The notes below the pieces were generated by a model that made no database searches, was not told the DNA's origin, and was given only the letters and a program-made list of their open reading frames with translations. Of a stretch of 64,000 nucleotides of DNA, positions 1-64,000 are shown one piece after another (positions within the stretch are counted from its first letter, which is position 1; each line of letters starts with the position of its first letter). The translations under genes were made by a program, and so were the position numbers. Location of the stretch: the IMG/VR virus record IMGVR_UViG_3300038679_000131, positions 34,839 to 98,838 of that record, one strand, 5' to 3'. This stretch comes from a virus.

Positions 1-744
1 AGAATGCTTTTTCCCTAAGAAACCCTGACCATTTCCAGTTTTTCTTCCTAACCATTTCTGTTTTGTTTCTTCAGAATGAGTCTTACCATAAAAAGGATTT
101 TTTTCTCCTGAATTATTTAATCTCATCTTCTTCTTTGTTTCTTCACTATGCTTCATACCAAGAGTTTTAGCTTTCCCTTTTCCAGCTTTAGAAATCTTTT
201 CTCTTGTTTCATCTGATACTTTTCTACCTGTGTTTATTAATCTATGATGTTCTTTTTCTTCTTCAGTCCAAGTTCTTCCAACCTTTGCTCGATATTTTGG
301 ATTATTCATAGGATTTTTAGTTCCTAATTTTTGTTCACTAAGTTTCTTCCTTATTTCCTTTGTAAAAACTAATCCAGTTAATCCTCCTCCCCCATCAGTT
401 AAATTAGTTAATATTCCGGTTCCAATATCTATCCTTCCATAAGAAGAAATAAAGGAAATTTCTATTTCAAATGCCTTTTGTTCAGTTAGATTGTCAAAAA
501 TAACATCCACAATAAAATCTAATCCCTTACTCCATAATTCATGAATAATAGAAATTCTCAATACTTTTTTATTAAGAGAAGTAAGTGTATTTTTAGCTTG
601 TTTTCTATGCATTAATTTTCTATCTTTTACTCCTTTTCCTATATAAAAAGGCTGAAACTTCCCCGGATCTAAAGGATCTTCTTTATCTGGTCTACGAAGA
701 AAATAAACATAATAGTCTGTTTTACGTTTTTTTAAACGAGACAT
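1..744 (-). CDS. GIY-YIG-like homing endonuclease with NUMOD3 repeats (3' end runs off window; not in ORF track)
   Basis: Manual translation from ATG at 744: MSRLKKRKTDYYVYFLRRPD...PFYIGKG...AFEIEISFISSYGR...LTNLTDGGGG, followed by HSEETKKKM and NPFYGKTHSEETK repeats. Confidence 0.8.
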   Translation of the reverse strand, partial: MSRLKKRKTDYYVYFLRRPDKEDPLDPGKFQPFYIGKGVKDRKLMHRKQAKNTLTSLNKKVLRISIIHELWSKGLDFIVDVIFDNLTEQKAFEIEISFISSYGRIDIGTGILTNLTDGGGGLTGLVFTKEIRKKLSEQKLGTKNPMNNPKYRAKVGRTWTEEEKEHHRLINTGRKVSDETREKISKAGKGKAKTLGMKHSEETKKKMRLNNSGEKNPFYGKTHSEETKQKWLGRKTGNGQGFLGKKHS

Positions 745-859
745 ATAACTTTATCTTCATTTCTCCCTACTGGCTTTGAGATTGAGAGGGTAAAAAGATT
801 AAAAGCGATAGACATATAATCCATTTTTTCATTCGTGCTGGCGGTGGGTGCCAGCCCTA

Positions 860-1084
860 CTACAGTTGAGAGTTATCATGTTTTTCCTCCTTCGGTAAAG
901 TTACAAAACCTTGTTCTACACCAAGACTTATTACCACATGATGAATATCATAAAGCAGCATCGCAGTCGCTTTATGAGAGCACATTTGTAATGGTTCATG
1001 CCAGATTGCACAAAGTTGCTTTGAACAAGTTTTCCCGAAATTGTTATTAACTGGTGCTGTATATGGGCAACGGATAATAGACAT
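860..1084 (-). CDS. Small Cys/His-containing hypothetical protein
   Basis: Abuts the upstream glycosyltransferase on the same strand; no recognised motif. Confidence 0.45.
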   Translation of the reverse strand: MSIIRCPYTAPVNNNFGKTCSKQLCAIWHEPLQMCSHKATAMLLYDIHHVVISLGVEQGFVTLPKEEKHDNSQL

Positions 1085-1085
1085 A

Positions 1086-2138
1086 TTATTTCTCCATCAT
1101 AATTTTTACCATATTTTCAATAGCATTTTTACCTAAATTAGTAAAAAATTGTTGTTGATAAAAGAAATTATCTTCATTTCTTTCATTCCAGTTTTCCCAT
1201 CTTTCGATCCTAAGTCTTACCATTTCAACTAATTCTTCATAGGTATCATAACGAAATTCATTTGCATAAAGTTCTTTATAACTGAGTCTGTTTGGAACAA
1301 CGGGAACACAGCCACAAAGAACAGATTCAATCATGGCAATTCCGTAAGTTTCTTGCAAGGCACAAGATATAGAAATCTTGGATTTATTAAGTACGTTGTA
1401 ATACTCTTGTTTAGTTTTGCAAATTTCCTTAGTGCTTACTAAAGACCATTTAAAATTACTTTCAAACTCAGTTCTTAACTTGCTAAAAATTTCTGGTTGT
1501 TTTTCTGGATCAAGGCGATGAGGGAAAACAATAATATTTTCTTTATAAGTAGTTGGTTTTATAAACTCAGGATAAATAGGTAAACCTGTAACATGAATTT
1601 TGTTTGTTAATTCATTGTTATGTCCTTGGTACTCAAAAAAACCTTTTCGTTGATTTAAAATCAATTCCTTATGAAATTCTGTAGCAACAAATATTCCATC
1701 ATAGATTCTAAACCAACATCTTTCAAGATGTCCTCCCCAGTTTCTCATTCCTCTCTGAGTGATAAAATCGTAAGGGTCATACGTCCCGGCGTGCATTATT
1801 GCAAAAATCTTAAATTTTAAGCCTAAAGCATTCCTAATGTAAGCTAACATTTCTATTCCAGGAAACCAGCCATCGGCTATTAAAAAAGAATCATTGTCTT
1901 GGACTTCTCCATTTTCAAACATTCTACAAATTGATTGTAATTGTGTGGATTTATAGTAATTTGTTCCAATAACATCTAGAAAGGATCCTTGTCTTATCTT
2001 ATCAGTTAAAGGAACACCTGTTGCTAAAAAAGTATAAGGGATTTTTAATCTTTCAAATTCTGTTTGAAACCAATTCCACCATTGCATAGAATATCGTTCT
2101 TCAAGGGGCTCTATAGGGACAAAGATGATTCTTCTCAT
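1086..2138 (-). CDS. GT-B (GT4-like) glycosyltransferase, probably DNA-base modifying
   Basis: C-terminal QETYGIAMIESVLCGCVPVVPNRLSYKE motif and FPHRLDPEKQP; lies in the folE/queD/queE cluster. Confidence 0.8.
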   Translation of the reverse strand: MRRIIFVPIEPLEERYSMQWWNWFQTEFERLKIPYTFLATGVPLTDKIRQGSFLDVIGTNYYKSTQLQSICRMFENGEVQDNDSFLIADGWFPGIEMLAYIRNALGLKFKIFAIMHAGTYDPYDFITQRGMRNWGGHLERCWFRIYDGIFVATEFHKELILNQRKGFFEYQGHNNELTNKIHVTGLPIYPEFIKPTTYKENIIVFPHRLDPEKQPEIFSKLRTEFESNFKWSLVSTKEICKTKQEYYNVLNKSKISISCALQETYGIAMIESVLCGCVPVVPNRLSYKELYANEFRYDTYEELVEMVRLRIERWENWNERNEDNFFYQQQFFTNLGKNAIENMVKIMMEK

Positions 2139-2371
2139 GGAACATATCCCCCAGCCTTCCCTCTTGGCATAGCATTTTTCTTAGGGGTAAATTCCTCAAT
2201 TTCTTTTTCTATTTCTTTTAAGACAATTTCTTTCAAAGCAGCACGGGCTTTATCCATATCATAATCTTCATTTACAAGGACTTCTTCACTGTAATCTACT
2301 CTGATGGACTCGAAATTGCCTATATTTAGGGTTCGACCGAGACTATATTTAATTCTGCGTTCAGAAAACAT
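2135..2371 (-). CDS. Conserved small phage protein (TxNxGNFESxRVD type); start reassigned to ATG 2371
   Basis: MFSERRIKYSLGRTLNIGNFESIRVDY, preceded by AGGAGG RBS. Confidence 0.6.
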   Translation of the reverse strand: MFSERRIKYSLGRTLNIGNFESIRVDYSEEVLVNEDYDMDKARAALKEIVLKEIEKEIEEFTPKKNAMPRGKAGGYVP

Positions 2372-2786
2372 TTTCAATCCTCCTTCTTTTATGAGATTCA
2401 CTAATTTTCCTTTTATGTTCCTCTGTGAACTTTTTTCCTTTTTTATGGATTCTCTCATGCTTTATACGAAGAACATAATCTAAATTGGAAAGAAAATTGT
2501 TAGTTTTTATTTCATCTTTGTGATGGCCACAATAACCTTTAGGGCATTCTCCTACAAAGGTTTTTAATACTAATCTATGAATAAGTTTATATTTTCTCTT
2601 TACTTCATCGTCTTTTCTTATCATTACAAAAAAATATCCCATATTGTTTAGTACAGGATTTAAAATCCTACCTGAATAAGTTCCATAACCAGAAGATATC
2701 CTTTTGATTCTTCCCATGTTACTTATTGCATAGTTTGAATATCCAGGAATATCTTTCCAAATTTCTTCTCTCTTTTTAAGTCTCAT
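2361..2786 (-). CDS. NUMOD4-HNH homing endonuclease with NUMOD3 tail
   Basis: EIWKDIPGYSNYAISNMGRIK; HRLVLKTFVG...HHKDEIKTNNFLSNL; FTEEHKRKISES. Confidence 0.85.
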   Translation of the reverse strand: MRLKKREEIWKDIPGYSNYAISNMGRIKRISSGYGTYSGRILNPVLNNMGYFFVMIRKDDEVKRKYKLIHRLVLKTFVGECPKGYCGHHKDEIKTNNFLSNLDYVLRIKHERIHKKGKKFTEEHKRKISESHKRRRIENVF

Positions 2787-3733
2787 CTATTTTTCCTAAT
2801 AGAATTAAAAAACAAATTCCAATGTAACAGAACAGGTGATCGTGCTGTGCATTTCATGCATAAATCAGGTAAATGAATGAATCCTTTACTATGTTGATTC
2901 CTTAACTTCTTTACTTTTTCTCCATTCCAAATTTCTTCAAGAGATTGCTCATATAAATTCCCATATACATTTCCTTCGTTGTCTCCCCAAGCGAAGCAAC
3001 AAGAAGAAACATTGCCGTTACTTTGTACTGAAACCGATAGCCAGGGATTTAAACAGATTCCAATATTGTTGTTTTCTTCTGGTTTAAGTCTGTCTCCAGA
3101 ACGATGCAAAATGCAGCAATCAGGAATAGAACGGATATTTATTCTTTTAAAGACGTTTCCCATTCTACACATTAGAAAATTTTCAAGAATGGTTTTCTCT
3201 TTTTCCCAACCTTTCAATTCAATAAACTGAAAATCAATCGGGATTCTCCTCTCTGCAAAATAAAAAGCAGTATGGAGTAGCTGTTCTAAGTATGTATCAG
3301 GATCATCAAACTTACTTCCTTTGCGAATTTCATTTCTCTTGGTAATAGAATCAACAGAAATAGTAATATAATCTAAGTCTTTACAAGAATCTAACAGTTT
3401 TGGAAATAAGTCTCCGTGTGTGCTTAATCCAACTAATATTCCTTGACTTTTCAGAAGTTCTATCATAATAGGAACATCGGGATTAAGAAGGGGCTCACCA
3501 GACATCTGAAGTTCTATAAAATAACTTCCTTCTAAGTCTCCTCTCTTTATCATGGTCTTTAGCAAATCAATGTCAAACATTTTTCTTTTATCTTCACGAT
3601 GATAATATTTTCTAGGACACATTTTACAATCATGGTCACAATGAGAGGACGCCTCTATTTGATAGATTTCAGGCAGTTTTACTTTGAAAGGAGGAGGAAA
3701 TTTAGGCATTAAAAACCTCTTTTGGTTGTTCAT
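2783..3733 (-). CDS. Radical SAM protein with SPASM/twitch domain
   Basis: CDHDCKMC (CxxxCxxC), SGEPLL, and C-terminal CLNPW...GNVSSCC...GNL...SLEEIWNG...CMKC. Confidence 0.85.
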   Translation of the reverse strand: MNNQKRFLMPKFPPPFKVKLPEIYQIEASSHCDHDCKMCPRKYYHREDKRKMFDIDLLKTMIKRGDLEGSYFIELQMSGEPLLNPDVPIMIELLKSQGILVGLSTHGDLFPKLLDSCKDLDYITISVDSITKRNEIRKGSKFDDPDTYLEQLLHTAFYFAERRIPIDFQFIELKGWEKEKTILENFLMCRMGNVFKRINIRSIPDCCILHRSGDRLKPEENNNIGICLNPWLSVSVQSNGNVSSCCFAWGDNEGNVYGNLYEQSLEEIWNGEKVKKLRNQHSKGFIHLPDLCMKCTARSPVLLHWNLFFNSIRKNR

Positions 3734-3959
3734 TACCTATAACAGAAATTATAAGTTTTTTAAGTAAATCTACTGACAGTTCCTCGTCGTCAGAAGCGAG
3801 ACTGGCTACATAGGCTATAGCTGTGAAGGCTATATTTTCCATATATTTATTAGTTTCCTTCTCGTTTTTGACCTGGTCTAGCCGGGTGCTGTAGGTCATA
3901 AAGATTTGCTCGCTTTTTCCCATCGGTCGGACACACAAGAGGTCCTTTTGGAAGTCCAC
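3702..3959 (-). CDS. Hypothetical protein (start uncertain)
   Basis: Fills the operon gap; overlaps 3850..4083. Confidence 0.35.
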   Translation of the reverse strand: MDFQKDLLCVRPMGKSEQIFMTYSTRLDQVKNEKETNKYMENIAFTAIAYVASLASDDEELSVDLLKKLIISVIGNEQPKEVFNA

Positions 3960-4083
3960 AATGTTTTGCAGTATATGGCAGTCTTAAATAAACACAAAGA
4001 CCTTCAATTGATTTATCTGGATGGATTTTAAATTGGCAAATCTTATTCAAAATAAACCTCACTGCCATTTTCTTCATCTTCAA
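3850..4083 (-). CDS. Small Cys-containing hypothetical protein (start uncertain)
   Basis: Operon context only. Confidence 0.35.
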   Translation of the reverse strand: MKMKKMAVRFILNKICQFKIHPDKSIEGLCVYLRLPYTAKHCGLPKGPLVCPTDGKKRANLYDLQHPARPGQKREGN

Positions 4084-4390
4084 AAACTGAAACCATATAA
4101 ACTGGAAACATAGGAGTAAGATACATTCCTATCTCTTTAGCAAGCATTTCACATGAGGTACTTTTTAAATCAAGTGGAAAAAGTTTTAAGTATTCTTCCA
4201 GTTCTCTTTTCACTCGGATAAATTCAAGTTCTCTATCATCATGGGAGACTTCAATTTTAAGGGTGACATGAAAAATATGTCGGTGAGGCCAACGTAAAAA
4301 AGAAACGTCATCATGAGGGCATTTATCCCAAGAATGAATACCCTCAAATTGAGACTTGACAACTATCAAAGTTTTAAATGGTCTTCTCAT
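4043..4390 (-). CDS. QueD/PTPS-like T-fold protein (divergent paralog); start reassigned to ATG 4390
   Basis: FEGIHSW...PHRHIFHV...DRELEF...SCEMLA...VSVFEDEENG matches the His-triad and terminal Glu layout of PTPS/QueD; directly downstream of folE. Confidence 0.65.
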   Translation of the reverse strand: MRRPFKTLIVVKSQFEGIHSWDKCPHDDVSFLRWPHRHIFHVTLKIEVSHDDRELEFIRVKRELEEYLKLFPLDLKSTSCEMLAKEIGMYLTPMFPVYMVSVFEDEENGSEVYFE

Positions 4391-4391
4391 T

Positions 4392-4955
4392 TTATCTCCG
4401 ACTATGTGCCAATAATTGAAAAAATTCTTCCCTAGTTGAAGCACTATCCATAAATGCTCCCGCCATTACTGAAGTTATTACAGGACTTAAACTCTTTACT
4501 CCCCTACATCTGATACAGTTGTGTATTCCTTTCACAACAACCGCCACCCCTTTAGCTTTAATAATTTTTATGAAAGCATTAGCAATTTGTTGGGTATAGG
4601 TTTCTTGCAAAATTGCTTGTTTTGACAATAACTGAGCCAGCCTAATAATTTTTGATAGTCCGATTACTTTGTTAAGTTCTTCTCCTGGAATATAAGCAAT
4701 GGTTGAATCATATTCTACTGGCAATAGGTGATGAGGACAAATCGAATGAGAAATAATATCTGAAACAAAAATAATTCCTGAATAGTCTGTTGGAAATGCT
4801 TTTGAAAAAATCTGGTCTAAACCTTCTTGAATTTTTTGTGGAGACAGAATCATTTCGTCAAATGCTTTCCTTACTCTTTCAGGTGTATCTCTGAAATTTG
4901 GATCTTTTAAATTGATTCCTAACTTGGCAAGCATACTTGTGATAGCTAATTCCAT
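4392..4955 (-). CDS. folE: GTP cyclohydrolase I
   Basis: DTPERV, SICPHHLLP, GLSKIIRL, QE, HNCIRCRGV, TREEF. Confidence 0.95.
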   Translation of the reverse strand: MELAITSMLAKLGINLKDPNFRDTPERVRKAFDEMILSPQKIQEGLDQIFSKAFPTDYSGIIFVSDIISHSICPHHLLPVEYDSTIAYIPGEELNKVIGLSKIIRLAQLLSKQAILQETYTQQIANAFIKIIKAKGVAVVVKGIHNCIRCRGVKSLSPVITSVMAGAFMDSASTREEFFQLLAHSRR

Positions 4956-5486
4956 TTATTTTTCCTCTTTCCATCTTCGTTTAGCAGAATCACTCAATTT
5001 TTGTTTATGTTCCTCTGAGAAAATCCTTCCTTTACATGATTTACTTATTTTCCTTTTCCATTCTTCAGTAATAATTCTTCCTTTTAGTGTAATACTCATT
5101 TTTTGTTTGGATTCTTTTGAAAGAATCTTTCCTGTTTTATGTTTTGTTATATGTTCTCCATTATAAACCCATTCTAAATTAGATAGAAAATTACTTGTTT
5201 TTATTTCATTTTTGTGATGACCACAACATCCTTCAGGACAAGGACCTACAAAAGTTTCAAGGACTAATCTATGGATTTTACAATTATTTTTTTCTTCTCC
5301 ATTTTTTCTTAAAACCAAAATGAAGTAACCATTATGATTAATATAAGGTTTTAAAATTTTTCCTTCTCTTGTTCCTCCTTTTCCACATTTCCAAGGAGTA
5401 ACTCTTTTCACCCTTCCCCAATCAGATACTTCATAGTCAGTATAAATTGGGTGTATCTTCCATATTTCACGTTTTAATCTACCCAT
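4956..5486 (-). CDS. NUMOD4-HNH homing endonuclease with NUMOD3 repeats
   Basis: EIWKIHPIYTDYEVSDWGRVK; HRLVLETFVG...HHKNEIKTSNFLSNLEW; SEEHKQKLS repeats. Confidence 0.85.
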   Translation of the reverse strand: MGRLKREIWKIHPIYTDYEVSDWGRVKRVTPWKCGKGGTREGKILKPYINHNGYFILVLRKNGEEKNNCKIHRLVLETFVGPCPEGCCGHHKNEIKTSNFLSNLEWVYNGEHITKHKTGKILSKESKQKMSITLKGRIITEEWKRKISKSCKGRIFSEEHKQKLSDSAKRRWKEEK

Positions 5487-5504
5487 TTTTTGTCTTTTAA
5501 AAAT

Positions 5505-5548
5505 TCAAAAGGCACTTGCGGGAGAGAGAACTTTCAAGTGCCTTTTGA
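5505..5548 (-). terminator. 14-bp stem-loop, probable terminator or processing site after the Lys-rich gene
   Basis: TCAAAAGGCACTTG...CAAGTGCCTTTTGA, followed by ATTTTT on the minus strand. Confidence 0.6.
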
Positions 5549-5582
5549 GGTTGAAGGTTAATAAGAAACAGGCTGGGTTCAG

Positions 5583-6344
5583 TTATTGCGCCGCCTCTGC
5601 TTCCCCAGCTACAGGAACATCCTTTCCTTCTTCTTCAGTTGGAACAGTTTCAGCCTTCTTGGCTTTCTTAGCCTTTTTGATTTCTTTATCTTCCTTTTCC
5701 AACTTTGCACCCTTTGGAACAGGAACAGGCTTAGGATTAGGAGAAGCTTTAAAAATCTCTACAAAAATATCAGAGTAAATCCGACCTGCCCTAATCATAC
5801 CATAAGCATGATCACCTAACCCCGCATCCACATAAACCTGAGAAAGTTTCTCTTTGATTTCTTTTTCTTTTTCTTTAACCTGTTCTAGATTCATTTCACC
5901 AAAGAGATTACGGCACATTGGTTTCATGCCCACACCACCCAATTTTGGCTTCATAGCCCTTGCAACTTTCTCTTTCTTGGGCTTTGGTTCTTTCGGAACT
6001 TTTTCTTTCTTCACTTTCTCAGCTTTTTCCTTTTTGGGCTTCTTAGCTTTTTTAGGATCAGCATCTTCAGGAGAACCAACAATTTTCGCTCCGTCTACTA
6101 GAGCGGATTGAATATTAACCAACATATCAGAAAGGGTGTTTTCTTCTTCGGAATCAGGCTCAACTTTATCCAGATTAGCTAAGAAATCTTCTTTCATCTG
6201 AAGAACAGTTTTACCTTCTACAAACTCAATTCCCCTTTCTGCACAAACAATTAGAAAATCATTCCAGGAAACTGCCAATTCTTTAGCAGGTTCAGGAACT
6301 TCTTCTCCCATTGCCGCCGCCACTGCGATTTCTGCTTCTGTCAT
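5583..6344 (-). CDS. Lys/Glu-rich protein with histone-H1-like linkers, probably nucleic-acid binding
   Basis: KKAKKPKKEKAEKVKKEKVPKEPKPKKEK; has its own promoter (6386-6412), AGGAGG RBS and downstream hairpin. Confidence 0.7.
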   Translation of the reverse strand: MTEAEIAVAAAMGEEVPEPAKELAVSWNDFLIVCAERGIEFVEGKTVLQMKEDFLANLDKVEPDSEEENTLSDMLVNIQSALVDGAKIVGSPEDADPKKAKKPKKEKAEKVKKEKVPKEPKPKKEKVARAMKPKLGGVGMKPMCRNLFGEMNLEQVKEKEKEIKEKLSQVYVDAGLGDHAYGMIRAGRIYSDIFVEIFKASPNPKPVPVPKGAKLEKEDKEIKKAKKAKKAETVPTEEEGKDVPVAGEAEAAQ

Positions 6345-6385
6345 GTTGACCTCCTATCATAATGTGAGTAATTCTTATCTATCAC

Positions 6386-6412
6386 ATTATACGACAATGG
6401 ACGATTTTTAGA
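6386..6412 (-). promoter_or_regulatory. Phage-specific promoter, copy 1 (TCTAAA-N10-TGTCG-TATAAT)
   Basis: Minus strand tctaaa aatcgtccat tgtcg tataat; identical spacing at four loci. Confidence 0.7.
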
Positions 6413-6432
6413 GTCCTAAAAATTAAATTATT

Positions 6433-7158
6433 TTAATTTTTTATTTCTAAAGTTCCTGAAGGGTCTAACCATAATTTATGGAGTTGATAATTAATAATAC
6501 AATTACCTAAGATTTCACTGTCAGAGCGCAAAAGAGCATCTGCTAAATCCTTTATATCAAATTTTCCCCAACAAGGGGAATAAGCAAAACGAGCCCCACA
6601 ATCAGTATTATCTTGAATAGTTCTTTGAATTTCAAAGGCAAATTTTAGATCATTTTCATTTTGGATAACAAATTTAATAAAATCCCTTCCACTAAGATTT
6701 TTAAACGATTCAATCGGCATCATATATTCTTCCATTCCAGAAGAAGGAAGCTTATAATCCACAACCCAACTATCAACATAAGCTTGAATGTTATTTAAGT
6801 TTAGTGGACAAACTAATGGCATACTGCCATTAGTTTCAACAGAAATATTCCAATCCTCTTCACCAAGAGTCTCAACTAATTTCCAAAACTCAAAATATTG
6901 TAAAAGGGGTTCACCACCAGTAATAGTTACTTTTTTAAACTTAGCTTCACTTAAATACCTTTTTTCATATCCTTTTACCCGATTAAGAACTTCTAAAACA
7001 GAAACAGATTCTCCTGATTGAAGACTATTCCATTGTTTCGTGTCACAATAGAAACATCGGAGGTTACAACCAGCAAAACGAATAAACACAGAAGGAGTTC
7101 CTTGACCAAAGAAATTCACTTCTCCGTCGAATCCCATGAACATTTCAGCGAGTCTCAT
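6433..7158 (-). CDS. queE: 7-carboxy-7-deazaguanine synthase (radical SAM)
   Basis: DGEV..QGTPSVFIRFAGCNLRCFYCDT, TGGEPL, VETNG, QLHK. Confidence 0.93.
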   Translation of the reverse strand: MRLAEMFMGFDGEVNFFGQGTPSVFIRFAGCNLRCFYCDTKQWNSLQSGESVSVLEVLNRVKGYEKRYLSEAKFKKVTITGGEPLLQYFEFWKLVETLGEEDWNISVETNGSMPLVCPLNLNNIQAYVDSWVVDYKLPSSGMEEYMMPIESFKNLSGRDFIKFVIQNENDLKFAFEIQRTIQDNTDCGARFAYSPCWGKFDIKDLADALLRSDSEILGNCIINYQLHKLWLDPSGTLEIKN

Positions 7159-7170
7159 TCACTCCTCCTA

Positions 7171-7428
7171 TTAACTTAGAATTACCCATCCTTTTTTAAG
7201 TCCATATATTGGACCAAAAAGAATATAATTAATTTTCATATTCTTTTCTCTACCAGTATAGATAAGGGGTTTTCCATTTTTCATTTCTTCACCAGAATAC
7301 TCAGTTTCTTGAAGTATAATTGAATCTCCTACTTGAAAGTTACGATCATTTAACCTTAATTCATAAGGTTTATCTCCAATATAAGAAGCAATAAATACAT
7401 CTTTGTCTGTCTTTAAAGTATGAACCAT
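7171..7428 (-). CDS. ASCH/PUA-like DUF3850 protein; start reassigned to ATG 7428
   Basis: HTLKT...GDKPYELRLNDRNFQVGDSIILQE...YTGR...GWVILS. Confidence 0.8.
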   Translation of the reverse strand: MVHTLKTDKDVFIASYIGDKPYELRLNDRNFQVGDSIILQETEYSGEEMKNGKPLIYTGREKNMKINYILFGPIYGLKKGWVILS

Positions 7429-7429
7429 T

Positions 7430-7801
7430 TTAGTTTCTCCTCCATTCTGCAAAAGAATTTTCAGTTTCATGTAATTTAATCCTACTAAGAATACAATTAT
7501 GACTAAAAAACTTTCCTTTTAAAAGTACAGCAAAATGACGGACAAGATTCTCAGCAGTAGGTTCAAAATCAGGAAACACATGATTTAAAACTGTATGGTC
7601 AACCTTATTGATAATTTCTGTCTGAATAATTTTTTTCAAATCTGAAAAATCAATAATCATATCACCTTGAAAAGTATCAGTTGCTTTAACTTCTATTTCA
7701 AGTTCAAACCGATGGCCATGCATATTCGCACATTTTCCAGGATGATATGTTAAATAATGACTTGCTTCAAACGTAAACCGTTTACAGACTGTGAGTGACA
7801 T
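7430..7801 (-). CDS. queD: 6-carboxytetrahydropterin synthase; start reassigned to ATG 7801
   Basis: FTFEASH...KCANMHGH...MIIDFSDLK...DHTVLN...PTAENL...LHET. Confidence 0.93.
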   Translation of the reverse strand: MSLTVCKRFTFEASHYLTYHPGKCANMHGHRFELEIEVKATDTFQGDMIIDFSDLKKIIQTEIINKVDHTVLNHVFPDFEPTAENLVRHFAVLLKGKFFSHNCILSRIKLHETENSFAEWRRN

Positions 7802-8021
7802 GATTTCTTTTCCCATTTTTCCCGAATTTTGAAAACGCAATCCCACCTTTAGCTTTCATTTTAATTTCTAATTCAACTATCTTCCTTTGCAAAGTAGATC
7901 GTCCTACCCCTAACTTTTCAGAAATTTCATCTATTGTTAAGTTCTCTTCCCAGTGCATTTTTGAAATCATTTCTTTGACTGAACCGTATCCGTTGTGGAG
8001 TAAATTTTCCCAATATATCAT
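7782..8021 (-). CDS. Small HTH protein (resembles 38498..38737)
   Basis: LTIDEISEKLGVGRSTLQRKI. Confidence 0.65.
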   Translation of the reverse strand: MIYWENLLHNGYGSVKEMISKMHWEENLTIDEISEKLGVGRSTLQRKIVELEIKMKAKGGIAFSKFGKNGKRNHVTHSL

Positions 8022-8491
8022 TCTTCTACCCTCCTTTTTGGAATCTCAACGGGAAGTGGGCAAATCGTAACCATTTCAGGATTACCGGGGATAGTATCTT
8101 TATGCTTATTGCTAAGGCCGAAACCAGCTAACAAACCTTTTCCTTCACACGACATAATAGTATTATACACAAATTTTATTAATTTTTCCCTATCTTTTGG
8201 AATGAACTTTGAACTTTTTGTAGTCCATGCCCTAAACCTAGTAAATCTTGCGTTTACTTCTCCTGAAACAGATGAATTAACTTCTTTCAATTCTTTCTTA
8301 ACCTGCTCTCCAAAATCATTAATCATAACAAATGAACCTGTAACAAACCCTCTCAGAGCTTCAGCAGACCAGTACATAATGTCCGGAACAGAGCAAAATA
8401 TATTTTGTAAAATCTCCTTCGGGTCACAAGTATAAACTGGTTCGTTGTTGATAATAAAACGAGTTCGTAATACTTTGTCCAGTCTTATCAA
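8018..8491 (-). CDS. Hypothetical protein
   Basis: 157-aa ORF with AGGAGGG RBS, operon context. Confidence 0.55.
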   Translation of the reverse strand: MIRLDKVLRTRFIINNEPVYTCDPKEILQNIFCSVPDIMYWSAEALRGFVTGSFVMINDFGEQVKKELKEVNSSVSGEVNARFTRFRAWTTKSSKFIPKDREKLIKFVYNTIMSCEGKGLLAGFGLSNKHKDTIPGNPEMVTICPLPVEIPKRRVEE

Positions 8492-8532
8492 GTAATTGTC
8501 CCTCCTTAAGTAAAAATCAGTTTTATTTTTTA

Positions 8533-8739
8533 TTACCTAGACCCAGACCCAGACCCAGACCTAGACCTAGACCAAGACCAAGACCAAGACCCAGACACAG
8601 ACCAATACCCAGACCTAGACCCAGACCTAGACCTAGACCAAGACCAAGACCCAGACCCAGACCCAGACCAAGACCAAGACCCAGACCTAGACTTAGACCC
8701 TGCAGAATCAAGCCCAATTCTCAAAGTGGTGGCGTTCAT
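8533..8739 (-). CDS. Ser-alternating low-complexity peptide (SW/SG/SR dipeptide repeats)
   Basis: ATGA overlap with the upstream gene; ...SRSGSWSWSGSGSGSWSWSRSRSG... Confidence 0.55.
   Translation of the reverse strand: MNATTLRIGLDSAGSKSRSGSWSWSGSGSGSWSWSRSRSGSRSGYWSVSGSWSWSWSRSRSGSGSGSR
8536..8700. repeat. Tandem hexamer repeat AGACC(C/A/T), about 27 units
   Basis: Directly visible: agaccc agaccc agacct agacca ... Confidence 0.95.
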
Positions 8740-9065
8740 TTTTGATCTCGCGGGGTCACAGAAATTTGGATTGCATCAATAACTGCGCCTCTGCCAACTA
8801 TTACCTGTCCATCTGGAAACGGTTCAACCTCATTGAATTTACCTGTTTTAATTGCATCAGCAAAGCGCCCGGTGTCAGCAATCCAAGCGGCATCTTCTAA
8901 GACTAACTCTTGTGAGGTAACGGCTACTAATCGTCCGGTTTGAATCATAGTTACGGTGCGAATAAGATAGGCTTTACCGATAACCCAAGGTGAATTCTGG
9001 GAGCATTTAAGGAACATTTGAGACAATTCTTTTGCTTCACCAATAGTTAAATCATTTATATTCAT
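8736..9065 (-). CDS. DUF6948-like (Sm-like beta) phage protein
   Basis: IGKAYLIRTVTMIQTGRLV...LVLEDAAWI pattern, a family typically followed by a low-complexity repeat peptide. Confidence 0.6.
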   Translation of the reverse strand: MNINDLTIGEAKELSQMFLKCSQNSPWVIGKAYLIRTVTMIQTGRLVAVTSQELVLEDAAWIADTGRFADAIKTGKFNEVEPFPDGQVIVGRGAVIDAIQISVTPRDQK

Positions 9066-9085
9066 AAATCCTCCTTTCTATTTGT

Positions 9086-9112
9086 ATTATACGACACTCA
9101 AGACTTTTTAGA
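9086..9112 (-). promoter_or_regulatory. Phage-specific promoter, copy 2
   Basis: tctaaa aagtcttgag tgtcg tataat. Confidence 0.7.
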
Positions 9113-9200
9113 TTGACAAAATGCAGTTCTCAGAGTTTTTTATTTATGCCGTACAGCGATGGGAAATGCCTCTTGGCCGTTTTAAAATTTGAAATGAATA

Positions 9201-10445
9201 TCAATCATCATCAAAATTATTTCCTTTTAAAAATATGTGGTTGGGCCAAAGTTCTTTTGCTTCTTCTTTAGAAAGGATATATTCAGTATGTTTGATTGTC
9301 CCTTCCCCATGAACTTCGGGAAGATATATGTCAGTATCCTGCTCAGTATCTACAAAATAGTCAATTATCACTTTATTCCAAAACCAATCTTGTAATAAAA
9401 CCTTTGTAGATACTTTAAATTTTCGATACTGTTTTTTCTTCCAATTTAAGGAACCGATAACATATCCTACCCATCTACTTGTATATCCACTTATTCCGCC
9501 ATGTGCTTCTGCAAAGTCATAGAGAATCATAGACGCTTTAATTAAATCATTTTCTTCCTTTTCATTCTCAATTGAAAACATCATATCATATCTTTCAGTA
9601 AGAACATGGGTTACTACTTTAAGTAATTCTTCATCCCTTTTAGTCCTTTTAAGTTTGAAATCTTTTTCAGCTTCCTCTTCCATTTTCATTTTTTGAACTT
9701 CAATTGCTGCGGTAAGATTTGGGGGATTATGATAAAAATGCATAAATATCGACTTATCTTTTAGGTAAGAAGCTTGTTCATAAAACAAAACATCAAGTAA
9801 TTTTTTCTTTGCCAAAAATTCTTTGTTATACGGAAGATAATTACTTGAATAAGCAGCTTTACAATATCTTTTTATTGTATCAATTATTTCATCTACTGTA
9901 AAAGACTGATTTAATTCTCGTAATTCAATTACCGGAACTTTAGAGAAGAAGGTACCTGCAATTAGCTTTCGCAAAGATTTAACAGTTCTCTTTAAGGTTT
10001 CAGTAGGTACAGGATAGACACCATTAATAGGTTCGGGTATTTTAATATTTGGAGTGCATTCAAGACCATTCCAATAATTGAGAATTTTTAAAATTGAAGG
10101 TGGAATAGTTAAAAATGAGGACAAATCCTTTGGTTTTTTCTTTCTACGGTTCATTGTTTCTTTAATACCCTTTGTTGCAATCTCAACAATCGACGGTTCA
10201 ATGATTTCTCTCTTACGCAAACGAGCCATTTTAGTCTCCTTCTGCAAAGTGATAAAGTTACTACGTCCATCTTGTTTAGATTTTTTAATACAAAGTTTCC
10301 CTTGCTCTTGTAAAGAGCAAAGGATTCTTTGTGTTCGTCGATATGATAGTTGTAAATAATGACAAAGTTCATTATAAGAAAAGAATTTGTTTGGATGTTT
10401 GGCAAGCAGTTCCAATAACAGTTCTGGTTTTTTAGATATTCTCAT
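9201..10445 (-). CDS. Putative replication initiator or DNA-binding protein with N-terminal winged HTH
   Basis: FSYNELCHYLQLSYRRTQRILCSLQEQGKLCI (wHTH); ILNYWN motif of initiator C-terminal domains; next to DnaB and primase. Confidence 0.5.
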   Translation of the reverse strand: MRISKKPELLLELLAKHPNKFFSYNELCHYLQLSYRRTQRILCSLQEQGKLCIKKSKQDGRSNFITLQKETKMARLRKREIIEPSIVEIATKGIKETMNRRKKKPKDLSSFLTIPPSILKILNYWNGLECTPNIKIPEPINGVYPVPTETLKRTVKSLRKLIAGTFFSKVPVIELRELNQSFTVDEIIDTIKRYCKAAYSSNYLPYNKEFLAKKKLLDVLFYEQASYLKDKSIFMHFYHNPPNLTAAIEVQKMKMEEEAEKDFKLKRTKRDEELLKVVTHVLTERYDMMFSIENEKEENDLIKASMILYDFAEAHGGISGYTSRWVGYVIGSLNWKKKQYRKFKVSTKVLLQDWFWNKVIIDYFVDTEQDTDIYLPEVHGEGTIKHTEYILSKEEAKELWPNHIFLKGNNFDDD

Positions 10446-10631
10446 TTTTATCCCTTAACAAAGTATTCCGATTCTCTGAAATCATTTTCGACCAAAGATG
10501 TAGAAACGAAGTTTCTACTAATTTCAAAACTAGTAATAGTATTTGTTATTAGTAGTATTACTACTACCAAAGATTATTCTTTTTTTCACAATATAGATAG
10601 GATGTCTTTTGTTTATCACAGTTTTGCTAAA

Positions 10632-10694
10632 AATTAGGGGACGTTTAGACAGTAGGATAGGGTACTTTTTCATCTTTCTAAACGTCCCCTAATT
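10632..10694. repeat. 18-bp perfect inverted repeat downstream of dnaB
   Basis: AATTAGGGGACGTTTAGA...TCTAAACGTCCCCTAATT. Confidence 0.8.
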
Positions 10695-10745
10695 CTGTTG
10701 GTTTTGTAAACTTTTTTCCATTAGGAATATTTTTCATTTTTTCTC

Positions 10746-13496
10746 TTAGTTTTTATTATTTTTTCTTTTTACTAAACGGCTTCCAAGATAAGGCTGTCCA
10801 CATTGTAATTGAGAAAGGGCTATGAGTTCTTTTCCTGGCTGCATTTCTGTCCATCTATCAGCAATTTTACCAATTCTCATTACCCTTTGTTCATAATCTG
10901 TCTCGTTTTGATTGAGAGTAATACAAATATCCATATGAGCAATTATCTGTACATACCCTGCTGTGTGGCTAATTTTTAAGTGTTCAGAATCCCCTCCTTT
11001 TCTATCAGTTTGAAGGGGAGCAATAAAAAGAACTTGCTTTTCTTCAGCAATCCTTTTAATTGTTTTCCAAGTCTCTCCAAAAGCAGAATATTCTTTACTT
11101 GTTTCCCTTTCTTCTTTTAGAATAGCTGGGTAATCTAAAACAATTACATCTGGAATAAAATCTTCCCGCCATTCTAAAACATCAATGTCATTGATAATTT
11201 GTGTTAAATTAGCCGAAAACATTGGATAACATAAAAATCTAACATTGTTCTTTCCATGCATTAAATGGAAGTTTTTTATCTTCTTAGTAAGTTTTTGAGA
11301 ATCTATTCCTTTTTTGTGGTAGGAATGTAAAGAAATAGTTAAATCCAATCCTTCTTTTACTTTACAAATGTCACAAGGGATATATCCTTGTTCACCATAT
11401 TTTACATCACAAATTCGACTTGTTTTTTTGCAGGTATTGTATTTATTTTTAGAGCAGTCAAAGAAAGGAAATTCGTAATTTCCATCTTTTTCTGGGAAGC
11501 ATCCTAGCTGTTGCCAAAATCTTTTGACTAGTTTTTTATAGGGCATTTCTAAAGAAATGAATACCACTCTTAATCTTTCTTCTAAGGCTGTTATAAGGAA
11601 ATTTTGAGCCCACCAGGTGTTGTGGGCGATAATGTCGTTAGAAACGAAATTATGGGTTTCAGAAATAGATAAGTCATAAGTCTGTTCCATTCCCATATCT
11701 ATTATAGATTCAATTTTATCCCAAAGGATATCAGAGTTTGCAATTGATATTAATTCTTGGTCTTTTAGGAAGTCTCCAATTTCTTTTACAGTAGATCGGG
11801 AAACCCTTTCTTTATTTCTTATTATACGGGATATTCTTGATGTAAATGGATTAATAGATTTATAAAAGGACCATATTTGTTTATTAACCATAATTTGTTT
11901 AATTCTTTCTGCTAATTCTGTAGGGAAGCTATCAGCAGTTCTTCCATAAAGTTTAAGACTATTAGAAGACGAAAGTAAATCAATGGCTTTTTCTTGTTTT
12001 GAAAAAATGAATCCTATTTCATTTATAAAGGTTATGACATTTTCTTTGTCTCCGAAAAGGATTTGATAATTTGAATTTTTAGTTGTTTTCTTTTTACTTA
12101 TCTTACCTATAATTCCAAATCTTAATAGGAGATGCTGTACTTGATGGATTAATTTTTTACTTGCTGAAGCATATCCTATTACTACACCGGTCTTGCTTTT
12201 CCAGATTGTACCATCACAAGTGAATAAAACAGAAAGGAATAATTTTAGATTATCTTTGGTTAAAGAAAATACAATCTCAGGAATTTCTTTTTTTTCTGAT
12301 TTTACCAATTTGGTTTTTATTTCTTTTAACCAGGTCTTTGTTTTAGTAGGAATTGAACTAAGTTTTTCTTGGTCTTTTTTTATTCTTAATGTTATTTCTT
12401 CTGTAGTTTCTGAGGTAGTGTCACCCATTAATTTAATCATGGAGGAAAAATCTTCCCTTATCTTTTTCTCTCCATTGGTAAAACAAATATTTCCAGAGCC
12501 AATCATTCCTTCAGCTAAAAGATATGATAATATTTTAATCTTGTATTCAGGCCATTCTACTGTTCCAAAGAAATCAATTTTTCTTGGTACAGCAATAAAA
12601 TCACTAAGGGATAAATCTTTTACCTCTTTCCAACCTTTGTAAGTAAGAAGTGGATGATTAAGTGTAATTTTTATTTCTCTTCCTGTTTTAGTTTTTATTT
12701 TGATAACAGGTTTTTCTCCATTCTTCCAAAAATCTGCAACTGTTCCTTTAATTAATTTCCCATCTTTTGATAAGGTTACAATATTTTTCTCTTTGTCCTT
12801 AATGACATCAATCAATTTTTTTACTCTTCCATCGGAGAGAAGAATTTCATTATCTCCGGTTAAGCACTTCCCTCTCTTTTGACTACCTAATATTCCTAAT
12901 ACGTACCCCCTATGGAGAGGACCAATAAAACTCCCAAGAGGTTCTGGCATAGTTAGAAGTGGTGTTTTGTCATCTTCTAAACAGCTAAGGGCAAAAGACA
13001 AATTACATGGATCTAAAGAAGGAACATTTTTAATTGTGGCCTTTTGACTCCTAGCCACTGCTGCTTCTGCCGCACTTATAGCAGCCATATCTCCATTACT
13101 ACTTTCTAAGATGAGGGAGGCTTCTTTTATTCCTAATAGAAAGCTTTGTTTTTTTAAATAAACCTCAGCTTGTTTTTGGAGATAGTCTTCATTAGGGGGA
13201 TTTTCAAGGTATTGTTCTGAGAGGGTTTTGAGAAATTCTTCAATATCTAGTGCATCTTCTGGGTTAAGTTCACTCCTTTCCGCCAGGTAGATTTCCTGAA
13301 TGTCTTTCCCTGGAGCACGATTGTATAAACTATAATAATCTTTAATCCATTTGGAGATTTTCTGTCCAACATTTAGTTGGAATAGTTTTGGGTCTATCAG
13401 AGATTTTAATGCATGGTTTATTTTGTCTGAGGTGATGAAACCTATAAGAACTTGTTTTTCTATATCTTTGTTGACAACACGGCGTCGCAGTCTCAT
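10746..13496 (-). CDS. dnaB: DnaB-like (SF4) replicative helicase containing an intein
   Basis: Walker A GSQKRGK/T split by the intein; FISLEM; VIVLDY; PLQTDR; adjacent to primase. Confidence 0.88.
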   Translation of the reverse strand: MRLRRRVVNKDIEKQVLIGFITSDKINHALKSLIDPKLFQLNVGQKISKWIKDYYSLYNRAPGKDIQEIYLAERSELNPEDALDIEEFLKTLSEQYLENPPNEDYLQKQAEVYLKKQSFLLGIKEASLILESSNGDMAAISAAEAAVARSQKATIKNVPSLDPCNLSFALSCLEDDKTPLLTMPEPLGSFIGPLHRGYVLGILGSQKRGKCLTGDNEILLSDGRVKKLIDVIKDKEKNIVTLSKDGKLIKGTVADFWKNGEKPVIKIKTKTGREIKITLNHPLLTYKGWKEVKDLSLSDFIAVPRKIDFFGTVEWPEYKIKILSYLLAEGMIGSGNICFTNGEKKIREDFSSMIKLMGDTTSETTEEITLRIKKDQEKLSSIPTKTKTWLKEIKTKLVKSEKKEIPEIVFSLTKDNLKLFLSVLFTCDGTIWKSKTGVVIGYASASKKLIHQVQHLLLRFGIIGKISKKKTTKNSNYQILFGDKENVITFINEIGFIFSKQEKAIDLLSSSNSLKLYGRTADSFPTELAERIKQIMVNKQIWSFYKSINPFTSRISRIIRNKERVSRSTVKEIGDFLKDQELISIANSDILWDKIESIIDMGMEQTYDLSISETHNFVSNDIIAHNTWWAQNFLITALEERLRVVFISLEMPYKKLVKRFWQQLGCFPEKDGNYEFPFFDCSKNKYNTCKKTSRICDVKYGEQGYIPCDICKVKEGLDLTISLHSYHKKGIDSQKLTKKIKNFHLMHGKNNVRFLCYPMFSANLTQIINDIDVLEWREDFIPDVIVLDYPAILKEERETSKEYSAFGETWKTIKRIAEEKQVLFIAPLQTDRKGGDSEHLKISHTAGYVQIIAHMDICITLNQNETDYEQRVMRIGKIADRWTEMQPGKELIALSQLQCGQPYLGSRLVKRKNNKN
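11619..12866 (-). mobile_element. Intein (416 aa) with LAGLIDADG homing endonuclease, inserted in the P-loop
   Basis: K|CLTGD...TLNHPLL...YLLAEG...LFTCDG...TYDLS..THNFVSNDIIAHN|T. Confidence 0.93.
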
Positions 13497-14416
13497 TGTA
13501 GTTCCTTCATAAGGTAAGAAGCATCAGTAGGAGTTAAAAGAGCAGGATCAGGAATACCAATTTCAATTATCTCTGTTTCTGTAAACCAAAGTTTATTTGC
13601 TATCTTTTCTGGTTTTCCTTTATCAAGGGTGTCTTCATCAAGAAGAATGAAGACTTTAGTGGGTTTCTTTTCTCTAATTAGACTGACTTGTGTTGGGGTA
13701 AGTTCACTTTTGAAGATAGCAACAGAACCTGTTCCTAACCGCCACTGATCAAAAATTCCTTCAACAATGACAATTGGTGATTCTGGGGGAAGGTCATCAT
13801 AACCATATAGCAAATCATTTATGTCTATTTCAGCTTTTTCGTTTGGGCAAGTTTTGTAGGAGAGAGGGTTTTTTTCTGATAGTGCTCTGGCTGTGAAATT
13901 TACTATTTTCCCTTTTGATGTTATTGGAATAATCAATCGGTATTTGTAATCTCCTCTCAGTCCTGAGTAGAACAAATTATATTTTTTTATTATTTGTTCC
14001 GGGTCAAAGTTGCGTTCTGTTAAATAAGAAGAAACTATTTTTGGAATATTACTTGGAATTATTAGTTCAAATTCTTTAGGCCAAACAAGTATTCTTGAGA
14101 TATTTACTTCTTGTTCTTGGTATGTTGCTACTAAATTGAAATCTTGATATTTTTCTGCTGTTTCTTTTGCTTCACCCCAAGAGCATTTTTCAATTTCTTT
14201 TATGAGTTTTACAGGATTTCCCCTATTGCCACAAATCCAACAATAGAAAATTTTACTTTGAAGATTAATTCCACAATGAAATGAATGGTCAGTACAAATT
14301 GGAAAAGGACAAGTAATGCCAATCCATCCATCAGAAATGTTCTTGCCTGAAGATAAATAAAGGATGTTTTTATCATTCAAATAAGAAATAACGTCAAAAG
14401 AGCTTGACATAAACAT
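13493..14416 (-). CDS. DNA primase (Zn finger plus TOPRIM)
   Basis: CPFPICTDH...CWIC; FTARAL; VIVEGIFD; LLDED. Confidence 0.88.
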   Translation of the reverse strand: MFMSSSFDVISYLNDKNILYLSSGKNISDGWIGITCPFPICTDHSFHCGINLQSKIFYCWICGNRGNPVKLIKEIEKCSWGEAKETAEKYQDFNLVATYQEQEVNISRILVWPKEFELIIPSNIPKIVSSYLTERNFDPEQIIKKYNLFYSGLRGDYKYRLIIPITSKGKIVNFTARALSEKNPLSYKTCPNEKAEIDINDLLYGYDDLPPESPIVIVEGIFDQWRLGTGSVAIFKSELTPTQVSLIREKKPTKVFILLDEDTLDKGKPEKIANKLWFTETEIIEIGIPDPALLTPTDASYLMKELQ

Positions 14417-14532
14417 AGGGTGGAGAACCTTTTGAAATTACTGAGAAAAATGAGTTGCAGAGTTGACATTAAAACAGAAAATAAGTAATGTCAAGAAAAA
14501 AGATGCTTGGTGTTTTAAATAATGTGACATCC

Positions 14533-14862
14533 TTACTTAATTTTATTTATGACTTTATCAAATAATTTTAAACCAATTGCTCTCCTCTTTTGATATTCTT
14601 TTGAGGAAGGATCATTATTAGGACCAACCCAAGTCTTAGGGTCTTTACTGTAGGCATTTTTTCTACGGTTGAATGATTCTTTATAATAAAATTCAGGAGT
14701 TAAGAGTTTACTTGGGTGATTGGCTAATTGACTTATTGCTCTACTTTCAAAGTAGAGGAGAGCATCAAGGGCTAACATTGCCCAATAACATTCGTCATGG
14801 GTTGGCTTCTCTCCTGATTTAGCTGCATCAATAATTTCAAATAAAGTTTTCATTTTATCCAC
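14533..14862 (-). CDS. Hypothetical protein
   Basis: Overlaps the helicase end; operon context. Confidence 0.55.
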   Translation of the reverse strand: MDKMKTLFEIIDAAKSGEKPTHDECYWAMLALDALLYFESRAISQLANHPSKLLTPEFYYKESFNRRKNAYSKDPKTWVGPNNDPSSKEYQKRRAIGLKLFDKVINKIK

Positions 14863-16208
14863 CCCCGATCGAAATATAAAATTAGCCTTTCTCCAAAGTG
14901 TTCAATTAAGAATCTGTGACTAGGATCAAAGAAATCTACAAGATGGATTTCTTTTTTCTCATCAGTTACTCTAAGCCCCCTACCTATTTTTTGAAGAATA
15001 GCAATTTCACTCTTACCGCCAGCAGCATTTATTACTGCACCAAGACTCGGTATATTTACACCTTCATTAAATATTGTCGTTGCTATTGCCACTTTGATTT
15101 CTCCTGATACTAAACCCTTTCTCACTTCCTCTCGGTCTTCATCTTCGGAACCGCCATGGATATACTTTAATTTTAATTCTGGAAATTGATTTTCAGCCAT
15201 GGATTCAAGGATATGACCATGTTCTATCCTAACTGTCAATATGAGAGAAGATAGACCTTTCTCCAAATATTCTTTTGCACATTCCAATATCCTTTTATTT
15301 CGGACTTTATTTTCTACTATAGCAGCTTGGTATAGTTCAGGATACTTTTGGATATTTCTAAAGTGGGGATTCCTAGCAATTTTAATAAGCCTTAATTTAG
15401 GTTCAGCAAGGAAACCTAAGTCAATAAGTTCATCCATCTGGACCTCTGCAATGACAGGTCCCAGATGTCCTTCTGCGGCAAGTTGCGCTTCCGGGAGGTA
15501 GCCAAGGGTTGCAGTAAGTCCAAACCTGTGGGCAGCATTGATAAGTCTTTCTAGGACTTTAGCATAAGACTTACCAAATCCTGATACGTGGTGAGCCTCA
15601 TCTACTATTACAACTGTAGGAATTTTGTCAAAGTCAGTAGGACTAAGTCTATTTAGAGTCTGAATCATTCCAACTGTTATTCTATTGGGGTCTAATTTTC
15701 CTGAGCCTATAACACCAACTTCATTAGGAAACCATTTCTCAAATTCATCTAATGTTTGTTTGAGAAGGTCTTTAGTATGTACGATAAAAATAATATTTTC
15801 TTTAGGGAAGGAACTAATTAATGCTCCGGCAATTATAGTCTTTCCACTTCCTGTAGGCGAATGAATAATTCCTCTTGAACAGTTCAAAGCTTCTGTTAGG
15901 GCTTTATGTTGGTAATTGTGTAAAGTTATTTCGGGTAAAGAAGGTGGAACAATATGTGTGTGATGGTCAAATCCCCATTTGATCTCCAGGGGTCGGTTGT
16001 GCTTATCACAAAACTGTTTAATTTTTGGTATGAAGCCTGTTAAGAACCTTCCGTTTTTGTCAATAACTAATTTATTAATTATTTTCTCTTTTCTGCGGAA
16101 AGGACCTTGTATCCATACAGAACTTTTGTAAGAAAGAATCGGATGAAGAAATGAATGATCTCCAGACACAACTTTGGAATATATGGGAGAAGCAGCGTAA
16201 ATCTTCAT
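14850..16208 (-). CDS. Superfamily 2 DEAH helicase (UvsW/Rad25-like)
   Basis: YQ..A, PTGSGKT, VDEAHH, GLTAT, EGVNIP, QKIGRGLR. Confidence 0.92.
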   Translation of the reverse strand: MKIYAASPIYSKVVSGDHSFLHPILSYKSSVWIQGPFRRKEKIINKLVIDKNGRFLTGFIPKIKQFCDKHNRPLEIKWGFDHHTHIVPPSLPEITLHNYQHKALTEALNCSRGIIHSPTGSGKTIIAGALISSFPKENIIFIVHTKDLLKQTLDEFEKWFPNEVGVIGSGKLDPNRITVGMIQTLNRLSPTDFDKIPTVVIVDEAHHVSGFGKSYAKVLERLINAAHRFGLTATLGYLPEAQLAAEGHLGPVIAEVQMDELIDLGFLAEPKLRLIKIARNPHFRNIQKYPELYQAAIVENKVRNKRILECAKEYLEKGLSSLILTVRIEHGHILESMAENQFPELKLKYIHGGSEDEDREEVRKGLVSGEIKVAIATTIFNEGVNIPSLGAVINAAGGKSEIAILQKIGRGLRVTDEKKEIHLVDFFDPSHRFLIEHFGERLILYFDRGWIK

Positions 16209-16462
16209 AATTCCTTCTCAAATAATCTTATTCCAGCACAGGCATAGGAACCACACGGGAGAAACTTGTCATAAAATGCTTGTGATTTTGCAGCAGCATC
16301 TAAAGCAGCCTTTTCTGTTTTATATTTACTCTCAACTCCACATGGTCCTGCTATTTCATATCCGATGGTTGGACCATGCTCAGTCCACTCATGTCCTGAG
16401 ATTGGGTTCTTCTTATGGATTCGTTTGAAGACTTCTCGGATTCTTAGTTTTATTTTCTTCAA
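16205..16462 (-). CDS. Hypothetical protein
   Basis: AGAGGAGG RBS; overlaps both neighbours. Confidence 0.5.
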   Translation of the reverse strand: MKKIKLRIREVFKRIHKKNPISGHEWTEHGPTIGYEIAGPCGVESKYKTEKAALDAAAKSQAFYDKFLPCGSYACAGIRLFEKEL

Positions 16463-16899
16463 ATGTGTCCTCCTCTAAGCAACGGCCATTTCATTTCCCA
16501 GTTGTCAATTACACCATAACTTTTTCTTTCCAGAAGAACTTTGGAAACATATTTTATACTGAAGAAAACCCCAAAATATTCTGTTCCTGTTTCCCACGTA
16601 GTGTCAATTACATGAAAGTCCTTGTCAAGGCACCAAGCGTGAAGAACAGGAATAACACCCATTGCATAGCCTTCATAATAGATTAAATTATGCTCAACCG
16701 CCAGGAGATAGGCATTACGAAAACATTCTTTTATAGTTCCTTTTGGATAGTCGTCAGACCTTGTACTTCTTTCTCCCATCTCCTTTCCGTTTTTTAGAAT
16801 GAAGGATTCAATTGAATGGTATTTAAAGTCGGGTCGAAGGGTAGAAGATTTTATATGAAAATCGTGAATGGTTTTTAAATAATTTTGGATATTATTCAC
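16459..16899 (-). CDS. Hypothetical protein with papain/transglutaminase-like C-H-D pattern
   Basis: ECFRNA...YYEGYA...HAW...VIDTTW...YFG. Confidence 0.5.
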   Translation of the reverse strand: MNNIQNYLKTIHDFHIKSSTLRPDFKYHSIESFILKNGKEMGERSTRSDDYPKGTIKECFRNAYLLAVEHNLIYYEGYAMGVIPVLHAWCLDKDFHVIDTTWETGTEYFGVFFSIKYVSKVLLERKSYGVIDNWEMKWPLLRGGHI

Positions 16900-17114
16900 A
16901 GATTTTCAACCCTAGTTACAAATTGGTTTTTAATAGATTGATTAAAAAATTTCCCAACAGATTCAGCAGCCATTAATTCATCATAGGTGTATGAAGGAAC
17001 TCTTTCATAAGAGTAAACTTTTCCACCTTTAAATCTGATGTAAAGGATTTCATTTGGTTCGTTATAACCGATTGCCTCAATATTGCTTGAGGTTACTGGA
17101 ATCATGTTAATCAT
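16896..17114 (-). CDS. KTSC domain protein
   Basis: VTSSNIEAIGYN...LYIRFKGGKVYSYERVP...LMAAESVGKFFNQSIK. Confidence 0.9.
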   Translation of the reverse strand: MINMIPVTSSNIEAIGYNEPNEILYIRFKGGKVYSYERVPSYTYDELMAAESVGKFFNQSIKNQFVTRVENL

Positions 17115-17133
17115 ATTTTCCTCCTTTTAATTG

Positions 17134-17209
17134 TGGTCGGGACGGTGGGTCACGATCCCACGACTTCAGGCTCCCAAAGCCTGCACTCTACCAACTGAGC
17201 TACGCCCCG
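17134..17209 (-). tRNA. trnP: tRNA-Pro(TGG), CCA encoded
   Basis: CGGGGCG TA GCTCAGTTGGTAGAGT G CAGGC TTTGGGA GCCTG AAGTC GTGGG ATCGTGA CCCAC CGTCCCG ACCA folds into a 76-nt cloverleaf. Confidence 0.92.
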
Positions 17210-17233
17210 AGATATATTTTTATTGCTCTTGAT

Positions 17234-17260
17234 ATTATACGATAGAAGAACAGTTTTAAG
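17234..17260 (-). promoter_or_regulatory. Phage-specific promoter, copy 3 (upstream of tRNA-Pro)
   Basis: cttaaa actgttcttc tatcg tataat. Confidence 0.6.
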
Positions 17261-17264
17261 CAGT

Positions 17265-17786
17265 TTATTTTGCCAGGAAAAATGAATCTAAGCACGGTTC
17301 CCTTCGACTTGTCGTTACATATGAGGCAAAGTCAAAAGCATTTTTTCTTTTCCAATTTAATTCTTTGGTTAGGAACTTTATTAATGTTGATTTATTTATG
17401 TTGTTTTTTGGGAACATTTCTGCAAACTTCTCTGGGTTTTCATAGATTCTTTTTACCAGGGTTTTCATGTGAAAAGGGAGTTCTTCAAATTGAAGGCGGG
17501 ATACTTTGACTGTTCTGTTTGACAAGTTATCAATAAATTGGTTTCGATCAAGGTTATTGTTTAACCTCTTTGCCACCCGATACATATCTGTAAAGCGTTG
17601 TTCTATTTGATTCCCAAGAGCAGTTATGAAACTGCAAGATAGGTCTGAGTTAAGTAATTTAGCATATATCATATATGCTTCCGACCATAAGTCTTCTATG
17701 GTTATAGACGGATCAATAAAAGTTATGTTCTTAAACCTTTTTATGTAGTTAAACATAAAAGCATCGTACTCGGTAGATACTTGCAT
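17265..17786 (-). CDS. Sigma-70-family (ECF-like) transcription factor
   Basis: IEDLWSEAYMIYAKL...SFITALGNQIEQRFTDMYR resembles sigma region 2 (EDLxQEa...F.T.L...I.N...D..R). Confidence 0.55.
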   Translation of the reverse strand: MQVSTEYDAFMFNYIKRFKNITFIDPSITIEDLWSEAYMIYAKLLNSDLSCSFITALGNQIEQRFTDMYRVAKRLNNNLDRNQFIDNLSNRTVKVSRLQFEELPFHMKTLVKRIYENPEKFAEMFPKNNINKSTLIKFLTKELNWKRKNAFDFASYVTTSRREPCLDSFFLAK

Positions 17787-17808
17787 ATATCCTCCTTTTT
17801 ATAAGGTT

Positions 17809-17837
17809 ATTCTTTCATTAATTTCATAGAAAGTCAA
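17809..17837 (-). promoter_or_regulatory. Host sigma70-type promoter for the sigma-like gene
   Basis: TTGACT-17 nt-AAGAAT, with TG in the extended -10 position. Confidence 0.5.
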
Positions 17838-17845
17838 GTAATTTT

Positions 17846-18265
17846 TTAGCGGCGCTTCAGTTTATTTGGCCGGTTTATAGCAGGACAAAAATCAGAGTGA
17901 TGAAAACCATGTATAAATTCTATTCCTTTTTTGGTTTCTTGAGCATAAAGGCATTTTACATTCTTAGGCCCGATTCTAAGGTGCATGACTTTCTTCACAT
18001 TTGATTTAAGTTTTTCAGCAGGAACTTCAGATAGGAATATTGAACCATTCTCATCTTTTCCTTGAAAGAACTTATCCCAAAATCTGAAGTTATCCATAAT
18101 CTTCCTAGCTTCTTCCGGCTTTCTTGTCCGAAGTTTTAAGGTAAAGATAATTCTTTTTCCAATATCTTCCCCACAGATTTGGCATTTTCCGTAGACAGTT
18201 GGAGATAAAATAACTTTATCTCCAGCAATTTCCTGATTACAGGAATTACAGACAAGGAATGACAT
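17846..18265 (-). CDS. Zn-ribbon hypothetical protein
   Basis: CNSC...CQIC; AGGAGGG RBS. Confidence 0.6.
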   Translation of the reverse strand: MSFLVCNSCNQEIAGDKVILSPTVYGKCQICGEDIGKRIIFTLKLRTRKPEEARKIMDNFRFWDKFFQGKDENGSIFLSEVPAEKLKSNVKKVMHLRIGPKNVKCLYAQETKKGIEFIHGFHHSDFCPAINRPNKLKRR

Positions 18266-18291
18266 GGTGAACCCTCCTTTTTTGTTAAGAA

Positions 18292-18825
18292 TTAAAGATT
18301 AATATGTTTCCATCTCCTTTCATGTTTTATATCTGAAATCGTGCATTTATTAACTTTAAACATTTTTGCAATTTTATTTCCAGGAATGTTATTTTTCAAT
18401 AGTTTTTTAATTAACCATACTTCATTCCCTTTTAGTTTAGAGTTTCCATTTCTTTCTCCTTTTAAAGATATTGTCAAATTGTTTTCCCAAAAGTGTTCTG
18501 TATTTCTTTTTGGGGTAACCCACTCAAGGTTAGAAACAAAATTATTTGTTTTTATACCATCTTTGTGATTGCAATAAAAACCCTCGGGTCGAGGACCTAT
18601 AAAGGTTTCAAGGACTAATCCATGAACTTTTTTATACTTAGTTTCCCCATTTTTACTCAAGTTAATATTTAGATACCCACTATTAGAATAAGGTTTTAAA
18701 ATTTTTCCTTTTTTATAATTAAGTCTTTTTGAGACGGTTCTTCTCCTTACTTTTCCCCAATCAGACACTTCATAATCAGTATAGATTGGGTGCATCTTCC
18801 AAATTTCCCTTCTTAATCTGGACAT
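18292..18825 (-). CDS. NUMOD4-HNH homing endonuclease with C-terminal HTH; start reassigned to ATG 18825
   Basis: GAGGAG RBS; MSRLRREIWKMHPIYTDYEVSDWG; NHKDGIKTNNFVSNLEWVT; GERNGNSKL...IAKMFKVNKCTISDIK. Confidence 0.85.
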   Translation of the reverse strand: MSRLRREIWKMHPIYTDYEVSDWGKVRRRTVSKRLNYKKGKILKPYSNSGYLNINLSKNGETKYKKVHGLVLETFIGPRPEGFYCNHKDGIKTNNFVSNLEWVTPKRNTEHFWENNLTISLKGERNGNSKLKGNEVWLIKKLLKNNIPGNKIAKMFKVNKCTISDIKHERRWKHINL

Positions 18826-18847
18826 TTTATTCTCCTCAAAAGAAAAA

Positions 18848-18915
18848 TCCCTGAGAGTTGTCGCTGATGTACTGCACACCAGCCCCAAGCCTCACGGCAA
18901 GGGGACTCTCAGGGA
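18848..18915 (-). ncRNA. Putative structured RNA (three-way junction) in the HNH leader
   Basis: 11-bp closing stem TCCCTGAGAGT/ACTCTCAGGGA encloses a GUGA-tetraloop hairpin and a second hairpin. Confidence 0.4.
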
Positions 18916-19036
18916 GATTTATTTTTAAGTTGAAATTACAATGGTCCTTCACGGGGGACCTCCCGGCAGTTTTGTTTCGACAACTTTATTGTGTCGTATT
19001 TTAAAGAGAATGTCAAGATATTTATTAATCCTCCCT

Positions 19037-19528
19037 TTAGCAGTTGCTATCTTCATAGTCGTAAATAGTTCCACATATAGGACAGCGAATCTGTCCTCCC
19101 CATTCTTGGGCGTTCATACATTCCATACTGAATGATGGTCTATTCCAATGAGCAAACAGCCAAGGAGCTGGATAGATTGTAACTTTAAGACAGTTACAAT
19201 CTATTTCAGGATAAGGGGGCATGGGAAGTATTTCTTCATTATCTATTCTTCTTACTAGGTCTTCATACTCCCAGATTTTTTTCTGTGCTTCACAATCTTC
19301 TTTGTGGATTGGTATCTCTAATGTTTCTGGAGATTCCATATCACTCTCAGAGGGTGAATGATTGCAGTTAGGACAAGCATATTCTTGCTCTAATTTTAAG
19401 TCCTCACAGATCATACACCTAAAGTAACTTCGTTCTTCTTTATGAGGGGTAAGTGCATTACAATCTTCACACCATTTATATCCTTTAGGGATTTCTAAAA
19501 TCCCTGTTTCTTTACTTACTTTTAACAT
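19037..19528 (-). CDS. Multi-CxxC zinc-binding hypothetical protein
   Basis: CEDC, CMIC, CPNC, CPIC. Confidence 0.6.
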   Translation of the reverse strand: MLKVSKETGILEIPKGYKWCEDCNALTPHKEERSYFRCMICEDLKLEQEYACPNCNHSPSESDMESPETLEIPIHKEDCEAQKKIWEYEDLVRRIDNEEILPMPPYPEIDCNCLKVTIYPAPWLFAHWNRPSFSMECMNAQEWGGQIRCPICGTIYDYEDSNC

Positions 19529-19530
19529 AA

Positions 19531-20106
19531 TTAATCCTCCTTATCAACAGTTCTAGTGTAGTTACTTCGGGTAATAGCAGCCAGTTGAGCGTTAAAACCA
19601 CTAATGCTAGGTGCTGCGTCATTTTGGAATGCTGTCAACATCCCTTTCAAGAAAAAGTTTAAGGCACCCCCATTACTTGATTTTGCCAAAAGCTTTCCAT
19701 TCATAGCAACTCCACATCTAATTTCCATAGTAGTTCCACTGCCAGAAGAACTTGGACGAGAGTGAATCCAAATATCATCTAAATTTTGATTCTTCCGGTA
19801 CATATTAATCCTGTTGATTAAATCTTGTAGGGTCATTTGTTCCTCCTTTTCACAAATTGGGCAAATATTTTCAGAGTGGTAAGAATCTGTTTTATGACAG
19901 GTAAAAAATCCTGTTTTGTCTCCTTCTTTAGAAACGTCCCAACTTCCATTTATATATTTTTCATAGAAGTGGTTACCCTTCCAAAGGGGATTTGAAAGGA
20001 AAGTGATTTTATGTTTTCCTTCTTTTAATCCTTCTAATGAAAGGAATTTCTTTGTGTCAAGACGTTTAGAATTGGATGATTTCTTTTTATTTTGGGACTT
20101 GCTCAA
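19531..20106 (-). CDS. Hypothetical protein: gp32-like Zn fragment fused in frame to a second cistron starting at 19836
   Basis: LKEGKHKITFL...FTC...CPICE, then internal AAAGGAGGAACAA-ATG. Confidence 0.45.
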   Translation of the reverse strand: MSKSQNKKKSSNSKRLDTKKFLSLEGLKEGKHKITFLSNPLWKGNHFYEKYINGSWDVSKEGDKTGFFTCHKTDSYHSENICPICEKEEQMTLQDLINRINMYRKNQNLDDIWIHSRPSSSGSGTTMEIRCGVAMNGKLLAKSSNGGALNFFLKGMLTAFQNDAAPSISGFNAQLAAITRSNYTRTVDKED

Positions 20107-20395
20107 AGTTTTTCTCCCATTTTTCCCTTGCTCCGATCCTATTTATAGAAAACAAATTGTAATCGCATTTAGGACAACGGAAAGTAATTCCAAGTGAGAT
20201 ATGGTCAGATGTCAACCATTCTCCACATTGTCGGCAAAAGGCTGCATCCGCCACTGGGATTTCTATTTGACCGCCACTTCCATTTTCTTTTGGAGAATCC
20301 TGTACTGATTGTTTCTCCTTCTCCATCCGGTCGGTGGACTTAGATAACAAGTCCAGAAAGGTGGGCATTGGTGGTCTTGGTTTGAGTCGGCTCAC
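20087..20395 (-). CDS. Zn-ribbon hypothetical protein
   Basis: CRQC...CPKC; AGGAGG RBS before GTG. Confidence 0.55.
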   Translation of the reverse strand: MSRLKPRPPMPTFLDLLSKSTDRMEKEKQSVQDSPKENGSGGQIEIPVADAAFCRQCGEWLTSDHISLGITFRCPKCDYNLFSINRIGAREKWEKNFEQVPK

Positions 20396-20495
20396 GGTGT
20401 CCTCCTGTAATTAGAAGAATAGCTAAAAGGATTGCCCCAATGAGAATAAACAAGGGATGGACGATAATTGGATGTATATAATTAGTTAGTTTCAT

Positions 20496-20690
20496 TCATC
20501 CTCCTTCTCCAATTGAGGTTTTTGTGTATGCTGTATCCACACCATTAATATAGTTAATTGCAAGATTCAAGACTGCTTCAGCACATCCACGTTCAAAATA
20601 CTGAAGGTCCATTTGATTATCTTCCAACGTATCAAATGAATTGAAATTATCAGGCACTTTAATGGTTATAGCAATTGTTAATTCTTTCAT
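20496..20690 (-). CDS. Small hypothetical protein
   Basis: AGGAGG RBS. Confidence 0.5.
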   Translation of the reverse strand: MKELTIAITIKVPDNFNSFDTLEDNQMDLQYFERGCAEAVLNLAINYINGVDTAYTKTSIGEGG

Positions 20691-20702
20691 TCATCCTCCT
20701 TA

Positions 20703-21374
20703 TTATTCAAGGTCAACAACCCTTTTGTAATCCTTAGAATGCTGAATTATTTTTTTCTCTATAGGTTTAATTGATTGAATGATATTATCTCCTGCTAAAG
20801 GTTGATAAACAGCATTGAAAGCCTGTTCAATTTCATCATATTCAGCAAGGTATAGATGGTCATAAATATTTATGACCTGTTTTAAAAGGTCTGGGTGAAC
20901 TTTAATACCCATTTTAAAGAAGGCTGATTGATAGTGGTAGTTTACATATTTTCCTCCTTTCTTTTCAAAGAAGAAGGAAATTTGTGTTGGTATATTTATG
21001 TTCAAACCAAAACTTTCAAATCTTGATTGGGAGAAAAAGTGAGATATATTCCATAATTGTACTTTTCTTGGTCTTTGCATTAAGGAAATAACATTATAAA
21101 TCACCCTATTCCTTGGTTTATATTTCATTTTAATTTCATGACTTACTTCGTATGGGGATGAAATAGCTGCACAGATAGGACAGAAAGAACCGAATATTTT
21201 TGGGCAAATATATTTGCGAAGGGAAGTTCCCATAGGTCCTCCGTAGAGGAGGTGTTCCTGATATTCAAATCTGTAATCTCCTTCTTTAGTGAAAGGAACA
21301 ATTACAATATCATTGTCCCCTTCTATTGGTTTGAAGTAGGACACATCCTCAGGAAGGTTTTTAAGTATTGGCAT
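20703..21374 (-). CDS. T4 gp32-like ssDNA-binding protein (putative)
   Basis: YFKP.EGDN.I.IVP, H, ICPK.FG..CPIC, R.IYNVI, VQLW. Confidence 0.5.
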   Translation of the reverse strand: MPILKNLPEDVSYFKPIEGDNDIVIVPFTKEGDYRFEYQEHLLYGGPMGTSLRKYICPKIFGSFCPICAAISSPYEVSHEIKMKYKPRNRVIYNVISLMQRPRKVQLWNISHFFSQSRFESFGLNINIPTQISFFFEKKGGKYVNYHYQSAFFKMGIKVHPDLLKQVINIYDHLYLAEYDEIEQAFNAVYQPLAGDNIIQSIKPIEKKIIQHSKDYKRVVDLE

Positions 21375-21829
21375 TATTCTTCCTCCTTTATTATCCTTCC
21401 ACGTCTAGAAGGCTTCTTTGGTTCATCCATATCAACTGTTCTTTCATACTTACGATGGTCCTCAACTGGTATATTTTGAGTTCTTTGGACTGGAGCTACT
21501 ACATGGCTCGGGTGTTTAATTAGTTCTGAAATAATCTCTCGGTATTGGTACAGTAAAGATTTACACCATTTTAGTTGTTTTTCTGTGAGACAGTCCTTAG
21601 CAGATAGATAGGCTTCAAAGCTGGTTATAACTTCTATATGCTGTGGAGTAATTAAGTTTAATTTAACTTGACCACTTAAAATACCATTTGCTAGGATTCT
21701 TAAACGGTTATAAGTAGGAAGGTTTGGGTCAATAACTCCAGGTTTCGGGTCTGATTCAATCATTTCTGTTGATTTATCTGCTTTAAATTTTTGGAGTTTT
21801 TCCATAAGTTTGTCAAAAGAATCTCCCAC
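21374..21829 (-). CDS. Hypothetical protein
   Basis: LTEKQLKWCKSLLYQYREI helix; operon context. Confidence 0.55.
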   Translation of the reverse strand: MGDSFDKLMEKLQKFKADKSTEMIESDPKPGVIDPNLPTYNRLRILANGILSGQVKLNLITPQHIEVITSFEAYLSAKDCLTEKQLKWCKSLLYQYREIISELIKHPSHVVAPVQRTQNIPVEDHRKYERTVDMDEPKKPSRRGRIIKEEE

Positions 21830-21832
21830 ACA

Positions 21833-23953
21833 TTACTCCTTATATATGATTTGCTCAATTCTTTTGGAGAAATCAGGGATTTGGAGTTGGGCAGAAATAT
21901 CCTCCATGACAACTGCCCTTGCCCTTATAAGATTGTGACACCTTTCATGTAGGATTTCTTTTTCTCCTATAGCCATAAATTCTTTGTACTTGTTAATGTA
22001 ACCTTTTTGGATGCAGAAAACATCTTCTTGGGGTGAAAGAATTGCGTCTTTACAGTAATCACAACAACCGTCTTTTTCACTCATTTCAGACCTCCTTATC
22101 TGTTAAACCATACGATATGGGTAAACCCTTCTTTTGGTTTTTGTCCTGAAACATAATTAGAAGGCCATATTTTTTGTTTATGGTCATCTAACATTAGAGT
22201 TTCAGTTGCCCATAGACCATATCCATCATAGTCAATAAGACAACCGTTTCTTACATCTTCACCAAATTCTTGAAAGGTCATTAGATGACCGTAAGTAGGA
22301 ATTGGAACCATTCTCATCTTTTCCACCTCCTGATAATGTTATTACAGGCTTGTTTCATGGCCTGATTGGTACTCTGTTTTTTCACTTCTTCCGCCAACTT
22401 GATAATGTCCTTAACTTTTCCTTCACAATCACCATAGATTTTGTCCCCTAACAAATCTTCACAGAATCCAACATGATTATACATATTATCCGCCAATGCT
22501 CCACCAATATCACGGACATTATGTTCCTGCATAACTCGAATCTCCCTGTCAGTTTCGGGAGAGGTCATAGAAGTACCAAACTCTTTGTAGGCATTATAGG
22601 CTTGATGCCCAAATTCAGAACAGGTATCTTCTACAAAGGAGATTATTGCTCTGGCTTTATTTTTCATTATTATTCCTCCTCCTTGTCTTCTTCTATTTTG
22701 ATTGGAAGAAGTTTGTAGGTTACTTTCCAATTTTCATTCTTTTTACACTTGCAGAACATAAATCTTTGGAGGAACTCCTGATTATTTTCAATAAATCCAT
22801 CTTCAAGAGCATCCTCATAAACATTCATTTCAATAGGTCTTTGTTTACAGACAGGACAAAACCTTATGATAGGAAGTTCAGAAATTTCTGAAAGTTCCCC
22901 TATAGCATAGCTTTGTAGGAGAGCATCAGGTCTGGTAGTGGTGTTGTTCTTTTTAAACACTTGAGACCATTCATCATAAAAAGCATCTAATTCTTGAAGA
23001 AACTGGATTACAATTTCTTTTTCATCCATTTTTAATCTCCTTTCTGTATTTGAGTTGACCATCAACATATCCTGCAGTATAATTGTAAAGGGGTGAAGTA
23101 AGACAGATGATTAAACGGAAACCTAAATAAGCATCCCAATAGCCACTTTCAAATCCTTCTTTATAGTAATTTTTATTTTTCATTCCTTTATCCTCTCAAT
23201 GTGAGTTATTATAACCCAATCAATAAAATCCTTTTCGATAGTTTTATTGTTGACATCAACTCCTAGGGAGTAACTTTCATCAACCATTTTTTCATCGTCA
23301 AATTCAACATCCTCTATGGTTGCTGATCGACCTTTATATTCAAAGGTGATGTTTACTTTCATATCCTTCCTCCTTTTTCTTTCAGCAGTTTTTCCACTTG
23401 CTTTTTATAGTAAGGAATTTCACTTTTCTCCAATCCCGCCACTACAGGATAGGATTGATTCCCAACAAAGATAGCCCAACATCTCTTATCATCTCCTTCA
23501 TATTTTCGAGCAGTTATTTTCCTTTTCATTCCTTTTCCTCCTTATAAACAAATTTAAAACAGATTGGGTCAAAACCTACAAACAATGCAGGTCCTTTTCC
23601 ATCAGAGGTTTTAGTAAATCTTGACATCCAAACCCCATTTAAAACTTGTCCTTCTCCTCTGATGAAGGAGAAACCTTTTTCAATTGCTTTGCTATGGCAA
23701 TTGGTTTCCATTATATTTCCTCCTCATCAAATAATTCCCATTCACCGTCTATTGCCATATAAGGAAAACCATTTTTTTCCTCATCAGAAAATAGAGTAAT
23801 GGGTTCTTCTTCTACCCACCCAAACAGAGTTGACCAATAGCCACCAGTCACAGTGTTTTTGATTACCCAAGTTCTTACTTTTTCCTTTTTATTCCAAGGA
23901 GCATCTGGATTATTTGGTGATATATTATCAGGTAAATTATATCCTTTTGTCAT
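21833..23953 (-). other. Run of small early hypothetical genes (21833..22084, 22096..22317, 22314..22667, 22670..23029, 23180..23362, 23526..23711, 23711..23953 and shorter ORFs)
   Basis: Tightly packed minus-strand ORFs, most preceded by AGGAG(G) RBS. Confidence 0.55.
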
Positions 23954-24234
23954 ATTTCCTCCTCGAATATTTTAATGAATTGTGGTGGAATTATTATAGG
24001 AACTCTGATATATTCACCGAGATTAGTTATAAATTGGTCTTCAATTTCTTCAGATGGTTTGATAATCAAGATCAAATCCCTTGCAAAGTCCTTTGCTATA
24101 ACAGGAGAAAAAGTTAAAAACACAAAGGGCATTGGTTGTTCATCTGGGTAATAACAAGGGTTTGGTATGAGTCCATGTTTTAGAATTGAAGGAAGGTATC
24201 GTTTAGATGTTCCGTGATAATATTCATTAGTCAT
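23950..24234 (-). CDS. Small ADP-ribosyltransferase-fold protein (Tpt1/KptA-like H-G-T class)
   Basis: YYHGTS..YLPSILKHGLIP...VFLT....A..FA...EY....IIPPQFI. Confidence 0.6.
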   Translation of the reverse strand: MTNEYYHGTSKRYLPSILKHGLIPNPCYYPDEQPMPFVFLTFSPVIAKDFARDLILIIKPSEEIEDQFITNLGEYIRVPIIIPPQFIKIFEEEI

Positions 24235-24899
24235 ATTTCCTCCTTTACAGTCCAATTGAAAGATACACTTGGTTTTCCATAGCGATTATCCCAATTGTAA
24301 AAAACTTCGACAAGATAATTTCCAGTGGAAAGTTTACTAAGGAAAAACCTTTTTAGTTTAGTCAAAGAGATATACTGAGGAGTAATTCTTGGGTAGGAAG
24401 TTCCCAGTATAAATCTTCCTTGACTATCAAGTTTTGTTACAAAGGCTTTCACATTAATCCTCCTTTATATTATTTTTCCTTCTAAAAGTTTCTTCATTTT
24501 TAGCAGAAGAAATGAAAGACCATGGTGGATAGTGCCCCCATCTGCTTAGGCAGAATTTTTTGCACTCAGAATAAGTCATCCAATTAGTTATTATATCCAA
24601 GGTGTTTTTAAAGGATAAAGCCCAAACTCGGTATTTTACTGTCATAGTTCCTCCCTTTATGTAGTATAGGAATTCAAATTGTGAGGGAATTTCTTCCCTC
24701 ACGCTTTCAATTTCTACCCACAGTAATTACTAATTCTCTCAAACCTTTCAGGTGTTTTCCCTACAGATTTAAGAATTTCATTCCCTTCACAAGTTAACCA
24801 TGGCGTAGAAACTATTCCATCAGTTCTAATGTCAATGATAAGTTCCTCATCATTGATAGAACTTAACCCTCTATTAACGATTTCGGACTTTTTCGCCAT
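24231..24899 (-). other. Three small hypothetical genes (24231..24452, 24454..24645, 24714..24899)
   Basis: RBS-preceded short ORFs. Confidence 0.5.
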
Positions 24900-25065
24900 G
24901 AGTTACCCTTTCGTGATATTCAGGTTTCAGATTAACTTTCGTTACCTTGCCAAGGGCAGATTCTAATTCCGCCATGACTACTTCACATTGTTTTCCATGA
25001 AAGCCTTTAGCCTCCATCTTGATTTTGCCGTCAGGCATGATATCCACGATCAATTCTTCAGACAT
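24874..25065 (-). CDS. DUF2997 family protein
   Basis: I.PDGKIKMEAKGFHGKQC......LE..LG.V......PEY. Confidence 0.75.
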   Translation of the reverse strand: MSEELIVDIMPDGKIKMEAKGFHGKQCEVVMAELESALGKVTKVNLKPEYHERVTHGEKVRNR

Positions 25066-25076
25066 ATTCCCTCCTT

Positions 25077-25229
25077 TTATTGTTCACGACCCATTCCGCC
25101 AGAACTCGACCCACCCCCTCCACCTAATCCCTTGAAGATTACTGAGAATATTCCAGATAACGCTCCAAGCAAGGGGGTAAAGCACATTAAGAGTGCAAAG
25201 ATTCCGAAGCCTCCTCTGCGTCGTCCCAT
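25077..25229 (-). CDS. 50-aa hydrophobic, Gly-rich peptide (not in ORF track)
   Basis: MGRRRGGFGIFALLMCFTPLLGALSGIFSVIFKGLGGGGGSSSGGMGREQ fills the gap between DUF1257 and DUF2997. Confidence 0.5.
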   Translation of the reverse strand: MGRRRGGFGIFALLMCFTPLLGALSGIFSVIFKGLGGGGGSSSGGMGREQ

Positions 25230-25230
25230 A

Positions 25231-25638
25231 TTATCTTCTTAACTTCAGACGCCGAGTGCCATCAGCCAATGTTTCTTCTCCACTCACACGCAAGCGCATC
25301 CGAGAAGATTGGGATTTGACTTTCAACTCAGCATATCTTTGGGAGAGAGGATGAAGAAATTTTCCTTTTGCATCATTGGAATTGGTAAAGTAATTGTCAA
25401 TATGGGCTTTGACAGTGCCATCTTCTTTGTACTCAAAGCCAACATCATTGACAGGTTGAGACCAGTTCTTTCTGCTCACGATAATATGGGCCTTGGTGTC
25501 TTTGCGTTTATTGCCCATATAATCCTCCAACTCAGTAAGTTCCTGATACTCTGTGAATTGAAGGCCCATGTCTATAAGAGACTGCATTAAACAGTCCTTA
25601 TCGTAAAATTCCACTTCAGTTTCGCTGTATCTTGACAC
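25231..25638 (-). CDS. DUF1257 (Ycf35-like) protein
   Basis: MSRYS.....F.D..CL..SL..MG...A.IIV...NDVGF....DG......D...L.QRYA. Confidence 0.75.
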   Translation of the reverse strand: MSRYSETEVEFYDKDCLMQSLIDMGLQFTEYQELTELEDYMGNKRKDTKAHIIVSRKNWSQPVNDVGFEYKEDGTVKAHIDNYFTNSNDAKGKFLHPLSQRYAELKVKSQSSRMRLRVSGEETLADGTRRLKLRR

Positions 25639-25652
25639 CTTTCATCCCTCCT

Positions 25653-25904
25653 TTAACAAGGTAATGTGTTTGCTGGTTTCATATTAACTTCACCAATCTC
25701 AATATAGGCCATAAGGCCAGCAGAAAAGACCTCATTAACTGCTGTGTTTAAATCTCCATCATATAAAGCATCCGCCCTCATCTGTAGGTATTGCCAGCCC
25801 CAGATTGGAACCGCCAACTCCACTTCTCGAAATTCCAATTCATTTGTTTTTTCATTCCTCTTAATTGATTTAATCACTGGTTCATGTCGTTTGGTCTGTG
25901 GCAT
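25653..25904 (-). CDS. Hypothetical protein
   Basis: AAAGGAG RBS. Confidence 0.5.
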   Translation of the reverse strand: MPQTKRHEPVIKSIKRNEKTNELEFREVELAVPIWGWQYLQMRADALYDGDLNTAVNEVFSAGLMAYIEIGEVNMKPANTLPC

Positions 25905-25930
25905 TTATTCTCCTTTTTATTTGAGGTTAT

Positions 25931-27433
25931 TTACAGTTGGGCGACTCGGCAGTAATCTTTAAGTTCATTCATGGACAAAGGACGACTTACGATTGAAGAT
26001 GCAGGGACATATCCCTTTGCATCTTCTCTCAACTTTGCAATCCTGTCAGGAGCAGATTTACTTAGAGGAATGACAAACTTAGCTCCTTCTTCTAAGCTCC
26101 CTCCACAATAAGCTGCCTCAATGACCAGTTGCCGAATCTCAGCGCCAGTGTAGCCTTCAAGATTGGGAATCTTTTCTCCTTTTTGAATCTCCCTCTTGAG
26201 AAATTTCTGGACATACATATCCAGAATCTGTTTTCTCTCAGTAGGCTGAGGTAAATCAATGAAGAAAATCCCATCCCATCTTCCTGCTCTTGTGTACTCA
26301 GTAGGGAGATTAGACAGATCGTTGCAGGTCGCAATCACAAATACATCCGATTCATGGTCTTGCAACCATTTCAAGAACTCACCGCCAACTCTCTTAGTCG
26401 TGCCAGAATCCCCTTCATGACTTGAGCCAACGCCAGCGAGTCCTTTTTCTACTTCGTCAACAAAAAGGATCATTGGTTCCATGGCGTCAATTACTGACAA
26501 TGCCTGTCTCATCCTATCTTCAGATTCACCAACAAGTGAACCGAACATAGATGACATTGACATTTCAACACAAGCCCTTTTAACCTCATTGGCTAATGCC
26601 TTTGCCAAAGAAGATTTTCCTGTGCCAGGAACGCCTAATAGCAGCACACCCCGCCAAGGCAAATCTTCTTGCTTGTTAAAGAACCTGTTTAACAACCAAT
26701 TCTTGAGATTGTCAAGACCACCAATATCTTTGAAGGTCTCTTTGAAGTTAGCCAGCTTCAAAGCCGCCGACTTTTTAATCATCTGAGCCTTTTGCTCAGT
26801 GATATAACGGGAATCAAAATCCTTGCACTTGACAATGGAGAGAGTATAAGCATTTTCAGCCTCTTCCCAAGTCAAGCCAGAAGATGCCTCCAACACTGCT
26901 TTTTCGTCCTTGACTTCAATGTTGTTTCCTTGGCTGCAACGGTCGAGGATAATTTTCAAATCCTCTTTGTTAGGCAAAGAGAAATCAAGGACTGTAAAGA
27001 TTCTCTGTAGTTCCACAGGCAATTTTAAGACAGGTGAAACCACACAAAACATGATTTTGTTGGTCTTTAGTAAAGGTAAAAGATTAATAACCTCTTGAAT
27101 TATCACTGGATTTTCAATGTCCCAATGATAATTCTGTAAAAACCAGATTGCTTTTTCAGGCCCTGTAGCAGACCTCATCAGAACCTGCTCAGGGGGACAA
27201 GAAACAAAAGATTGTCCAGGCTTTTGACCTAAATCAACCCTTGGCATTCCATCATGGGGTTCTTGACGAAAGCCACGATTAAAATCCCATGATATACAAG
27301 TCCTAAATTCTTTCATTTCCGCCACTGCCGATTCAATGAATCGCTCAGGTTCGACAGTTCTCACCCATATGCAAGGAAATGATGCCCTTGCATATGGTTT
27401 TAGAAAACCGCCATTACCATTTCCGTTTTCCAT
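25931..27433 (-). CDS. Ycf46-like AAA+ ATPase
   Basis: IGGLDNLK, GVPGTGKS, LFVDEVEK, IATCN..LPTEYTRAGRWD..FFIDLP; degenerate N-terminal AAA domain. Confidence 0.88.
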   Translation of the reverse strand: MENGNGNGGFLKPYARASFPCIWVRTVEPERFIESAVAEMKEFRTCISWDFNRGFRQEPHDGMPRVDLGQKPGQSFVSCPPEQVLMRSATGPEKAIWFLQNYHWDIENPVIIQEVINLLPLLKTNKIMFCVVSPVLKLPVELQRIFTVLDFSLPNKEDLKIILDRCSQGNNIEVKDEKAVLEASSGLTWEEAENAYTLSIVKCKDFDSRYITEQKAQMIKKSAALKLANFKETFKDIGGLDNLKNWLLNRFFNKQEDLPWRGVLLLGVPGTGKSSLAKALANEVKRACVEMSMSSMFGSLVGESEDRMRQALSVIDAMEPMILFVDEVEKGLAGVGSSHEGDSGTTKRVGGEFLKWLQDHESDVFVIATCNDLSNLPTEYTRAGRWDGIFFIDLPQPTERKQILDMYVQKFLKREIQKGEKIPNLEGYTGAEIRQLVIEAAYCGGSLEEGAKFVIPLSKSAPDRIAKLREDAKGYVPASSIVSRPLSMNELKDYCRVAQL

Positions 27434-27524
27434 CAGTGAAGCCTCCTTTCATTTTAATGGATACGCTCAGGCAAGGAAACTACCCAGACCTCAGGTGGCT
27501 CCCTTAGCCTCAGAGTTCCGTTAG

Positions 27525-28433
27525 TTAAGCAGCTTCCTCTTCCACCTCAACAACTCTAACGTATTTCCCAGAAATCTCTCCCAAATCATCCAATGCCACA
27601 GCCTTTTTCATCACTTCATCCGCCAACTTGCTAACCTGCATCTGCAAGTCTTTGTTACCTTTGAAGAAGGCTGCATCTTCTGGGAGAGCATTCTTGAGCT
27701 TATCCAATGCCGCATCAATATCTTTATCACCAAACACATTTAATTCTTTAAACCAGCTATGAATCGACTTCACCGACTCAATACTGGAGTTTTTGATGAC
27801 CTTGCCGTCCGCCAGCTTCTTAGCCAGTGCCTCGACTGTCTGCCCGATTTTCTTCCTGAGCAAGATAACTGACTCTTCCACAAACTGAGCCATCTTTTCA
27901 TTGACTTCCTGTTGAGCCTGATTGTAGGCTTCAATCAGTTCTTCCGAATCAAGCTCAGAAGTATCAGGGCCTTTTACCTCAAAGATAGCCCACCACATAT
28001 CAAACTTCTTACGGAGTTTGGCTCTCTCTGGAATGTCATTTGCCTTGAAAGTATCAGGATAATCTTGCAGCATCTGGATGATGATTTCTTCCCTGCTGTC
28101 GCAAAATTCCTCAACCAACTCCATATACTGCGCCTTAAACGCATTGAGATTGGTTACGATTTTGTCAATTCTCATTCGAGGAACAGCCCGAACATTGTCA
28201 AGCAAGAAAGGAAGACTATTGCTTTTCAGATAATTTATTGCCTTCCCTTGTATCTTGCTGAACTTTGCCCTCCAGTCTTCAGGATAAAGTTTCCGATGAC
28301 CCAGAACGATGTTTTCCGCCACATCGCTTTCTTCCAAATCTAAATCTTCAGCTTGAAGTTTGGTTTGGCCGGGCCATCTTTTTACCCTGACCTGCATACA
28401 AACAATAGGCAATTTGGTTTTCTCTTCCGGCAT
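27525..28433 (-). CDS. DUF3150-like protein
   Basis: W.GQTKL..EDL...LGHRKLYP pattern, coiled-coil C-terminus, position upstream of the Ycf46-like AAA. Confidence 0.55.
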   Translation of the reverse strand: MPEEKTKLPIVCMQVRVKRWPGQTKLQAEDLDLEESDVAENIVLGHRKLYPEDWRAKFSKIQGKAINYLKSNSLPFLLDNVRAVPRMRIDKIVTNLNAFKAQYMELVEEFCDSREEIIIQMLQDYPDTFKANDIPERAKLRKKFDMWWAIFEVKGPDTSELDSEELIEAYNQAQQEVNEKMAQFVEESVILLRKKIGQTVEALAKKLADGKVIKNSSIESVKSIHSWFKELNVFGDKDIDAALDKLKNALPEDAAFFKGNKDLQMQVSKLADEVMKKAVALDDLGEISGKYVRVVEVEEEAA

Positions 28434-28467
28434 AGTGATCCTCCTTTTTTGGTTGTAGAACCCTTGT

Positions 28468-29326
28468 TTAGGATTTTTTGGTGTACTTGTCCTTTACTGT
28501 ATCCAGAACAAACTCATGTTCACCAACACATTCAAAAACCCAAATGTTGTAAGGTTTATTGTCTGGATCAAAATCTCCAGACTCAAAACCTCCAGCAAGG
28601 GCTTCTTCTGGGGAAGCATATTCCCCCACTTCAAGCCACTTGTCATGTGAATCCACCACTACATACTTTGGCATACTTCCTCCTTATCCTTGAAAGTTGT
28701 AAACCCTGCCAAACTCACCAGAATCAAGAGTAATCTGGGCTTGTTCCTGAGTTGCATAGTACCCAGATTCTCTGCTGTAAGGCCCACAATGACAATAAGT
28801 CCCGACATACCATCCGCCACCACTACGATAAACTCCAAGCTTCGGGGTTTTGCCGCAGTCGGAGCACGTTGGTGCTGCTCCAGTTGCCAATGTTTCTCCA
28901 ATTCCTGCCATACTAATCCTCCTTCCATCCAAAATACACTCTGGGAGAGTGTTTAAACATCAAACTTCCTTTCTTTCCAGTAGCCCTGTTTCTGACTATG
29001 ACAAACGGAGCTAAGAAGCCCAATACTTCAAACTCCTTAGTTAATTCATCAGTAGTCCATTCATGACCCTCTGGGGGAATAACTCCAGAGTTGATTGCAT
29101 GAACTAATTCTCTACGAATTCCTTCAGTTGGATCAGTCATTTCAATCCTCCTCACATTTACAAAATTTAAGTAGTTTTGGATTATAACGGGTAAAGATTC
29201 CGTCTGTGTTCAGACGGCCGCAAAAGCAGCAGGTTTCTGCTATCATGGTTAGAATCTTGCAAGGTTCTCTGTCGGCGTGCTGCTTTCCCCAACATACTGA
29301 GCAGATATTGTGAGTCCATTGAGCCA
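28468..29326 (-). other. Small early hypothetical genes (28468..28674, 28684..~28911, 28913..29140, 29142..~29326)
   Basis: RBS-preceded short ORFs, several Cys-rich. Confidence 0.5.
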
Positions 29327-29511
29327 TTTTCTCTCTCCTTATTTTGTTTGATAAAAGGCAACCAATCAAATCCGAGAACAGTAAAACAACAGCCTGCTCT
29401 CGAACTCTTAGATAGCCTTCTAACGGTGGTAAGAGCTCCATGGCCAGCAGATAATACTCGAGGAGCTATCTGAGTGCTCCTCGAGTATTAGTGAGCTGGA
29501 ATGGAACAATG

Positions 29512-30072
29512 TTAATCTTCCTTGCCGTAAACACCCCTCTTCAACTCAAGCTCCATGTCACCCAAAATGCGCTTGCCACGGTCGAAGCCATACTCATAGC
29601 TCTTACCCTTTTCTTGATACATGGCAGCTACTTTTTTGATGATTTCTTCCCCAGTTTTGTTCTCCAGGAGCATATCACGAACAGTACCACGATAGCCCTT
29701 GCCAATGACAATCCGAGACTTTTTGCTGACTTTCTGAGCCACATTCACAACAACTTCCGGCCCAATTTGTTCGGTCAGCATCGCATCAAAACCATTGCGA
29801 TTGAAACCGCCAACGGGAATTTCGGCCTGAGTTTCAACAGCCTTTGCGCTTCCGCCATTGCTTTTGTTTTCCTCAACTTCAGCCCCGAGATAGATTTCAT
29901 CCCAGTTAATGCCAGGTTTGGGAGTGAGATCAAGGGCGTTCTTCTTTGTTTCCTCACTCACACCGACGTTCCACTCAATTCCCGCCGGGGCACCAAACAC
30001 TTCCTCAACAACATCCTGAACCGCCACGTTGGTTTCCGCCACTTTGTTAGCTTTTTTACTTTTCTTAGCCAT
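29512..30072 (-). CDS. Early protein whose C-terminal domain is shared with 5583..6344
   Basis: GGGAGG RBS; flanked by long hairpins; see findings. Confidence 0.65.
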   Translation of the reverse strand: MAKKSKKANKVAETNVAVQDVVEEVFGAPAGIEWNVGVSEETKKNALDLTPKPGINWDEIYLGAEVEENKSNGGSAKAVETQAEIPVGGFNRNGFDAMLTEQIGPEVVVNVAQKVSKKSRIVIGKGYRGTVRDMLLENKTGEEIIKKVAAMYQEKGKSYEYGFDRGKRILGDMELELKRGVYGKED

Positions 30073-30887
30073 GTGATCCTCCCTATTGTTGTAATAGACA
30101 GTTATTCACCCAAAGAGTGAATAGGTCTGTTCAAGTATGGGCAAGATTTCTCTTGCCCATAACTTCAGCAGCCTAACTTACACAAGCCTTATGCAGTTCT
30201 TCAACCCTGCGGCGGATGATGGCCTTTGATTTATTTCTCTTGACCATCTTCCAATGAAAGTAGGAAAGAGAAATACAAGTGAAAAACACACCAATTCCAA
30301 AACAAATGCTGATTCCTAAAGCACTCATGCTCCTACCTCCTTTGCGTGAGCATAGCAAGCCTCACAAAGATGAAAGCCCTTAAATAGGTATAACTTGTGC
30401 CTTTCACCTTTCTTTTCAGGTTTGGTGTGACACCTTGTGCATCTACGATGGGTGATTGTGAACTTCACCTCCTTGTCTTTACTCATGATTCCTCCTTTGG
30501 AGTTTAAATTTCTTCTCCCTTTTCATTGCATTCCACTACCTGAGCATAATTACTCACTCCCTCTGGCTGCATAAAATTAACTTGTTCAGCCTCTTGATAT
30601 GCTTCTTGTTTATCCTGAAAAATTTCTTCTTCTTCAGGTTCAATAAGAGTATAAACTTTTACTTTCCAAGGCATTTTCTCCTCCTTTAACTTGCTTTGGC
30701 CTGCAAATAGTTTCTCATAGCCTCTTTGCTCACCCAATTCGTATGAGCAACACCAGAATGAGTAATCAGCCGATACAAGAAGAAAGAACTTTTTCCATCT
30801 TCTTTTACGGTTTGACGTTCATAGCCAAAAACGTGACCTGTCTTTTTAAATACAGCCACTAACTCTGGTTCAAATTCATTTTTCTTT

Positions 30888-31412
30888 TCAGCCATTGTCT
30901 TCCTCCAATGGTTCCACATCAGACCTATACTCACAAAATAGGTCTGAGATAGCCATCTTCCTAATAAAATCTACAGATTCTTTTACCCCACCAGAACAGT
31001 TGGAAGTATCAAGTCTGGTTACATGACAAATTAATTGGGAAACTATCCTGTCATCTGCTTTTGCATTAAAACTGCCACAATGGAGTGGCCAGCAAGAAAA
31101 ATCAAAATTGGCCCCGTGCAAATTGGCCTCTCGCAAATTGGCCTCTCGCAAATCGGCCCATCTCAAATTGGCCTCTCGCAAATCGGCCCCGTGCAAATTG
31201 GCCTCTCGCAAATTGGCCCCGTGCAAATTGGCCTCTCGCAAATCGGCCCATCTCAAATTGGCCCCGTGCAAATTGGCCTCTCGCAAATCGGCCCATCTCA
31301 AATTGGCCTCTCGCAAATTGGCCCCGTGCAAATTGGCCTTTTGTCCTTTACTACTGTCATTCAACCATTTTTTATGTTCTTTTAAAATTTTAGCCGATTC
31401 TTTTTTATCCAT
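30888..31412 (-). CDS. Pentapeptide-repeat protein
   Basis: A(N/D)L(R/H)(E/G/W) repeats, about 15 units. Confidence 0.92.
31106..31338. repeat. 15-nt tandem repeats encoding the pentapeptides
   Basis: Units aattggcctctcgca, aattggccccgtgca and aatcggcccatctca. Confidence 0.9.
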
Positions 31413-32479
31413 TAGATATACTCCTTTCTTGAATTTTGGCCTCTCTTAATAGCCTTCTCTCCTTCTGTTCCGCCTTCTCTGTTTTTCGATTCAACCGCCG
31501 TTGCAATGCTTCCAGGTTTGCCTTGATGCGCTTGTACTCCTTTCGTTCTTGCTTTGTTAGTTCCATGTTATCACTCCTTTTTAAGTTTCAATTCGAGTGA
31601 TGGTGAAAACCTCCCACCATTTTTTATTGCAAAAACCACAAATCCATTGTCTACGGACTTCTCCGATATTCAAACCTTCATCTTCTTCAACACCAGTTCC
31701 ACCGATGTGCCCAGAATCACAAAAAGGACAAGTGAGACTATCTGTGTAAGATTCATGATTAAGATAGTGATCCGTCCAATTGTCAGACATTTCCTCTGTA
31801 ATTTCTTCCATGTTGTTTCTCCTTTTTAAGCAAAAAATGCACCTGATATTGTTTGTTCTTGTGCTTCTCTTTCCTTACCAAAAGAATTTCTGTATTTCAG
31901 AGACAGGACAAGATGTTGGGAATGTCCAACATCTTCAACAATATCCGAATCAACTTCATGAACAGCCAACACTTTGAAAGGCCCATGACCATTCACTTCA
32001 AGACCAATTTCATCAAAGAGTGTTTTGTATTCTTTGTTGACGTAAACCTCATCTCCAACCATGAACCTTTGTTTGTCCAGGCATTCTTGATAAGTTTCCA
32101 TTTCTTCTTCTCCTTTTAGTTTAGGTTACTTCCATAAGAGCAGGAACAAACATCATTCCTGCTCTTAAAGCTGTAACCTGCCTTTTGTCTATCGGCAGTA
32201 AAGGATTTTGTAATCGGGCTTGCGCTGAATGGTGATATGTTTCTTGCTCACATACACCCACACAAATGGCAACCAGTTAATCCACATAATTAATTCTCCT
32301 TTTTATTTTTTGAAGATGAAATTAGCCTTTGCATCCGCCTGTTCCAGTTCCGCATTAATTTTGTCATTAGACCATCCTTCTGTCCTCAAGCAAGACATCA
32401 GCCAGCCAATCTTAAAGTCAGCTATCGCCTTGTCTCGACTGGCCTTTTCCAATTCTTTCACCCAAAAATCACTCATGAT

Positions 32480-33085
32480 CCTCTCTCCCTTTTATTTTAG
32501 TAGGCAGCAAACAAGAAAGCAGACAATACCGCCAGCATCTTCCGCCAGCAACATTGTCTGCTTGTATTGTTCATCCTACTTAGTAGTAGGGTTAGTTGTT
32601 TTTGGGAGGCTCACTAACGCTCTCTCAACTCATGCGCCGCAGCAACATAAGGCAGCCTATCAGGCATCTCCACAATGCTTGTCTTCCTCTTTCAGTCTCC
32701 CTACTCAGCAACTCAAATCGAACCAGAGTTCCTTTCAGTCAATTTCCCTAAAGCTGCATGAGCCTTTCACTTACATTTCTCCCATGTTGTTCAGCTTTAG
32801 CAGATTCTAAGACCTAATTAAGGTTCACCCGAGGCGAAGTTCGTACAAAACTTCTACGACTCTTTCCCAAGCACCGTTTTTCTGGCCTTGAATCAGCAAC
32901 CCAGCTACTCCTACTCAGCACAACCCTTTCGTTTCACTAGGTCTTAGACAATCAGGACTGGAAATCCCTACTTGTCTAATGTTTTTCGCTTTTAAATGAG
33001 TCCTTTCAAGCTGTCCCATTCCACAGCTTCTACTTGTACTCTGGAGTACGATAACTCCCTCTGTGTCAGATTGTCAAAGAACTCA
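32480..33085 (-). ncRNA. Long structured non-coding leader of the early operon, with boxA
   Basis: Several stems, no RBS-led minus-strand ORF, boxA-like GTTCTTTGACAATCTGA at 33066-33082. Confidence 0.45.
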
Positions 33086-33461
33086 TGTGTTCCAGCTATC
33101 AGAATTGCTGGATGACTCTAACGAGTCCTGTTGTTAGCAGTGGTATAAGCACACTTGCCATGTCTACCCCTTGGACGATATGGTTTGATCTTCTCTGGGA
33201 CAGTCTGAACACAAACTTTAAATGTTTTCCAGTATCCCTTTGTGTCTATCCCACATCCAAGAAGCTCACGATCAACGCCTTCTTTACACTTCTCACATAG
33301 AAATCGGGAGAAGTCTAAAGAACGGAATTGATTTTTATTGGTTTTGAATTTTGAGCCACAAGAGTCGCACTTACTTACATCATCTATGGCTCTTTTGGGA
33401 TGGATGAATTTGATTACTTTCATTTGGGAAGTGGCCTTGTTTCGTTCGTTTTTTTAGCTTA

Positions 33462-33491
33462 ATTATATCATGCTGTCCTAGGACAAGACAA
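33462..33491 (-). promoter_or_regulatory. Strong early sigma70 promoter
   Basis: TTGTCT-18-TATAAT with extended -10 (TGaTATAAT). Confidence 0.7.
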
Positions 33492-33623
33492 TGATAATTT
33501 CTCTTTCCTATCAGTTTCCAGGATGAATAGGTTTTGTATTAGTTTTGGATTAATGTTTTTGTTCAAATGTTTTCTCTTTGATTGGTTTGGATTGTTTGTG
33601 GTTTGATTTTTCATTTTATTTTC

Positions 33624-33652
33624 ATTATATCATAAACAGTAGGGAAAGACAA
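33624..33652 (-). promoter_or_regulatory. Strong early sigma70 promoter (tandem copy)
   Basis: TTGTCT-17-TATAAT with extended -10 (TGaTATAAT). Confidence 0.7.
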
Positions 33653-34048
33653 GTGAAATATTAGTACCCATATAGCTTTCCAGGTCATCTTGGATATAGT
33701 TTTGTCCTTTTCAAGAGTTAGTAGAAGCGAACGGGTTTGTTTTTCTTATAATGGAAAAGGTTTTGTGCTAAGGTAGAGGAGTGTCCTGGCTTAGGGCAAA
33801 ATATAGAGAAAGGGAGAGTAATGGATTTTTAATAGATTTCTGTGCTTTTACCCTTGGATTTCTTGCTTTCTACCCTACCGCGGTGACCCCTCCTCCAATA
33901 TAGATTTTTTTCATAATCCTTGGTCATTTTTTCATAGGGCTGGACAACCGCCAATGCTTTTGTTTATATGATCCGCCATCTCCAACCGCCAGCTCGATAA
34001 TCCAACCTTCCATCCATCCAGCCAATGACTGTTCTCCAACCGGATGGG

Positions 34049-34330
34049 CTATGGAACATAGCCATATTCTCCTTCTGGTTCTTCTGAAGGTCTTGAATTA
34101 TTAAGAAGGTCTTTAATTATATCAAGTTTAGCAAGCACCCTTGTCTCAAAACCTTTTAATGGGTCCTGTATTGCATCAAGAGATGTAGTTACGTTTACGT
34201 TACGTCCCGTATCCAATATAAGTTTCTCCATCTGGCGACTTCTGGATATCTCTTTCTCCTTAGCTTGTTTACGGAGTTCTATTAAAGCTTCCTGTGAAAG
34301 ATACATAGTAACCCTCTTCTTGCTGTCCAT
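34049..34330 (-). CDS. Ribbon-helix-helix (CopG/Arc-like) regulator
   Basis: KKRVTMYLSQEALIELRKQAKEKEISRSRQMEKLI. Confidence 0.75.
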   Translation of the reverse strand: MDSKKRVTMYLSQEALIELRKQAKEKEISRSRQMEKLILDTGRNVNVTTSLDAIQDPLKGFETRVLAKLDIIKDLLNNSRPSEEPEGEYGYVP

Positions 34331-34350
34331 TTAGTCTTTCTCCTTTAACT

Positions 34351-34704
34351 ATACGTTAGTGATACGTTAACGTATATCCACAAGTTATTTTTCTCTATCC
34401 TTTTCAACAAGGGATTTAATTAAATCAATTATTGTTTCCCTATGCTCAATTAAAGATTCATCAATTCTCCACTCCATATTTCGTATCTCTCCTTTGATAG
34501 ATTCTATCACTCCTTCTTTTCTTAAAAGTCTTGATACTACCAATTCTCTAGGTAAGGACATTCTTTTTGCAAGCCTGTTTAATCTCCAAATGTCATCTGG
34601 ATGGTTAATAACTATTGTAACTTCTTTTTCTTCTTCCACTTTTCTTATAAGCCTTGTCATAACTTTATCTCCTTTCTTTATACGTTAACGTATCACTAAC
34701 GTAT
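34351..34704. repeat. 26-bp inverted repeat pair (34351-34376 and 34679-34704) flanking 34385..34660
   Basis: ATACGTTAGTGATACGTTAACGTATA and TATACGTTAACGTATCACTAACGTAT. Confidence 0.85.
34385..34660 (-). CDS. Second RHH-like DNA-binding protein
   Basis: EVTIVI...IWRLNRLAKRMSLPRELVVSRLL. Confidence 0.5.
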   Translation of the reverse strand: MTRLIRKVEEEKEVTIVINHPDDIWRLNRLAKRMSLPRELVVSRLLRKEGVIESIKGEIRNMEWRIDESLIEHRETIIDLIKSLVEKDREK

Positions 34705-34901
34705 TGTCAACCAAAAAAATTAATTATTCATCCGCCACTTGAATAACCGCCACTGATATAGTCCTTCCAGTAACTCAGCCCTAGCCGAGCCGTCCATCCG
34801 GGTGGCTCGTGTTACTACCTTCACCAACAGGAACTGGTTTTTGCTCTTATCCTACAAGTCCTGGATAATTTCATATCTCTCCTGGAATCGTATAGGAGCT
34901 A

Positions 34902-34931
34902 TTGCAATATCCAAGGGTAATATGATATAAT
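34902..34931 (+). promoter_or_regulatory. Rightward sigma70 promoter
   Basis: TTGCAA-18-TATAAT with extended -10 (TGaTATAAT). Confidence 0.6.
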
Positions 34932-34949
34932 AATAAGAAAAAAGAGAGA

Positions 34950-35440
34950 GTGAGACCAATGAAAATGAATCAAACGACCAGATGTCCAGAGTGTGAAGAA
35001 CCTGAGTTCATGTGTGAGTGTGCAAAGAACTTTCAGGGCAAAGTAGTTGAATTGGTTTATCACAGAGGGTTGACAATTGACGGAAAGGAACTGCATCGTC
35101 AATTGTTTACTCTGAGCCTGCGTCCGACTATCATCATCGGTCGCAAGGCATTCAGCTTAAAGTCACCAGACAGACACTTTGGTGACAATTGCTTGCAGGG
35201 GGTGAGATAATGGATCAGGAACATTACGAAACAGCTATTAAGTTCTTGAATGGGGCTTTGTCAATGCTCCAGAACGCTCACGATGAGGTTGTTGAGTTTG
35301 CAGTTACAGGTCTTGAACGACAGCTGGCTTTACAAATCAGGGAACAGTTCCTGAATGTGAACAGGCTGAATAACAAGGTTATTAATCATCAACGGGTGCT
35401 TCTCTTTGCCTCACAGGGTGACGCTCTGAGAGCTCCGTAG
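34950..35440 (+). other. Two small hypothetical genes (34950..35210 Cys-rich; ~35210..35440)
   Basis: Downstream of promoter 34902; TAATG coupling between them. Confidence 0.5.
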
Positions 35441-35510
35441 CCAGCAGATAATTGGTTAAGTAGTAGTTTTGCACTCGGTTCAGATTTGGTTCTTTTTCTC
35501 CAAGAGGAAT

Positions 35511-35708
35511 CCGCCACTTCAATCGAACCGCCACCCCAATAATCCATCCAACCGCCAGTCCTTCCAAGTAGCAGGTTATTTAACCTTCCTTCCGGGTGGG
35601 AACCGCCACCTCCTTTTAACCGCCAGGTCTTTAATCCGCCCTTCCGCCGCCACCCTTCCTAACCGCCGCCGCCACCACCCTACCAATAGGGCGTCCCGCC
35701 CGGGTGGG
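35511..35708 (+). repeat. Cluster of co-oriented CCGCC motifs
   Basis: About 12 CCGCC copies (counting overlaps) in 200 bp, all on the plus strand. Confidence 0.8.
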
Positions 35709-35722
35709 TATTCAGACATTTG

Positions 35723-35752
35723 AATATACGAATATTATAATATTCGTATATT
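35723..35752. repeat. Perfect 30-bp palindrome, followed by a 21-bp inverted repeat (35767-35787 and 35823-35843)
   Basis: AATATACGAATATTA|TAATATTCGTATATT. Confidence 0.9.
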
Positions 35753-36158
35753 TAGATATTCTAATATATACTGATTTAATATATAATCGCTTAATATATA
35801 TTAGAATAGTATAGATTATAGAATTATATATTAAATCAGTATAGAATAAAATATATTTTCATAGTAGAAAAGATAATATATTTTATTATAAAGTTTACAT
35901 GATAATGTATAGTTGTAAATACATAATTGTAAACTGCATATTATATGCCATATTGCAATTATGGAAATATTTATTTTTCGATAAAGACATACAATCATAA
36001 GCGATTTACCTCAAAATTGCTTAAACGTGCTCATATGAGCGTACAAGCAATTTCTCTATTTTACCACTATATTTTGATAGTTTACTGTCAATTTTATTCT
36101 TAATAATAGTTTATTATTTATTTTCACTTTCTATAGTTTTGGCACGAAAAAAGCACTA

Positions 36159-36187
36159 TTGACAGCTATATTTTATATTTCTATAAT
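36159..36187 (+). promoter_or_regulatory. Perfect-consensus sigma70 promoter
   Basis: TTGACA-17 nt-TATAAT. Confidence 0.85.
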
Positions 36188-36257
36188 CAGATATACTTTA
36201 GATTATCAGATTATCAGTTGATAACATGAGATGTTAATCAGCATATCTGATAACGAT

Positions 36258-36275
36258 TGTTCTTTGATAACTGAA
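36258..36275 (+). promoter_or_regulatory. boxA-like antitermination element
   Basis: TGTTCTTTGATAACTGAA closely resembles rRNA-leader boxA (GTTCTTTGAAAACTGAA type). Confidence 0.55.
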
Positions 36276-36387
36276 TAAATTTGCAGCTTGCACAAGATAT
36301 GCAGTTGATAGCTGATAGCTTGCACAAGATGAGCAAATCAGGCAAGTGAAAAGAGCACTTGCACAAATCAGGCAAATTTGCCTTAGT

Positions 36388-36413
36388 AAGCGTGTTATGA
36401 GCACGCTTTTTTT
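36388..36413 (+). terminator. Rho-independent terminator
   Basis: AAGCGTGTT-ATG-AGCACGCTT followed by a T tract. Confidence 0.75.
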
Positions 36414-36511
36414 GTGTCTGAAATATCTCATGCTTTAATCATTAGATGAGCGTGAGCGTGTTCTGATAGCTCTATAGAGCACGTTAAAATCTATACATCT
36501 GAGGTAAAATC

Positions 36512-36976
36512 ATGACTAAATTTTTTGAGATGATTTCGGCAAAGTGCAAAGCACTCTCGGCAAAACATGAAATCGAATTGATTGATGAAAAAATCAATTC
36601 GCTTGCTGAGAAAAAAGCGAAATTGACAGGCAAAGCAGACGTGAGAAAAGAAACGTCTGCAAATGTCAAGAGCAAGAGCAAAGCACAAGCGACTTGCTCT
36701 AAAGATGATCTTATCATCAACGTTGCGGCGAATGTGCAAGTAAAAGATATTTGTCGCAATATAGAGCGCAAGTTACAACGTAACTTATCAAGCAAGAGTG
36801 AAAGTGATAAACAAATGCTTTACAATCATTTGTTTTACTTTTACTCTATCAAACACGTTAATACTTTGCCGACTATTCACGGCAAAAATAAAGATTATCA
36901 CATTAATGATTATGTCAGTCAACGTACTAACAGCGTCATTAATGATATTACTTGCCACATTAACTTTGGCAAGTAA
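36512..36976 (+). CDS. Candidate pre-early protein in the GG/CC-poor island
   Basis: GAGGTAA RBS; only 3 Gly, 1 Pro and 0 Trp in 154 aa. Confidence 0.7.
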   Translation: MTKFFEMISAKCKALSAKHEIELIDEKINSLAEKKAKLTGKADVRKETSANVKSKSKAQATCSKDDLIINVAANVQVKDICRNIERKLQRNLSSKSESDKQMLYNHLFYFYSIKHVNTLPTIHGKNKDYHINDYVSQRTNSVINDITCHINFGK

Positions 36977-36996
36977 TTGCTTTTAACTTTTAACTA

Positions 36997-37036
36997 TACA
37001 ATGCAACGTTGTTATGTTATGCAACGTTGCATTGTA
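36997..37036. repeat. 15-bp perfect hairpin
   Basis: TACAATGCAACGTTG...CAACGTTGCATTGTA. Confidence 0.8.
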
Positions 37037-37055
37037 TTAAATGAGGTAAACAACA

Positions 37056-37187
37056 ATGCGTGAATATAACATTGCAATTGTTATTTATCTATCTGCTATC
37101 TGTTATTTTACTTATCAGATAGCAATATTCACTTATAACAATTTAACTATGGCAAGTTATCTACTAACTAACTTGCCTATGAGATAA
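37056..37187 (+). CDS. 43-aa hydrophobic peptide (not in ORF track)
   Basis: GAGGTAA RBS; MREYNIAIVIYLSAICYFTYQIAIFTYNNLTMASYLLTNLPMR. Confidence 0.5.
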   Translation: MREYNIAIVIYLSAICYFTYQIAIFTYNNLTMASYLLTNLPMR

Positions 37188-37191
37188 TAAA

Positions 37192-37356
37192 ATGATTAAC
37201 TACTATCATATCAAAGTAATACAAACGTCTATCATCATAACTCGCTTACAAGAGTTATTAAAGCTAACTGATAAAGCGCATAAGCGCATTAACTTATTAC
37301 TTGATATTGCTGTATTACAATCGCAGTTAAAAGAGTATCAAGTATTATGCAATTAA
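37192..37356 (+). CDS. 54-aa peptide lacking Gly, Pro and Trp (not in ORF track)
   Basis: MINYYHIKVIQTSIIITRLQELLKLTDKAHKRINLLLDIAVLQSQLKEYQVLCN. Confidence 0.4.
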   Translation: MINYYHIKVIQTSIIITRLQELLKLTDKAHKRINLLLDIAVLQSQLKEYQVLCN

Positions 37357-38045
37357 CTATAGATAGTATGTTACTTATTATCAAGTAACAATAGTAAGTA
37401 ACATACTATTACTACTTAAACATTACTTAAACAATACTTAAACAATACTTATGCCAGTATGCCTAACAAATCATAAAATTTTTTCGTGCGCATCGTCTGT
37501 ACCCTTACAGCACAAATTATATTTTTAAGGTTTTCTCAACCACCTGGGATACTAATCTGTACCTGTAAACTACAAACATAAATTTTCAACTTTTTCCATC
37601 CTCCTGGGTTTCCTTCCTTTTTATCTTCTATTACTGTACTCACATAGCACAAATTATATTTTTAAGGTTTTTCCAAAGGACATGGAATAGTCCTACTCCA
37701 ATCTATCCCACCACCATCTTCTCTCTTATCTCTCTTTCTCTCTCTGTTCTACATATACAAAAACTTTTTCATTTCAGAATTTTGTAGGAATGAAAACAAA
37801 GGAATTAAAAACACACAATAATTTTTATAGAAATTTAGGAAAGACCTGGGAAATTAAATTTTACCAATTAAGTAATCAAAAACAAAAAGGAGAAAGATTA
37901 AGATTACACAAAGGATTAGGAAATCAATCATTTTCATTGTTCCTATTTAATCTTTCTTCTTCTCTTGAGCATTTACTTGACATAGCACAGAGAGAATAGA
38001 TTATTAATAGGATTAGGATGATGAAAGGGATTAGGAAATAATAAA

Positions 38046-38318
38046 TCATGGGTTATTCCTTAGTTTATGGAGTGCTTTCATTACAAGGGATAAATCTTTA
38101 GTATTCCAACCATAAGATTTAAGATCGTTGATTATTCGTTTAATATTTAGTTCTTGTGGTTTAGACAGACATTCTTTGCAGATAAGTACACTAGTATCGT
38201 CTGAGAACATTAAACTATCTGATTCTTTCCAATACCAAGAATCATTACAGTTAGGGCAGGTGGAGTAACCTTTTAGTTTACCTATATAATTCTTAATTCT
38301 CCTTGTTAAGTAATTCAT
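38046..38318 (-). CDS. Zn-finger hypothetical protein
   Basis: CPNC...CKEC; AGGAG RBS. Confidence 0.55.
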   Translation of the reverse strand: MNYLTRRIKNYIGKLKGYSTCPNCNDSWYWKESDSLMFSDDTSVLICKECLSKPQELNIKRIINDLKSYGWNTKDLSLVMKALHKLRNNP

Positions 38319-38321
38319 TAA

Positions 38322-38498
38322 TCAACTCCTAAAAAATATCCTAAATAAAGAAAGGATTCCATGGGTTACAATAGCAGCAGCTATATAACCACAACCCTGT
38401 TTAATTGGATCAGAACTTTGAATACCATCAATTCCAATTGCTCCATAACAACTTACAATAACAAGAAAGAATGCAATTAAAAGAACAATCTTTTTCAT
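38322..38498 (-). CDS. Small membrane protein (not in ORF track)
   Basis: MKKIVLLIAFFLVIVSCYGAIG...GYIAAAIVTHGILSLFRIFFRS; AGGAG RBS. Confidence 0.5.
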   Translation of the reverse strand: MKKIVLLIAFFLVIVSCYGAIGIDGIQSSDPIKQGCGYIAAAIVTHGILSLFRIFFRS

Positions 38499-38737
38499 TA
38501 ATCAACTCCTTTCTTTGGTAGTCTTGGGGAATAAGAGGGAAGGTTTGATGGAATGTATATTACTTTTATTCCAAGTTTTTTCATTCTCTTTCCAATAGTA
38601 GCACCACAAAGATTGAGTTTTAACCCGATCTTATCTTGAGACATTTTTAAGGTGTGGTGGAAATGGGTTAGCATTAGCTTATCATTAGTAAAGTTGTTTT
38701 CGTAGGCCAGGTCATCCCAATCTACTGGTGCTCCCAT
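38498..38737 (-). CDS. Small HTH protein (resembles 7782..8021)
   Basis: MSQDKIGLKLNLCGATIGKRMKKLGI. Confidence 0.6.
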   Translation of the reverse strand: MGAPVDWDDLAYENNFTNDKLMLTHFHHTLKMSQDKIGLKLNLCGATIGKRMKKLGIKVIYIPSNLPSYSPRLPKKGVD

Positions 38738-38979
38738 TATTTAACTCTCCATACTCTCAAGCCTTCATCAGTATTCCTTATTGTAAACTTATAGTTTAAT
38801 TGCTTGCCATAGTATTGCATTTTTGAGTTGGTTTGATTTCTTAGTTTTGGGATAGGAAGATTGTTAGGATTACTAACAATAAAAGAATCATTGATTTCTA
38901 GGTTTTTAATTTCTTCAATCATTTTACTTGTAGATGCTTTAACTTTGTCAGGGATTGGAACACCTTTATCAATTTTCAT
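38737..38979 (-). CDS. Small phage DNA-binding-type protein
   Basis: MKIDKGVPIP...DSF...FTIR...GLRVWRV pattern. Confidence 0.55.
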   Translation of the reverse strand: MKIDKGVPIPDKVKASTSKMIEEIKNLEINDSFIVSNPNNLPIPKLRNQTNSKMQYYGKQLNYKFTIRNTDEGLRVWRVK

Positions 38980-39140
38980 TACTTATTCTCCTCATAGCCA
39001 TTTCTCTTGGCATTAGCAATACAATCAGTTTTGTTCTTATAGGATTCAGTGGAGGCGCCAACTATATTTCCGTTAGGAGCAGTTCTCTTCCAACGCCATT
39101 CATTGTTTTTAACTTTGTAGATTATCCATTTATCTTTCAT
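38979..39140 (-). CDS. YegP/DUF1508-family small protein (not in ORF track)
   Basis: WIIYK...EWRWKRTAPNGNIVGASTESYKNKTDCIANA; AAGGAG RBS. Confidence 0.7.
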   Translation of the reverse strand: MKDKWIIYKVKNNEWRWKRTAPNGNIVGASTESYKNKTDCIANAKRNGYEENK

Positions 39141-39172
39141 AATGTTCTCCTTAGTTGTTATTTCTATATTGT

Positions 39173-39199
39173 ATTATACGACAGACTTTGAAAATTAGA
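39173..39199 (-). promoter_or_regulatory. Phage-specific promoter, copy 4
   Basis: tctaat tttcaaagtc tgtcg tataat. Confidence 0.65.
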
Positions 39200-39314
39200 C
39201 ACATAAAAAATTATTTTTTGCAATTAGATATGATGGATAATGAAAAGAACTTGACAATACTGTCATAATCCGTTTATAGAGAAGGGGAATTATCTTTCTT
39301 CCATCGGAGAAAAC

Positions 39315-39833
39315 ATGGGTAGATTGAAGCGGCGAGAGGATGATAACCCTCCAGAAAATGGTAAAAACCTTCCGTCCTGCATTGAAGACAAATTAGTTAT
39401 AGACAAATATACTATTGTTAGATTGTTAGCTGAAATGGGTTTGTTTCAGCATGAGATAGCCACTTGTCTTAATATTAGTAATACTCGGTTTTCTGTCCAG
39501 CTTGGTAAAGATGCAAAACTAAGAGAAGCATTAGAATTAGGTAAACGTAAACCAGACCAGCAAGTTCAAATGTCATTGTATCAAACTGCTCTTGGTTATA
39601 ATTATCAAGAAGTTGTTGTGGAAGAGGAATATTTGATTTCTCAGAAGGATGGATGTAGGATTGAAACTCCAATAGGAAAAAAAGTCAAAACTTCTAATAA
39701 GCACCAACCTGCAAATCCCACAGCAATTCTATTCTGGTTGAAGAATCGCTTGCCGAAAGTTTGGAAGGATCGTGTTGAAGCTACTATCACATTGCGGGAT
39801 AGGGCTGAGATGGCTCATAGGTTTGGGGCATAA
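39315..39833 (+). CDS. terS: Terminase small subunit
   Basis: HTH (EIATCLNIS), ALELGK...V..SLYQTALGY, PANPTAILFWLKNRLPKVWKDR; first gene of the late arm. Confidence 0.75.
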   Translation: MGRLKRREDDNPPENGKNLPSCIEDKLVIDKYTIVRLLAEMGLFQHEIATCLNISNTRFSVQLGKDAKLREALELGKRKPDQQVQMSLYQTALGYNYQEVVVEEEYLISQKDGCRIETPIGKKVKTSNKHQPANPTAILFWLKNRLPKVWKDRVEATITLRDRAEMAHRFGA

Positions 39834-39859
39834 CATTTTAGGGAGAGAGGAGAAGGACA

Positions 39860-40750
39860 ATGGAATATGAATATGAAGAAATTGCAATATCTAATGTTGC
39901 TGTAGGATTTACGGCAGCTAATCTTACCCCACCGGCTGATCCTGATGGTTTAAAACGAAGTCTCACCTATGTTCGATGTGTTGTTGGTGGTGATTCTATC
40001 ATGGTTCTAAAGACAGGGGGAACCCCAACTAATTTAATTGGAGAGGAGTTTTCTGTTGGAACTGTTTTTTATGTAAGAAAAGACGATGCAAAGAATTTTA
40101 AAGCTATTCGTAAGACAACAGATGCCACTTTAAAATGCTTTTATGTAACAGGAGAAAGTACTCCCATTCCGTATGATTACTCTTTTAATGGTTCTCAAAT
40201 TGCCTCTACAGCTAGGGTGATTGAAATTCTTGAGGAACTTTTGGAAAGGCTCAAAATTAGTTACACTCTCTTTAGTGCAAGTCCTTCAACATCTCCAAGT
40301 CTGAGTCCTTCGTTATCTCCTTCATTGTCACCGAGTCTGAGTCCTTCTCTGTCTTCTAGCTTATCACCAAGTCTAAGTCCGAGTCTTTCCCCTAGTCTAA
40401 GCCCAAGTGTGAGTTTGTCACCAAGTTTGAGCCCGTCTCTAAGCCCAAGCTTGAGCCCATCACTTTCTCCGAGTCTTTCACCAAGCCTATCTCCAAGTTT
40501 GAGTCCATCGCTTTCACCTTCTTTAAGCCCGAGCTTGTCGCCTAGTCTGTCACCGAGTATCAGTCCAAGTGTAAGCCCATCTGAATCGGTAAGTCCGTCT
40601 CTGTCTTCAAGTATGTCACCGAGCTACAGTCCATCAGCTTCAACTTCACCTAGTTTGAGTCCTTCATTGAGTTCTTCAATGTCACCGAGCTACAGTCCAT
40701 CAGCTTCAACTTCACCTAGTCTAAGTCCAAGTGTGTCACCATCTACTTAA
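39860..40750 (+). CDS. Small beta-domain protein with a ~158-aa Ser-Pro (SPSL) mucin-like C-terminal tail
   Basis: (SPSL)n tract ending SPSVSPST; strong RBS. Confidence 0.8.
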   Translation: MEYEYEEIAISNVAVGFTAANLTPPADPDGLKRSLTYVRCVVGGDSIMVLKTGGTPTNLIGEEFSVGTVFYVRKDDAKNFKAIRKTTDATLKCFYVTGESTPIPYDYSFNGSQIASTARVIEILEELLERLKISYTLFSASPSTSPSLSPSLSPSLSPSLSPSLSSSLSPSLSPSLSPSLSPSVSLSPSLSPSLSPSLSPSLSPSLSPSLSPSLSPSLSPSLSPSLSPSLSPSISPSVSPSESVSPSLSSSMSPSYSPSASTSPSLSPSLSSSMSPSYSPSASTSPSLSPSVSPST

Positions 40751-40778
40751 TTTTTAAGTAATATAAGGGAGAAATAAA

Positions 40779-41159
40779 ATGGCAGAGATTCCAAGCATTC
40801 CAGTAATTGTAGCTCAAAACCAAACGGCTAAGATTACTTCTCATAGTTTTGTAATTGGTGCAGCAGAGACAAGTGGAACCTCTGCTATTTCTTATAATGG
40901 TATGGTAAAGAATTTACATTTAGTGGTTCCCAATTTCACCAATGTCGTCACTGTTACTGTTACTTTGGTAGATAGCAGTGGAAGAGTTTTATGGACCTCT
41001 GCGGCAAAAGCTAAAAATGCCAGTTATAATTTGAGTATTGAGGCTGAATGGTTTGACCAATTAGTTGAAAGTACCCTTATTTGGACAATTACTCTTTCGG
41101 GGGTTCCTGGTGGGTCAGGTGGTACAGTAGTTCTTGTACCAAGATATTATGGGGTTTAA
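40779..41159 (+). CDS. Small beta-sandwich protein, probably virion-associated
   Basis: Val/Thr-rich alternating strands; late-operon position. Confidence 0.55.
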   Translation: MAEIPSIPVIVAQNQTAKITSHSFVIGAAETSGTSAISYNGMVKNLHLVVPNFTNVVTVTVTLVDSSGRVLWTSAAKAKNASYNLSIEAEWFDQLVESTLIWTITLSGVPGGSGGTVVLVPRYYGV

Positions 41160-41161
41160 TT

Positions 41162-43654
41162 ATGCAACATAGATGTGCTTTAATTCCAGTTGTAGGGAAG
41201 CTCCCAGAAAAATACCTCCTCCGAGACGACTTCACCACGGCTCTCGCCGCGCCCCTCCCGGCAACCTTCCCCATGTCTCCGGGGCCTGGAATCTGGACGC
41301 CCCGGGATGTGGAGAACAAAATCGCCATCGCCTCTGGTTGGGCAGAGTTCACCCCCCAGGCGTCCCCGGTTTATGCCGAGCAGGATTTGATTTGCAAGAA
41401 TGTCCCCGTTACCAGGGAGGCTGGGGCGATCATTGTAGCCCAATGGCGCTGCACTACGGATGGAAGCCACTATCCCCTGGCCTTATTAACCTCCCAGACG
41501 CCGAGTTGGAATCACACTAACGTCAACGCCGGGTTCTGGCGGGGGGCGGCGGGGGCCTTGTATGGGATCGCCAATTCAACCTCTTACGGCAAAATTGCCG
41601 ACTTTGTTGCTGACGGGACAATTTACAATCTGATTATCGATTTGCGGGCTGCTGGGGTTTATCTCTATATGCAGGGCGGGACCTATACCTATCCCGAACT
41701 GGTTTTTTCTTCCATTGCTGGAACGGGTACGCCTCTCTATGTGGGGGCGGCAGGGTACGATGCTGCGTTCGGGGTGAATTTTATCAGAGTCCCCCAGGAG
41801 AAATTGCTGTTTGCGCCGGAGGTGTCAGACGGTTTTAGTATAGACGGTGAGTCCGATGCCCTGGCTCATGCCGAGACTTTCGGGCTGGGCGCGGGCGGCG
41901 GCGAGAAGTTCTGGCATTACCGTGACCCGTACCGGAATACCAAAGCCCTGACACTCAAGGGCCAGTTGCATTGTCATACCACCAATTCGGACGGGGTTGA
42001 TACCCCAATAGCCCTGGTCACGGCCTACAAGAATGCCGGGTATCATTTTATCGGAGTGACAGATCATTACAACGGCACGACGTATCCTAATTTCACCGTC
42101 GACCCTGGGGTGTCAGGGATCACGTTTCTACCCAGTTGCGAAGGCGGCGGAACTTCGGTTGAATTGCTGTGCTGGAATGTGTCACAGGGCTACAGTGCGG
42201 CCACTCAGGTCGTGATTGATGCGGTTCTGGCTGAAGGTGGGATGATCGGCTTGCCCCATCCTAATTATGAGACACCTATCACCACGGCTTTTACTTACCT
42301 TTGGAGCCGTGGGTTGCACCTGATCGAGGCTTATAACGGAGCTGTGTATAACGGTGTTAGCGGCCCTGCTGCTGGCGAGGGCCGGGCTCAATGGGATGCT
42401 CACCTGAGTCTGCATAGGATATTCTACGGGATATTTACTGATGATTGCCATGATATTTCCGATCCAGGCGGATTCGATAATGGCTGGGTTATCGTTTTTG
42501 CCGACACGAACACCCCGGCAGCCATAGTTGATGCCCTGAAAAAGGGCAATTTCTATGGCAGTAACGGGCCTGATTTTTCTCAGTCCTTTGACCGGGAGAC
42601 AGGGGTTATTACGGTGACCACCTCCGCTGCGGCTACCATCCGGTTTATTGGGGCGGGTGGGGCGGTGCTGCAAACCACCAATGATGTGACTACGGAGACT
42701 TATACATTGGTGGGGACCGAACTTTATGTACGGGCTGAGGTGATCCGCAATTCCGATAGCAAGTGGGCCTGTGGTCAACCGATCATGCGGGAGACCTGGA
42801 GCCTGAGCGGCGGGCAAATGCTGAATACGCCCCCGATGCCTAATGCCAATCTGATCGGCAACAGCACTTTTGATGATGGCTCATGGTGGTCTGTGGATAC
42901 CCCGACCGATTGGGCCATTTCCGGGGGGACAGCTAACAAGGCGGCTGGGGCCTCCGCCAGGCGGCTATACAAATCGTCTCTTATAACCCTGGGCCGGTTT
43001 TATCAACTGACCTGGGACATCTTGAACCGGACGGCGGGGAACTTTTTTTCTACTATCCAATATTCCAGCAAGTACCGGACGGCAGACGGTTCCTATGTTG
43101 ATTATTTGTTTTCCTTGTCAGGACAAACCTTTGCCATATATGGCGATGCGGCGTCTGCTGGGTCCATTGACAATGTTTTCCTGGAAGAAGTGCCGTTCAC
43201 GGCCTGCATCAAGGCCATTGAGTCGTCAACCCCGGATACGGAGGTGGGTATTGACTTGATGACGGTGCCCTCGGCCAGCATGGCAGGGTTTATTCTAAGC
43301 GCCGATCATCCTGATTACCCGTGCAATTTTGTCCTGGCTTTATTGGTCAGGACGAACCCCGGCGACTTTGTTTATCTAATTAAGTACGTGAACGGGGTGC
43401 CGACCCAAGTGTTCTCCACGTCAACAAGTTTTGCCGATGGCCGCCGCCTGATCGCCCGGAAATTCGGCAACAATTATTTCCTGTCGCAGCACGGAGGCTA
43501 TGTCAACACTGGCGTGGTTGCCGATGCCGGGATCATCAATAATCGTTATTTCGGTCTGTTCACCCCGGACCCATTGGTTCGGTTTGATAACTGGCTGTTG
43601 CGGCCAACGGGCACTGGGCAGGAGTATTCGTGGTTTAATCGGTTTTTGAGGTAG
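41162..43654 (+). CDS. Multidomain protein with a PHP (CehA/McbA-like) metallohydrolase domain and beta-sandwich/CBM-like domains; start reassigned to ATG 41162
   Basis: KGQLHCHT..SDG, GVTDH, PHP, EAYN, TDDCH, GNFYGSNGP; NLIGNSTFD CBM-like start; GC-rich DNA. Confidence 0.7.
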   Translation: MQHRCALIPVVGKLPEKYLLRDDFTTALAAPLPATFPMSPGPGIWTPRDVENKIAIASGWAEFTPQASPVYAEQDLICKNVPVTREAGAIIVAQWRCTTDGSHYPLALLTSQTPSWNHTNVNAGFWRGAAGALYGIANSTSYGKIADFVADGTIYNLIIDLRAAGVYLYMQGGTYTYPELVFSSIAGTGTPLYVGAAGYDAAFGVNFIRVPQEKLLFAPEVSDGFSIDGESDALAHAETFGLGAGGGEKFWHYRDPYRNTKALTLKGQLHCHTTNSDGVDTPIALVTAYKNAGYHFIGVTDHYNGTTYPNFTVDPGVSGITFLPSCEGGGTSVELLCWNVSQGYSAATQVVIDAVLAEGGMIGLPHPNYETPITTAFTYLWSRGLHLIEAYNGAVYNGVSGPAAGEGRAQWDAHLSLHRIFYGIFTDDCHDISDPGGFDNGWVIVFADTNTPAAIVDALKKGNFYGSNGPDFSQSFDRETGVITVTTSAAATIRFIGAGGAVLQTTNDVTTETYTLVGTELYVRAEVIRNSDSKWACGQPIMRETWSLSGGQMLNTPPMPNANLIGNSTFDDGSWWSVDTPTDWAISGGTANKAAGASARRLYKSSLITLGRFYQLTWDILNRTAGNFFSTIQYSSKYRTADGSYVDYLFSLSGQTFAIYGDAASAGSIDNVFLEEVPFTACIKAIESSTPDTEVGIDLMTVPSASMAGFILSADHPDYPCNFVLALLVRTNPGDFVYLIKYVNGVPTQVFSTSTSFADGRRLIARKFGNNYFLSQHGGYVNTGVVADAGIINNRYFGLFTPDPLVRFDNWLLRPTGTGQEYSWFNRFLR

Positions 43655-43793
43655 GGGGGTAGGAGTTGACGCTGTGGCGATACGGGGCTTTCAAGCGAAT
43701 AACTGCCAATCGGTTTTACCGGGGGCTTCTGATCATCCCGGGGTGCTGGTAGATATTAATCAATTATAATAAAATAAATATAGTAGGTGGTTA

Positions 43794-44588
43794 ATGATCC
43801 TTTCAGTAATTATCCCCTCATGGAAAGACCCTTATTTAATTAAAACTATTAATTCTCTTTTGACAAGTTCTGAGTTAGGGGGCAAGTTAGAAATCATAGC
43901 AGTATTGGATGGTTACTGGCCGACTTTCCAGCTTGTTGAAGAACCAAGAGTTCGTTATATTCATCTTGGCAAGAATAGAGGAATGAGAGGAGCGATTAAT
44001 GCTGGGGTTGATATAGCAAGAGGAGAATTTATCTGTCGGGCAGATGAACATTGCTTATTTGGACAGGGTTGGGATAGGATAATGACAGAAAGTTGTAAAC
44101 CAAATTGGATTATGACTTCTAGAAGATACTTTCTTGATCCGGTTAAGTGGGAAATAATGAAAGAACAAGGTTATGTTGATTATGAGAAATTAGTTATTCA
44201 AGAAGGAATTAAATTTTCTGGTCAAAGGTGGAGGAGCAGAGATAAAGAAAGAAAAGATATAATGGTTGATGGTACTATGGCTATGCAGGGTTCAGTTTGG
44301 CTTATGCCAAGACAATGGTGGAAAGATGTAATAGGTGAATTGCAGACTGAGGGATATGGTCCTCACTACCAGGATTCTCATGAGATGGTTTTCAAGACGT
44401 GGAAAGCAGGTGGAAGTTTAATGCTTAACAAAAGTACTCACTTTGCTCATAAACATAGAAGTTTTTCCAGAACACATAATGATGGAACAGTAGATAATCC
44501 AGCTAATAAAGAGGCTGGATGGAAATATTCACTTGATGTTTGGCGGGAATATTATGAATCGGAAATAAGACCTCGTTGGGGGATTTAA
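43794..44588 (+). CDS. GT-A glycosyltransferase (GT2/ppGalNAc-T-like)
   Basis: LSVIIPS, RGMRGAINAG, RADEHC, QGSVW, EMVFKTWKAGG...FAHKHR. Confidence 0.85.
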   Translation: MILSVIIPSWKDPYLIKTINSLLTSSELGGKLEIIAVLDGYWPTFQLVEEPRVRYIHLGKNRGMRGAINAGVDIARGEFICRADEHCLFGQGWDRIMTESCKPNWIMTSRRYFLDPVKWEIMKEQGYVDYEKLVIQEGIKFSGQRWRSRDKERKDIMVDGTMAMQGSVWLMPRQWWKDVIGELQTEGYGPHYQDSHEMVFKTWKAGGSLMLNKSTHFAHKHRSFSRTHNDGTVDNPANKEAGWKYSLDVWREYYESEIRPRWGI

Positions 44589-45448
44589 TGAAAATTTTAA
44601 TTACTGGTTGTGGTGGAATGTTGGGGGAAGCAGTATATAAAGAACTTAAAGAAGACCATACAGTTTTTGCTACTGACATAGATTTGAATGAAGATTGGCT
44701 TACTTTTCTTGATGTTCGGTACCCTATTTTAAAAGATTACTCAAAACCTGATATAATTATTCATCTTGCAGCCCTTACAAGAATGGAGTATTGTCAATTA
44801 AATCCAGAAGCCTCCTACGATACTAATCTCATTGGCACTAATAAAATGGTTCAAATAGCAAAGGATCATGATATTCCTTTTGTGTATATCTCATCGGCTG
44901 GGATATTTGATGGTAAAAAAGAATATTATCTTGAGAATGACAAACCAAATCCATTAAGTGTTTATGCAAAATCTAAATATGCCGGGGAGTTAATGTCATT
45001 AACACATTATAAAACTACTGTGATTAGGGCTGGTTGGATGATTGGAGGTGGACCAAAGAAAGATAAGATGTTTATAAATAAATTAATTAAGCAAATTCAG
45101 TCTGGAGCAAAAGAATTGTTTGTAGTAAAAGATAAATTTGGCACACCTACTTATACCTATGATTTGGCAAAACTGATTCGTTATCTTATTAGTAATCATA
45201 GGTACGGAATTTATCATGGAACTTGCTCTGGCGGTGGATCTAGGGTAGAAATTGCTAGAGAATTATTAAAAGATTTGTGTTTAGAAGGGAAGATTAAACT
45301 TAATGCTGTTGATTCTGACTATTTTAAAGATGAATATTTTGCTATGCGACCAAGGTCTGAAATGTTGGTAAGCACAAAAATAAATTCAAATCGCTCATGG
45401 GAAGAATGCTTGAAGGAATACATCAATAAATTTGAGTGGAAAATATGA
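44588..45448 (+). CDS. rmlD: dTDP-4-dehydrorhamnose reductase-like SDR
   Basis: ITGCGGMLG, HLAALT, YISS..IFDG, PLSVYAKSK, D.FGTPTYT.DLA, A.RP. Confidence 0.85.
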   Translation: MKILITGCGGMLGEAVYKELKEDHTVFATDIDLNEDWLTFLDVRYPILKDYSKPDIIIHLAALTRMEYCQLNPEASYDTNLIGTNKMVQIAKDHDIPFVYISSAGIFDGKKEYYLENDKPNPLSVYAKSKYAGELMSLTHYKTTVIRAGWMIGGGPKKDKMFINKLIKQIQSGAKELFVVKDKFGTPTYTYDLAKLIRYLISNHRYGIYHGTCSGGGSRVEIARELLKDLCLEGKIKLNAVDSDYFKDEYFAMRPRSEMLVSTKINSNRSWEECLKEYINKFEWKI

Positions 45449-46182
45449 AGAACTTAGTGGTTTTTATTACTCCACAAAAGAAATTCTTTGGTGAATATGT
45501 TCAATTAGTTAAGGTGCTGATTGATAACAGTCTTGATTTGGGGTGGAAACCAGAAGATATTTTATTAGTGACAAATTTTTCTTTTCGATATAATGGTGTT
45601 AAATCTACTAGAGTCCACAATGAGAATTACTGTGCTTGTCGTCCCCGATCTATTAAAACAAGTGTGATTCCTCATCTTATTGATAGAGGAATTGTAAAGA
45701 AGGGGGAGATTTATTGGAATCATGATCTTGATGCTTTTCAGATGAACTCTTTCAAAGAAGAAGATTTAGGTTTAGAATCAGTAGATATGGGACTTACTGA
45801 TTATGGCTGGAAGAAGAGGTGGTGTTTTGGAAGTTATTTTTTCAAAGAAAGTGCGAAAGACATATTTGAATTAACCTGTCCTATTATTCATTCTGATATT
45901 GAAGATGAAGAAGCTATACAAAAGTTACAAAATGACAATATTAATTCCTTCAATGAACGTCATAAGAGATTGAATATTACTTACAATTTCGGTATGAGAA
46001 AGGTAGAAGATAATTATCAAAGAGCAGAAAAACCAATAAAAGTTGTGCATTTTCATCCTACTTATAAATTAGTAAGAACTTGGGACGTTTTTGTCCTTGG
46101 TAAAAATGGGTTAAATATGCCTTTAGTAAATGAAAGGTTAATAGGAGTGTTCAAACAAAATGGAATCAACGGAATTAGGTAA
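45445..46182 (+). CDS. GT-A glycosyltransferase (GT8/GT77-like)
   Basis: HDLD DxD motif, LNITYN, VVHFHP. Confidence 0.6.
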   Translation: MKNLVVFITPQKKFFGEYVQLVKVLIDNSLDLGWKPEDILLVTNFSFRYNGVKSTRVHNENYCACRPRSIKTSVIPHLIDRGIVKKGEIYWNHDLDAFQMNSFKEEDLGLESVDMGLTDYGWKKRWCFGSYFFKESAKDIFELTCPIIHSDIEDEEAIQKLQNDNINSFNERHKRLNITYNFGMRKVEDNYQRAEKPIKVVHFHPTYKLVRTWDVFVLGKNGLNMPLVNERLIGVFKQNGINGIR

Positions 46183-46771
46183 AGAACTTGAATTTAAGAC
46201 TCCTCTTTGTGAGATTGCTTATAAGTACGGGACGGATAAATGCCCCCAAATTGGGCATAATTACACTCCTTTTTATTATGATCTTTTGAAAGATAAGAGA
46301 GAGTCTTTTAAGAAAGTAGTGGAATTGGGAATAGGAACTCGTGGAACTATGGGCAAAAGGGCTGTTCCTCATTATGTGACAGGAGCAAGTCTTTATATGT
46401 GGAGAGATTTTTTTCCGAATGCCCAAATATTTGGTGCAGACTTTATGGGAAATGCTTTGTTTCAATCTGATAGGATAAAGACTTTTTTCTGTGATGAAAG
46501 ACAGGTTACAGATTTGAAGTCTTTAGTAAAAAATATTGGAAATGATGTTGATTTATTCATTGATGATGCTAGCCATGCTGGATGCCATCAGGTTTTTGCC
46601 TGTGTGCATATACTCCCTTTGTTAAAGAAGGATGTAATTTACATTATTGAAGATGTTGGAAGACCTGAGAAAGTTGCTCGGGAATTAAAGGAAGTTTATG
46701 GTTATGATTGTCAGATAATTAAGCATTTTTCAAAGGTAAAGTATGATAATCTTGTTATTGTAAGGAAATAA
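46160..46771 (+). CDS. Class I SAM methyltransferase (sugar O-methyltransferase-like)
   Basis: YGTDK..HNY, VVELGIG, GASL.MW..FFP.A.I.G.D, FIDDASH, YIIEDV. Confidence 0.85.
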   Translation: MESTELGKELEFKTPLCEIAYKYGTDKCPQIGHNYTPFYYDLLKDKRESFKKVVELGIGTRGTMGKRAVPHYVTGASLYMWRDFFPNAQIFGADFMGNALFQSDRIKTFFCDERQVTDLKSLVKNIGNDVDLFIDDASHAGCHQVFACVHILPLLKKDVIYIIEDVGRPEKVARELKEVYGYDCQIIKHFSKVKYDNLVIVRK

Positions 46772-46772
46772 T

Positions 46773-47438
46773 ATGGACGCTACCATAATTTATTGTTCCT
46801 CAAACATGGAGATGCCAGCTTTTGAGGACAAAATAAAGGAAAAACTATTGGAAAATTGTGGAGATTTGCCGATTATTAGTGTAACTCAAAAACCAATAAA
46901 TTTGGGTATGAATATTTGTGTTGGAAACGATATTGGCGTGAGTGGGTTCAACTATTTTAGGCAGTTCCTCCTGGGCTGTGAAGCAGCTAAGACCAGATTT
47001 ATTATTTCTGCTGAAGCAGATTGTCTTTATCCACCTGATTATTTTACTTTCAGACCAGAAAAAGATGATGTTTGCTATAGGAATAGTAATTTATATGTCA
47101 TGCCTGATAAAAGAGCATATTTTTTCTACAAAAAAGAAGGTGCTACCCATTCTCAAGTAGTAGGACGAGAGTTTTACATTCATACTTTGAAGAAATTATT
47201 TGTAGGTGCTCCTATGTGGAGTAAGGAAGAAAAGAATTTTCCTAAAGAGCGTTGGCGTAAAGCAGATGTAGTTGATAAAATTGAATATTGGAGAACCGAA
47301 AATCCTGTATTCCAGATAAAAACCCACATGGGGATGAGGTATTATACCAACAGTGATCGTACTCCAATTCTTGAATTACCTTATTGGGGAAGTGGAGAAA
47401 AAATTTACAAAGAGTATGTTAAAGGAATAGCAAGATGA
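46773..47438 (+). CDS. GT-A-like glycosyltransferase (paralog group B)
   Basis: IIY, LPIISV.QKPI.LG.N, AEADCLY. Confidence 0.6.
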   Translation: MDATIIYCSSNMEMPAFEDKIKEKLLENCGDLPIISVTQKPINLGMNICVGNDIGVSGFNYFRQFLLGCEAAKTRFIISAEADCLYPPDYFTFRPEKDDVCYRNSNLYVMPDKRAYFFYKKEGATHSQVVGREFYIHTLKKLFVGAPMWSKEEKNFPKERWRKADVVDKIEYWRTENPVFQIKTHMGMRYYTNSDRTPILELPYWGSGEKIYKEYVKGIAR

Positions 47439-48304
47439 AACTATCTGTGGTTATTCCGGGCCAAAAAGAACCTTTAATGCAGAAAACTATTGATACTTTA
47501 TTAGAAAAATCTGAGTTAGGTTCAGGCATTGAAATTTTTGCTGTAATAGATGGTCCATGGATGGAACCACCGGTAGGAGATTCTAGGGTAAAGATTATAC
47601 AGTTTCCAGAAAGTAGAGGAATGAGAGCAGGAATCAATGCTGGAATTGCCCAAACTACTGGTGAGTTTATAATGAAATGTGATGCTCATTGCTCATTTTC
47701 TCAAGGTTTTGATAAAAATATGGTAGAAAATTGTGATGATAATTGGTTATTGATTCCAAGGCGTTATTCTTTAGACGATACAACTTGGGAAATAATTAAG
47801 AGAAGACCAACTAGAGATTATCACTATTTAAGTTTTCCAAATGGTGGAGGAATGTTTCCTCAGAATTGGGGGTTAACAAAAGAGGAAAATGAGATAGATG
47901 ATACTATGACATTTCAGGGCAGTTGTTGGGTGGCAAATAGAAAATTTTTTGTGAAATATATTGGTTTTTTGGATGATAATCCTTCTACCTATGGCACCTT
48001 TGCAGCAGAACAGTTGGAAATCGGATTGAAGTATTGGTTAGGGGGAGGAAAAGTAAAAGTAAATAAAAAGACTTGGTATGCTCATCTTTTTAAGATGCCA
48101 AGACATTATGATTCTGGTGAATATTTTAAAAAGAACAGTGAACAAAATAAAAAGTCTTTTGGGTGGATTTGGGCTACAGAACATTGGATGAATAACAAAG
48201 AGCCAAATATGATTTATCCTTTTGAATGGTTGATTGAGAAGTTTTGGCCTGTTCCTACTTGGCCTGAAGATAAAAAACAATGGAGGAATTATGAAATTAA
48301 TTGA
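47435..48304 (+). CDS. GT-A glycosyltransferase (GT2/ppGalNAc-T-like)
   Basis: LSVVIP, RGMRAGINAG, KCDAHC, QGSCW, EQLEIGLKYWLGGG...YAHLFK. Confidence 0.85.
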   Translation: MKLSVVIPGQKEPLMQKTIDTLLEKSELGSGIEIFAVIDGPWMEPPVGDSRVKIIQFPESRGMRAGINAGIAQTTGEFIMKCDAHCSFSQGFDKNMVENCDDNWLLIPRRYSLDDTTWEIIKRRPTRDYHYLSFPNGGGMFPQNWGLTKEENEIDDTMTFQGSCWVANRKFFVKYIGFLDDNPSTYGTFAAEQLEIGLKYWLGGGKVKVNKKTWYAHLFKMPRHYDSGEYFKKNSEQNKKSFGWIWATEHWMNNKEPNMIYPFEWLIEKFWPVPTWPEDKKQWRNYEIN

Positions 48305-48920
48305 TGCAATAAATAATTTAGAAGGTGAAAGTCCAATTAGGATTCCTAATACTTTTAGATGTGATTTTCCTGATTTTTTAGTAGAAATGGGGTATAAAGT
48401 AGGGGCCGAGATTGGAGTTTATAAGGCTCAATTTACAGATTTATTTTGCAAAGCTGGTTTAAAGATGTATGCTATTGACCCTTGGAAAGCTTATGCAGGG
48501 GCCGGACGTACACAGAAAGCTCAAGATAGACAAGATTTTCTTTATAGCCATGCTTGTAGAGTTCTTGCTCCGTATTCTAATTGTACTATCATTAGAAAGT
48601 CGTCAATGGATGCTCTGAGCGATTTTAAAGACGGCAGCCTAGACTTTGTATATATAGATGCAGATCATACGTTTCGATACGTTGCTGAAGACATTGTGGA
48701 ATGGGAAAAGAAGGTAAGAAAAGGAGGAATAGTATCTGGTCATGACTATTTTACTACTATTCCAGAAGCAAGAAATGTAATTTGCCATGTTGAGGTTATT
48801 GTGGATGCTTATGTGAGAGCTTTTAATATAGAAAAATTTTATATTTTTGGAAAAGCAATTCCCGGAGAAGAAAAGACTAAAGACGACAAATATCCCTCGT
48901 GGATGTGGATTAAAAAGTGA
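48291..48920 (+). CDS. Class I SAM methyltransferase (Methyltransf_24-like); start reassigned to ATG 48291
   Basis: GAEIGVY, AIDPW, DFVYIDADH, GGIVSGHDY. Confidence 0.85.
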   Translation: MKLIDAINNLEGESPIRIPNTFRCDFPDFLVEMGYKVGAEIGVYKAQFTDLFCKAGLKMYAIDPWKAYAGAGRTQKAQDRQDFLYSHACRVLAPYSNCTIIRKSSMDALSDFKDGSLDFVYIDADHTFRYVAEDIVEWEKKVRKGGIVSGHDYFTTIPEARNVICHVEVIVDAYVRAFNIEKFYIFGKAIPGEEKTKDDKYPSWMWIKK

Positions 48921-49642
48921 AAAGTATCATATTTTATACGGATAATCATCTTGAGAGGAGCAGGCATCAGGACGTACCAGTTCTTGTTCGTAAATTTCTT
49001 ATTGATAGTGGGTTACCTATTTTTAGTTGCTCATTAGCACCAATTGATTTTGGACAGAACACAGTTTTAGAAGGACATAAGAGGGGGTATCCTACAATGC
49101 TCCTTCAAATTATAACTGCTTTAGAAGCCTCTACTACAAAGTATGTATTTTTCGCAGAGCATGATTGTCTATATCATAAAAGCCATTTTGATTTCACTCC
49201 TCCCAAAGATGATACTTATTATTATAATGTCAACAATTATAGATGGATTTTTCCTAAAGATTGTTTAGTCTCTCATGATGGTCAAAAGTCATTGTCTGGT
49301 TTATGTGTTAATAGGGAGACAGCACTAAAACATTTTAAGTTTAGGTTAGATTACCTTGTAAAAAGAGAATTATTTAAAGAAAGTGATAGAAGTAAAGAAC
49401 CAAGGTGGGCTAGAAGATTTGGTTATGAACCAGGGACTAAGAAAAGAAGAAAAGGTGGAATAACTGATGAGGATTTTGAGTTATGGAGGTCTGAGTTACC
49501 TAATATTGATATAAGGCATTATAGAAATTTTTCATCTCCTCCAATTCTGTGTATAGATTACAGAGATATTCCTGAAAATTGGAAAGTTAAAAGAATTGAT
49601 GAGATTGAAGGATGGAATTTAAAGGAGATGTTTAAACTGTGA
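48917..49642 (+). CDS. GT-A-like glycosyltransferase (paralog group B)
   Basis: IIFYTDN, AEHDCLYH, SLSGLC, GYEPG, PNIDIRH. Confidence 0.6.
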   Translation: MKSIIFYTDNHLERSRHQDVPVLVRKFLIDSGLPIFSCSLAPIDFGQNTVLEGHKRGYPTMLLQIITALEASTTKYVFFAEHDCLYHKSHFDFTPPKDDTYYYNVNNYRWIFPKDCLVSHDGQKSLSGLCVNRETALKHFKFRLDYLVKRELFKESDRSKEPRWARRFGYEPGTKKRRKGGITDEDFELWRSELPNIDIRHYRNFSSPPILCIDYRDIPENWKVKRIDEIEGWNLKEMFKL

Positions 49643-50397
49643 AAGGGTTAGTATATTATACCGATAATCGCTTGCCAGAACCTATATTTTCTGCTGTCCA
49701 ACGGGAAGTATTAAAAAGTAATTTACCTATTATAAGTGTGTCTTTAAAGCCAATTGATTTTGGAATTAATATTGTTCTTGATTTGAAACCAAGTGTAATA
49801 TCAATGTTTAAACAAATATTAAAAGGATTAGAATCAAGCAGTTCTGATATGATTTTTCTAGTGGAGCATGACGTTTTATATCATTCTAGCCACTTTAGTT
49901 TTAAACCACCAAGACGAGATACTTATTATTATAATACAAATGTTTGGAGATGGAAATATCCGCATGACTATCTTATAACTTACGATCATCTTATTTCTTT
50001 GTCTGGCTTATGTGCTGATAGGGATTTACTGATAAATCATTACACAAAGAGACTTGAAATTATAGAGAAAAATGGTTGGGAAGATGGGAGAGACCCAAAT
50101 TGGGCTAGAAAAATAGGTTATGAACCTGGTAAAAAACGTAGACGTGGTGGTTTTATGGATGAACCTATAGATGAATGGAAATCTGCTTTTCCAAATATTG
50201 ATATAAGACATAAGAGGACAATTACTCCACCAAAAGTTACTTTAGACAGTTTTAGGCATTTGCCCACAGGATGGAAAGAATCAAGATTTGACCAGATTAA
50301 AGGTTGGGAATGTTTTGATTTTAGTTTGAAGGGTGGCATTAATGGTCTTAAATGTAAGAAAATGGGTCAAATAACTTTTTGGGATGCTACAATATGA
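49639..50397 (+). CDS. GT-A-like glycosyltransferase (tandem paralog of 48917..49642)
   Basis: VYYTDN, VEHDVLYH, SLSGLC, GYEPG, PNIDIRH. Confidence 0.6.
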   Translation: MKGLVYYTDNRLPEPIFSAVQREVLKSNLPIISVSLKPIDFGINIVLDLKPSVISMFKQILKGLESSSSDMIFLVEHDVLYHSSHFSFKPPRRDTYYYNTNVWRWKYPHDYLITYDHLISLSGLCADRDLLINHYTKRLEIIEKNGWEDGRDPNWARKIGYEPGKKRRRGGFMDEPIDEWKSAFPNIDIRHKRTITPPKVTLDSFRHLPTGWKESRFDQIKGWECFDFSLKGGINGLKCKKMGQITFWDATI

Positions 50398-51371
50398 GTA
50401 AAAATTATTCCCTTAGCATTTTGATTCCCAGTCGGAATGAGATGTTTCTTGCTAGAACTATTGAAGATATCCTAGCAAATATAGAAGCTGATACTGAAAT
50501 CATAGCCACCTTGGATGGGGATTGGGCTAAACCACCTATTCCACAACATGATAGAGTAAATGTAATTTATGTTCCAGAAGCAATAGGACAAAGAGCAGCT
50601 ACAAACATAGCTTGTAATCTTGCTAAAGGTAAGTATGTAATGAAAGTTGATGCCCATTGCTCGTTTGATAAGGGTTTTGACAGAATCATGTTAGAGGGTT
50701 TTAAAGAAGTTGGAGATAATATCACGATGGTACCAATCATGCGGAATCTGTGGGCCTTCGATTGGAAGTGCTATCATTGTGGGAAAAGAACATATCAAGG
50801 ACCAACCCCAACAAAGTGTGTTCAATGTGGAAAAACTGATAAAATACGAAGAAAAATGCTATGGATTGGCAAGCACAACCCACAATCGTGGTCATATTGT
50901 TTTGATAGTGAACCTCACTTTCAGTATTTTGAAGAATACAAACATAGGCCAGGGATTAGGGATGCAGCAAAAGAAACAGGTTTTTCTGAGACAATGAGTT
51001 TACAGGGCAGTTGCTTCATGGCTACTAAAGAAAAATACCAGGAACTTAATCTTTGTGATGAAAGACTTGGCAGTTGGGGAAATCAAGGAATAGAAGTAGC
51101 TTGTAGGACTTGGCTTAGTGGTGGAAGAGTATTAGTCAATCATAGGACTTGGTATGCCCATATGTTTAGAACCCAAGGAGGAGATTTTTCTTTTCCTTAT
51201 CCTCAATCCGGTAAAGGAGTACAGAAGACTAAGCAAAGAACTTGGAATACTTTTTTAAATGGTTGGGAGAAACAGATTTATCCAATTTCGTGGCTGGTTG
51301 AGAAATTTTGGCCTGTGAAGGGATGGTCACAGGAAGCATTGAATAAACTTAAAGAGAAAGAGAAAAGATGA
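50394..51371 (+). CDS. GT-A glycosyltransferase, ppGalNAc-T-like, with a Zn-ribbon insertion; start reassigned to ATG 50394
   Basis: LSILIPSRNE, KVDAHC, CYHC..CVQC, WGNQGIEVACRTWLSGG...YAHMFR. Confidence 0.85.
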   Translation: MSKNYSLSILIPSRNEMFLARTIEDILANIEADTEIIATLDGDWAKPPIPQHDRVNVIYVPEAIGQRAATNIACNLAKGKYVMKVDAHCSFDKGFDRIMLEGFKEVGDNITMVPIMRNLWAFDWKCYHCGKRTYQGPTPTKCVQCGKTDKIRRKMLWIGKHNPQSWSYCFDSEPHFQYFEEYKHRPGIRDAAKETGFSETMSLQGSCFMATKEKYQELNLCDERLGSWGNQGIEVACRTWLSGGRVLVNHRTWYAHMFRTQGGDFSFPYPQSGKGVQKTKQRTWNTFLNGWEKQIYPISWLVEKFWPVKGWSQEALNKLKEKEKR

Positions 51372-51781
51372 ATGAATTGGAATTTAAAATTCTTCTGAAT
51401 GAAAAACTATGTGATTTGGCAGAGGCTATTTTGCATTATTATAATCCTTGTAAGTTTAATGGAAATTCTTGTCTTTTGTCGGATAAGATAGGGAAAGAAA
51501 CTAATAGTTGTTGTTTTAGAAGTAAATTTGATCGCAGTAATGAGGACAAGGTTTGTCTATTTTTGAAAGGGAGGAGTTGTGGATTTAGAAATATAGGCTG
51601 TAAATTATTTCTTTGTTATTTTGCCGCACAGGAAAATTTAGAGTGTGTTGAAGATTTAAAATCTCTTGAATTGATTGCAAAGCATTATGGATTGATGAGG
51701 CGCCCATTCTTAGGAGATCGCTATGCTGGAATGACGGAAGAACTTATTAGGATTGAAGACAAGGAATTGAACAATGGGTAA
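51368..51781 (+). CDS. Cys-rich protein (YkgJ/CxxCxxCC-like metal cluster)
   Basis: PC..C..CC...CLFL...C.....CKLFLC. Confidence 0.5.
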   Translation: MNELEFKILLNEKLCDLAEAILHYYNPCKFNGNSCLLSDKIGKETNSCCFRSKFDRSNEDKVCLFLKGRSCGFRNIGCKLFLCYFAAQENLECVEDLKSLELIAKHYGLMRRPFLGDRYAGMTEELIRIEDKELNNG

Positions 51782-52196
51782 ATCATTTTCTCCAAGTAAA
51801 AGTCCTTCCCTATCACCAAGTCTAAGCCCAAGTAAATCACCAAGTCTCAGTCCAAGTCTTTCCCCTTCACTATCACCAAGTATAAGTCCATCACTTTCAC
51901 CGAGTGTTTCACCAAGTCTTAGTCCATCTATCAGTCCAAGCAAAAGTCCTAGTCTGTCACCATCATTAAGTGCTTCATTACCTTCAAGTTATAGTCCAAG
52001 CCTATCACCATCAAAATCAGCGAGTTATAGTCCATCAATATCTTTATCAATATCATTGTCTCCTAGTAAATCACCGAGTAAATCTAGGAGTATAAGCCCA
52101 AGTGTTTCTCCTTCTAGAGGTCGTCGTCATAACGAACCGGGTTGGATACGTCTAGGAAGATGGATTGGAGGACCAGCTCCGGGAAGAAGAAGATGA
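51774..52196 (+). CDS. Almost pure Ser-Pro repeat protein with an Arg/Trp-rich C-terminal peptide
   Basis: (SPS[L/K/I/V])n followed by RGRRHNEPGWIRLGRWIGGPAPGRRR. Confidence 0.7.
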   Translation: MGKSFSPSKSPSLSPSLSPSKSPSLSPSLSPSLSPSISPSLSPSVSPSLSPSISPSKSPSLSPSLSASLPSSYSPSLSPSKSASYSPSISLSISLSPSKSPSKSRSISPSVSPSRGRRHNEPGWIRLGRWIGGPAPGRRR

Positions 52197-52390
52197 CTTT
52201 ACTCAAAATAAAATATGATTTTGGCTGGATTAAAAAACAAGGGTTTTCTACTTTATCAGATTGTAAAGAATTTGTTTCCCAAATGAATAATTTTTGCTAT
52301 CATTGGGATATAAATAGTCAGCAATGCAATTTAGTTGAAAAGTTTTGTCTTTGGAAAGGGAAAAGATATGGCACGATTAAAGAAACATAA
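52193..52390 (+). CDS. Small hypothetical protein
   Basis: ATGA coupling with the upstream SPS protein. Confidence 0.4.
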   Translation: MTLLKIKYDFGWIKKQGFSTLSDCKEFVSQMNNFCYHWDINSQQCNLVEKFCLWKGKRYGTIKET

Positions 52391-53972
52391 GCATACTGAA
52401 AAAGAAATAAAAACAGGTAGAAATTTTGTTCCTTCAATGGATTTGGGAAATATTGATTTTGAAAGCCTTATTCCAGATAAGATTACTGAGCAAGCTTTGA
52501 GAGACCAACTCACTTTCTTTAAGAATTACAAAGTTAATCCCTTAGACTTTTTCTTTCATGAACTTGGAATTAGTACAGAAAAATGGCCTAATGATGCTCC
52601 ACGACTTGGTCATGACAGAAGTAATCCTCCCCTTTGGAGTAAACAAAGGGAGATCGTTCAAGCATTAGTAAAATATAGAAAAGTTGCAGTAAAGTCGGGT
52701 CACGCTTCAGGAAAAAGCTATTTGCTAGCGAGAATTGTTTTATATTTAGCCTATGCTTGGCACGCTTTGGGAATCACTACTGCTCCTACTTTTAGGCAAG
52801 TAAAGCGAGTTCTTTGGGGTGAAATTCATGATGCCTATAATAATGCTCCAAAGAAATTAGGTGGAAAACTTACTCAAACTTCTCTTGAGTTGGGAGATAA
52901 ATGGTTTGTTGAAGGTTTCAGTACGAAAGATCCTGCTGCTAACATAGCGGGTTTCCATGAAGAAAACATCTTTGTAGCAATAGATGAAGCAGGTGGTGTT
53001 GAAAATCTTGTTTTTGATGTTATTGAAGGTATTCTTACTTCTCCTGTTTCTTATGTTGTCCTTATTGGTAACCCTCTTGATGAGAAAGGAAAGTTTGCTG
53101 AGATTTTTAGGGGAATGGAAGATAGAGATGGTTTTAATGAGAACTCAGGGTTTTATTGCATTACAATTAATTGTTATGATACTCCCAATGTAAAGCATGG
53201 GATAAATCTTTATCCAAAATTATGTGATAAAGATTGGCCTGATAAAATGGCTGAAAAATGGGGGAGAGATTCAAATTTATTTAGGGTAAAAGTTTTAGGA
53301 CAGTTTCCAATAGATGGCGGTGATGTTCTAATTCCTTTCAAGTATATACAAAGGGCAGTTGATAATTATGAGGATTATGATGAATCAAAAACTGATCCTG
53401 TTATTACTCTTGGAGCGGACATCGCCAGATTCGGCGCAGATTCTACCGTGATAATGGCTAGAAGAAGATCGGGGCGTTGTGATATTCTTGAAGTTACTGA
53501 TAAAGAAAGGGAAACTGAGACAGTCGGAAGAATTATTTTCCATTTTGAGAATTTTAAATCTATGCGACAAGAGCCTGCCTGTATAAATGTTGATGATACA
53601 GGGTTAGGAGGTGGTGTTGTTGATATGCTTTGGGAGAGGGGATATCCTGTGAATAGTATTGTCTCCCAAGAAGGGGCAGATGAAATTCCAGGAGATGATA
53701 GGGTAAGATTTCTTAATAAGAGAGCGCAATACTATTGGAAACTGAGAACTGCTTTTCATGAGGACAAAGTAGCTATTAATGATTGGGAATTAGGACATGA
53801 ATTGTCCAAGATTACTACTGATAAATTCTTGAGTGAAGGGAAGATGAAGATTTCAGATAAGGATGATTTGAAAAAGAAAATAGGGCGTTCACCTGACAGG
53901 GCAGATTGTCTTATGCTGTGCTTTGCTGAAGATGAACTAATCTCTGGTCAGGATTTGATAGCTTGGGCATAA
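52368..53972 (+). CDS. terL: Terminase large subunit; start reassigned to ATG 52368
   Basis: KQ.EI, SGHASGKS, TAPT..Q, AIDEA, IGNP, LGADIARFGADST, VDDTGLGGG, SPDRAD. Confidence 0.93.
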   Translation: MARLKKHKHTEKEIKTGRNFVPSMDLGNIDFESLIPDKITEQALRDQLTFFKNYKVNPLDFFFHELGISTEKWPNDAPRLGHDRSNPPLWSKQREIVQALVKYRKVAVKSGHASGKSYLLARIVLYLAYAWHALGITTAPTFRQVKRVLWGEIHDAYNNAPKKLGGKLTQTSLELGDKWFVEGFSTKDPAANIAGFHEENIFVAIDEAGGVENLVFDVIEGILTSPVSYVVLIGNPLDEKGKFAEIFRGMEDRDGFNENSGFYCITINCYDTPNVKHGINLYPKLCDKDWPDKMAEKWGRDSNLFRVKVLGQFPIDGGDVLIPFKYIQRAVDNYEDYDESKTDPVITLGADIARFGADSTVIMARRRSGRCDILEVTDKERETETVGRIIFHFENFKSMRQEPACINVDDTGLGGGVVDMLWERGYPVNSIVSQEGADEIPGDDRVRFLNKRAQYYWKLRTAFHEDKVAINDWELGHELSKITTDKFLSEGKMKISDKDDLKKKIGRSPDRADCLMLCFAEDELISGQDLIAWA

Positions 53973-53982
53973 GGAGAGGAAA

Positions 53983-54138
53983 ATGCAAGTAACTTATTTA
54001 AATTTAATTGAGCATCTTTTTATTGGTCTCAAGTGGACAATCATTTTTGGGTCATTTTTTGGTTTTGCGGCTTGGTTTGTCCACTATTTGATTGAGGATG
54101 AGACTAAGGAAAAGATTGCTAAGAGGGTGAAGAAATGA
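53983..54138 (+). CDS. Small single-TM protein (not in ORF track)
   Basis: AGGAGAGG RBS; MQVTYLNLIEHLFIGLKWTIIFGSFFGFAAWFVHYLIEDETKEKIAKRVKK. Confidence 0.55.
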   Translation: MQVTYLNLIEHLFIGLKWTIIFGSFFGFAAWFVHYLIEDETKEKIAKRVKK

Positions 54139-55943
54139 GCAGATTAGGTAAACTTTTAACTGTAGTAAAAGACGTTCTGGACGTCCCTTCTAGTTGGCAA
54201 TTCATCAGTGGTCTTCCTCCTGATGATGAAGGGGTGATGAATGATGTTTACTCAGGGGTAGAGTTAGCCTATTCTTGCATTAGCTATACTGCTAAAGCTA
54301 TTGCCCAGGTGCCTTTGCGATTAATGAAATTTTCCAGAACAGGTAGTGAGCCTGTTCCTCAAAATCATCCATTACAAAGAATAATCAATCGCCCGAATTA
54401 CATGACGAACAGTATTTTGTTTCTTGAAGGAATCATTGTTAATTGGCTTATAGATGGGAATGTTTGTATTGTTCCTTATCCCACACCTGCTGTTCCTGAT
54501 TCTCTTTGGATTGCCAGATGGAAGTATATGGACTATAAAATTGATACTGTTACAGGACATTTACTTTATTGGGAATATCGTCCAAATGGGATAACAGCAA
54601 TTAAATTAAAACCAGAAGATGTTTTACATTTGAAATTCCATAATCCAAATGAACCAATTGATGGTATGGCTCCTTCTACTGCTGGCCGTTTGCCTATTCT
54701 GGAGTTTTACAAATCTTCTCGTTATAATCAGGCATTTTTTGATTCTGGAGCAATGCCTGGTGGGGTACTTTCTTCCCCTAACAAAGTTCATAATGATGTA
54801 ATTGAGAAAACAAGAGCACAATGGCGGGAGAAACATCAAGGTTATCAAAAGGCACATGAAATTGCCATTTTACAGCAAGGCTTGACTTATCAGGCAGTGG
54901 TTCCCTCTCATAAAGATATGGACTTCATAGAATTACGCAAATCTGATGAAGATGCAATAATGCGTATCTATGGAATGAAAAAGACAATTCTTTCTAAAAC
55001 AGAGAACGCTAATTATGCTATTTCAAGAGAGGAAAGGAAAGAATGGTGGATGGGTACTTGTCTACCATTAATGCGAATGATTGCTGATTCTCTGACTTTT
55101 GGTCTTATTCGGAATAATGAAAACCTACGTTATGAATTTGATACAACTGTTATTGAAGCTCTCCATGATGATACAGATACAGCAGTTAAAACGATGGAGA
55201 GATTGTTTCGGATGTCATTCACTCGGAATGAGCTTAATCGCAGATTTCATTTAGGATTTGACGAAAAACCATGGGGGAATGTTGCCTTTGTTCCTGTTAA
55301 TATGATGCCTGTAAATCAAGGCCCCATTGAGAATCCAGGACAGAATGTTGCTGATTCTCCCGATGTAGATGCACCTGTTAATAACATGAGAAGGAGTTTG
55401 TCTGAAGGATTACCTAATTTCTTCAAGTTATGTAATTCTGAATCCAATCGTTTTATGGAAAAGTATCGGAGATTCTTTTTCGATATGAGGTCCAGGTGTT
55501 TGAAGACTTTCAGAAATGATGGGGTAGAAGCCATTTTGAACATAAATTTTGATAATGAAATCAGTCGTTTTCATCAAACCCTTAACTCTGAGCTTGATTG
55601 TTTGATAGATAACGGACGTCAATTTTTTTCGGATTCATTTGATTTTGAACTTGACAATACTTCCCCCTTTATTATATCAGATGAGTCAAAGGACAGATTC
55701 ATTCGAGAGCGCAAAGCAGTTTTTACCGGAGTTACTGCGGAAGTACATAGACAGGTTCTCGAATTGTTACAAAAGGAAAGTGACAAAGAAAAAATTGATA
55801 AAGGAATAAGGCAAATCTTCAATTCAGCGGATAAGGAAGTAAAAGGTTTGGTAAAATATGAAATTCAAAGAGTTTTTGACTTTGCCTCTGTTAATTGTCT
55901 GAGGGCAATTGAGGGGCCTGAAAAAGAGGGAGAGAAAGAATGA
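54135..55943 (+). CDS. HK97-family portal protein with C-terminal extension
   Basis: CI..IA..IAQVP, RPN, GN, VLH.K..NP...GMAP, FF..GA.PGG, TRNEL. Confidence 0.92.
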   Translation: MSRLGKLLTVVKDVLDVPSSWQFISGLPPDDEGVMNDVYSGVELAYSCISYTAKAIAQVPLRLMKFSRTGSEPVPQNHPLQRIINRPNYMTNSILFLEGIIVNWLIDGNVCIVPYPTPAVPDSLWIARWKYMDYKIDTVTGHLLYWEYRPNGITAIKLKPEDVLHLKFHNPNEPIDGMAPSTAGRLPILEFYKSSRYNQAFFDSGAMPGGVLSSPNKVHNDVIEKTRAQWREKHQGYQKAHEIAILQQGLTYQAVVPSHKDMDFIELRKSDEDAIMRIYGMKKTILSKTENANYAISREERKEWWMGTCLPLMRMIADSLTFGLIRNNENLRYEFDTTVIEALHDDTDTAVKTMERLFRMSFTRNELNRRFHLGFDEKPWGNVAFVPVNMMPVNQGPIENPGQNVADSPDVDAPVNNMRRSLSEGLPNFFKLCNSESNRFMEKYRRFFFDMRSRCLKTFRNDGVEAILNINFDNEISRFHQTLNSELDCLIDNGRQFFSDSFDFELDNTSPFIISDESKDRFIRERKAVFTGVTAEVHRQVLELLQKESDKEKIDKGIRQIFNSADKEVKGLVKYEIQRVFDFASVNCLRAIEGPEKEGEKE

Positions 55944-57061
55944 GTTATATTTTGAAAGGCCCAGATGATCAGCCAATTCTCAGAAATGACAAAGAGGTTT
56001 ATGTTCAAGATTTTACAGGAGAAATTAAAGGAGTAAATCTTGAAAAACGAACTCTGTCCATTGTTGGTACAGATGAAACGAGAGATCGAGACGGTGATAT
56101 TATCAGGGTCAATGGCTGGATACTTGAGAATTATTTGAAGAATCCAGTTTTTCTTTGGGCTCATAATTATTCTTCTGTTCCTCTTGGTGCAACTTCTTCC
56201 CTTATCCGCCGTCGTAATCCAAGTCGTTTAGAATTTAAAGACATTCGCTTTCCCACTGAAGGTCTCAATCCTTTTGCTGATATGATTTTGCAACTTTATC
56301 AACAACAAATTATTAATGCCTCTAGTGTGGGATTCTTGCCCTACAAATGGCAAGACCTTGAAAAATCTGAAGATGCTGGCGATGAGCCTCCAATGTGGAG
56401 GTATGGTAGAGAATATGTAAAACAAGAATTGCTTGAACTTTCTGGTTGCCCTGTCCCATCTAATCCTTCTGCTCTCCAAAATGCGATCAAAAATTTTGCA
56501 GGTTCTGATATTCTTACTCAGAACCTTCTTAATTGTTTTGATAGAGGGATTGACAATTTGGAACATAAGGATGATATTCTTGAGGAACTTAGACTCAAAA
56601 ATGAGATTGATATAATTGATGAAGATCGTCCACACCAAGTTCAAGTACCTGAAAAAATTGAATCTGAACCTGAAGTAAAAACTGATTCTGAAGAAAAAAC
56701 TGAAACTGAAATTGAAATTGAACCTGAGGAAAAAGAAATAGAAACAGAAAATGAAACAAAAGCTGAACCTGAAAATGAGAAAGAAGAAATTCTTGACGTA
56801 GAGAGTAAAATTCCTGAAGGAGAAGGGGAGACCAAACAGGAATTTACTCTTAGTCAAGCTGATAAGGAATGGCTTGTTCAAACTATTAAAGAGATTGTTC
56901 AAGCCAACAAAGAAGAAATTCCGGCTAAGGCTCCCCAAGAGGCCCCAATTGAAGAAACCCCATCTGTTAATCCTGAAATGATAAAGTTTAATGAGGAAAT
57001 GGGGAGACTTAGAAAAGTCGCTAAAGAAATTGAGGAGGTAGTTAAAAATGCCACACATTAA
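55940..57061 (+). CDS. HK97-type prohead protease with acidic (scaffold-like) C-terminus
   Basis: DRDGDII...NPVFLWAHN...SSVGF...ELLELS.CPVPSNP.AL. Confidence 0.9.
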   Translation: MSYILKGPDDQPILRNDKEVYVQDFTGEIKGVNLEKRTLSIVGTDETRDRDGDIIRVNGWILENYLKNPVFLWAHNYSSVPLGATSSLIRRRNPSRLEFKDIRFPTEGLNPFADMILQLYQQQIINASSVGFLPYKWQDLEKSEDAGDEPPMWRYGREYVKQELLELSGCPVPSNPSALQNAIKNFAGSDILTQNLLNCFDRGIDNLEHKDDILEELRLKNEIDIIDEDRPHQVQVPEKIESEPEVKTDSEEKTETEIEIEPEEKEIETENETKAEPENEKEEILDVESKIPEGEGETKQEFTLSQADKEWLVQTIKEIVQANKEEIPAKAPQEAPIEETPSVNPEMIKFNEEMGRLRKVAKEIEEVVKNATH

Positions 57062-58298
57062 GGAATTAACGGATCTCGTTTCCGGTCTTGTAACCAGTGT
57101 TTCTGGTTTGAAGGATGTGGTGGAGCAAAATACTGCTGCGGTTGAGGCTTACAAAGAGGCGGCAGCTAAAGGCTTCACTATTCCTGCTCCCGGTGATCCT
57201 GATGGAGAACAGAAGAAAGAAGACTTGGGCATTTATGCTCCTTATGATCTTCTGGAACAGGGCAAACGTCTTACTGATGTTATTGCCCATCCTCGGTATC
57301 AAATGACTGATGCCAAACGTCAGGAATTGGCAAAGTATTTTATTTTGCTGATTAAAGCTGGTGCAATGAATGACCATAACGCCAAAGACGCTTTTCACAA
57401 GCAGTATGGTGAAATCAGTAAGGGCTCTTTGGTTGACATTGGTGATCCTGGGAATGCCTTCCCCCTTCCGGAACCTCTGGCCACTGAAATTCTCGCTTAC
57501 GCCCGTGAGAATAGTGTAGTTCTTCAGAAGGCTAGAATGTGGAACATGACTTCAGATAAACAGGAATTTCCAGTTGAGACTGGTGGGGCTTCTGTGAACT
57601 GGGGTAATGAGACTGAGGAAGGTGGCCCGACCATCAGTGAAGTGGAACTCTCGGCGGAGGAGCTTTCCAGCTACGCCACTGTGAAGAACACCACTCTTGC
57701 TGATTCTATTTCGGACATCGTTTCGTGGATTGCTGAAGTAATGGCTAATGCTGCTGGTCTTGAATTGGACAATCAGGCTTTTAATGGTACTGGTTCTCCT
57801 TTCCAAGGTTTGCTTACTTACGCAGGGAAGTCTGTTACTTTCGCTGCTGGTGAGACTGGTTTTGATGATGTCTCGTTTGACTATCTCTCTGAAGTTCTTA
57901 CCAAACTCCCTGGTAAACGGAAGATTGGTGCTCAGTGGTTTATGAGTGGCGAAGTTTTCCACTATATTCGGGTGCTTAAAGACCTGAATGATCGTCCTAT
58001 CTTCATTGATAGTGTTGCTGCTGGCGATCCCACTGCTGCTGGTCAGACCGGTCGGATTCTTGGCTATCCTTGGAATGAAGTAACCAATATGCCGACCACT
58101 TCGGCAGCCAATACTCCGTATATCGTTTTTGGTAATTTGATGAACTTGGTTCTTGGTCGCCGTTTGAACTCTACTGCTCTGATGGTTAACCCCTATGCAG
58201 AGTGGAAGAAGAATCGGACTCTTTTCAAGATTTATCAGCGTTGGGGTATGAAGATTGCCTTGGCTGATAATTTTGTTCGGGTTCTGACTCATTCGTAA
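57048..58298 (+). CDS. Major capsid protein (HK97 fold)
   Basis: P.PL..EI, W..E, L.DS, D.Q.FNGTG, LKD.N.RPIF, ILGYP, FGNL; position after the protease. Confidence 0.92.
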   Translation: MPHIKELTDLVSGLVTSVSGLKDVVEQNTAAVEAYKEAAAKGFTIPAPGDPDGEQKKEDLGIYAPYDLLEQGKRLTDVIAHPRYQMTDAKRQELAKYFILLIKAGAMNDHNAKDAFHKQYGEISKGSLVDIGDPGNAFPLPEPLATEILAYARENSVVLQKARMWNMTSDKQEFPVETGGASVNWGNETEEGGPTISEVELSAEELSSYATVKNTTLADSISDIVSWIAEVMANAAGLELDNQAFNGTGSPFQGLLTYAGKSVTFAAGETGFDDVSFDYLSEVLTKLPGKRKIGAQWFMSGEVFHYIRVLKDLNDRPIFIDSVAAGDPTAAGQTGRILGYPWNEVTNMPTTSAANTPYIVFGNLMNLVLGRRLNSTALMVNPYAEWKKNRTLFKIYQRWGMKIALADNFVRVLTHS

Positions 58299-58348
58299 GT
58301 AGTATGGTTCTTCGGAGCCCTTAAAGTTCAGCTTAGGAGGAAAGTAAC

Positions 58349-58765
58349 ATGGCGCTTTCTGCAAATCGTTTCTCCAGAAAGATTGTTGGGGACGTAATTG
58401 AGTTGCCAGTTTATACTGGTGTACACATTTACGCTGGTGGTTTTGTTTGTGTAAATACTGGTCATGGTTATGCCATTCCTGGTGCTGATGCTTCTGGCAA
58501 TCTCTGTATGGGTATTGCTGAAAGTGAAGCTGATAACACTAATGGCGCTAGCGGTGACATTGTTGTTCGGGTTCGTCGGACTGGTGTTTTTCTGATGGCC
58601 GCCACTAGTATTGCTATTACTAGTGTTGGTGTAGTTATGTATGTGGTAGACGACCAGACCTTTGATGAAACTCAGGCAGGTAACTCTGTTAAAGCTGGTG
58701 TTTTGGTGAAATATGTCTCGGCCACTTCTGGTTGGATTGACATTGGTCGTGTCACCACTCCGTAA
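58349..58765 (+). CDS. Capsid decoration/cement protein (DUF2190-like)
   Basis: PVYTG..IYAGG.V....GYA.P...GIA......G..G...V.V.RTGVF...VYVVDD.T. Confidence 0.7.
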   Translation: MALSANRFSRKIVGDVIELPVYTGVHIYAGGFVCVNTGHGYAIPGADASGNLCMGIAESEADNTNGASGDIVVRVRRTGVFLMAATSIAITSVGVVMYVVDDQTFDETQAGNSVKAGVLVKYVSATSGWIDIGRVTTP

Positions 58766-58789
58766 TTAATGTTTTAAAGGAGGTAGCTG

Positions 58790-59818
58790 ATGAGTGTAAG
58801 AAGGTTCCGTGCTGATAAAATCAAATATCCCGTTTATACTGGGACTACCATCGCCAAAGATGATTTGGTTGCCATTAATGCAAACGGCTATGCTATCCCC
58901 GCCACAGATACCGCAGGATTGAGATTTGTTGGTGTCTGTGCTAAGGGAGTAGTAAATGCTGGTGCAAGCGGGGCGATAGAGGTAGAGGTTCATCGTACTG
59001 GTGTTATCAGTATGGCTGCTACCTCTATCGCTGTAACTCAACTTGGCGATACCATGTATGTGGTTGACAAGAACACTTTTGATGAAACCTCAAACAATAG
59101 CATTGCTTGTGGTATTCTTGTCAAGCGCATTTCTAATACTGTTGGTTGGCTGTATTTTGGCCCCGGCGGTATTTCCAAACCTGTTTCTGCTAACGGCGGT
59201 TACACCACATCTCGGGAAACAAATGTAGCTGGTCTTTCTTCTGCCATTACTTTGTGTACTGAGATACGTTTGGACATGATTGCCCATTTTGCTAATGCTA
59301 CTCGGCACACTACTGGACAGCAATCTTCTGCTGCTTTTGGTGCTGTTCCTACTACTTTGGCAACTTTATTAGCAACTGCCGGGACTTTGTTGACTGCTTT
59401 TGCTGCTCATAATGCTGATGCAATTTTGGGCAGTGGATGGGCATATCATACTGCTCAAGCTGCTGATAAGGTTCTGACTAGTGCAGTTACACCTGCAACC
59501 CTTCAACAGGCTATTACCCGCCTTGTTGATTTGAAGGCTAAGTATAACGATCACGAGGATGAGACTACTGGTCATGCTGGCCAGGCTTCTGTTACAGCAA
59601 ACCAAGTGGCTGCTGCTGATGCTGATTATGGTGCAGCTATCTTAGTTCCTGACAGCAAAATACAGGCTGATGACTTGATTTACTGGACCATTCTTGATAA
59701 TGGAACTGGCAATGTTACTGGGGTAAGTGCAGTTGCTTCGGAAGGTGGGATTACTTTCACCTTCTCTGCTGATCCTCAGAATGATTCCATTATCAGTTAT
59801 GAGGCCATTCGATTATAA
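58790..59818 (+). CDS. Second decoration paralog with an Ala/Thr-rich extension
   Basis: N-terminal ~125 aa are clearly paralogous to 58349..58765. Confidence 0.7.
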   Translation: MSVRRFRADKIKYPVYTGTTIAKDDLVAINANGYAIPATDTAGLRFVGVCAKGVVNAGASGAIEVEVHRTGVISMAATSIAVTQLGDTMYVVDKNTFDETSNNSIACGILVKRISNTVGWLYFGPGGISKPVSANGGYTTSRETNVAGLSSAITLCTEIRLDMIAHFANATRHTTGQQSSAAFGAVPTTLATLLATAGTLLTAFAAHNADAILGSGWAYHTAQAADKVLTSAVTPATLQQAITRLVDLKAKYNDHEDETTGHAGQASVTANQVAAADADYGAAILVPDSKIQADDLIYWTILDNGTGNVTGVSAVASEGGITFTFSADPQNDSIISYEAIRL

Positions 59819-59820
59819 AT

Positions 59821-59905
59821 GTGTCCCTTTGCCGCCGCTGTTGACCCCTAAAAAAGACCTCTGGGGGCTTCGTCCCCCAGGGGCAACTCCTGGCAAAGGA
59901 GGCAC
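59821..59905 (+). terminator. Nested stem-loop after the head genes (terminator or attenuator)
   Basis: CTGGGGG-cttcgt-CCCCCAG inside CCTTTGCC/GGCAAAGG, with T-rich sequence downstream. Confidence 0.5.
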
Positions 59906-60071
59906 TAATGCTTTGTTTTTATAACAACAAGATAGTCCAATCTGATAAGAAGTATTTTCTCTATTGTCCTAAGGGTCACGGAAATTTCCCTATTTCCCAA
60001 TTTGCTGAAGGGATTCCAAAGTGCCCGACCTGCGGAGAAAATCTTTTGAAGATGGAAGGAGTGATACAAAA

Positions 60072-60452
60072 ATGAAAGTAACTGATAAAACAAATGCAAT
60101 TACTTTTAAGTGTGATGGGTGCGGAGAAGAAATAGTAACTATCAATGATATTGTTAGTTTGGGTTGTACTAAATCAAGTTGTTTCAATAAAAAGGTTATT
60201 TTTTCTGAAGATGTCCTTCGCCGCCCACATGGTTTGGACGCATGGCAGAAATGTACTGCTGGTGTAGCTTATGATTCTGGCTATCTTAGTGGAACAGTTT
60301 TGTCTAAAGTATATGAAATTAAAAAGGCAGAGGAGACAAAAGAAGTTAAGAAAGTTCCTGAGTCTATTGCCCAATTCGAGGAAAAAAAGCCTGAAGTAAA
60401 AGTTGAGGAAAAGAAATTAACTACTCCTCAATCTAGGTTAAGAAAGTCATAA
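60072..60452 (+). CDS. Zn-binding hypothetical protein; start reassigned to ATG 60072
   Basis: AAGGAGTGA RBS; CDGC...C....C. Confidence 0.55.
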   Translation: MKVTDKTNAITFKCDGCGEEIVTINDIVSLGCTKSSCFNKKVIFSEDVLRRPHGLDAWQKCTAGVAYDSGYLSGTVLSKVYEIKKAEETKEVKKVPESIAQFEEKKPEVKVEEKKLTTPQSRLRKS

Positions 60453-60461
60453 GGATTTTTC

Positions 60462-61052
60462 ATGGATCTGACTACATTAGCTGAAGTAAAAGAATATTTA
60501 CAGACTACAGGTTCCCCAATAGGAACTGATTTTGATTCTTTAATTGAGAGTATCATTATTCCATCTGTTAGTCAGATGATTGAAAAATATTGTTCACGCA
60601 CATTTGGTGAGGCTACTTACGTTGAATACCATGATGGGGGAGGAGATTTTGTCTTTGTAAAAAACCCCCCTATCGTTTCCATCACTTCAATTTATGAGGA
60701 TGATGAATGGGAGTGGGATTCTACTCATCTTGTCCCGGCAACAGACTATGTGAGCTTCATTACGAGTATCGGTTATAAGAGCGGGAAATGGCCCTACGCC
60801 GTTCGATCAATCAAGATAACGTATATCGGGGGCTATGTCTATACTGCATCGGCTGGACATACTACGCTTCCTGACGATATAAAATATGCTGCTTTACTGC
60901 AAGTAGCTTATTCTTTCAAAAGAAGAAAGGACGTAGGATTACAATCTGTCTCTTATCCTGATGGAAGTATTCAAAAATTTGATGTAGGTCCATTGTTAGG
61001 TGAGGTTAAAGGTTATTTGGCTCCTTATGACTTAACGGAAATATCCTCATGA
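60462..61052 (+). CDS. Head-tail adaptor (gp6/gp15-like)
   Basis: LTTLAEVKEYL...IEKYCSR...PIVSITSI...ITYIGGY...LPDDIK.A. Confidence 0.85.
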   Translation: MDLTTLAEVKEYLQTTGSPIGTDFDSLIESIIIPSVSQMIEKYCSRTFGEATYVEYHDGGGDFVFVKNPPIVSITSIYEDDEWEWDSTHLVPATDYVSFITSIGYKSGKWPYAVRSIKITYIGGYVYTASAGHTTLPDDIKYAALLQVAYSFKRRKDVGLQSVSYPDGSIQKFDVGPLLGEVKGYLAPYDLTEISS

Positions 61053-61624
61053 CTTATATTAGGGCTGCTGCTTGCATTGCAGAATTTCAAATGAAATTGT
61101 GGGAGGAAGTAAGAGAAATCCTTCGTTTTCGTTGCAATGACTTGTTGTCCTATACAAGAATGAGGTTTTTGTCACATAAAAGCGGAATAAGTGTTGGTAT
61201 AAAATCAGGAAGGTTGGCAGGAAGTGGGTCAGTAAGAGAACCTTATCGCAGAGGACTTAAAATATTTGCTGGTATCAAATATAATGCCAGAGACCCTAAA
61301 ACAGGATATAATTATGCTTTTTCTCATTTTAGAAACCCTGGTAAATCTTCAATGGTTGTGATTGTACCAAGAAATAAACGAGCTTTGGCTATTCCTATAG
61401 AAGGGGCAGGAAGCACATATGGTGGAAATACCTTTGCTAGAGCGGGAATGCTTTTTGTTAGAAATTCTTTTGATCCTTATGATTTTACCCCTGTTGCAAT
61501 TTTAAAACAGAAAGTTACTTACCCGAGACGCATTGATGTTGAAAATCATCTCCTTGCTTATATAAATCCAAAAATTGAAGCTGATATAGCGGCAGTAGTT
61601 AATAGATATAGGTGTAAACAATGA
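61049..61624 (+). CDS. Neck or tail-completion protein (putative)
   Basis: SGRLAGS, IVP..KRALAIP; gene order. Confidence 0.55.
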   Translation: MTYIRAAACIAEFQMKLWEEVREILRFRCNDLLSYTRMRFLSHKSGISVGIKSGRLAGSGSVREPYRRGLKIFAGIKYNARDPKTGYNYAFSHFRNPGKSSMVVIVPRNKRALAIPIEGAGSTYGGNTFARAGMLFVRNSFDPYDFTPVAILKQKVTYPRRIDVENHLLAYINPKIEADIAAVVNRYRCKQ

Positions 61625-62079
61625 CAGATATTCCAATTAAAACTTTAGTAATGACAGCAATAGGACAAGCTTTTACCACCATTACTTCACTTAAATCTGT
61701 TAATCGTTGGAGAAATGCTCCTGTAGATGTAGATAATTTATCTTTTCCTTGTTTATTTTTTTATGAAATAGGGGAAGTTCCAATTCCTCGTAATCGTTTA
61801 ATGATGAATGAAATTCGTTTAATTGTTGATGTTTATGTAGATATTCCAAGCAAAGGATATGAAGATTTTTCAGATGATGCAGATATTTTGCAAGCTTATA
61901 TTCATAATGCTATGTTTTCAATAACAAATAAAGAATTGTTAAAAGGGTTAGTTCTTGAGTGTCAACAGGGGCCTGTTAAAAAGGAAGAGGCTAATGACAC
62001 TATTGGCTTATTAAGAATGGAGTTTTCTATTACTTATGGTCACAGCATGGGAAATGCTTTTACCCATGTAAATTACTAA
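61621..62079 (+). CDS. Tail terminator (putative)
   Basis: Size, FPCL motif, position before the tube gene. Confidence 0.55.
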   Translation: MTDIPIKTLVMTAIGQAFTTITSLKSVNRWRNAPVDVDNLSFPCLFFYEIGEVPIPRNRLMMNEIRLIVDVYVDIPSKGYEDFSDDADILQAYIHNAMFSITNKELLKGLVLECQQGPVKKEEANDTIGLLRMEFSITYGHSMGNAFTHVNY

Positions 62080-62095
62080 AGTGGAGGATTGAAGG

Positions 62096-62719
62096 ATGCC
62101 AACGGCTCCGAACACAGACAACTATACTGTACCTGGTGGTATTAAGCTTTTTGTGGACACTGGGTCTGGTGAGAGAGACTTGGGCAACATTGTTGAAATT
62201 GATTTGGAGCCCGGGTCAGACGTCCTCGAACATTTTACCAACCGTCCTGGAAAACGGACAAAAGACAAAGAAATTGTTTTGGAAGACAAACTCATGATTA
62301 ATTTCACAATGGATGAACCCAATCTTGAAAACATGAGATTGTTTTTCAGAGGTGGCGATGACATTGCAGATGGCATTGGTAGGAAAATGCCTATTGCTTC
62401 GTTGGCCTCTATTGAAGGTACAGTCAGAATGGAGTGTTTTCCTTCTACTGGCCGGGGTATTTCTTGGGAACTTTACTTTGGAAAAGCTTCTATCAAATCC
62501 AAGGGTGCTATGAAGTTGGACGATAAGACTTGGATGCCTGTTCCAATGGTTATTGAAGTTCTGAATAACGAAGATGTAGATGCGACTTATCCTTTTGGCT
62601 GGTATAAGATTTATGAGTCTGCCCCTAGTGGCAGTCCTTCTAAGTCTCCTAGTCTGAGCCCATCTTCCTCGCCCAGCACTAGCCCAAGTCTGAGCCCAAG
62701 TGTGTCTCCTTCAACCTAA
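62096..62719 (+). CDS. Major tail tube protein with a C-terminal Ser-Pro tail
   Basis: NYTVPGGIKLF...RDLGN...F..DE...ENM..F; ends SAPSGSPSKSPSLSPSSSPSTSPSLSPSVSPST. Confidence 0.75.
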   Translation: MPTAPNTDNYTVPGGIKLFVDTGSGERDLGNIVEIDLEPGSDVLEHFTNRPGKRTKDKEIVLEDKLMINFTMDEPNLENMRLFFRGGDDIADGIGRKMPIASLASIEGTVRMECFPSTGRGISWELYFGKASIKSKGAMKLDDKTWMPVPMVIEVLNNEDVDATYPFGWYKIYESAPSGSPSKSPSLSPSSSPSTSPSLSPSVSPST

Positions 62720-62767
62720 TGAAGGATTAGGATTTAATAAGTGAGATTAAAAAAGGGAAAAAATATT

Positions 62768-63202
62768 ATGGGCGGCAAACCCGAAGTGAATGAAGGTCTG
62801 GCTATTTTTGGTGAAGTCACAATCGAAGGTTTTACTGTTAAACCATGGACCCTCAAGCAAGTTATTCAACTTACCTCTGTTTTGAAGATGATGGTTTCAA
62901 ATCTTCAAGAAAATGGAATTGATTTTTCAAATTTAGAGAGAGAAGTTGATCCTAAGCTTATCGTAGGCTTGCTTGAGGGCATTGCTCCTGTTCTTCCTCA
63001 GCTTATTGCAGTCTCTTTGAGATTTGACAATGTAAGTGAAGCTGAGGAAATGGAATGGGGGAAAGCAGTGGCAATAGGAACACAAATTTTTGTTCTTAAT
63101 TGGAATCACATAAAAAACTTTCTAGGCCAGATTTGGGGAGGGGTGGAGACCTTGAAAATGGCCGATCAGATGAAGACGAACTCTCCATCACCTCTACAAT
63201 AG
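62768..63202 (+). CDS. Tail assembly chaperone (G-like); start uncertain (ATG 62768 or GTG 62741)
   Basis: Lies between the tube and tape measure genes. Confidence 0.7.
   Translation: MGGKPEVNEGLAIFGEVTIEGFTVKPWTLKQVIQLTSVLKMMVSNLQENGIDFSNLEREVDPKLIVGLLEGIAPVLPQLIAVSLRFDNVSEAEEMEWGKAVAIGTQIFVLNWNHIKNFLGQIWGGVETLKMADQMKTNSPSPLQ
63112..63118 (+). other. -1 programmed frameshift site A AAA AAC giving the G-T fusion (continues to 63528)
   Basis: In-frame slippery heptamer; the 63100..63528 ORF is in the -1 frame. Confidence 0.75.
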
Positions 63203-63527
63203 CTTTACTTGTTAAAGAGGGACATAGGCATAAGGATATTATTGATGGGTATTCTTATGAATATGTCATTATTTTAGTAAAGGCTATTTTGAGGAATAGG
63301 AAATTGGAGGCTGTAGATCATGCAATGAGCACCCTGATTGCGGTCAGTCATGCTCTTGATATGTCATTTAACAAAGGTAAGGGGAGAATTTTTGACTCAT
63401 GGGTAGAGAAGTTGCTTGGGAAAAAACCGCCTTTAGCAACTTCTTCTATTTCTAAGTCAGGGAAGAAATTAATGTCAGAAAAATTTGAAAGTTTCTTATT
63501 TAATGAAATGCCAAGGAAGGATAGCTA

Positions 63528-64000
63528 ATGCCTAGTTATGGCACTCTTGCACAAATGATGATTAATGTAGGGGTTAATCTTGGGCCTTTAGGTGCAGGAT
63601 TATCTAAAGCTACAGGTCAATTATCATCTTTTAATGCAATAGGTAGTCAAGTAGCAAGTGGAATGACAAGTTCTTTTGGGAAAACTGCGGTCGCTGTTGC
63701 TGCAATTTCTGGTGCTGTTTATGCAATGTCTCAAGCTTTTGCAGGTGCTATTAATGCTGCGGATGAATTTCGTTTGGCTACAATTAATATTGCTGCAACT
63801 ATGACAGATTGGATGATCGGAGGTAAAGAAGAAAAAAGAGCAGCTTTTACAGATCATCTTGTTTATGCTCAGGAAATGTATAAGGTTCTTGAACTTGAAG
63901 CATATAAGCATTTTGCTTCAGGAAAAGATATGCAATTAGCTTGGACAATTTTAACTCAGAAAGGAGTACAATTAAGATATGATGAAGTAAATGCTTTAGG
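63528..64000 (+). CDS. Tape measure protein, 5' part (runs off window)
   Basis: TAATG coupling; MPSYGTLAQMMINVGVNLGPLGAGLSKATGQL..., Ala/Gly-rich and helical. Confidence 0.8.
   Translation, partial: MPSYGTLAQMMINVGVNLGPLGAGLSKATGQLSSFNAIGSQVASGMTSSFGKTAVAVAAISGAVYAMSQAFAGAINAADEFRLATINIAATMTDWMIGGKEEKRAAFTDHLVYAQEMYKVLELEAYKHFASGKDMQLAWTILTQKGVQLRYDEVNAL

Follow-up and report, generated by a model that had tools for sequence, protein, structure and literature searches.

Organisation of the locus

The window analysed here is a stretch of 64,000 nucleotides (positions 34,839 to 98,838 of the viral record IMGVR_UViG_3300038679_000131) from a 98.8-kb genome whose assembly closes into a circle through a 28-bp overlap. 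Within it an island of unusual composition (35708–37501, assigned to neither strand) is placed where the replication arm and the packaging arm diverge. GG and CC occur in this island only as GGCA/TGCC or in GAGGT ribosome-binding sites, with four exceptions (TGGA at 35963, ACCT at 36009, ACCA at 36064 and one GGCG at 36727). Both borders, at 35708 and 37501, are abrupt. On the left (35511–35708, plus strand) about 12 co-oriented CCGCC words lead up to the switch in composition, and the last element immediately before it is CCCGGGTGG, which is single-copy in the genome and also closes the left flank in a diverged relative, L006; possible roles for it would be a packaging site, an origin or an end. 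On the right (37497–37676, plus strand) a unit of about 43 nt is repeated three times (TGTACCC...CACAAATTA...), and it is here that the banned words begin. The first copy is followed by a conserved AACCACCTGGG (37538–37548) and the second by the variant CATCCTCCTGGG; the unit is absent elsewhere in the genome and recurs at the right border of two relatives, L006 and L012. This conserved array is compatible with a T5-type stop signal but does not speak for one.

Inside the left border lies a 30-bp palindrome (35723–35752, no strand assigned), within a very A+T-rich segment of about 200 bp that contains nested inverted repeats. It is followed by a putative sigma-70-type promoter on the plus strand (36159–36187), recognised by consensus match alone, in which TTGACA-17-TATAAT agrees at 12/12 positions; this is the only such match in the 98.8-kb genome, in keeping with the perfect host promoter named in the preliminary description. 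The leader downstream (36190–36413, plus strand) carries three CTTGCACAAGAT-type repeats and ends in a hairpin resembling an intrinsic terminator (36388–36408) followed by a T run; it matches no Rfam family, and nothing credible was found in Rfam. Two further elements, without assigned strand, separate or follow the genes: between ORF1 and ORF2, a perfect inverted repeat of 16 bp (36996–37037) with AACGTT in each arm, and, after ORF3, a hairpin with 29-nt arms followed by three 11-nt tandem repeats (37353–37451).

The three genes of the island are all on the plus strand, and none has a PHROG match or a Pfam match above threshold. In ORF1 (36512–36976; 154 aa, with GAGGTAA upstream) a long N-terminal helix is joined by a disordered linker to a conserved C-terminal domain; H106, H115 and D145 are invariant and C81, C148 and H149 nearly so. 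No match to it was found in PADLOC, by PDB sequence profile, or in Foldseek PDB, VIA-align wide, BFVD and ESM Atlas searches; among 1.8 billion proteins searched by profile there were only 8 representatives, which do not reveal a function, and refolding the C-terminal domain by itself produced an unusable model (pLDDT 46). There is a weak, sub-threshold match to Pfam MH1 (E 0.007), a fold derived from His-Me-finger nucleases. ORF2 (37056–37187) encodes a hydrophobic protein of 43 aa, again with GAGGTAA upstream, and L006 has a small ORF at the same position. ORF3 (37192–37356; 54 aa) matches no family, and small ORFs occupy its position in L006, L010 and L012.

A putative 7-deazaguanine cluster lies 28–35 kb from the island (1086–7846, minus strand). 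It comprises a weak glycosyltransferase match under the Pfam cut-off (1086–2138), a radical-SAM/SPASM protein (2783–3733), FolE (4392–4955; PF01227, 5e-45), QueE (6433–7158; phrog_2076, 6e-31) and QueD (7430–7846; phrog_2389, 1.5e-19), all on the minus strand. A DpdA-like protein, a TGT-like transglycosylase, is encoded just before the window (genome positions 33271–34221; phrog_887, E 7e-36) and is about 32% identical by tblastn to annotated phage queuine tRNA-ribosyltransferases, the known phage DpdAs. The earlier proposal that this phage encodes guanine-modification enzymes thus agrees with four predicted proteins (FolE, QueD, QueE and the DpdA-like protein), while no QueC was seen among the proteins scanned. 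The dpdA gene is the sole DNA-modification gene that we found; a search of the genome for three common families of DNA methyltransferase gave none, and an enzyme of these families was rejected as a possible masker of GGCA. Neither sigma region 2 nor a phage RNA polymerase was detected, although the T7-type search for the latter is uninformative as its control gave no match.

Depletion of GG and CC in the island

The island (35708–37501) contains 22 GG/CC dinucleotides, about 77 being expected from its own base content. Counted over 35709–37500 these are 13 GG and 9 CC, of which 17 lie in GGC/GCC, 4 in GGT/ACC (two of them in the GAGGTAA ribosome-binding sites) and 1 in GGA, with GGG, CCC and TCC absent; the recount matches the figures of the preliminary description exactly. 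Base content does not account for this. In 5000 mononucleotide shuffles the sum of GG and CC averaged 77 and never fell below 51, and windows of 30–31% G+C in the same genome hold 57–75 GG+CC per kb against 12 in the island, whose G+C content is 29%. The stretches free of GGD/HCC in the island reach 542, 456, 440 and 256 bp, as compared with a maximum of 117 bp elsewhere, and no comparable stretch exists anywhere else in the 98.8-kb genome, where the observed/expected ratio for GG/CC is 1.29. The ban is graded, with observed/expected counts of 0/36 for GGG, 3/83 for GGA and 14/83 for GGT. Other dinucleotides also differ between the island and the rest (CG 0.95 vs 0.47; GC 2.0 vs 0.93), and TC/GA is not depleted (0.91). 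No recurring positive motif accounts for the composition beyond the ribosome-binding site and a few copies of CAACGTTG.

The ban is equal on both strands and spans the promoter, leader, genes and terminators; the non-coding parts hold 15 banned words in 2411 nt where about 91 GG+CC are expected. The depletion acts on DNA, on both strands and in coding and non-coding sequence alike. Causes at the level of RNA (avoidance of internal Shine-Dalgarno sequences, CsrA GGA sites or Rho YC sites) were rejected because the ban is strand-symmetric, covers DNA that is not transcribed, and leaves TC/GA undepleted.

Among 851 codons there is 1 banned word, whereas genome codon usage predicts a mean of 62 (minimum 39), and permuting synonymous codons within genes still yields a mean of 33.6 (minimum 21). 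All ten glycine codons are GGC, all five prolines are preceded by G, and the single tryptophan is followed by C. Glycine makes up 1.2% of the island proteins against 6.0% in the rest of the genome, proline 0.6% against 4.8% and tryptophan 0.1% against 1.6%, which agrees with the earlier remark that the constraint reaches the proteins. These observations support the conclusion that the ban is kept by selection, which overrides codon choice and reshapes protein sequence.

The island and the same sharp borders are present in three diverged relatives, L006, L010 and L012, as the preliminary description had suggested might be sought. The best-kept part of ORF1 is 69–81% identical in nucleotide sequence, and by this sequence comparison the ban has outlasted 20–30% nucleotide divergence. 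Two additional viral scans and a genome scan gave no further relatives, and no similar DNA was found in the isolated-phage collection; relatives recovered through the portal protein are fragments that do not include the island region, and the L006 contig stops short of the expected position of dpdA.

The one freely tolerated context is narrower than had been thought. The preliminary description predicted that GGC is spared, and this holds for GGCA/TGCC and not for GGC/GCC in general: 57 of 58 GGC words are GGCA, although elsewhere in the genome only 32% of GGCN words end in A. GGCA/TGCC is 4.4 times more frequent than expected, in coding and non-coding sequence alike. The same pattern can be seen from 29 homologous proteins without use of their DNA: in 88 of 90 cases the residue after glycine has an A-first codon, and in 26 of 26 the residue before proline is leucine or methionine. 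The ribosome-binding site of L010, GAGGCAA, is itself of the GGCA type. The sole free exception, newly identified in this analysis, is thus GGCA/TGCC rather than GGC. 'GG unless before CA' is odd as an enzyme specificity; a natural one would be the positive recognition of GGCA.

Avoidance of restriction sites, which had been put forward as an alternative, describes the island only in part. In the rest of the genome 6-bp palindromes are avoided (GAATTC occurs 5 times with 35 expected, AACGTT 0 times with 10 expected), and in the islands CTAG is absent and GATC reduced to an observed/expected ratio of 0.2. However, there are three copies of AACGTT in the island and none in the other 97 kb, so that the island is no general stealth zone; the islands also keep ACATGT, missing from the rest of the genome, and the main ban falls on a 2-nt step rather than on a site. 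The ratio for GG-bearing palindromes in the rest of the genome (0.46) lies within that for GG-free ones (0.30–0.54), so that there is no sign that GG sites are shielded.

Candidate readers of GG in duplex DNA

The ban costs the phage three amino acids and the normal ribosome-binding site, and at such a price something in the infected cell must read GG/CC on island DNA. We know of no described factor that accounts for a reader of this kind and, PAM readers aside, of none that reads the bare GG/CC step. The explanation that we favour, although we would give it somewhat less than an even chance, is that the island is a self-contained, first-exposed cassette, driven by a host-type promoter and concealed from whatever reads GG in duplex DNA. 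Its three small genes would act at the very start of infection, and selection would purge the GG/CC step so that a factor recognising guanine doublets cannot act while the cassette is needed. By analogy with the first-step-transfer DNA of T5, the cassette may be exposed before, or apart from, the remaining genome, in which case the reader would be something other than the phage transglycosylase, for example a nuclease or a CRISPR system that depends on a PAM. GGCA would escape by being invisible to this reader, most likely through 7-deazaguanine placed there by the phage DpdA, because GGC is a proven CAjan word and guanine N7 is the contact of major-groove readers of GG. Against this proposal, a DpdA that targets GGCA alone would modify about 2.5% of guanines, which is little for a cluster of about six genes.

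The preliminary description had instead suggested that the island may be a zone kept unmodified so that it can be read first. In the version considered here GGA, GGG, GGT and GGCB would be the DpdA targets and GGCA would be left untouched by the enzyme, the purpose being access for host RNA polymerase or escape from a modification-dependent nuclease. The DNA-level depletion, the promoter and the pathway on which it was built are all present: DpdA and the CDG pathway are accompanied by one more radical-SAM enzyme and by a glycosyltransferase with a weak match, which makes a bulky adduct possible, and the graded ban resembles a graded enzyme specificity. The known DpdA words, of 2–3 nt with G followed by a purine (PMC7544227, PMC10484667), also fit the size of the ban. 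We nevertheless consider this version rather unlikely. The CAjan genome contains neither a GA/TC-free nor a GGC-free zone, and transcription still proceeds in phages with 100% deazaguanine (PMC10516641). Moreover, the leftward replication operon, which is rich in GG, likewise has to be read off the incoming DNA, GG-bearing palindromes are avoided genome-wide and appear unshielded, the ban is strand-symmetric, and the enzyme would need a negative specificity ('not before CA').

If the leading DNA were free of GG/CC, CRISPR systems with NGG or CC PAMs would be unable to acquire spacers from it or to target it. To our knowledge GG/CC is the only 2-nt word read by a widespread defence, the PAM being NGG in type II-A and CC in type I-F, and the ban has the symmetry that a PAM ban must have. 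EcoRI and effective CRISPR targeting reach T5 only in its first-transferred DNA (10.1101/866236), and protection by dPreQ0 from Cas9 in vitro, reported in PMC10484667, could explain a masked GGCA. Yet GG/CC is plentiful outside the island, so that any benefit would require two-step entry or end-biased spacer uptake, and GGCA retains GG unless masked. PAM avoidance is improbable as an explanation. Still more so is self-immunity, in which an island protein such as ORF1 would break down host DNA at GG/CC-rich sites, either as a nuclease itself or by recruiting one, and the cassette would survive through its lack of such sites. Davison's proposal for T5 A1, that a motif-free first-transfer region protects the phage from its own nuclease (10.1101/866236), is a precedent. 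The conserved His, Cys and Asp residues and the MH1 match of ORF1 point the same way, but ORF1 has no match to a nuclease family or fold and the remaining phage genome would require protection of its own. Erosion of CC/GG by a context-specific cytosine deaminase or similar mutator, leaving only immune contexts, seems very improbable. Some CC-specific deaminases favour GCC less than any other context, and essential glycines and prolines do survive in one context only; however, the sharp borders fall on sequence elements that four phages conserve, both strands obey the ban alike although only one is exposed by transcription, no reading frame is broken, and ribosome-binding sites have been adapted rather than lost. 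Finally, low G+C, a foreign insert or misassembly might be suspected from the low G+C content and the shifted CG and GC ratios, but the chance of such an artefact is negligible given the shuffles and matched A+T-rich windows on the one hand and, on the other, the 29 homologues and the same island and flanking words in three further assemblies, four independent ones in all.

Returning to the hidden cassette, a wider conjecture, which we regard as rather unlikely, is that many phage lineages carry stealth first-exposed cassettes under a near-absolute ban on one dinucleotide step, GGCA here being the DpdA target and the ban reflecting a factor of immunity or host takeover that reads naked guanine doublets. 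If so, the conflict between phages and hosts would have a general layer that has yet to be described, and modification motifs and early genes could be read directly from metagenomic sequence. For the present phage the predictions are the DpdA word (GGCA or the banned GG words), the first-exposed DNA and three first-acting small proteins.

Comparison with known systems

Like the pre-early DNA of T5 and BF23, the island is a small block of genes under a host-type promoter (here a 12/12 consensus match) set off by repeat-rich non-coding DNA. It differs in being 1.8 kb rather than about 9.6 kb long and, as judged for ORF1–3 by PHROGs and Pfam, in lacking homologues of A1, A2 and dmp. T5 first-transfer DNA is without particular 6-bp sites, whereas the island bans a 2-nt step at the expense of its proteins; two-step entry and a position at the physical end of the virion DNA, inside a terminal repeat, belong to the T5 type and would be conjectural for the island.

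The presence of a DpdA-like protein with FolE, QueD and QueE resembles the DpdA systems of CAjan, whose words were found by experiment to be GA and GGC (PMC7544227), and of iggy (GA). GGC is among the known words, which comprise 2–3 nt with G followed by a purine. CAjan shows no motif-free zone; in the present phage the DpdA is only about 32% identical to the known ones, and no QueC was seen among the proteins scanned.

The Bacillus phage SPO1 carries a host-takeover module in its terminal redundancy, with strong host-type promoters and modified DNA. The island shares with that module its small, presumably early genes, a host-type promoter, strong ribosome-binding sites and a predicted DNA modification, but there is no homology, a terminal repeat is for the island only a possibility, and we know of no word ban reported for SPO1.

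With restriction-site avoidance and CRISPR PAM depletion the island has in common the selective loss of short words. Those losses are genome-wide and statistical, whereas that in the island is local and near-absolute, affects a dinucleotide while sparing one 4-nt word, and extends to the amino-acid composition.

Word depletion in the cassette and its relatives

The cassette at 35708–37501, which holds ORF1 to ORF3 and is the putative first-expressed block, is under a real, conserved and very strong word ban that acts at the level of the DNA. The preliminary description had counted 22 GG/CC dinucleotides in 35709–37500, and the count is exact: 17 lie in GGC/GCC, four in GGT/ACC and one in GGA, with none in GGG/CCC. 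Shuffling the island's own bases 5000 times gives a mean of 77 GG+CC and a minimum of 51. Their density is 12 per kb, as against 57–75 per kb in other windows of 30–31% G+C. The longest stretch of the island free of GGD/HCC words spans 542 bp; across the remaining 97 kb no such stretch exceeds 117 bp. Both borders are abrupt, the left at 35708 directly after CCCGGGTGGGT and the right at 37501, at TGTACCC. The GC step stands at 2.0 times expectation in the island (0.93 in the rest of the genome) and the CG step at 0.95 (0.47 in the rest).

The same island, sought in related sequences as the preliminary description had proposed, is present in three other assemblies. L006, whose small terminase is 69% identical, keeps it at the same position; the border words are shared, and three small ORFs are arranged as in the present phage. 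L010 and L012, both short metagenome contigs, carry it as well. Counting as banned all GG/CC outside GGCA/TGCC (GGA, GGG, GGT, GGCB and their complements), we see 6, 9, 0 and 3 words in the four islands against shuffle means of 72, 61, 54 and 37 respectively, the zero being that of L010 over 1067 bp. Because nucleotide identity among the four phages is only 69–81% even in the best-conserved part of ORF1, the ban is maintained and not merely inherited.

Across the four phages, ten island genes contain a single banned word in 851 codons. Re-encoding the same proteins with the codon usage of the genome gives a mean of 62 (minimum 39), and permuting synonymous codons inside each gene a mean of 33.6 (minimum 21). 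All ten Gly codons are GGC, which makes up 14% of Gly codons elsewhere, all five Pro codons are preceded by G, and the single Trp codon is followed by C. The non-coding parts hold 15 banned words in 2411 nt, several of them ribosome sites, where about 91 GG+CC are expected. The ban is equal on both strands, which rules out explanations at the level of the message only.

A four-nucleotide exception

We define here a 4-nt exception to the ban. GGCA/TGCC accounts for 57 of the 58 GGC/GCC words in the four islands, with GGCT and GGCC absent and GGCG present once where about 24 are expected jointly; in the rest of the genome only 32% of GGCN end in A. GGCA/TGCC stands at 4.4 times expectation in coding and non-coding parts alike, and G precedes GCA at least as often as base frequency predicts. 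A following CA thus makes GG fully acceptable, and hardly any other context does, so that the earlier prediction of a spared GGC has to be narrowed to GGCA/TGCC. Even the Shine-Dalgarno sequence of ORF1 is fitted to this rule in L010, where it reads GAGGCAA (L010 625–640) and not GAGGTAA as in the other three phages. Certain amino-acid neighbours should follow from the rule, and 29 homologues taken as protein sequences without their DNA show them: the residue after Gly is K, N, R, I, S or T in 88 of 90 cases (background 47%), Pro is preceded by L or M in 26 of 26 (background for L, M and V together 17%), and Trp is followed by Q in four of five.

Anatomy and genome setting

Directly left of the island lies a polar array of about 12 CCGCC words in 200 bp (35511–35700), also seen at 33948–34747 and all on the plus strand; possible roles are those of terminase-binding sites, of iterons or of Chi-like sites. 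After this flank come about 200 bp of A+T-rich palindromes and, at 36159, the genome's only perfect TTGACA-17-TATAAT, a promoter by consensus match only. Behind this predicted strongest promoter runs a leader of about 220 nt (36190–36413) that contains three repeats and closes with a terminator-like hairpin; it would either be attenuated or give an abundant small RNA. Conservation of this leader in L006 is not obvious. ORF1 (154 aa) follows, then a perfect 16-bp hairpin, the hydrophobic ORF2 (43 aa), ORF3 (54 aa), and a long hairpin with 11-nt tandem repeats. Exactly where GG/CC words resume there are three copies of a border unit, TGTACCC...CACAAATTA...AACCACCTGGG... (37497–37676), found nowhere else in the genome and kept in the relatives at one to three copies per phage (L006 7250–7310, L012 875–1010); candidate roles for it are a stop signal, a protein-binding site and a promoter of a different class. 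The ORF1 family is small: a large protein search gave 27 clusters, and 8 representatives turned up in a set of 1.8 billion proteins. Sequence and structure searches found no link to a known family or fold. The model of ORF1 pairs a long helix at the N terminus with a confidently predicted C-terminal domain in which His, Cys and Asp residues are conserved.

The whole record, of which the window takes up bases 34839–98838, is a circular assembly of 98,838 bp (28-bp end overlap; G+C 36.7%). Left of the island, on the minus strand, are genes for a primase, a DnaB-like helicase, a second helicase and an AAA ATPase, and farther left those for PolA, clamp, clamp loader, RecA-like and gp32-like proteins and the 7-deazaguanine cluster. 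The clamp-loader gene is split by an intein (Pfam Intein_splicing; genome 25821–27809, equal to L008 8822–10810), and many HNH/NUMOD homing-endonuclease genes are scattered through the replication arm. To the right, on the plus strand, are the small terminase gene (39315–39833) and, beyond a cassette of about 12 kb in which one gene matches a nucleotide-sugar epimerase, those for large terminase, portal, protease and capsid. The island thus lies where the two arms diverge, with the packaging genes starting 1.8 kb downstream. An 857-aa ORF in the cassette between the terminase genes (41081–43654) lies in a stretch of 54% G+C, against 37% for the genome, and has no PHROG match. A collection search found no similar DNA in isolated phages, and the best phage matches of TerL and DpdA share only about 30% identity with them.

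Guanine-modification genes, palindrome avoidance and possible readers of GG

The guanine-modification enzymes expected from the preliminary description are encoded by the phage: we detect FolE, QueD, QueE, a radical-SAM/SPASM enzyme and a DpdA-like transglycosylase (window 1086–7846; genome 33271–34221), together with a protein of weak, sub-threshold glycosyltransferase match. QueC was not found among the proteins scanned, and there is no match to the three common DNA methyltransferase families searched. By its gene content, the set would fit a base derived from CDG, perhaps with further decoration. Outside the island, 6-bp palindromes are strongly avoided (GAATTC 5 against 35 expected, GATATC 7 against 32; TTCGAA, AACGTT, ACATGT, AGATCT and AGGCCT all 0), and GATC and CpG both stand at 0.47, a pattern suggestive of strong restriction pressure and of a host poor in CpG.

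A link between the ban and guanine modification is plausible. As first proposed, the banned words would be targets of DpdA and the island would have to stay unmodified. In favour of this, the ban is graded, and DpdA words are short, with G followed by a purine (PMC7544227, PMC10484667). However, in phage CAjan, whose DpdA words are known by experiment to be GA and GGC (PMC7544227), there is no zone free of either, the largest GA/TC gap being 81 bp. This control weakens the original direction of the link. Moreover, phages with full deazaguanine substitution exist and are expressed (PMC10516641), and the GG-rich replication operon must likewise be read from incoming DNA; no phage RNA polymerase or sigma factor was found in the genome, the search for a T7-type polymerase being uninformative as its control was negative. 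In the rest of the genome GG-bearing palindromes are avoided as much as GG-free ones (ratio 0.46, as against 0.30–0.54), and an enzyme that takes GG except before CA would have an unnatural specificity. We regard this reading as unlikely.

We rank above it, tentatively and at somewhat less than even odds, the broad proposal that some factor reading GG in duplex DNA has access to the cassette, which must keep clear of naked GG. GGCA would then be the DpdA word, extending the GGC of CAjan, and the cassette would meet a host or phage nuclease or a PAM-dependent CRISPR system while the rest of the genome is still unexposed or is protected otherwise. There is a precedent in phage T5, with its two-step DNA entry, where sensitivity to EcoRI and CRISPR is confined to the first-transferred DNA and where the lack of target motifs in the first-transfer region has been suggested to shield it from a nuclease of the phage (10.1101/866236). 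Against this reading, GGCA alone would leave only about 2.5% of guanines modified, and the island keeps AACGTT, with three copies (36719, 37005 and 37023) where the other 97 kb have none (10 expected). L006 likewise has three in its island (6356, 6535 and 6678) and none in 19 kb of flanks, and ACATGT has a similar pattern in L006 and L010. At least one avoidance to which the rest of the genome is subject thus does not apply to the island.

Follow-up and report, generated by a model that had tools for sequence, protein, structure and literature searches.

Ser-Pro repeat tails and a linked glycosyltransferase cassette in a tailed phage point to a previously undescribed form of virion glycosylation

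Introduction

What does a set of sugar-modifying enzymes do in the late operon of a tailed phage, between the genes for the small and large terminase subunits (TerS and TerL), and how does it relate to the Ser-Pro repeat proteins that lie next to it? The locus is a cassette of ~12 kb in a genome of 98.8 kb, and the window analyzed here is a stretch of 64,000 nucleotides of that genome; positions are those of the window unless genome positions are stated. The cassette encodes three GT2 glycosyltransferases (GTs), three putative enzymes of an unnamed GT-A family, one GT8/77-like enzyme, an RmlD-like reductase and two methyltransferases, and is bounded at its ends by two proteins with (SPSx)n tracts. 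The phage has a portal (PF04860, 1.1e-57), a tube and a tape measure, and it probably infects Patescibacteria (CPR), a group of ultra-small bacteria. Tracts and enzymes point to what would be a hitherto undescribed route to sugar-coated virions, and our searches of the literature found no description of such a system. On the strength of the sequence and of structure models, we think it fairly likely that the cassette serves to O-glycosylate, in the cytoplasm, the SPSx tails of virion proteins.

Results

The cassette, its flanking genes and the tube gene are as follows:

39315..39833, +, TerS, small terminase subunit, upstream edge of the insert (phrog_309, 1.5e-24)
39860..40750, +, SPS296, N-terminal domain and (SPSx)n tail (40259-40747, ending STSPSLSPSVSPST)
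40779..41159, +, 126-aa protein, function unassigned (single sub-threshold Pfam match)
41162..43654, +, PHP/CehA-McbA-like metallohydrolase protein, ~830 aa (PF02811, 3e-4; NF038032, 9e-13)
43794..44588, +, GT2a, GT27-like GT-A without a lectin domain (PF00535, 3e-13; ppGalNAc-T matches in the PDB)
44576..45448, +, RmlD-family NAD(P)-dependent 4-keto-6-deoxy-sugar reductase (PF04321, 1.8e-50)
45436..46182, +, p248, GT8/GT77/GT34-like GT-A, probably of retaining type (invariant H-D-x-D)
46160..46771, +, MT203, SAM methyltransferase-like (phrog_21658, 1.5e-8)
46773..47438, +, X221, predicted GT-A of an unnamed family, paralog of X241 and X252
47435..48304, +, GT2b, GT27-like GT-A (PF00535, 7e-12; best PDB match ppGalNAc-T 6s22, 2.6e-7)
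48234..48920, +, MT228, class I SAM methyltransferase (Methyltransf_24; PF13578, 9e-15)
48917..49642, +, X241, same predicted family (AF2 pLDDT 93; invariant E81-(H)-D83)
49639..50397, +, X252, same predicted family (45% identical to X241)
50379..51371, +, GT2c, GT27-like GT-A (ppGalNAc-T1 1xhb, 4.7e-7, WGxxxxE and xxH regions included)
51368..51781, +, Cys-rich 137-aa protein, function unassigned
51774..52196, +, SPS140, stand-alone (SPSx)n protein with a basic C-terminus (tract 51771-52124, 118 aa)
52335..53972, +, TerL, large terminase subunit, downstream edge of the insert (phrog_2, 3e-35)
62096..62719, +, major tail (tube) protein with a 33-aa SPSx C-terminal tail (62618-62716, within a tract at 62603-62716; phrog_807, 7.5e-8)

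Re-examination bore out the open reading frames, coordinates and terminase flanks given in an earlier note on this DNA, together with its seven GT-A enzymes, reductase and two methyltransferases, p248 standing at the level of a lead. The starts listed for the PHP, RmlD, MT228, GT2c and p248 genes probably lie a few codons too early, and the true start of MT228 is probably near 48291. The 126-aa protein has no relatives in 109 cassette loci and is phage-specific among them; the ~830-aa protein (gene GC 0.5), of whose PHP assignment in the earlier note a weak domain match was recovered, has none in the other cassette loci and lies outside the conserved cassette; and the Cys-rich protein, for which family searches came back empty, has none in the cassette loci and is not conserved.

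Over the whole 98.8-kb genome SPSx tracts number seven and are carried by six proteins, namely the tail tube, three proteins encoded between the tape measure and the lysis genes, and the two cassette proteins; outside the cassette and the tail module no tract is found. Four of the tracts are on the three tail-module proteins (genome positions 3145-4203, 6216-7094 and 9147-9827, beyond the 64-kb window). The tube gene, which precedes the chaperone and tape-measure genes, had been credited with such a tail before, and the tail is there; tracts other than those reported earlier were found too. The tube is also the only carrier for which a family match (phrog_807) names a virion protein, and the major capsid protein (57048-58298, phrog_10) has no SPSx tract. 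The tracts keep a strict register with x mostly V, L or I and an ending SPSVSPST (SPSVSPS[TS] in five of the seven), and most are terminal tails, not linkers. SPS296, whose gene has a strong RBS, is modelled (AF2 pLDDT 88) with a beta-sandwich domain at aa 1-97 and a helix at aa 111-133, followed by an (SPSx)n tail of 160-163 aa; its N-terminal domain has 51 homologues, and the BFVD structures that resemble it belong to small phage proteins and to the N-terminal part of a tail fibre protein. Small stand-alone reading frames like SPS140 occur also in loci L015, L033, L035 and L055, and the locus with the closest TerL relative (L117) has SPSx reading frames of >4 kb at the SPS140 position. No two of the 23 SPSL units of SPS296 are encoded by the same DNA, and their nucleotide identity averages 57.5%; selection acts on the peptide rather than the DNA, and the codon diversification noticed earlier is upheld. 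Moreover, the last 14 residues of SPS296 are those of the tube, their DNA sharing 29 of 42 bases, and TRF detects only weak partial arrays.

Tracts and enzymes are present or absent together across more than 100 related loci. Viral loci were collected through one family of the cassette, X (n = 62), and the sample is thus not independent of the cassette. The GT27-like family is present in all 62, the MT228 family in 59 and SPSx tracts, with lengths up to >1000 aa, in 54; most of the eight loci that lack a tract are short or cut. The co-occurrence of repeat tracts and GT set that the earlier note had proposed as a genomic test is therefore found in 54 of 62 viral loci. Conversely, when an SPSx tract was used as the query, both of the true SPSx loci recovered carried cassette genes. 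In other phages, the non-repeat domains of SPS-bearing reading frames that have PHROGs names are all structural (virion structural, minor tail, tail fibre). The closest long relative, G029, is 84% identical in TerL, 85% in the capsid and 77% in the portal, and its synteny with the phage extends from the early genes to the end of the tail-tip genes; across its 54 kb there is neither cassette nor SPSx tract. Its tube and T292 orthologues end at the junction where the tails begin in the phage, and its T352 orthologue consists of the N-terminal domain alone, so that, judged by its sequence, G029 is a natural knock-out in which enzymes and tails are both missing. Nine more distant relatives have neither cassette nor tracts.

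Syntenic cassettes that adjoin giant SPSx proteins also occur in Patescibacteria genomes (proteins 47-73% identical), including complete chromosomes in which the cassette has cellular flanks, so that the main targets of the enzymes may be cell proteins. Cassette enzymes could act on host targets during infection, and an alternative can be framed accordingly, in which a host-derived auxiliary gene set remodels SPSx glycoproteins or envelope glycans of the host, for example in superinfection exclusion or episymbiont adhesion, while the virion tails serve some other purpose, for instance attachment to structures on the host surface. In published work on Patescibacteria phages, rmlD-type genes are interpreted as auxiliary genes for the host surface (PMC12911398). 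However, this alternative leaves unexplained the joint loss of virion-protein tails and cassette in G029, as well as the position of the cassette among the packaging and structural genes of the late operon, with SPS proteins on either side. We regard it as unlikely, although it and the glycosylation of virion tails are not mutually exclusive.

The three GT2 enzymes (PF00535, 4e-11 to 3e-13; pairwise identity 26-38%) are closest to the initiating enzymes of mucin-type glycosylation (GT27). For each of them the best PDB sequence match is a ppGalNAc-transferase, and the top 13 matches of the family profile are all ppGalNAc-T (6.6e-15, for ppGalNAc-T1, to 8e-12), the match spanning the DxH half as well as the Gal/GalNAc-T-motif half (the latter at 1.4e-6); 5hea, GalT1 of the Fap1 pathway, matches less well (1.4e-9). 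Among 30 aligned family members D91, H93 and H261 are invariant. D91 and H93 align to the DAH of ppGalNAc-T1, so that the DxH metal-binding motif is present, and WGNQGIE...YAHMFR of GT2c, whose gene is the best conserved of the cassette (with identities of up to 75% elsewhere), can be aligned with WGGENLE...VGHVFR of 1xhb, H261 corresponding to the third metal-ligand histidine. At 264-330 aa, the GT2 proteins have no C-terminal ricin-type lectin domain, Pfam giving PF00535 only, and no type II membrane anchor (maximum KD19 0.7-0.9).

X221, X241 and X252 (pairwise identity 27-45%) have no match in Pfam, PHROG, NCBIfam or PDB sequences, and no CAZy family is assignable; X241 has 950 homologues without Pfam, and X221 a 70% identical one in a Patescibacteria cluster. 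Foldseek places the AF2 model of X241 among GT-A glycosyltransferases (2e-4, probability 1.0, TM 0.35-0.47), including B4GALNT1, GT6, beta4GalT7 and Fringe, and the three proteins are accordingly assigned a GT-A fold with an acidic DxD-type motif (E81 and D83 invariant). For p248, which has no PDB sequence match, ESM Atlas look-alikes (PF03407, PF01501 and PF05637; TM 0.65-0.72) suggest, as a lead, a GT-A enzyme that is probably of retaining type. PHROGs has a family match for none of the seven GTs. In the reductase, PF04321 (RmlD substrate-binding and SDR fold) covers 282 of 290 aa, and a 62% identical homologue lies in a syntenic Patescibacteria cluster. RmlA, RmlB and RmlC are not encoded within the cassette, and in a Woesebacteria cluster the RmlD homologue adjoins Polysacc_synt_2, a UDP-GlcNAc 2-epimerase and another SDR, a 6-deoxy-HexNAc-type context. 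The suggestion in the earlier note of a possibly rhamnose-containing glycan goes back to the single RmlD-family gene, for which a 6-deoxy-HexNAc route is equally open. Homologues of MT203 are encoded by 38 reading frames of cassette loci.

No cassette protein has a transmembrane segment, which agrees with enzymes working on virion proteins in the cytoplasm and speaks against the assembly of a lipid-linked polysaccharide. This bears on a further alternative, that the tracts stay unmodified and act as flexible spacers or entropic bristles, and the cassette makes an unrelated polysaccharide, free or lipid-linked. Secreted proteins and phage fibre proteins commonly contain Ser/Pro-rich linkers, and one tract of the 352-aa tail protein is indeed an inter-domain linker; yet the tracts are mostly terminal tails of strict register and ending, they co-occur tightly with the GT set and are lost with it, the closest relatives of the enzymes modify proteins, and the cassette contains no membrane protein, polyprenyl-phosphate transferase, flippase or polymerase. 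We consider this alternative quite improbable. That the GTs glycosylate phage DNA bases, as phage GTs often do in glucosylating DNA, can hardly be credited, since GT2a, GT2b, GT2c and X241, from the two families compared with solved structures, match no DNA glycosyltransferase, the sugar-nucleotide and methylation enzymes are typical of glycan building, and the cassette tracks SPSx proteins in cellular genomes too.

Discussion

We infer the glycosylation link, the sugars, the sites, the order of the enzymes and the biological role as follows. Soluble cytoplasmic enzymes, expressed late, would modify the (SPSx)n tracts at the C-termini (once in an inter-domain linker) of the tube, three proteins of the tail-tip module and two cassette-encoded proteins. 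The GT27-like enzymes would place the first sugar on proline-flanked serine hydroxyls, as polypeptide GalNAc-transferases do on mucins, and the unnamed GT-A trio and the GT8/77-like enzyme would extend the glycan. The reductase may supply a 6-deoxy sugar nucleotide from a keto intermediate made by the host, and the two methyltransferases may O-methylate the sugars, the outcome being a glycan brush that covers the length of the tail and its tip. The earlier claim that the cassette glycosylates Ser-Pro acceptors on virion proteins is thus strongly supported as regards genomic co-occurrence; that support does not extend to calling the cassette's own SPS proteins dedicated mucin-like virion proteins, as was done at the time, and their presence in virions is putative. 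Shielding, adhesion and host-surface mimicry, proposed as functions then, are speculation.

Possibly, though we say so tentatively, the locus represents, in prokaryotes and viruses, a counterpart to mucin-type O-glycosylation, in which a lectin-less GT27 relative reads a strict (SPSx)n sequon and works with an undescribed GT-A family. If so, the partner GT-A family would span >900 metagenomic proteins, the system would be common to Patescibacteria and several lineages of their phages, and a methylated glycan brush would clothe tails, as well as giant fibre proteins that reach thousands of residues, and may copy the glycoproteins of the host-cell surface.

Virion glycosylation is described for mycobacteriophages Che8, Corndog and Myrna (Freeman et al., 2023, as summarized in PMC12619734 and PMC12363180). 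According to these summaries, phage GTs are proposed or shown to glycosylate C-terminal extensions of high-copy virion proteins, the tube included; here too the tube has an SPSx tail, absent from the G029 orthologue, alongside phage GTs. As far as the summaries go, the systems differ in that the mycobacteriophages have an acceptor tail on the capsid and our phage has none, the acceptor here strictly repeats a four-residue unit, (SPSx)n, over as many as ~160 aa (>1000 aa in relatives), GT27-like enzymes are the putative initiators here, the host phylum is another, and the cassette, with seven GTs, a reductase and two methyltransferases, is far larger. The likeness to eukaryotic mucin-type GT27 enzymes lies in the GT-A core with DxH, the Gal/GalNAc-T motif region and the third metal-binding His, as well as in acceptors that are Ser-rich, Pro-flanked repeat tracts. 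The phage proteins, however, are soluble and presumably cytoplasmic, without a secretory pathway, and identity is about 25-30% at best across the aligned parts, from which donor and acceptor are not readable. The absence of the lectin domain and the membrane anchor that true GT27 enzymes have, and a capsid protein without a tract, are observations that run against tail glycosylation as read here.

Serine-rich repeat glycoproteins of Gram-positive bacteria (Fap1, GspB, SraP) and the staphylococcal SD-repeat substrates of SdgA/SdgB (PMC3794999) share with the phage proteins long, codon-diversified, Ser-containing di- or tetrapeptide repeats, and their cytoplasmic glycosylation by several dedicated GTs encoded beside the substrate gene resembles what is proposed for the phage. 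Unlike in these systems, the repeat unit here has a proline and the putative substrates are virion proteins. Among the cassette proteins no Pfam or NCBIfam match indicates a GtfA/GtfB GT-B pair or SecA2/SecY2 accessory genes.

Chlorovirus PBCV-1 encodes a cytoplasmic multi-GT machinery that builds methylated, 6-deoxy-sugar-containing glycans on a structural protein; these are N-linked, on the capsid protein of a eukaryotic virus that has no repeat acceptor. The phage system differs in its (SPSx)n acceptor and in the O-linkage proposed for it. The capsid-glycosylating PBCV-1 enzyme A64R is among the Foldseek matches of X241, as a generic GT-A match (TM 0.42).

Results

Genome layout and the SPSx repeats

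The virus record is 98,838 bp long, with 28-bp terminal repeats, and its final 64 kb form the window. Fifteen genes, tightly packed and all in the same orientation, lie between the two terminase genes:

39315-39833, small terminase (phrog_309, 1.5e-24)
52335-53972, large terminase (phrog_2, 3e-35)

The portal, protease/scaffold, capsid (phrog_10, 3.9e-41), connector, tail tube (phrog_807, 7.5e-8), chaperone and tape measure genes lie 3' of the large terminase gene, and the record start holds the tail-tip and lysis genes. A six-frame scan located three SPSx tracts in the window (40259-40747, 51771-52124 and 62603-62716). Four further tracts lie beyond it, on proteins of 352, 292 and 226 aa encoded between the tape measure and lysis genes, and six-frame scans of the remainder of the 98.8 kb found no other SPSx tract. 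In five tracts SPSVSPS[TS] forms the end of the protein. No two of the 23 SPSL units in the first SPS protein are encoded by the same DNA sequence (mean identity 57.5%), and the identical 14-residue ends of this protein and of the tube have 29 of 42 bases in common. Thus, the peptide is conserved but the DNA is not, which bears out the claim of the earlier note that the repeats are codon-diversified under selection on the peptide. Against the PDB, the N-domain of SPS296, the repeat protein at one end of the cassette, gave background matches only (Foldseek E of at least 5e-3; VIA Z of at most 7.9); the VIA matches, at that background level, were to cupin or jelly-roll folds, the PM2 spike among them.

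The PHP-like, 126-aa and Cys-rich proteins encoded in the cassette have no relatives in any other cassette locus, so we do not count them among its presumed core parts. The gene for the first of these, a PHP/CehA-McbA-like protein of 830 aa (window 41162-43654), has a GC content of about 0.50, as against 0.34 in the adjoining cassette genes, and no relative in any of 109 other cassette loci; from its composition and distribution it looks like a separate, recent gain from a higher-GC source.

Enzymes of the cassette

GT2a, GT2b and GT2c are paralogs of 26-38% identity and match Pfam Glycos_transf_2. Among all PDB sequences the paralogs match polypeptide GalNAc-transferases best (ppGalNAc-Ts, family GT27; 1xhb, 4.7e-7; 6s22, 2.6e-7; 5nqa, 7.6e-5), except that GT2a has a PglI-type glucosyltransferase as its top PDB match (9jma, 1.5e-5), ahead of a ppGalNAc-T. 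With a profile built from 30 sequences of the family, taken from the fetched loci and the present phage, the top 13 PDB matches are all ppGalNAc-Ts (6.6e-15 to 8e-12). Both halves are covered by the profile: the N-terminal one, with the DxH motif, and the one that contains the third metal-binding histidine along with the Gal/GalNAc-T motif. Positions D91, H93 and H261 do not vary in the family alignment. No lectin domain (Pfam) and no membrane segment (hydrophobicity) was detected in the three proteins, which we regard as candidate work-alikes of the ppGalNAc-Ts and not as members of GT27.

X221, X241 and X252, the second paralog group of the cassette, have no match in Pfam, PHROGs, NCBIfam or PDB sequences. 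They belong to a large family, with 950 matches at E <= 1e-3, nearly all unnamed. The AF2 model of X241 (pLDDT 93.3) matches GT-A glycosyltransferases with a modest TM of 0.35-0.47 (E ~2e-4); E81 and D83 are invariant in the alignment. For p248, an H-D-x-D motif is invariant in the alignment, and look-alikes found by language model and structure are Nucleotid_trans, GT8 and GT34 proteins (TM 0.65-0.72); its profile found no PDB sequence match. That p248 is a GT8/GT34-type glycosyltransferase is a lead and not proof. The RmlD-family reductase is clear (PF04321, 1.8e-50), as is one of the methyltransferases (PF13578, 9e-15); the second is backed by a PHROG match (1.5e-8).

Relatives of the phage with and without the cassette

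In the contig of the closest relative by TerL (L117, 88% identity), more than 4 kb of SPSx ORFs lie directly upstream of TerL, where the contig is cut. G029, a 54-kb contig, is syntenic with the present phage from the early genes through the tail tip, with identities of 84% (TerL), 85% (capsid) and 77% (portal). Neither a cassette gene (profile and tblastn) nor an SPSx tract was found anywhere on this contig, which we treat as a natural knock-out. The G029 tube stops at ...YFRNYEDAT, where that of the present phage runs on as ...YKIYESAPSGSPSKSPS...; the orthologue of T292, the 292-aa tail-module protein, stops at the tail junction, and that of T352, the 352-aa protein, consists of its 93-aa N-domain only. 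In the stretches fetched for nine more distant relatives (about 48% TerL identity; L119-L127), neither cassette nor tract is present. Between TerS and TerL these relatives have anything from 0.3 to 5.7 kb, which marks the junction as an insertion hotspot in this phage group.

At 391 aa, the G029 tube (reverse strand, 29581-30770) is longer than the 207-aa tube of the present phage, which lacks an internal domain of about 230 aa found in G029. In G029, the place of the cassette between TerS and TerL (reverse strand, 13377-18350) is taken by a 159-aa ORF and by genes for three large proteins of 515, 532 and 390 aa. Possibly, the tube insert and the gap proteins provide an alternative, protein-based decoration.

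Tracts and enzymes in other viral loci

Scanning viral contigs with the X-family alignment yielded 62 viral loci. GT27-like relatives are encoded in all 62 and the family of the methyltransferase MT228 in 59. The genomic association of SPS tracts with this set of glycosyltransferases, which the earlier note had put forward as a check, was found: 54 of the 62 loci carry tracts, almost all of them built from the same SPSx unit of four residues, x being mostly V, L or I, and some exceeding 1000 residues. Most of the eight tract-free loci are short or truncated. Whenever the non-repeat domain of an SPS-bearing viral protein has a PHROGs name, that name is structural. A Terminase_6N TerL is found in 6 of 12 near-complete cassette-bearing records, and the portal family of the present phage (PF04860) is absent from the 23 cassette-bearing records searched, which points to other phage lineages; judged by these genes, the X-family viral records are phages of several lineages. 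A single-sequence scan with the tube protein found no relatives.

The reverse question, whether SPSx occurs without the cassette, was put by a search with the protein tract itself as query, which matched at least 595 stretches. Two of the four loci among the matches listed have true SPSx tracts, both with cassette genes; of the others, one has a TPSx/TPTx tract and one a low-complexity frame that is unrelated. A viral contig (L114:9941-10342) bears the repeat in a Thr form (TPSV/TPSN/TPTI...) with no cassette gene within 10 kb, and related acceptor repeats may be served by other enzyme sets.

Cellular loci and host

A search for the X family that covered one genome of each species gave 47 loci, about half of them titled as Patescibacteria groups (Woesebacteria, Daviesbacteria, Microgenomates, Yanofskybacteria, Saccharibacteria, Paceibacterota, Collierbacteria, Levybacteria). 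Most of the remainder carry the record title 'uncultured Gammaproteobacteria'; L085 is the only one of these seen as a chromosome of less than 1 Mb. The cellular clusters are syntenic with the phage cassette, and after them come SPSx ORFs, the longest of about 2,600 residues; in L069 the identities to the phage proteins are 70% (GT2a), 73% (GT2c), 70% (X221), 62% (RmlD) and 59% (p248). Two of the 47 loci are on complete chromosomes, and the cluster of one has plainly cellular flanks. Queries with the phage TerL and PF03237 found no terminase in five of the Patescibacteria genomes, which may carry prophages of other types. Some MAG loci and viral loci have SPS-protein N-domains in common, so that some of the 'genome' loci may represent binned DNA of phages or prophages. 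We read the system as one that Patescibacteria have in common with their phages; the present phage probably infects a Patescibacterium.

That the giant Patescibacteria SPSx proteins are classical secreted surface proteins is unsupported, their N-termini having no obvious signal peptide. Several begin with Gly-rich N-domains, and several (L070, L075, L085, L107) carry a conserved C-terminal motif of about 45 aa (...W N..GRP....G..GFN..T..LE...G..W..LPM...). Homologues (26-30% identity) of the domain outside the repeat in the phage's SPS-tailed 226-aa protein of the tail module (genome 9147-9827) are encoded at L069:2067-2663, L076:1336-1941 and L099:2084-2680, all without an SPS tail; the L069 homologue lies directly upstream of the cassette.

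Discussion

The best reading of these genes, and one we hold to be rather probable, is that the SPSx tails are O-glycosylated in the cytoplasm. The GT27-like enzymes would initiate on the tails and the other four glycosyltransferases would extend the glycan, with a 6-deoxy sugar supplied through the RmlD-family reductase and decoration by the methyltransferases. An auxiliary role of the cassette in remodelling the host surface (PMC12911398) is compatible with the chromosomal clusters, but leaves unexplained why the tails of orthologous virion proteins are lost together with the cassette; glycosylation of the virion tails and remodelling of the host surface may both hold. A role of the SPSx tracts as plain linkers fits poorly. 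DNA modification by the cassette glycosyltransferases also fits poorly and was rejected.

To our knowledge, phage virion glycosylation has so far been known mainly from a few mycobacteriophages. As related in the papers that cite it, this modification at capsid and tube C-termini (Freeman et al., 2023, as cited in PMC12619734 and PMC12363180) is the closest precedent, and the present system differs from it, as described there, in enzymes, acceptor, scale and host. In logic it is like mucin-type and serine-rich-repeat glycosylation. No description of the SPSx/cassette system was found in the searchable literature. If cytoplasmic glycosylation of the tails is correct, this would be a different and much larger virion glycosylation system, in which a defined group of enzymes acts on a peptide tag, (SPSx)n, that is both simple and portable; the system would be widespread among phages of the environment and among Patescibacteria, which are poorly understood. 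The way in which these phages and their ultra-small hosts build their surfaces would become open to testing. For expression work in bacteria, the tag would offer orthogonal O-glycosylation in the cytoplasm. Prokaryotic relatives would be at hand for work on the recognition of Pro-flanked serines by polypeptide GalNAc-transferases, and a family of over 900 proteins that now lack a name would gain a likely function.

Additional features of the genome

Directly 3' of the capsid gene, the 138-aa product of 58349-58765 and the N-terminus of the 342-aa product of 58790-59818 (window positions) are paralogous. Both genes are kept in G029, neither has an SPS tract, and they possibly encode head decoration proteins. 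Outside the cassette, the window holds tandem DNA repeats at 8535-8700 (ACCCAG, 27.7 copies) and 31105-31338 (a 15-nt unit, 15.6 copies, readable also with a 45-nt period). Elsewhere in the genome of the present phage (L002), a 150-aa ORF at 10126-10578 contains, by eye, an ESHISIHTFPD motif resembling pyruvoyl-dependent S-adenosylmethionine decarboxylase proenzymes, for which it is a candidate, and a candidate PGRP/amidase-like ORF lies 3' of it at 11310-11789.

What the first reader, a model, noticed from the sequence alone, without database searches (positions are those of the whole stretch)
43794..51371. Three GTs carry polypeptide GalNAc-transferase (GT27)-like signatures
Mucin-initiating ppGalNAc-Ts use a DxH metal motif (DSHCE) and a WGGENxExSxRxWxCGG...VGHxFR motif. 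Here 50394 has DAHC and WGNQGIEVACRTWLSGG...YAHMFR, 47435 has DAHC and FAAEQLEIGLKYWLGGG...YAHLFK, and 43794 has DEHC and YQDSHEMVFKTWKAGG...FAHKHR. This independently points to peptide O-glycosylation of Ser in Pro-rich context. 50394 also has a CxxC..CxxC insertion and is the best candidate for the initiating enzyme.
Basis: partly seen in the sequence, partly recalled or inferred. Interest (0 to 1): 0.72.

Follow-up and report, generated by a model that had tools for sequence, protein, structure and literature searches.

The report
Mucin-enzyme-like glycosyltransferases in a phage
An uncultured tailed phage, probably of ultrasmall (CPR) bacteria, carries three enzymes whose nearest known relatives are the animal enzymes that start mucin glycosylation. 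They most likely sugar-coat Ser-Pro-Ser repeat tails on its tail tube and five other phage proteins, but no chemistry has been tested.

Summary
All the quoted motifs are present, and the three genes are paralogues (31-36% identical).

The likeness to polypeptide GalNAc-transferases (GT27) is real:
- A family profile hits only ppGalNAc-Ts over the full catalytic domain (E 8.5e-21).
- The AlphaFold model of 50394-51371 (pLDDT 95.5) has ppGalNAc-Ts as its top ~50 Foldseek hits.
- Its VIA-align Z is 26.7 and 24.8 against ppGalNAc-Ts, versus 19 or less for any other glycosyltransferase.
- The DxH motif, the conserved Glu, W..GG and the C-terminal His are invariant or nearly so.
- The likeness is graded: 50394 is strongest, then 47435, then 43794.

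The genes lie in one tightly overlapping operon between terS and terL. It also holds three copies of a new GT-A family, a GT8-like protein, two methyltransferases and an RmlD-like reductase.

Six proteins of this phage carry (SPSx)n tails, including the major tail protein.
- 60 of 83 viral loci holding this enzyme also encode SPSx repeats.
- A close relative (capsid 85% identical) has neither the cassette nor any SPS tail on the orthologous proteins.

Protein O-glycosylation is therefore the best reading, at about 0.7. Naming 50394 as the initiating enzyme is only weakly supported.

The same module occurs in CPR bacteria, where this scan has noted it before on other DNA. I found no published description.

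The parts
43794..44588 (+). GTa: GT27-like GT-A glycosyltransferase (DEHC; degenerate Gal/GalNAc-T box; FAHKHR His)
   Evidence: Pfam PF00535 at 50.4 bits. The subfamily profile's top PDB hit is GalNAc-T4, E 2.1e-10 over positions 5-255. D84, H86, E197, W203, G206, G207 and H219 are invariant in 16 orthologues.
44588..45448 (+). RmlD-like NAD(P)-dependent sugar-nucleotide reductase
   Evidence: PF04321 E 1.8e-50. TIGR01214 scores 172.6 bits, below its cut-off of 224. It is the only epimerase-family gene in the phage, and no RmlA or RmlC was found.
45436..46182 (+). u248: probable GT8/Nucleotid_trans-like GT-A protein
   Evidence: No Pfam hit. In the ESM Atlas it resembles clusters carrying PF03407, PF01501 and PF05637 (feature score 0.96-0.97; structure TM 0.65-0.72). 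This is a lead only. Present in 27 of 83 related viral loci.
46160..46771 (+). MT1: methyltransferase-like protein
   Evidence: phrog_21658 methyltransferase, E 1.5e-8. Weak Methyltransf_24 hit.
46773..47438 (+). X1: member of a new GT-A-fold family (E-x-D motif)
   Evidence: 28% identical to X3, E 7e-20. Fold inferred from the X3 model.
47435..48304 (+). GTb: GT27-like GT-A glycosyltransferase (DAHC; YAHLFK His)
   Evidence: PF00535 at 46 bits. phmmer top hit is TgGalNAc-T3, E 2.6e-7 over residues 52-228. The subfamily profile gives E 1.1e-11. More than 2500 homologues in metagenomes.
48291..48920 (+). MT2: Methyltransf_24 methyltransferase
   Evidence: PF13578 E 9.1e-15. Present in 66 of 83 related viral loci.
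48917..49642 (+). X2: new GT-A-fold family
   Evidence: 45% identical to X3, E 6e-72.
49639..50397 (+). X3: new GT-A-fold family (invariant E76, D78)
   Evidence: No Pfam, PHROG or PDB sequence match. AF2 pLDDT 89.2. Foldseek finds GT-A enzymes of GT6 and GT2 type only weakly (E about 2e-5, TM 0.35-0.46). Present in 74 of 83 related viral loci.
50394..51371 (+). GTc: the most GT27-like glycosyltransferase, with a conserved CxxC..CxxC (zinc-ribbon-like) insertion
   Evidence: AF2 pLDDT 95.5. The Foldseek top ~50 hits are all ppGalNAc-Ts, E 2e-16. VIA-align Z is 26.7 (rmsd 2.5 A over 268 residues) to GalNAc-T1. The HMFRTQGGDFSFPYP loop aligns to the HVFRKATPYTFPG loop of GalNAc-T1. The Cys quartet is conserved.
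51368..51781 (+). Cys-rich 137-aa protein of unknown role, overlapping GTc by 4 nt and SPS2 by 8 nt
   Evidence: No Pfam or PHROG hit. Not found in the 83 related loci.
51774..52196 (+). SPS2: 140-aa protein made almost wholly of (SPSx)n with a basic C-terminus; candidate acceptor
   Evidence: 22 SPS triplets. Ser codons mix AGY and TCN, so the repeat is kept at the protein level.
39860..40750 (+). SPS1: 296-aa protein with a ~135-aa N-terminal domain and a ~160-aa (SPSx)n tail ending SPSLSPSVSPST; candidate acceptor
   Evidence: 34 SPS triplets. Mixed Ser codons. TRF finds only partial DNA periodicity.
62096..62719 (+). Major tail (tube) protein with a 33-aa C-terminal SPSx tail (about 62617-62716) ending SPSLSPSVSPST; candidate acceptor
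   Evidence: phrog_807 major tail protein, E 7.5e-8. The orthologue in the cassette-less relative G002 ends exactly where this tail begins.

Best explanation
The three genes encode soluble, cytoplasmic GT-A glycosyltransferases of a prokaryotic and viral family. Its nearest known relatives are the eukaryotic polypeptide GalNAc-transferases (CAZy GT27).

Shown here:
- They keep the GT27-type metal site: Asp and His of DxH plus a C-terminal His.
- They keep the conserved Glu and the W..GG of the Gal/GalNAc-T motif.
- In GTc, the loop that follows the His also resembles the GT27 loop.
- They sit in one late operon between terS and terL. It also holds three copies of a new GT-A family, a GT8-like protein, two methyltransferases and an RmlD-like reductase.

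Inferred:
- During virion assembly, one or more of the GT27-like enzymes transfer a sugar from a nucleotide sugar directly onto Ser hydroxyls of the (SPSx)n tails. Six phage proteins carry such tails, among them the major tail protein and three proteins encoded just after the tape measure.
- GTc is the first candidate for this step.
- The other transferases extend the glycan, the reductase supplies a 6-deoxyhexose, and the methyltransferases cap it.
- The result would be a mucin-like glycan brush on the tail and its appendages.

The donor sugar, the linkage and the order of enzymes are unknown.
For: GT27 likeness:
- The profile of 40 family members hits 15 distinct ppGalNAc-T sequences first (E 8.5e-21 to 3.4e-13) over positions 5-278. 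Other GT2 enzymes match only the N-terminal 80-100 positions.
- Foldseek and VIA-align agree.
- D86, H88, W240, G243 and H256 are invariant, and E234 nearly so.
- The DxD-to-DxH change is reported as confined to GT27 and GT60, both polypeptide O-glycosyltransferase families (PMC7185993).

Operon: gene overlaps of 1 to 23 nt run from GTa to SPS2.

Acceptors:
- There are six SPSx proteins in the 98.8-kb genome. Four end in the identical SPSLSPSVSPST.
- The Ser codons are mixed, so selection acts on the peptide.

Co-occurrence:
- 582 IMG/VR contigs encode relatives.
- 60 of 83 fetched loci have at least three consecutive SPSx units within 10 kb on the same strand. Only 2 of 117 comparison loci without the enzyme do (Fisher p 3e-29).
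- In reverse, 3 of 5 SPSx loci found by a DNA pattern hold the enzyme, against 0 of 115 (p 3.6e-5).

Natural experiment: relative G002 (capsid 85%, TerL 84% identical) has no GT27-like gene and no SPS-rich ORF in its 54 kb. Its tube and dt292 orthologues stop where the SPS tails start here.

Analogy: mycobacteriophages glycosylate C-terminal ends of capsid and tail-tube subunits with phage-encoded transferases (as cited in PMC12619734 and PMC12363180).
Against: - No biochemical evidence exists for any member of this family.
- Identity to GT27 is only 15-20%. The lectin domain and the membrane anchor of GT27 are absent.
- GTa and GTb have a degenerate WGGEN box and weaker scores.
- Proteins annotated as ppGalNAc-T-like in bacteria have been assigned to teichoic-acid glycosylation (PMC11032452). 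A GT27-like annotation therefore does not prove a peptide acceptor.
- The co-occurrence counts are not phylogenetically independent.
- The comparison loci were chosen by a Pro-period DNA pattern, not at random.
- The natural experiment is one pair, and G002 is estimated to be 77% complete.
- 23 of 83 viral loci and 47 of 80 bacterial loci show no strict SPSx repeat nearby. Many of these are short fragments.
- The proteins after the tape measure have no family match, so their virion role rests on gene order only.
Confidence: 0.7

Rival explanations
1. The cassette builds or alters a non-protein glycan, such as a host cell-wall polymer, a teichoic-acid-like polymer or a lipid-linked sugar, to block superinfection or change the receptor. 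The SPSx tails are then unglycosylated flexible linkers that merely travel with the same phage lineages.
For: Bacterial genes annotated as ppGalNAc-T-like have been equated with TagN-type teichoic-acid GalNAc transferases (PMC11032452). Many loci with the enzyme show no strict SPSx repeat nearby. Phage glycosyltransferases often do serotype conversion (PMC12619734).
Against: - None of the translated cassette proteins shows an obvious N-terminal signal peptide or long hydrophobic stretch when read by eye. No predictor was run.
- The operon sits inside the late structural block, between terS and terL.
- The GTc gene directly abuts SPSx genes in 41 viral loci.
- The close relative lacks both the cassette and the tails together.
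Confidence: 0.12
2. Protein O-glycosylation is right but the roles differ. The sugar is first attached to Ser by another enzyme of the cassette (the GT8-like u248 or the new X family). The GT27-like paralogues only extend the glycan. Alternatively, all three GT27-like enzymes are peptide-directed isoforms for different Ser positions or donors, and no single one is the initiator.
For: - The cassette holds up to seven GT-A proteins.
- In mycobacteriophage Che8, gp110 is one of the two transferases a later study names as essential for capsid glycosylation. It belongs to GT25, not to a GT27-like family.
- Each SPSx unit has two Ser, and there are three GT27-like paralogues.
Against: All characterised GT27 and GT60 enzymes act on polypeptide acceptors (established knowledge; PMC7185993). 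GTc is the cassette gene that adjoins the acceptor genes, and it was present in all but one of the 83 loci. That near-universality is partly by selection.
Confidence: 0.15
3. The enzymes glycosylate phage DNA (hypermodified bases) to evade restriction.
For: Phage glycosyltransferases are classically DNA-modifying (PMC12619734).
Against: - The cassette holds no base-hydroxymethylation or other base-modification gene.
- It is linked to repeat-protein genes, not to replication genes.
- The closest structures are polypeptide transferases.
- The module also sits beside giant SPS fibre genes in bacterial chromosomes.
Confidence: 0.03

Closest known systems
Eukaryotic polypeptide N-acetylgalactosaminyltransferases (CAZy GT27; e.g. 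mouse GalNAc-T1 8v9q/1xhb, human GalNAc-T2 and T4, Toxoplasma GalNAc-T3)
   Same: GT-A catalytic domain with DxH, the conserved Glu and W..GG of the Gal/GalNAc-T motif, and the C-terminal His. In GTc the loop after the His is similar too. They are the best sequence-profile and structural matches. The putative acceptors are Ser-rich, Pro-containing repeats, as in mucins.
   Different: Only 15-20% identity. No ricin-type lectin domain, no membrane anchor, and cytoplasmic rather than Golgi. GTc carries a CxxC..CxxC insertion. GTa and GTb have a degenerate WGGEN box. Donor and linkage are unknown. Encoded by a phage and by CPR bacteria.
Mycobacteriophage virion O-glycosylation (Che8, Corndog, Myrna; Freeman et al. 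2023, known here only through citing papers PMC12619734 and PMC12363180)
   Same: Phage-encoded transferases plus a Methyltransf_24 methyltransferase. C-terminal extensions of abundant virion subunits, including the tail tube, serve as acceptors.
   Different: The enzyme families differ. Che8 gp110 is GT25, gp108 is GT2 fused to a methyltransferase, and gp109 is a divergent GT2. hhalign of the present family against gp110 gives probability 0.1%, and against gp109 3.9%. Here the tag is a long regular (SPSx)n repeat on six proteins. The capsid protein has none.
Protist and prokaryotic polypeptide alpha-GlcNAc-transferases (CAZy GT60)
   Same: They share the DxH variant of the DxD motif and polypeptide Ser/Thr/Hyp acceptors. 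They are reported as the sister family of GT27 (PMC7185993). Some members are soluble and cytoplasmic (my own knowledge).
   Different: No hit to the GT60 Pfam family (PF11397, identified as such from my own knowledge) at E 0.1 or below. I know of no solved GT60 structure, so the fold could not be compared.
Serine-rich repeat glycoprotein systems of Gram-positive bacteria (GtfA/GtfB with Fap1, GspB, PsrP)
   Same: Cytoplasmic O-glycosylation of very long Ser-rich repeats by a dedicated gene cluster with several extending transferases, before export or assembly.
   Different: The initiating enzyme there is a GT-B fold GT4 pair. The repeats are SxSx dipeptide-like without the regular Pro. No phage context. 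These points come from established knowledge.

Membership tests
CAZy GT27 (ppGalNAc-T) | GT-A catalytic domain most similar to known GT27 structures | tested here: met
   For GTc: the Foldseek top ~50 hits are all GT27, and VIA-align Z is 26.7 and 24.8 against 19.0 for the best non-GT27. For GTa and GTb only sequence profiles were tested; no models were made.
CAZy GT27 (ppGalNAc-T) | DxH metal motif in place of DxD | tested here: met
   DAHC, DAHC and DEHC. D86 and H88 are invariant in 40 sequences. DxH[CAS] is found in 83 of 83 GTc-type, 32 of 35 GTb-type and 40 of 51 GTa-type ORFs.
CAZy GT27 (ppGalNAc-T) | Gal/GalNAc-T motif D-x5-WGGENxE | tested here: inconclusive
   GTc has D-x5-WGNQGIE, aligned to WGGENLE. 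GTb (FAAEQLE) and GTa (YQDSHE) keep only the Glu.
CAZy GT27 (ppGalNAc-T) | C-terminal His as third metal ligand, followed by the catalytic loop | tested here: met
   H256 is invariant. It aligns to the His of VGHVFR, and the loop FRTQGGDFSFP aligns to FRKATPYTFP.
CAZy GT27 (ppGalNAc-T) | C-terminal ricin-type lectin domain and type II membrane anchor | tested here: not met
   The proteins are 264-330 aa and end about 45-70 residues after the His. No lectin domain appears in Pfam. No N-terminal hydrophobic segment is visible in the translations.
CAZy GT27 (ppGalNAc-T) | Retaining transfer of GalNAc from UDP-GalNAc to Ser/Thr of a polypeptide | not testable with these tools
   Needs enzyme assays. 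Only comparative support exists for a peptide acceptor.
CAZy GT60 | Match to the GT60 family model (Pfam PF11397, identified as the GT60 model from my own knowledge) | tested here: not met
   PF11397 is not among the Pfam hits at E 0.1 or below for any of the three proteins.
Pfam PF00535 Glycos_transf_2 (GT2-type GT-A superfamily) | Score above the curated cut-off | tested here: met
   50.4, 46.0 and 43.6 bits against a cut-off of 23.3. By my own knowledge this Pfam family also covers the GT27 catalytic domain.
Mycobacteriophage-type virion glycosylation system | Homology of the transferases to Che8 gp108-110 | tested here: not met
   hhalign probability 0.1% to gp110 and 3.9% to gp109. tblastn of GTc against 50,697 phage records finds no match.
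Mycobacteriophage-type virion glycosylation system | Ser/Thr-rich C-terminal extension on major virion subunits together with phage-encoded transferases | tested here: met
   The tail tube has a C-terminal SPSx tail, and five further proteins carry SPSx tails. The capsid protein has none.

The most novel reading that the evidence does not exclude
Tailed phages and their CPR hosts have a true mucin-type O-glycosylation system. Soluble homologues of the GT27 initiating enzymes recognise a simple repeated sequon, (S-P-S-x)n. Together with a new GT-A family and methyltransferases, they turn tail-tube ends and fibres into bottle-brush glycoproteins. The family would then be the prokaryotic and viral sister, or source, of eukaryotic mucin-initiating enzymes. 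The phage would wear the same glycan-coated repeat as its host's surface fibres.
Probability: 0.4. Interest if true: 0.85.

Novelty: new variant of a known kind. Interest (0 to 1): 0.7.

Why it matters
GT27 enzymes are generally treated as a eukaryotic invention that starts mucin-type O-glycosylation. A large prokaryotic and viral family with the same catalytic signature bears directly on the origin of that pathway. The family has at least 582 viral contigs and 120 hits in representative bacterial genomes, and it sits next to mucin-like Ser-Pro repeats.

It would also extend virion glycosylation beyond mycobacteriophages, the only phages in which I found it reported as shown experimentally. 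The new case involves an unrelated enzyme family, a defined repeat sequon and phages of CPR bacteria.

In practice, small soluble enzymes with a simple peptide tag are attractive for glycoengineering. The claim is easy to test in E. coli.

Tried and rejected
Genomic contexts came from the search for related loci and the genome search instead.
- tblastn of GTc against the INPHARED phage records found nothing.
- PHROGs has no family for the GT27-like or X proteins.
- Freeman et al. 2023 is not held. It is cited only through other papers.
- The A2 alignment was too diverse for the genome-contig scan, so the narrower A4 was used.
- A first degenerate DNA pattern lacked enough specified bases.
- The accepted pattern was loose. 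It mostly hit PT or (PS)n linkers and random DNA, and only 5 of 120 loci were true SPSx repeats. It therefore served as a rough comparison set rather than a census.
- Homology to the Che8 glycosyltransferases was considered and rejected.
- GT60 membership is not supported by Pfam.
- The X family has no PDB sequence relative.
- The proteins after the tape measure, and the N-terminal domain of SPS1, have no Pfam or PHROG match.
- DNA glycosylation and serotype conversion were considered and ranked low (see the rival explanations).
- Assigning GTc as the universal core enzyme from its presence in all but one of the 83 loci was rejected as circular. The loci were selected by similarity to GTc.
- Literature searches for a published description of this phage and CPR system found none. 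The library is incomplete.

Full report
**What the DNA is.** The window is bases 34839-98838 of a 98,838-bp IMG/VR virus record.
- The record's ends overlap by 28 bp and the tape-measure gene runs across the junction, so the genome is effectively circular or complete.
- It is a tailed phage: TerS at 39315, TerL at 52335, portal at 54135, major head protein at 57048 and major tail protein at 62096.
- The finding lies in a 12.5-kb insert between terS and terL.

**Observation.** The three ORFs and every quoted motif are present.
- They are paralogues, 31-36% identical.
- All three pass Pfam Glycos_transf_2.
- The CxxC..CxxC insertion of 50394 is conserved in orthologues from 13 other viral contigs.

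**Is the GT27 likeness real?** Yes.
- Single sequences already find ppGalNAc-Ts as best or near-best PDB matches. They align through DxH, the Gal/GalNAc-T box, the C-terminal His and, for GTc, the following loop (HMFRTQGGDFSFP against HVFRKATPYTFP).
- A profile of 40 family members hits 15 distinct ppGalNAc-T sequences first (E 8.5e-21 to 3.4e-13) over the whole catalytic domain. Other GT2 enzymes align only over the N-terminal nucleotide-binding half.
- Subfamily profiles keep a ppGalNAc-T on top for the 47435 type (E 1.1e-11) and the 43794 type (E 2.1e-10). There the margin over generic GT2 is small, and rests on full-length coverage.
- The AlphaFold model of GTc is confident (pLDDT 95.5).
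- Its top ~50 Foldseek hits are all ppGalNAc-Ts (E about 2e-16, TM 0.60-0.69).
- An independent all-against-all structural search gives Z 26.7 (rmsd 2.5 A, 268 residues) and 24.8 for the two GT27 representatives. The next enzyme scores 19.0, and ordinary GT2 enzymes score 17-18.
- D86, H88, W240, G243 and H256 are invariant in the family, and E234 nearly so.
- A published survey of GT-A enzymes reports the DxD-to-DxH change as confined to GT27 and GT60, both polypeptide O-glycosyltransferases (PMC7185993).
- The proteins lack the lectin domain and membrane anchor of GT27 and share only 15-20% identity. They are a related family, not members in the strict sense.

**The rest of the cassette.** From 43794 to 52196 the genes overlap by 1-23 nt, which indicates a single operon co-directional with the packaging genes. 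Besides the three GT27-like genes it holds:
- an RmlD-like reductase, while the phage has no RmlA or RmlC;
- two methyltransferase-like genes;
- a second paralogue trio, 46773, 48917 and 49639. It has no Pfam, PHROG or PDB sequence match, but a confident model with a GT-A fold and an invariant E-x-D;
- a 248-aa protein that resembles GT8/Nucleotid_trans enzymes in the ESM Atlas (a lead only);
- a Cys-rich 137-aa protein of unknown role.

**Candidate acceptors.** Six proteins of this phage carry (SPSx)n:
- SPS1 (39860-40750);
- SPS2 (51774-52196);
- the major tail protein (a 33-aa C-terminal tail);
- three proteins encoded just after the tape measure, outside the window at G000:C1:3145-4203, 6216-7094 and 9147-9827.

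Four of them end in the identical SPSLSPSVSPST. The Ser codons are a mix of AGY and TCN, and TRF finds little DNA periodicity. The repeat is therefore maintained at the peptide level.

**Comparative evidence.**
- At least 582 IMG/VR contigs encode relatives of GTc.
- In the 83 fetched loci the recurrent partners are the X family (74 loci), the Methyltransf_24 enzyme (66), u248 (27), MT1 (19) and RmlD (10). The packaging and head genes of this phage rarely recur, so the module moves between phage backbones.
- 60 of the 83 loci encode at least three consecutive SPSx units on the same strand, often in proteins of 500-1900 aa.
- Where a cassette gene lies directly upstream of an SPSx gene, it is the GTc type in 41 of 43 cases.
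- In 120 viral loci picked by a loose Pro-period DNA pattern, only five have true SPSx repeats. Three of these hold both the GT27-like and the X genes, and none of the other 115 does (p 3.6e-5). The forward comparison gives p 3e-29. These counts ignore relatedness.

**A sharper test: relative G002.**
- G002 is 54 kb and estimated 77% complete. Its capsid is 85% identical, TerL 84% and TerS 72%.
- It has other cargo between terS and terL.
- It has no GT27-like gene and no SPS-rich ORF anywhere.
- Its tail-tube orthologue ends ...FRNYEDAT, exactly where the SPS tail begins here.
- The orthologue of the 292-aa protein stops where that protein's 105-aa tail begins.
- The N-domain of the 352-aa protein is a separate 93-aa ORF in G002. 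Here it is fused through an SPS linker to a second domain.

**Host and wider distribution.** 120 hits were found in representative bacterial genomes. The best 80 (57-75% identical) are almost all CPR/Patescibacteria assemblies (Daviesbacteria, Woesebacteria, Levybacteria, WWE3 and others), including chromosomes of about 0.9 Mb. 33 of the 80 have SPSx proteins nearby, some with hundreds of repeats. The phage therefore probably infects a CPR bacterium. Earlier notes of this scan describe the same pairing in CPR genomes. My own scans reproduce it.

**Mechanism.** See Best explanation for the proposed steps and for which are shown and which inferred. The logic parallels mycobacteriophage virion glycosylation. 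The enzymes are unrelated: Che8 gp110 is GT25, and profile comparison gives probabilities of 0.1% to gp110 and 3.9% to gp109.

**Which enzyme starts the glycan is open.** GTc is the most GT27-like and adjoins the acceptor genes, but the loci were selected through GTc. All three paralogues could be peptide-directed isoforms. Alternatively, another transferase of the cassette could initiate.

**Verdict.** Protein O-glycosylation of SPSx tails is the best explanation (about 0.7) but is untested chemically. I found no published description in the held library.

Noticed in passing
window 41162-43654 (+): An 830-aa ORF with about 50% G+C lies in a region otherwise about 34% G+C. It sits between SPS1 and the glycosylation operon. 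It has only a weak PHP-domain hit (E 3e-4) and no homologue in the close relative G002. It may be a recent acquisition.
   Followed up: partly
P0123, P0134 (homologues of 50394-51371): Some homologues of GTc are interrupted by an intein (Hint plus LAGLIDADG) that starts next to the zinc-ribbon insertion. Others are fused to a GIY-YIG/NUMOD3 homing endonuclease. This is typical of genes that circulate among phages.
   Followed up: no
P0130, P0148, P0163: Relatives of 1200-1350 aa combine two or more GT27-like/GT2 domains with a C-terminal Methyltransf_24 domain in one chain. They look like a fused version of this cassette.
   Followed up: no
L293 (G002:C1:33000-42000): The terS-terL interval is a variable cargo slot in this phage lineage. 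The close relative carries four unrelated proteins there (159, 515, 532 and 390 aa) instead of the glycosylation cassette.
   Followed up: partly
L290:3001-4176 / L295:3329-4513: The tail-tube orthologue of the cassette-less relative has an inserted domain of roughly 200 aa in mid-protein and no SPS tail. This may be an alternative way of decorating the tube.
   Followed up: no
G000:C1:3145-4203 (outside the window): In this 352-aa protein an internal SPSx linker joins two domains, and a second SPSx tail ends it. In the relative G002 the two domains match two separate ORFs (52% and 29% identical).
   Followed up: partly
window 63528-63998 and G000:C1:1-2798: The tape-measure gene runs across the record's ends, which overlap by only 28 bp. 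The 'direct terminal repeat' label therefore reflects an assembly overlap of a circular or permuted genome.
   Followed up: yes
window 58349-58765 and 58790-59818: Two adjacent paralogues of phrog_1731 (virion structural protein) follow the capsid gene. The second has a 220-aa extension. They may be head decoration proteins.
   Followed up: no
window 31105-31338 and 8535-8700: There are tandem DNA repeats of 15 bp x 15.6 copies and 6 bp x 27.7 copies in the early region.
   Followed up: no
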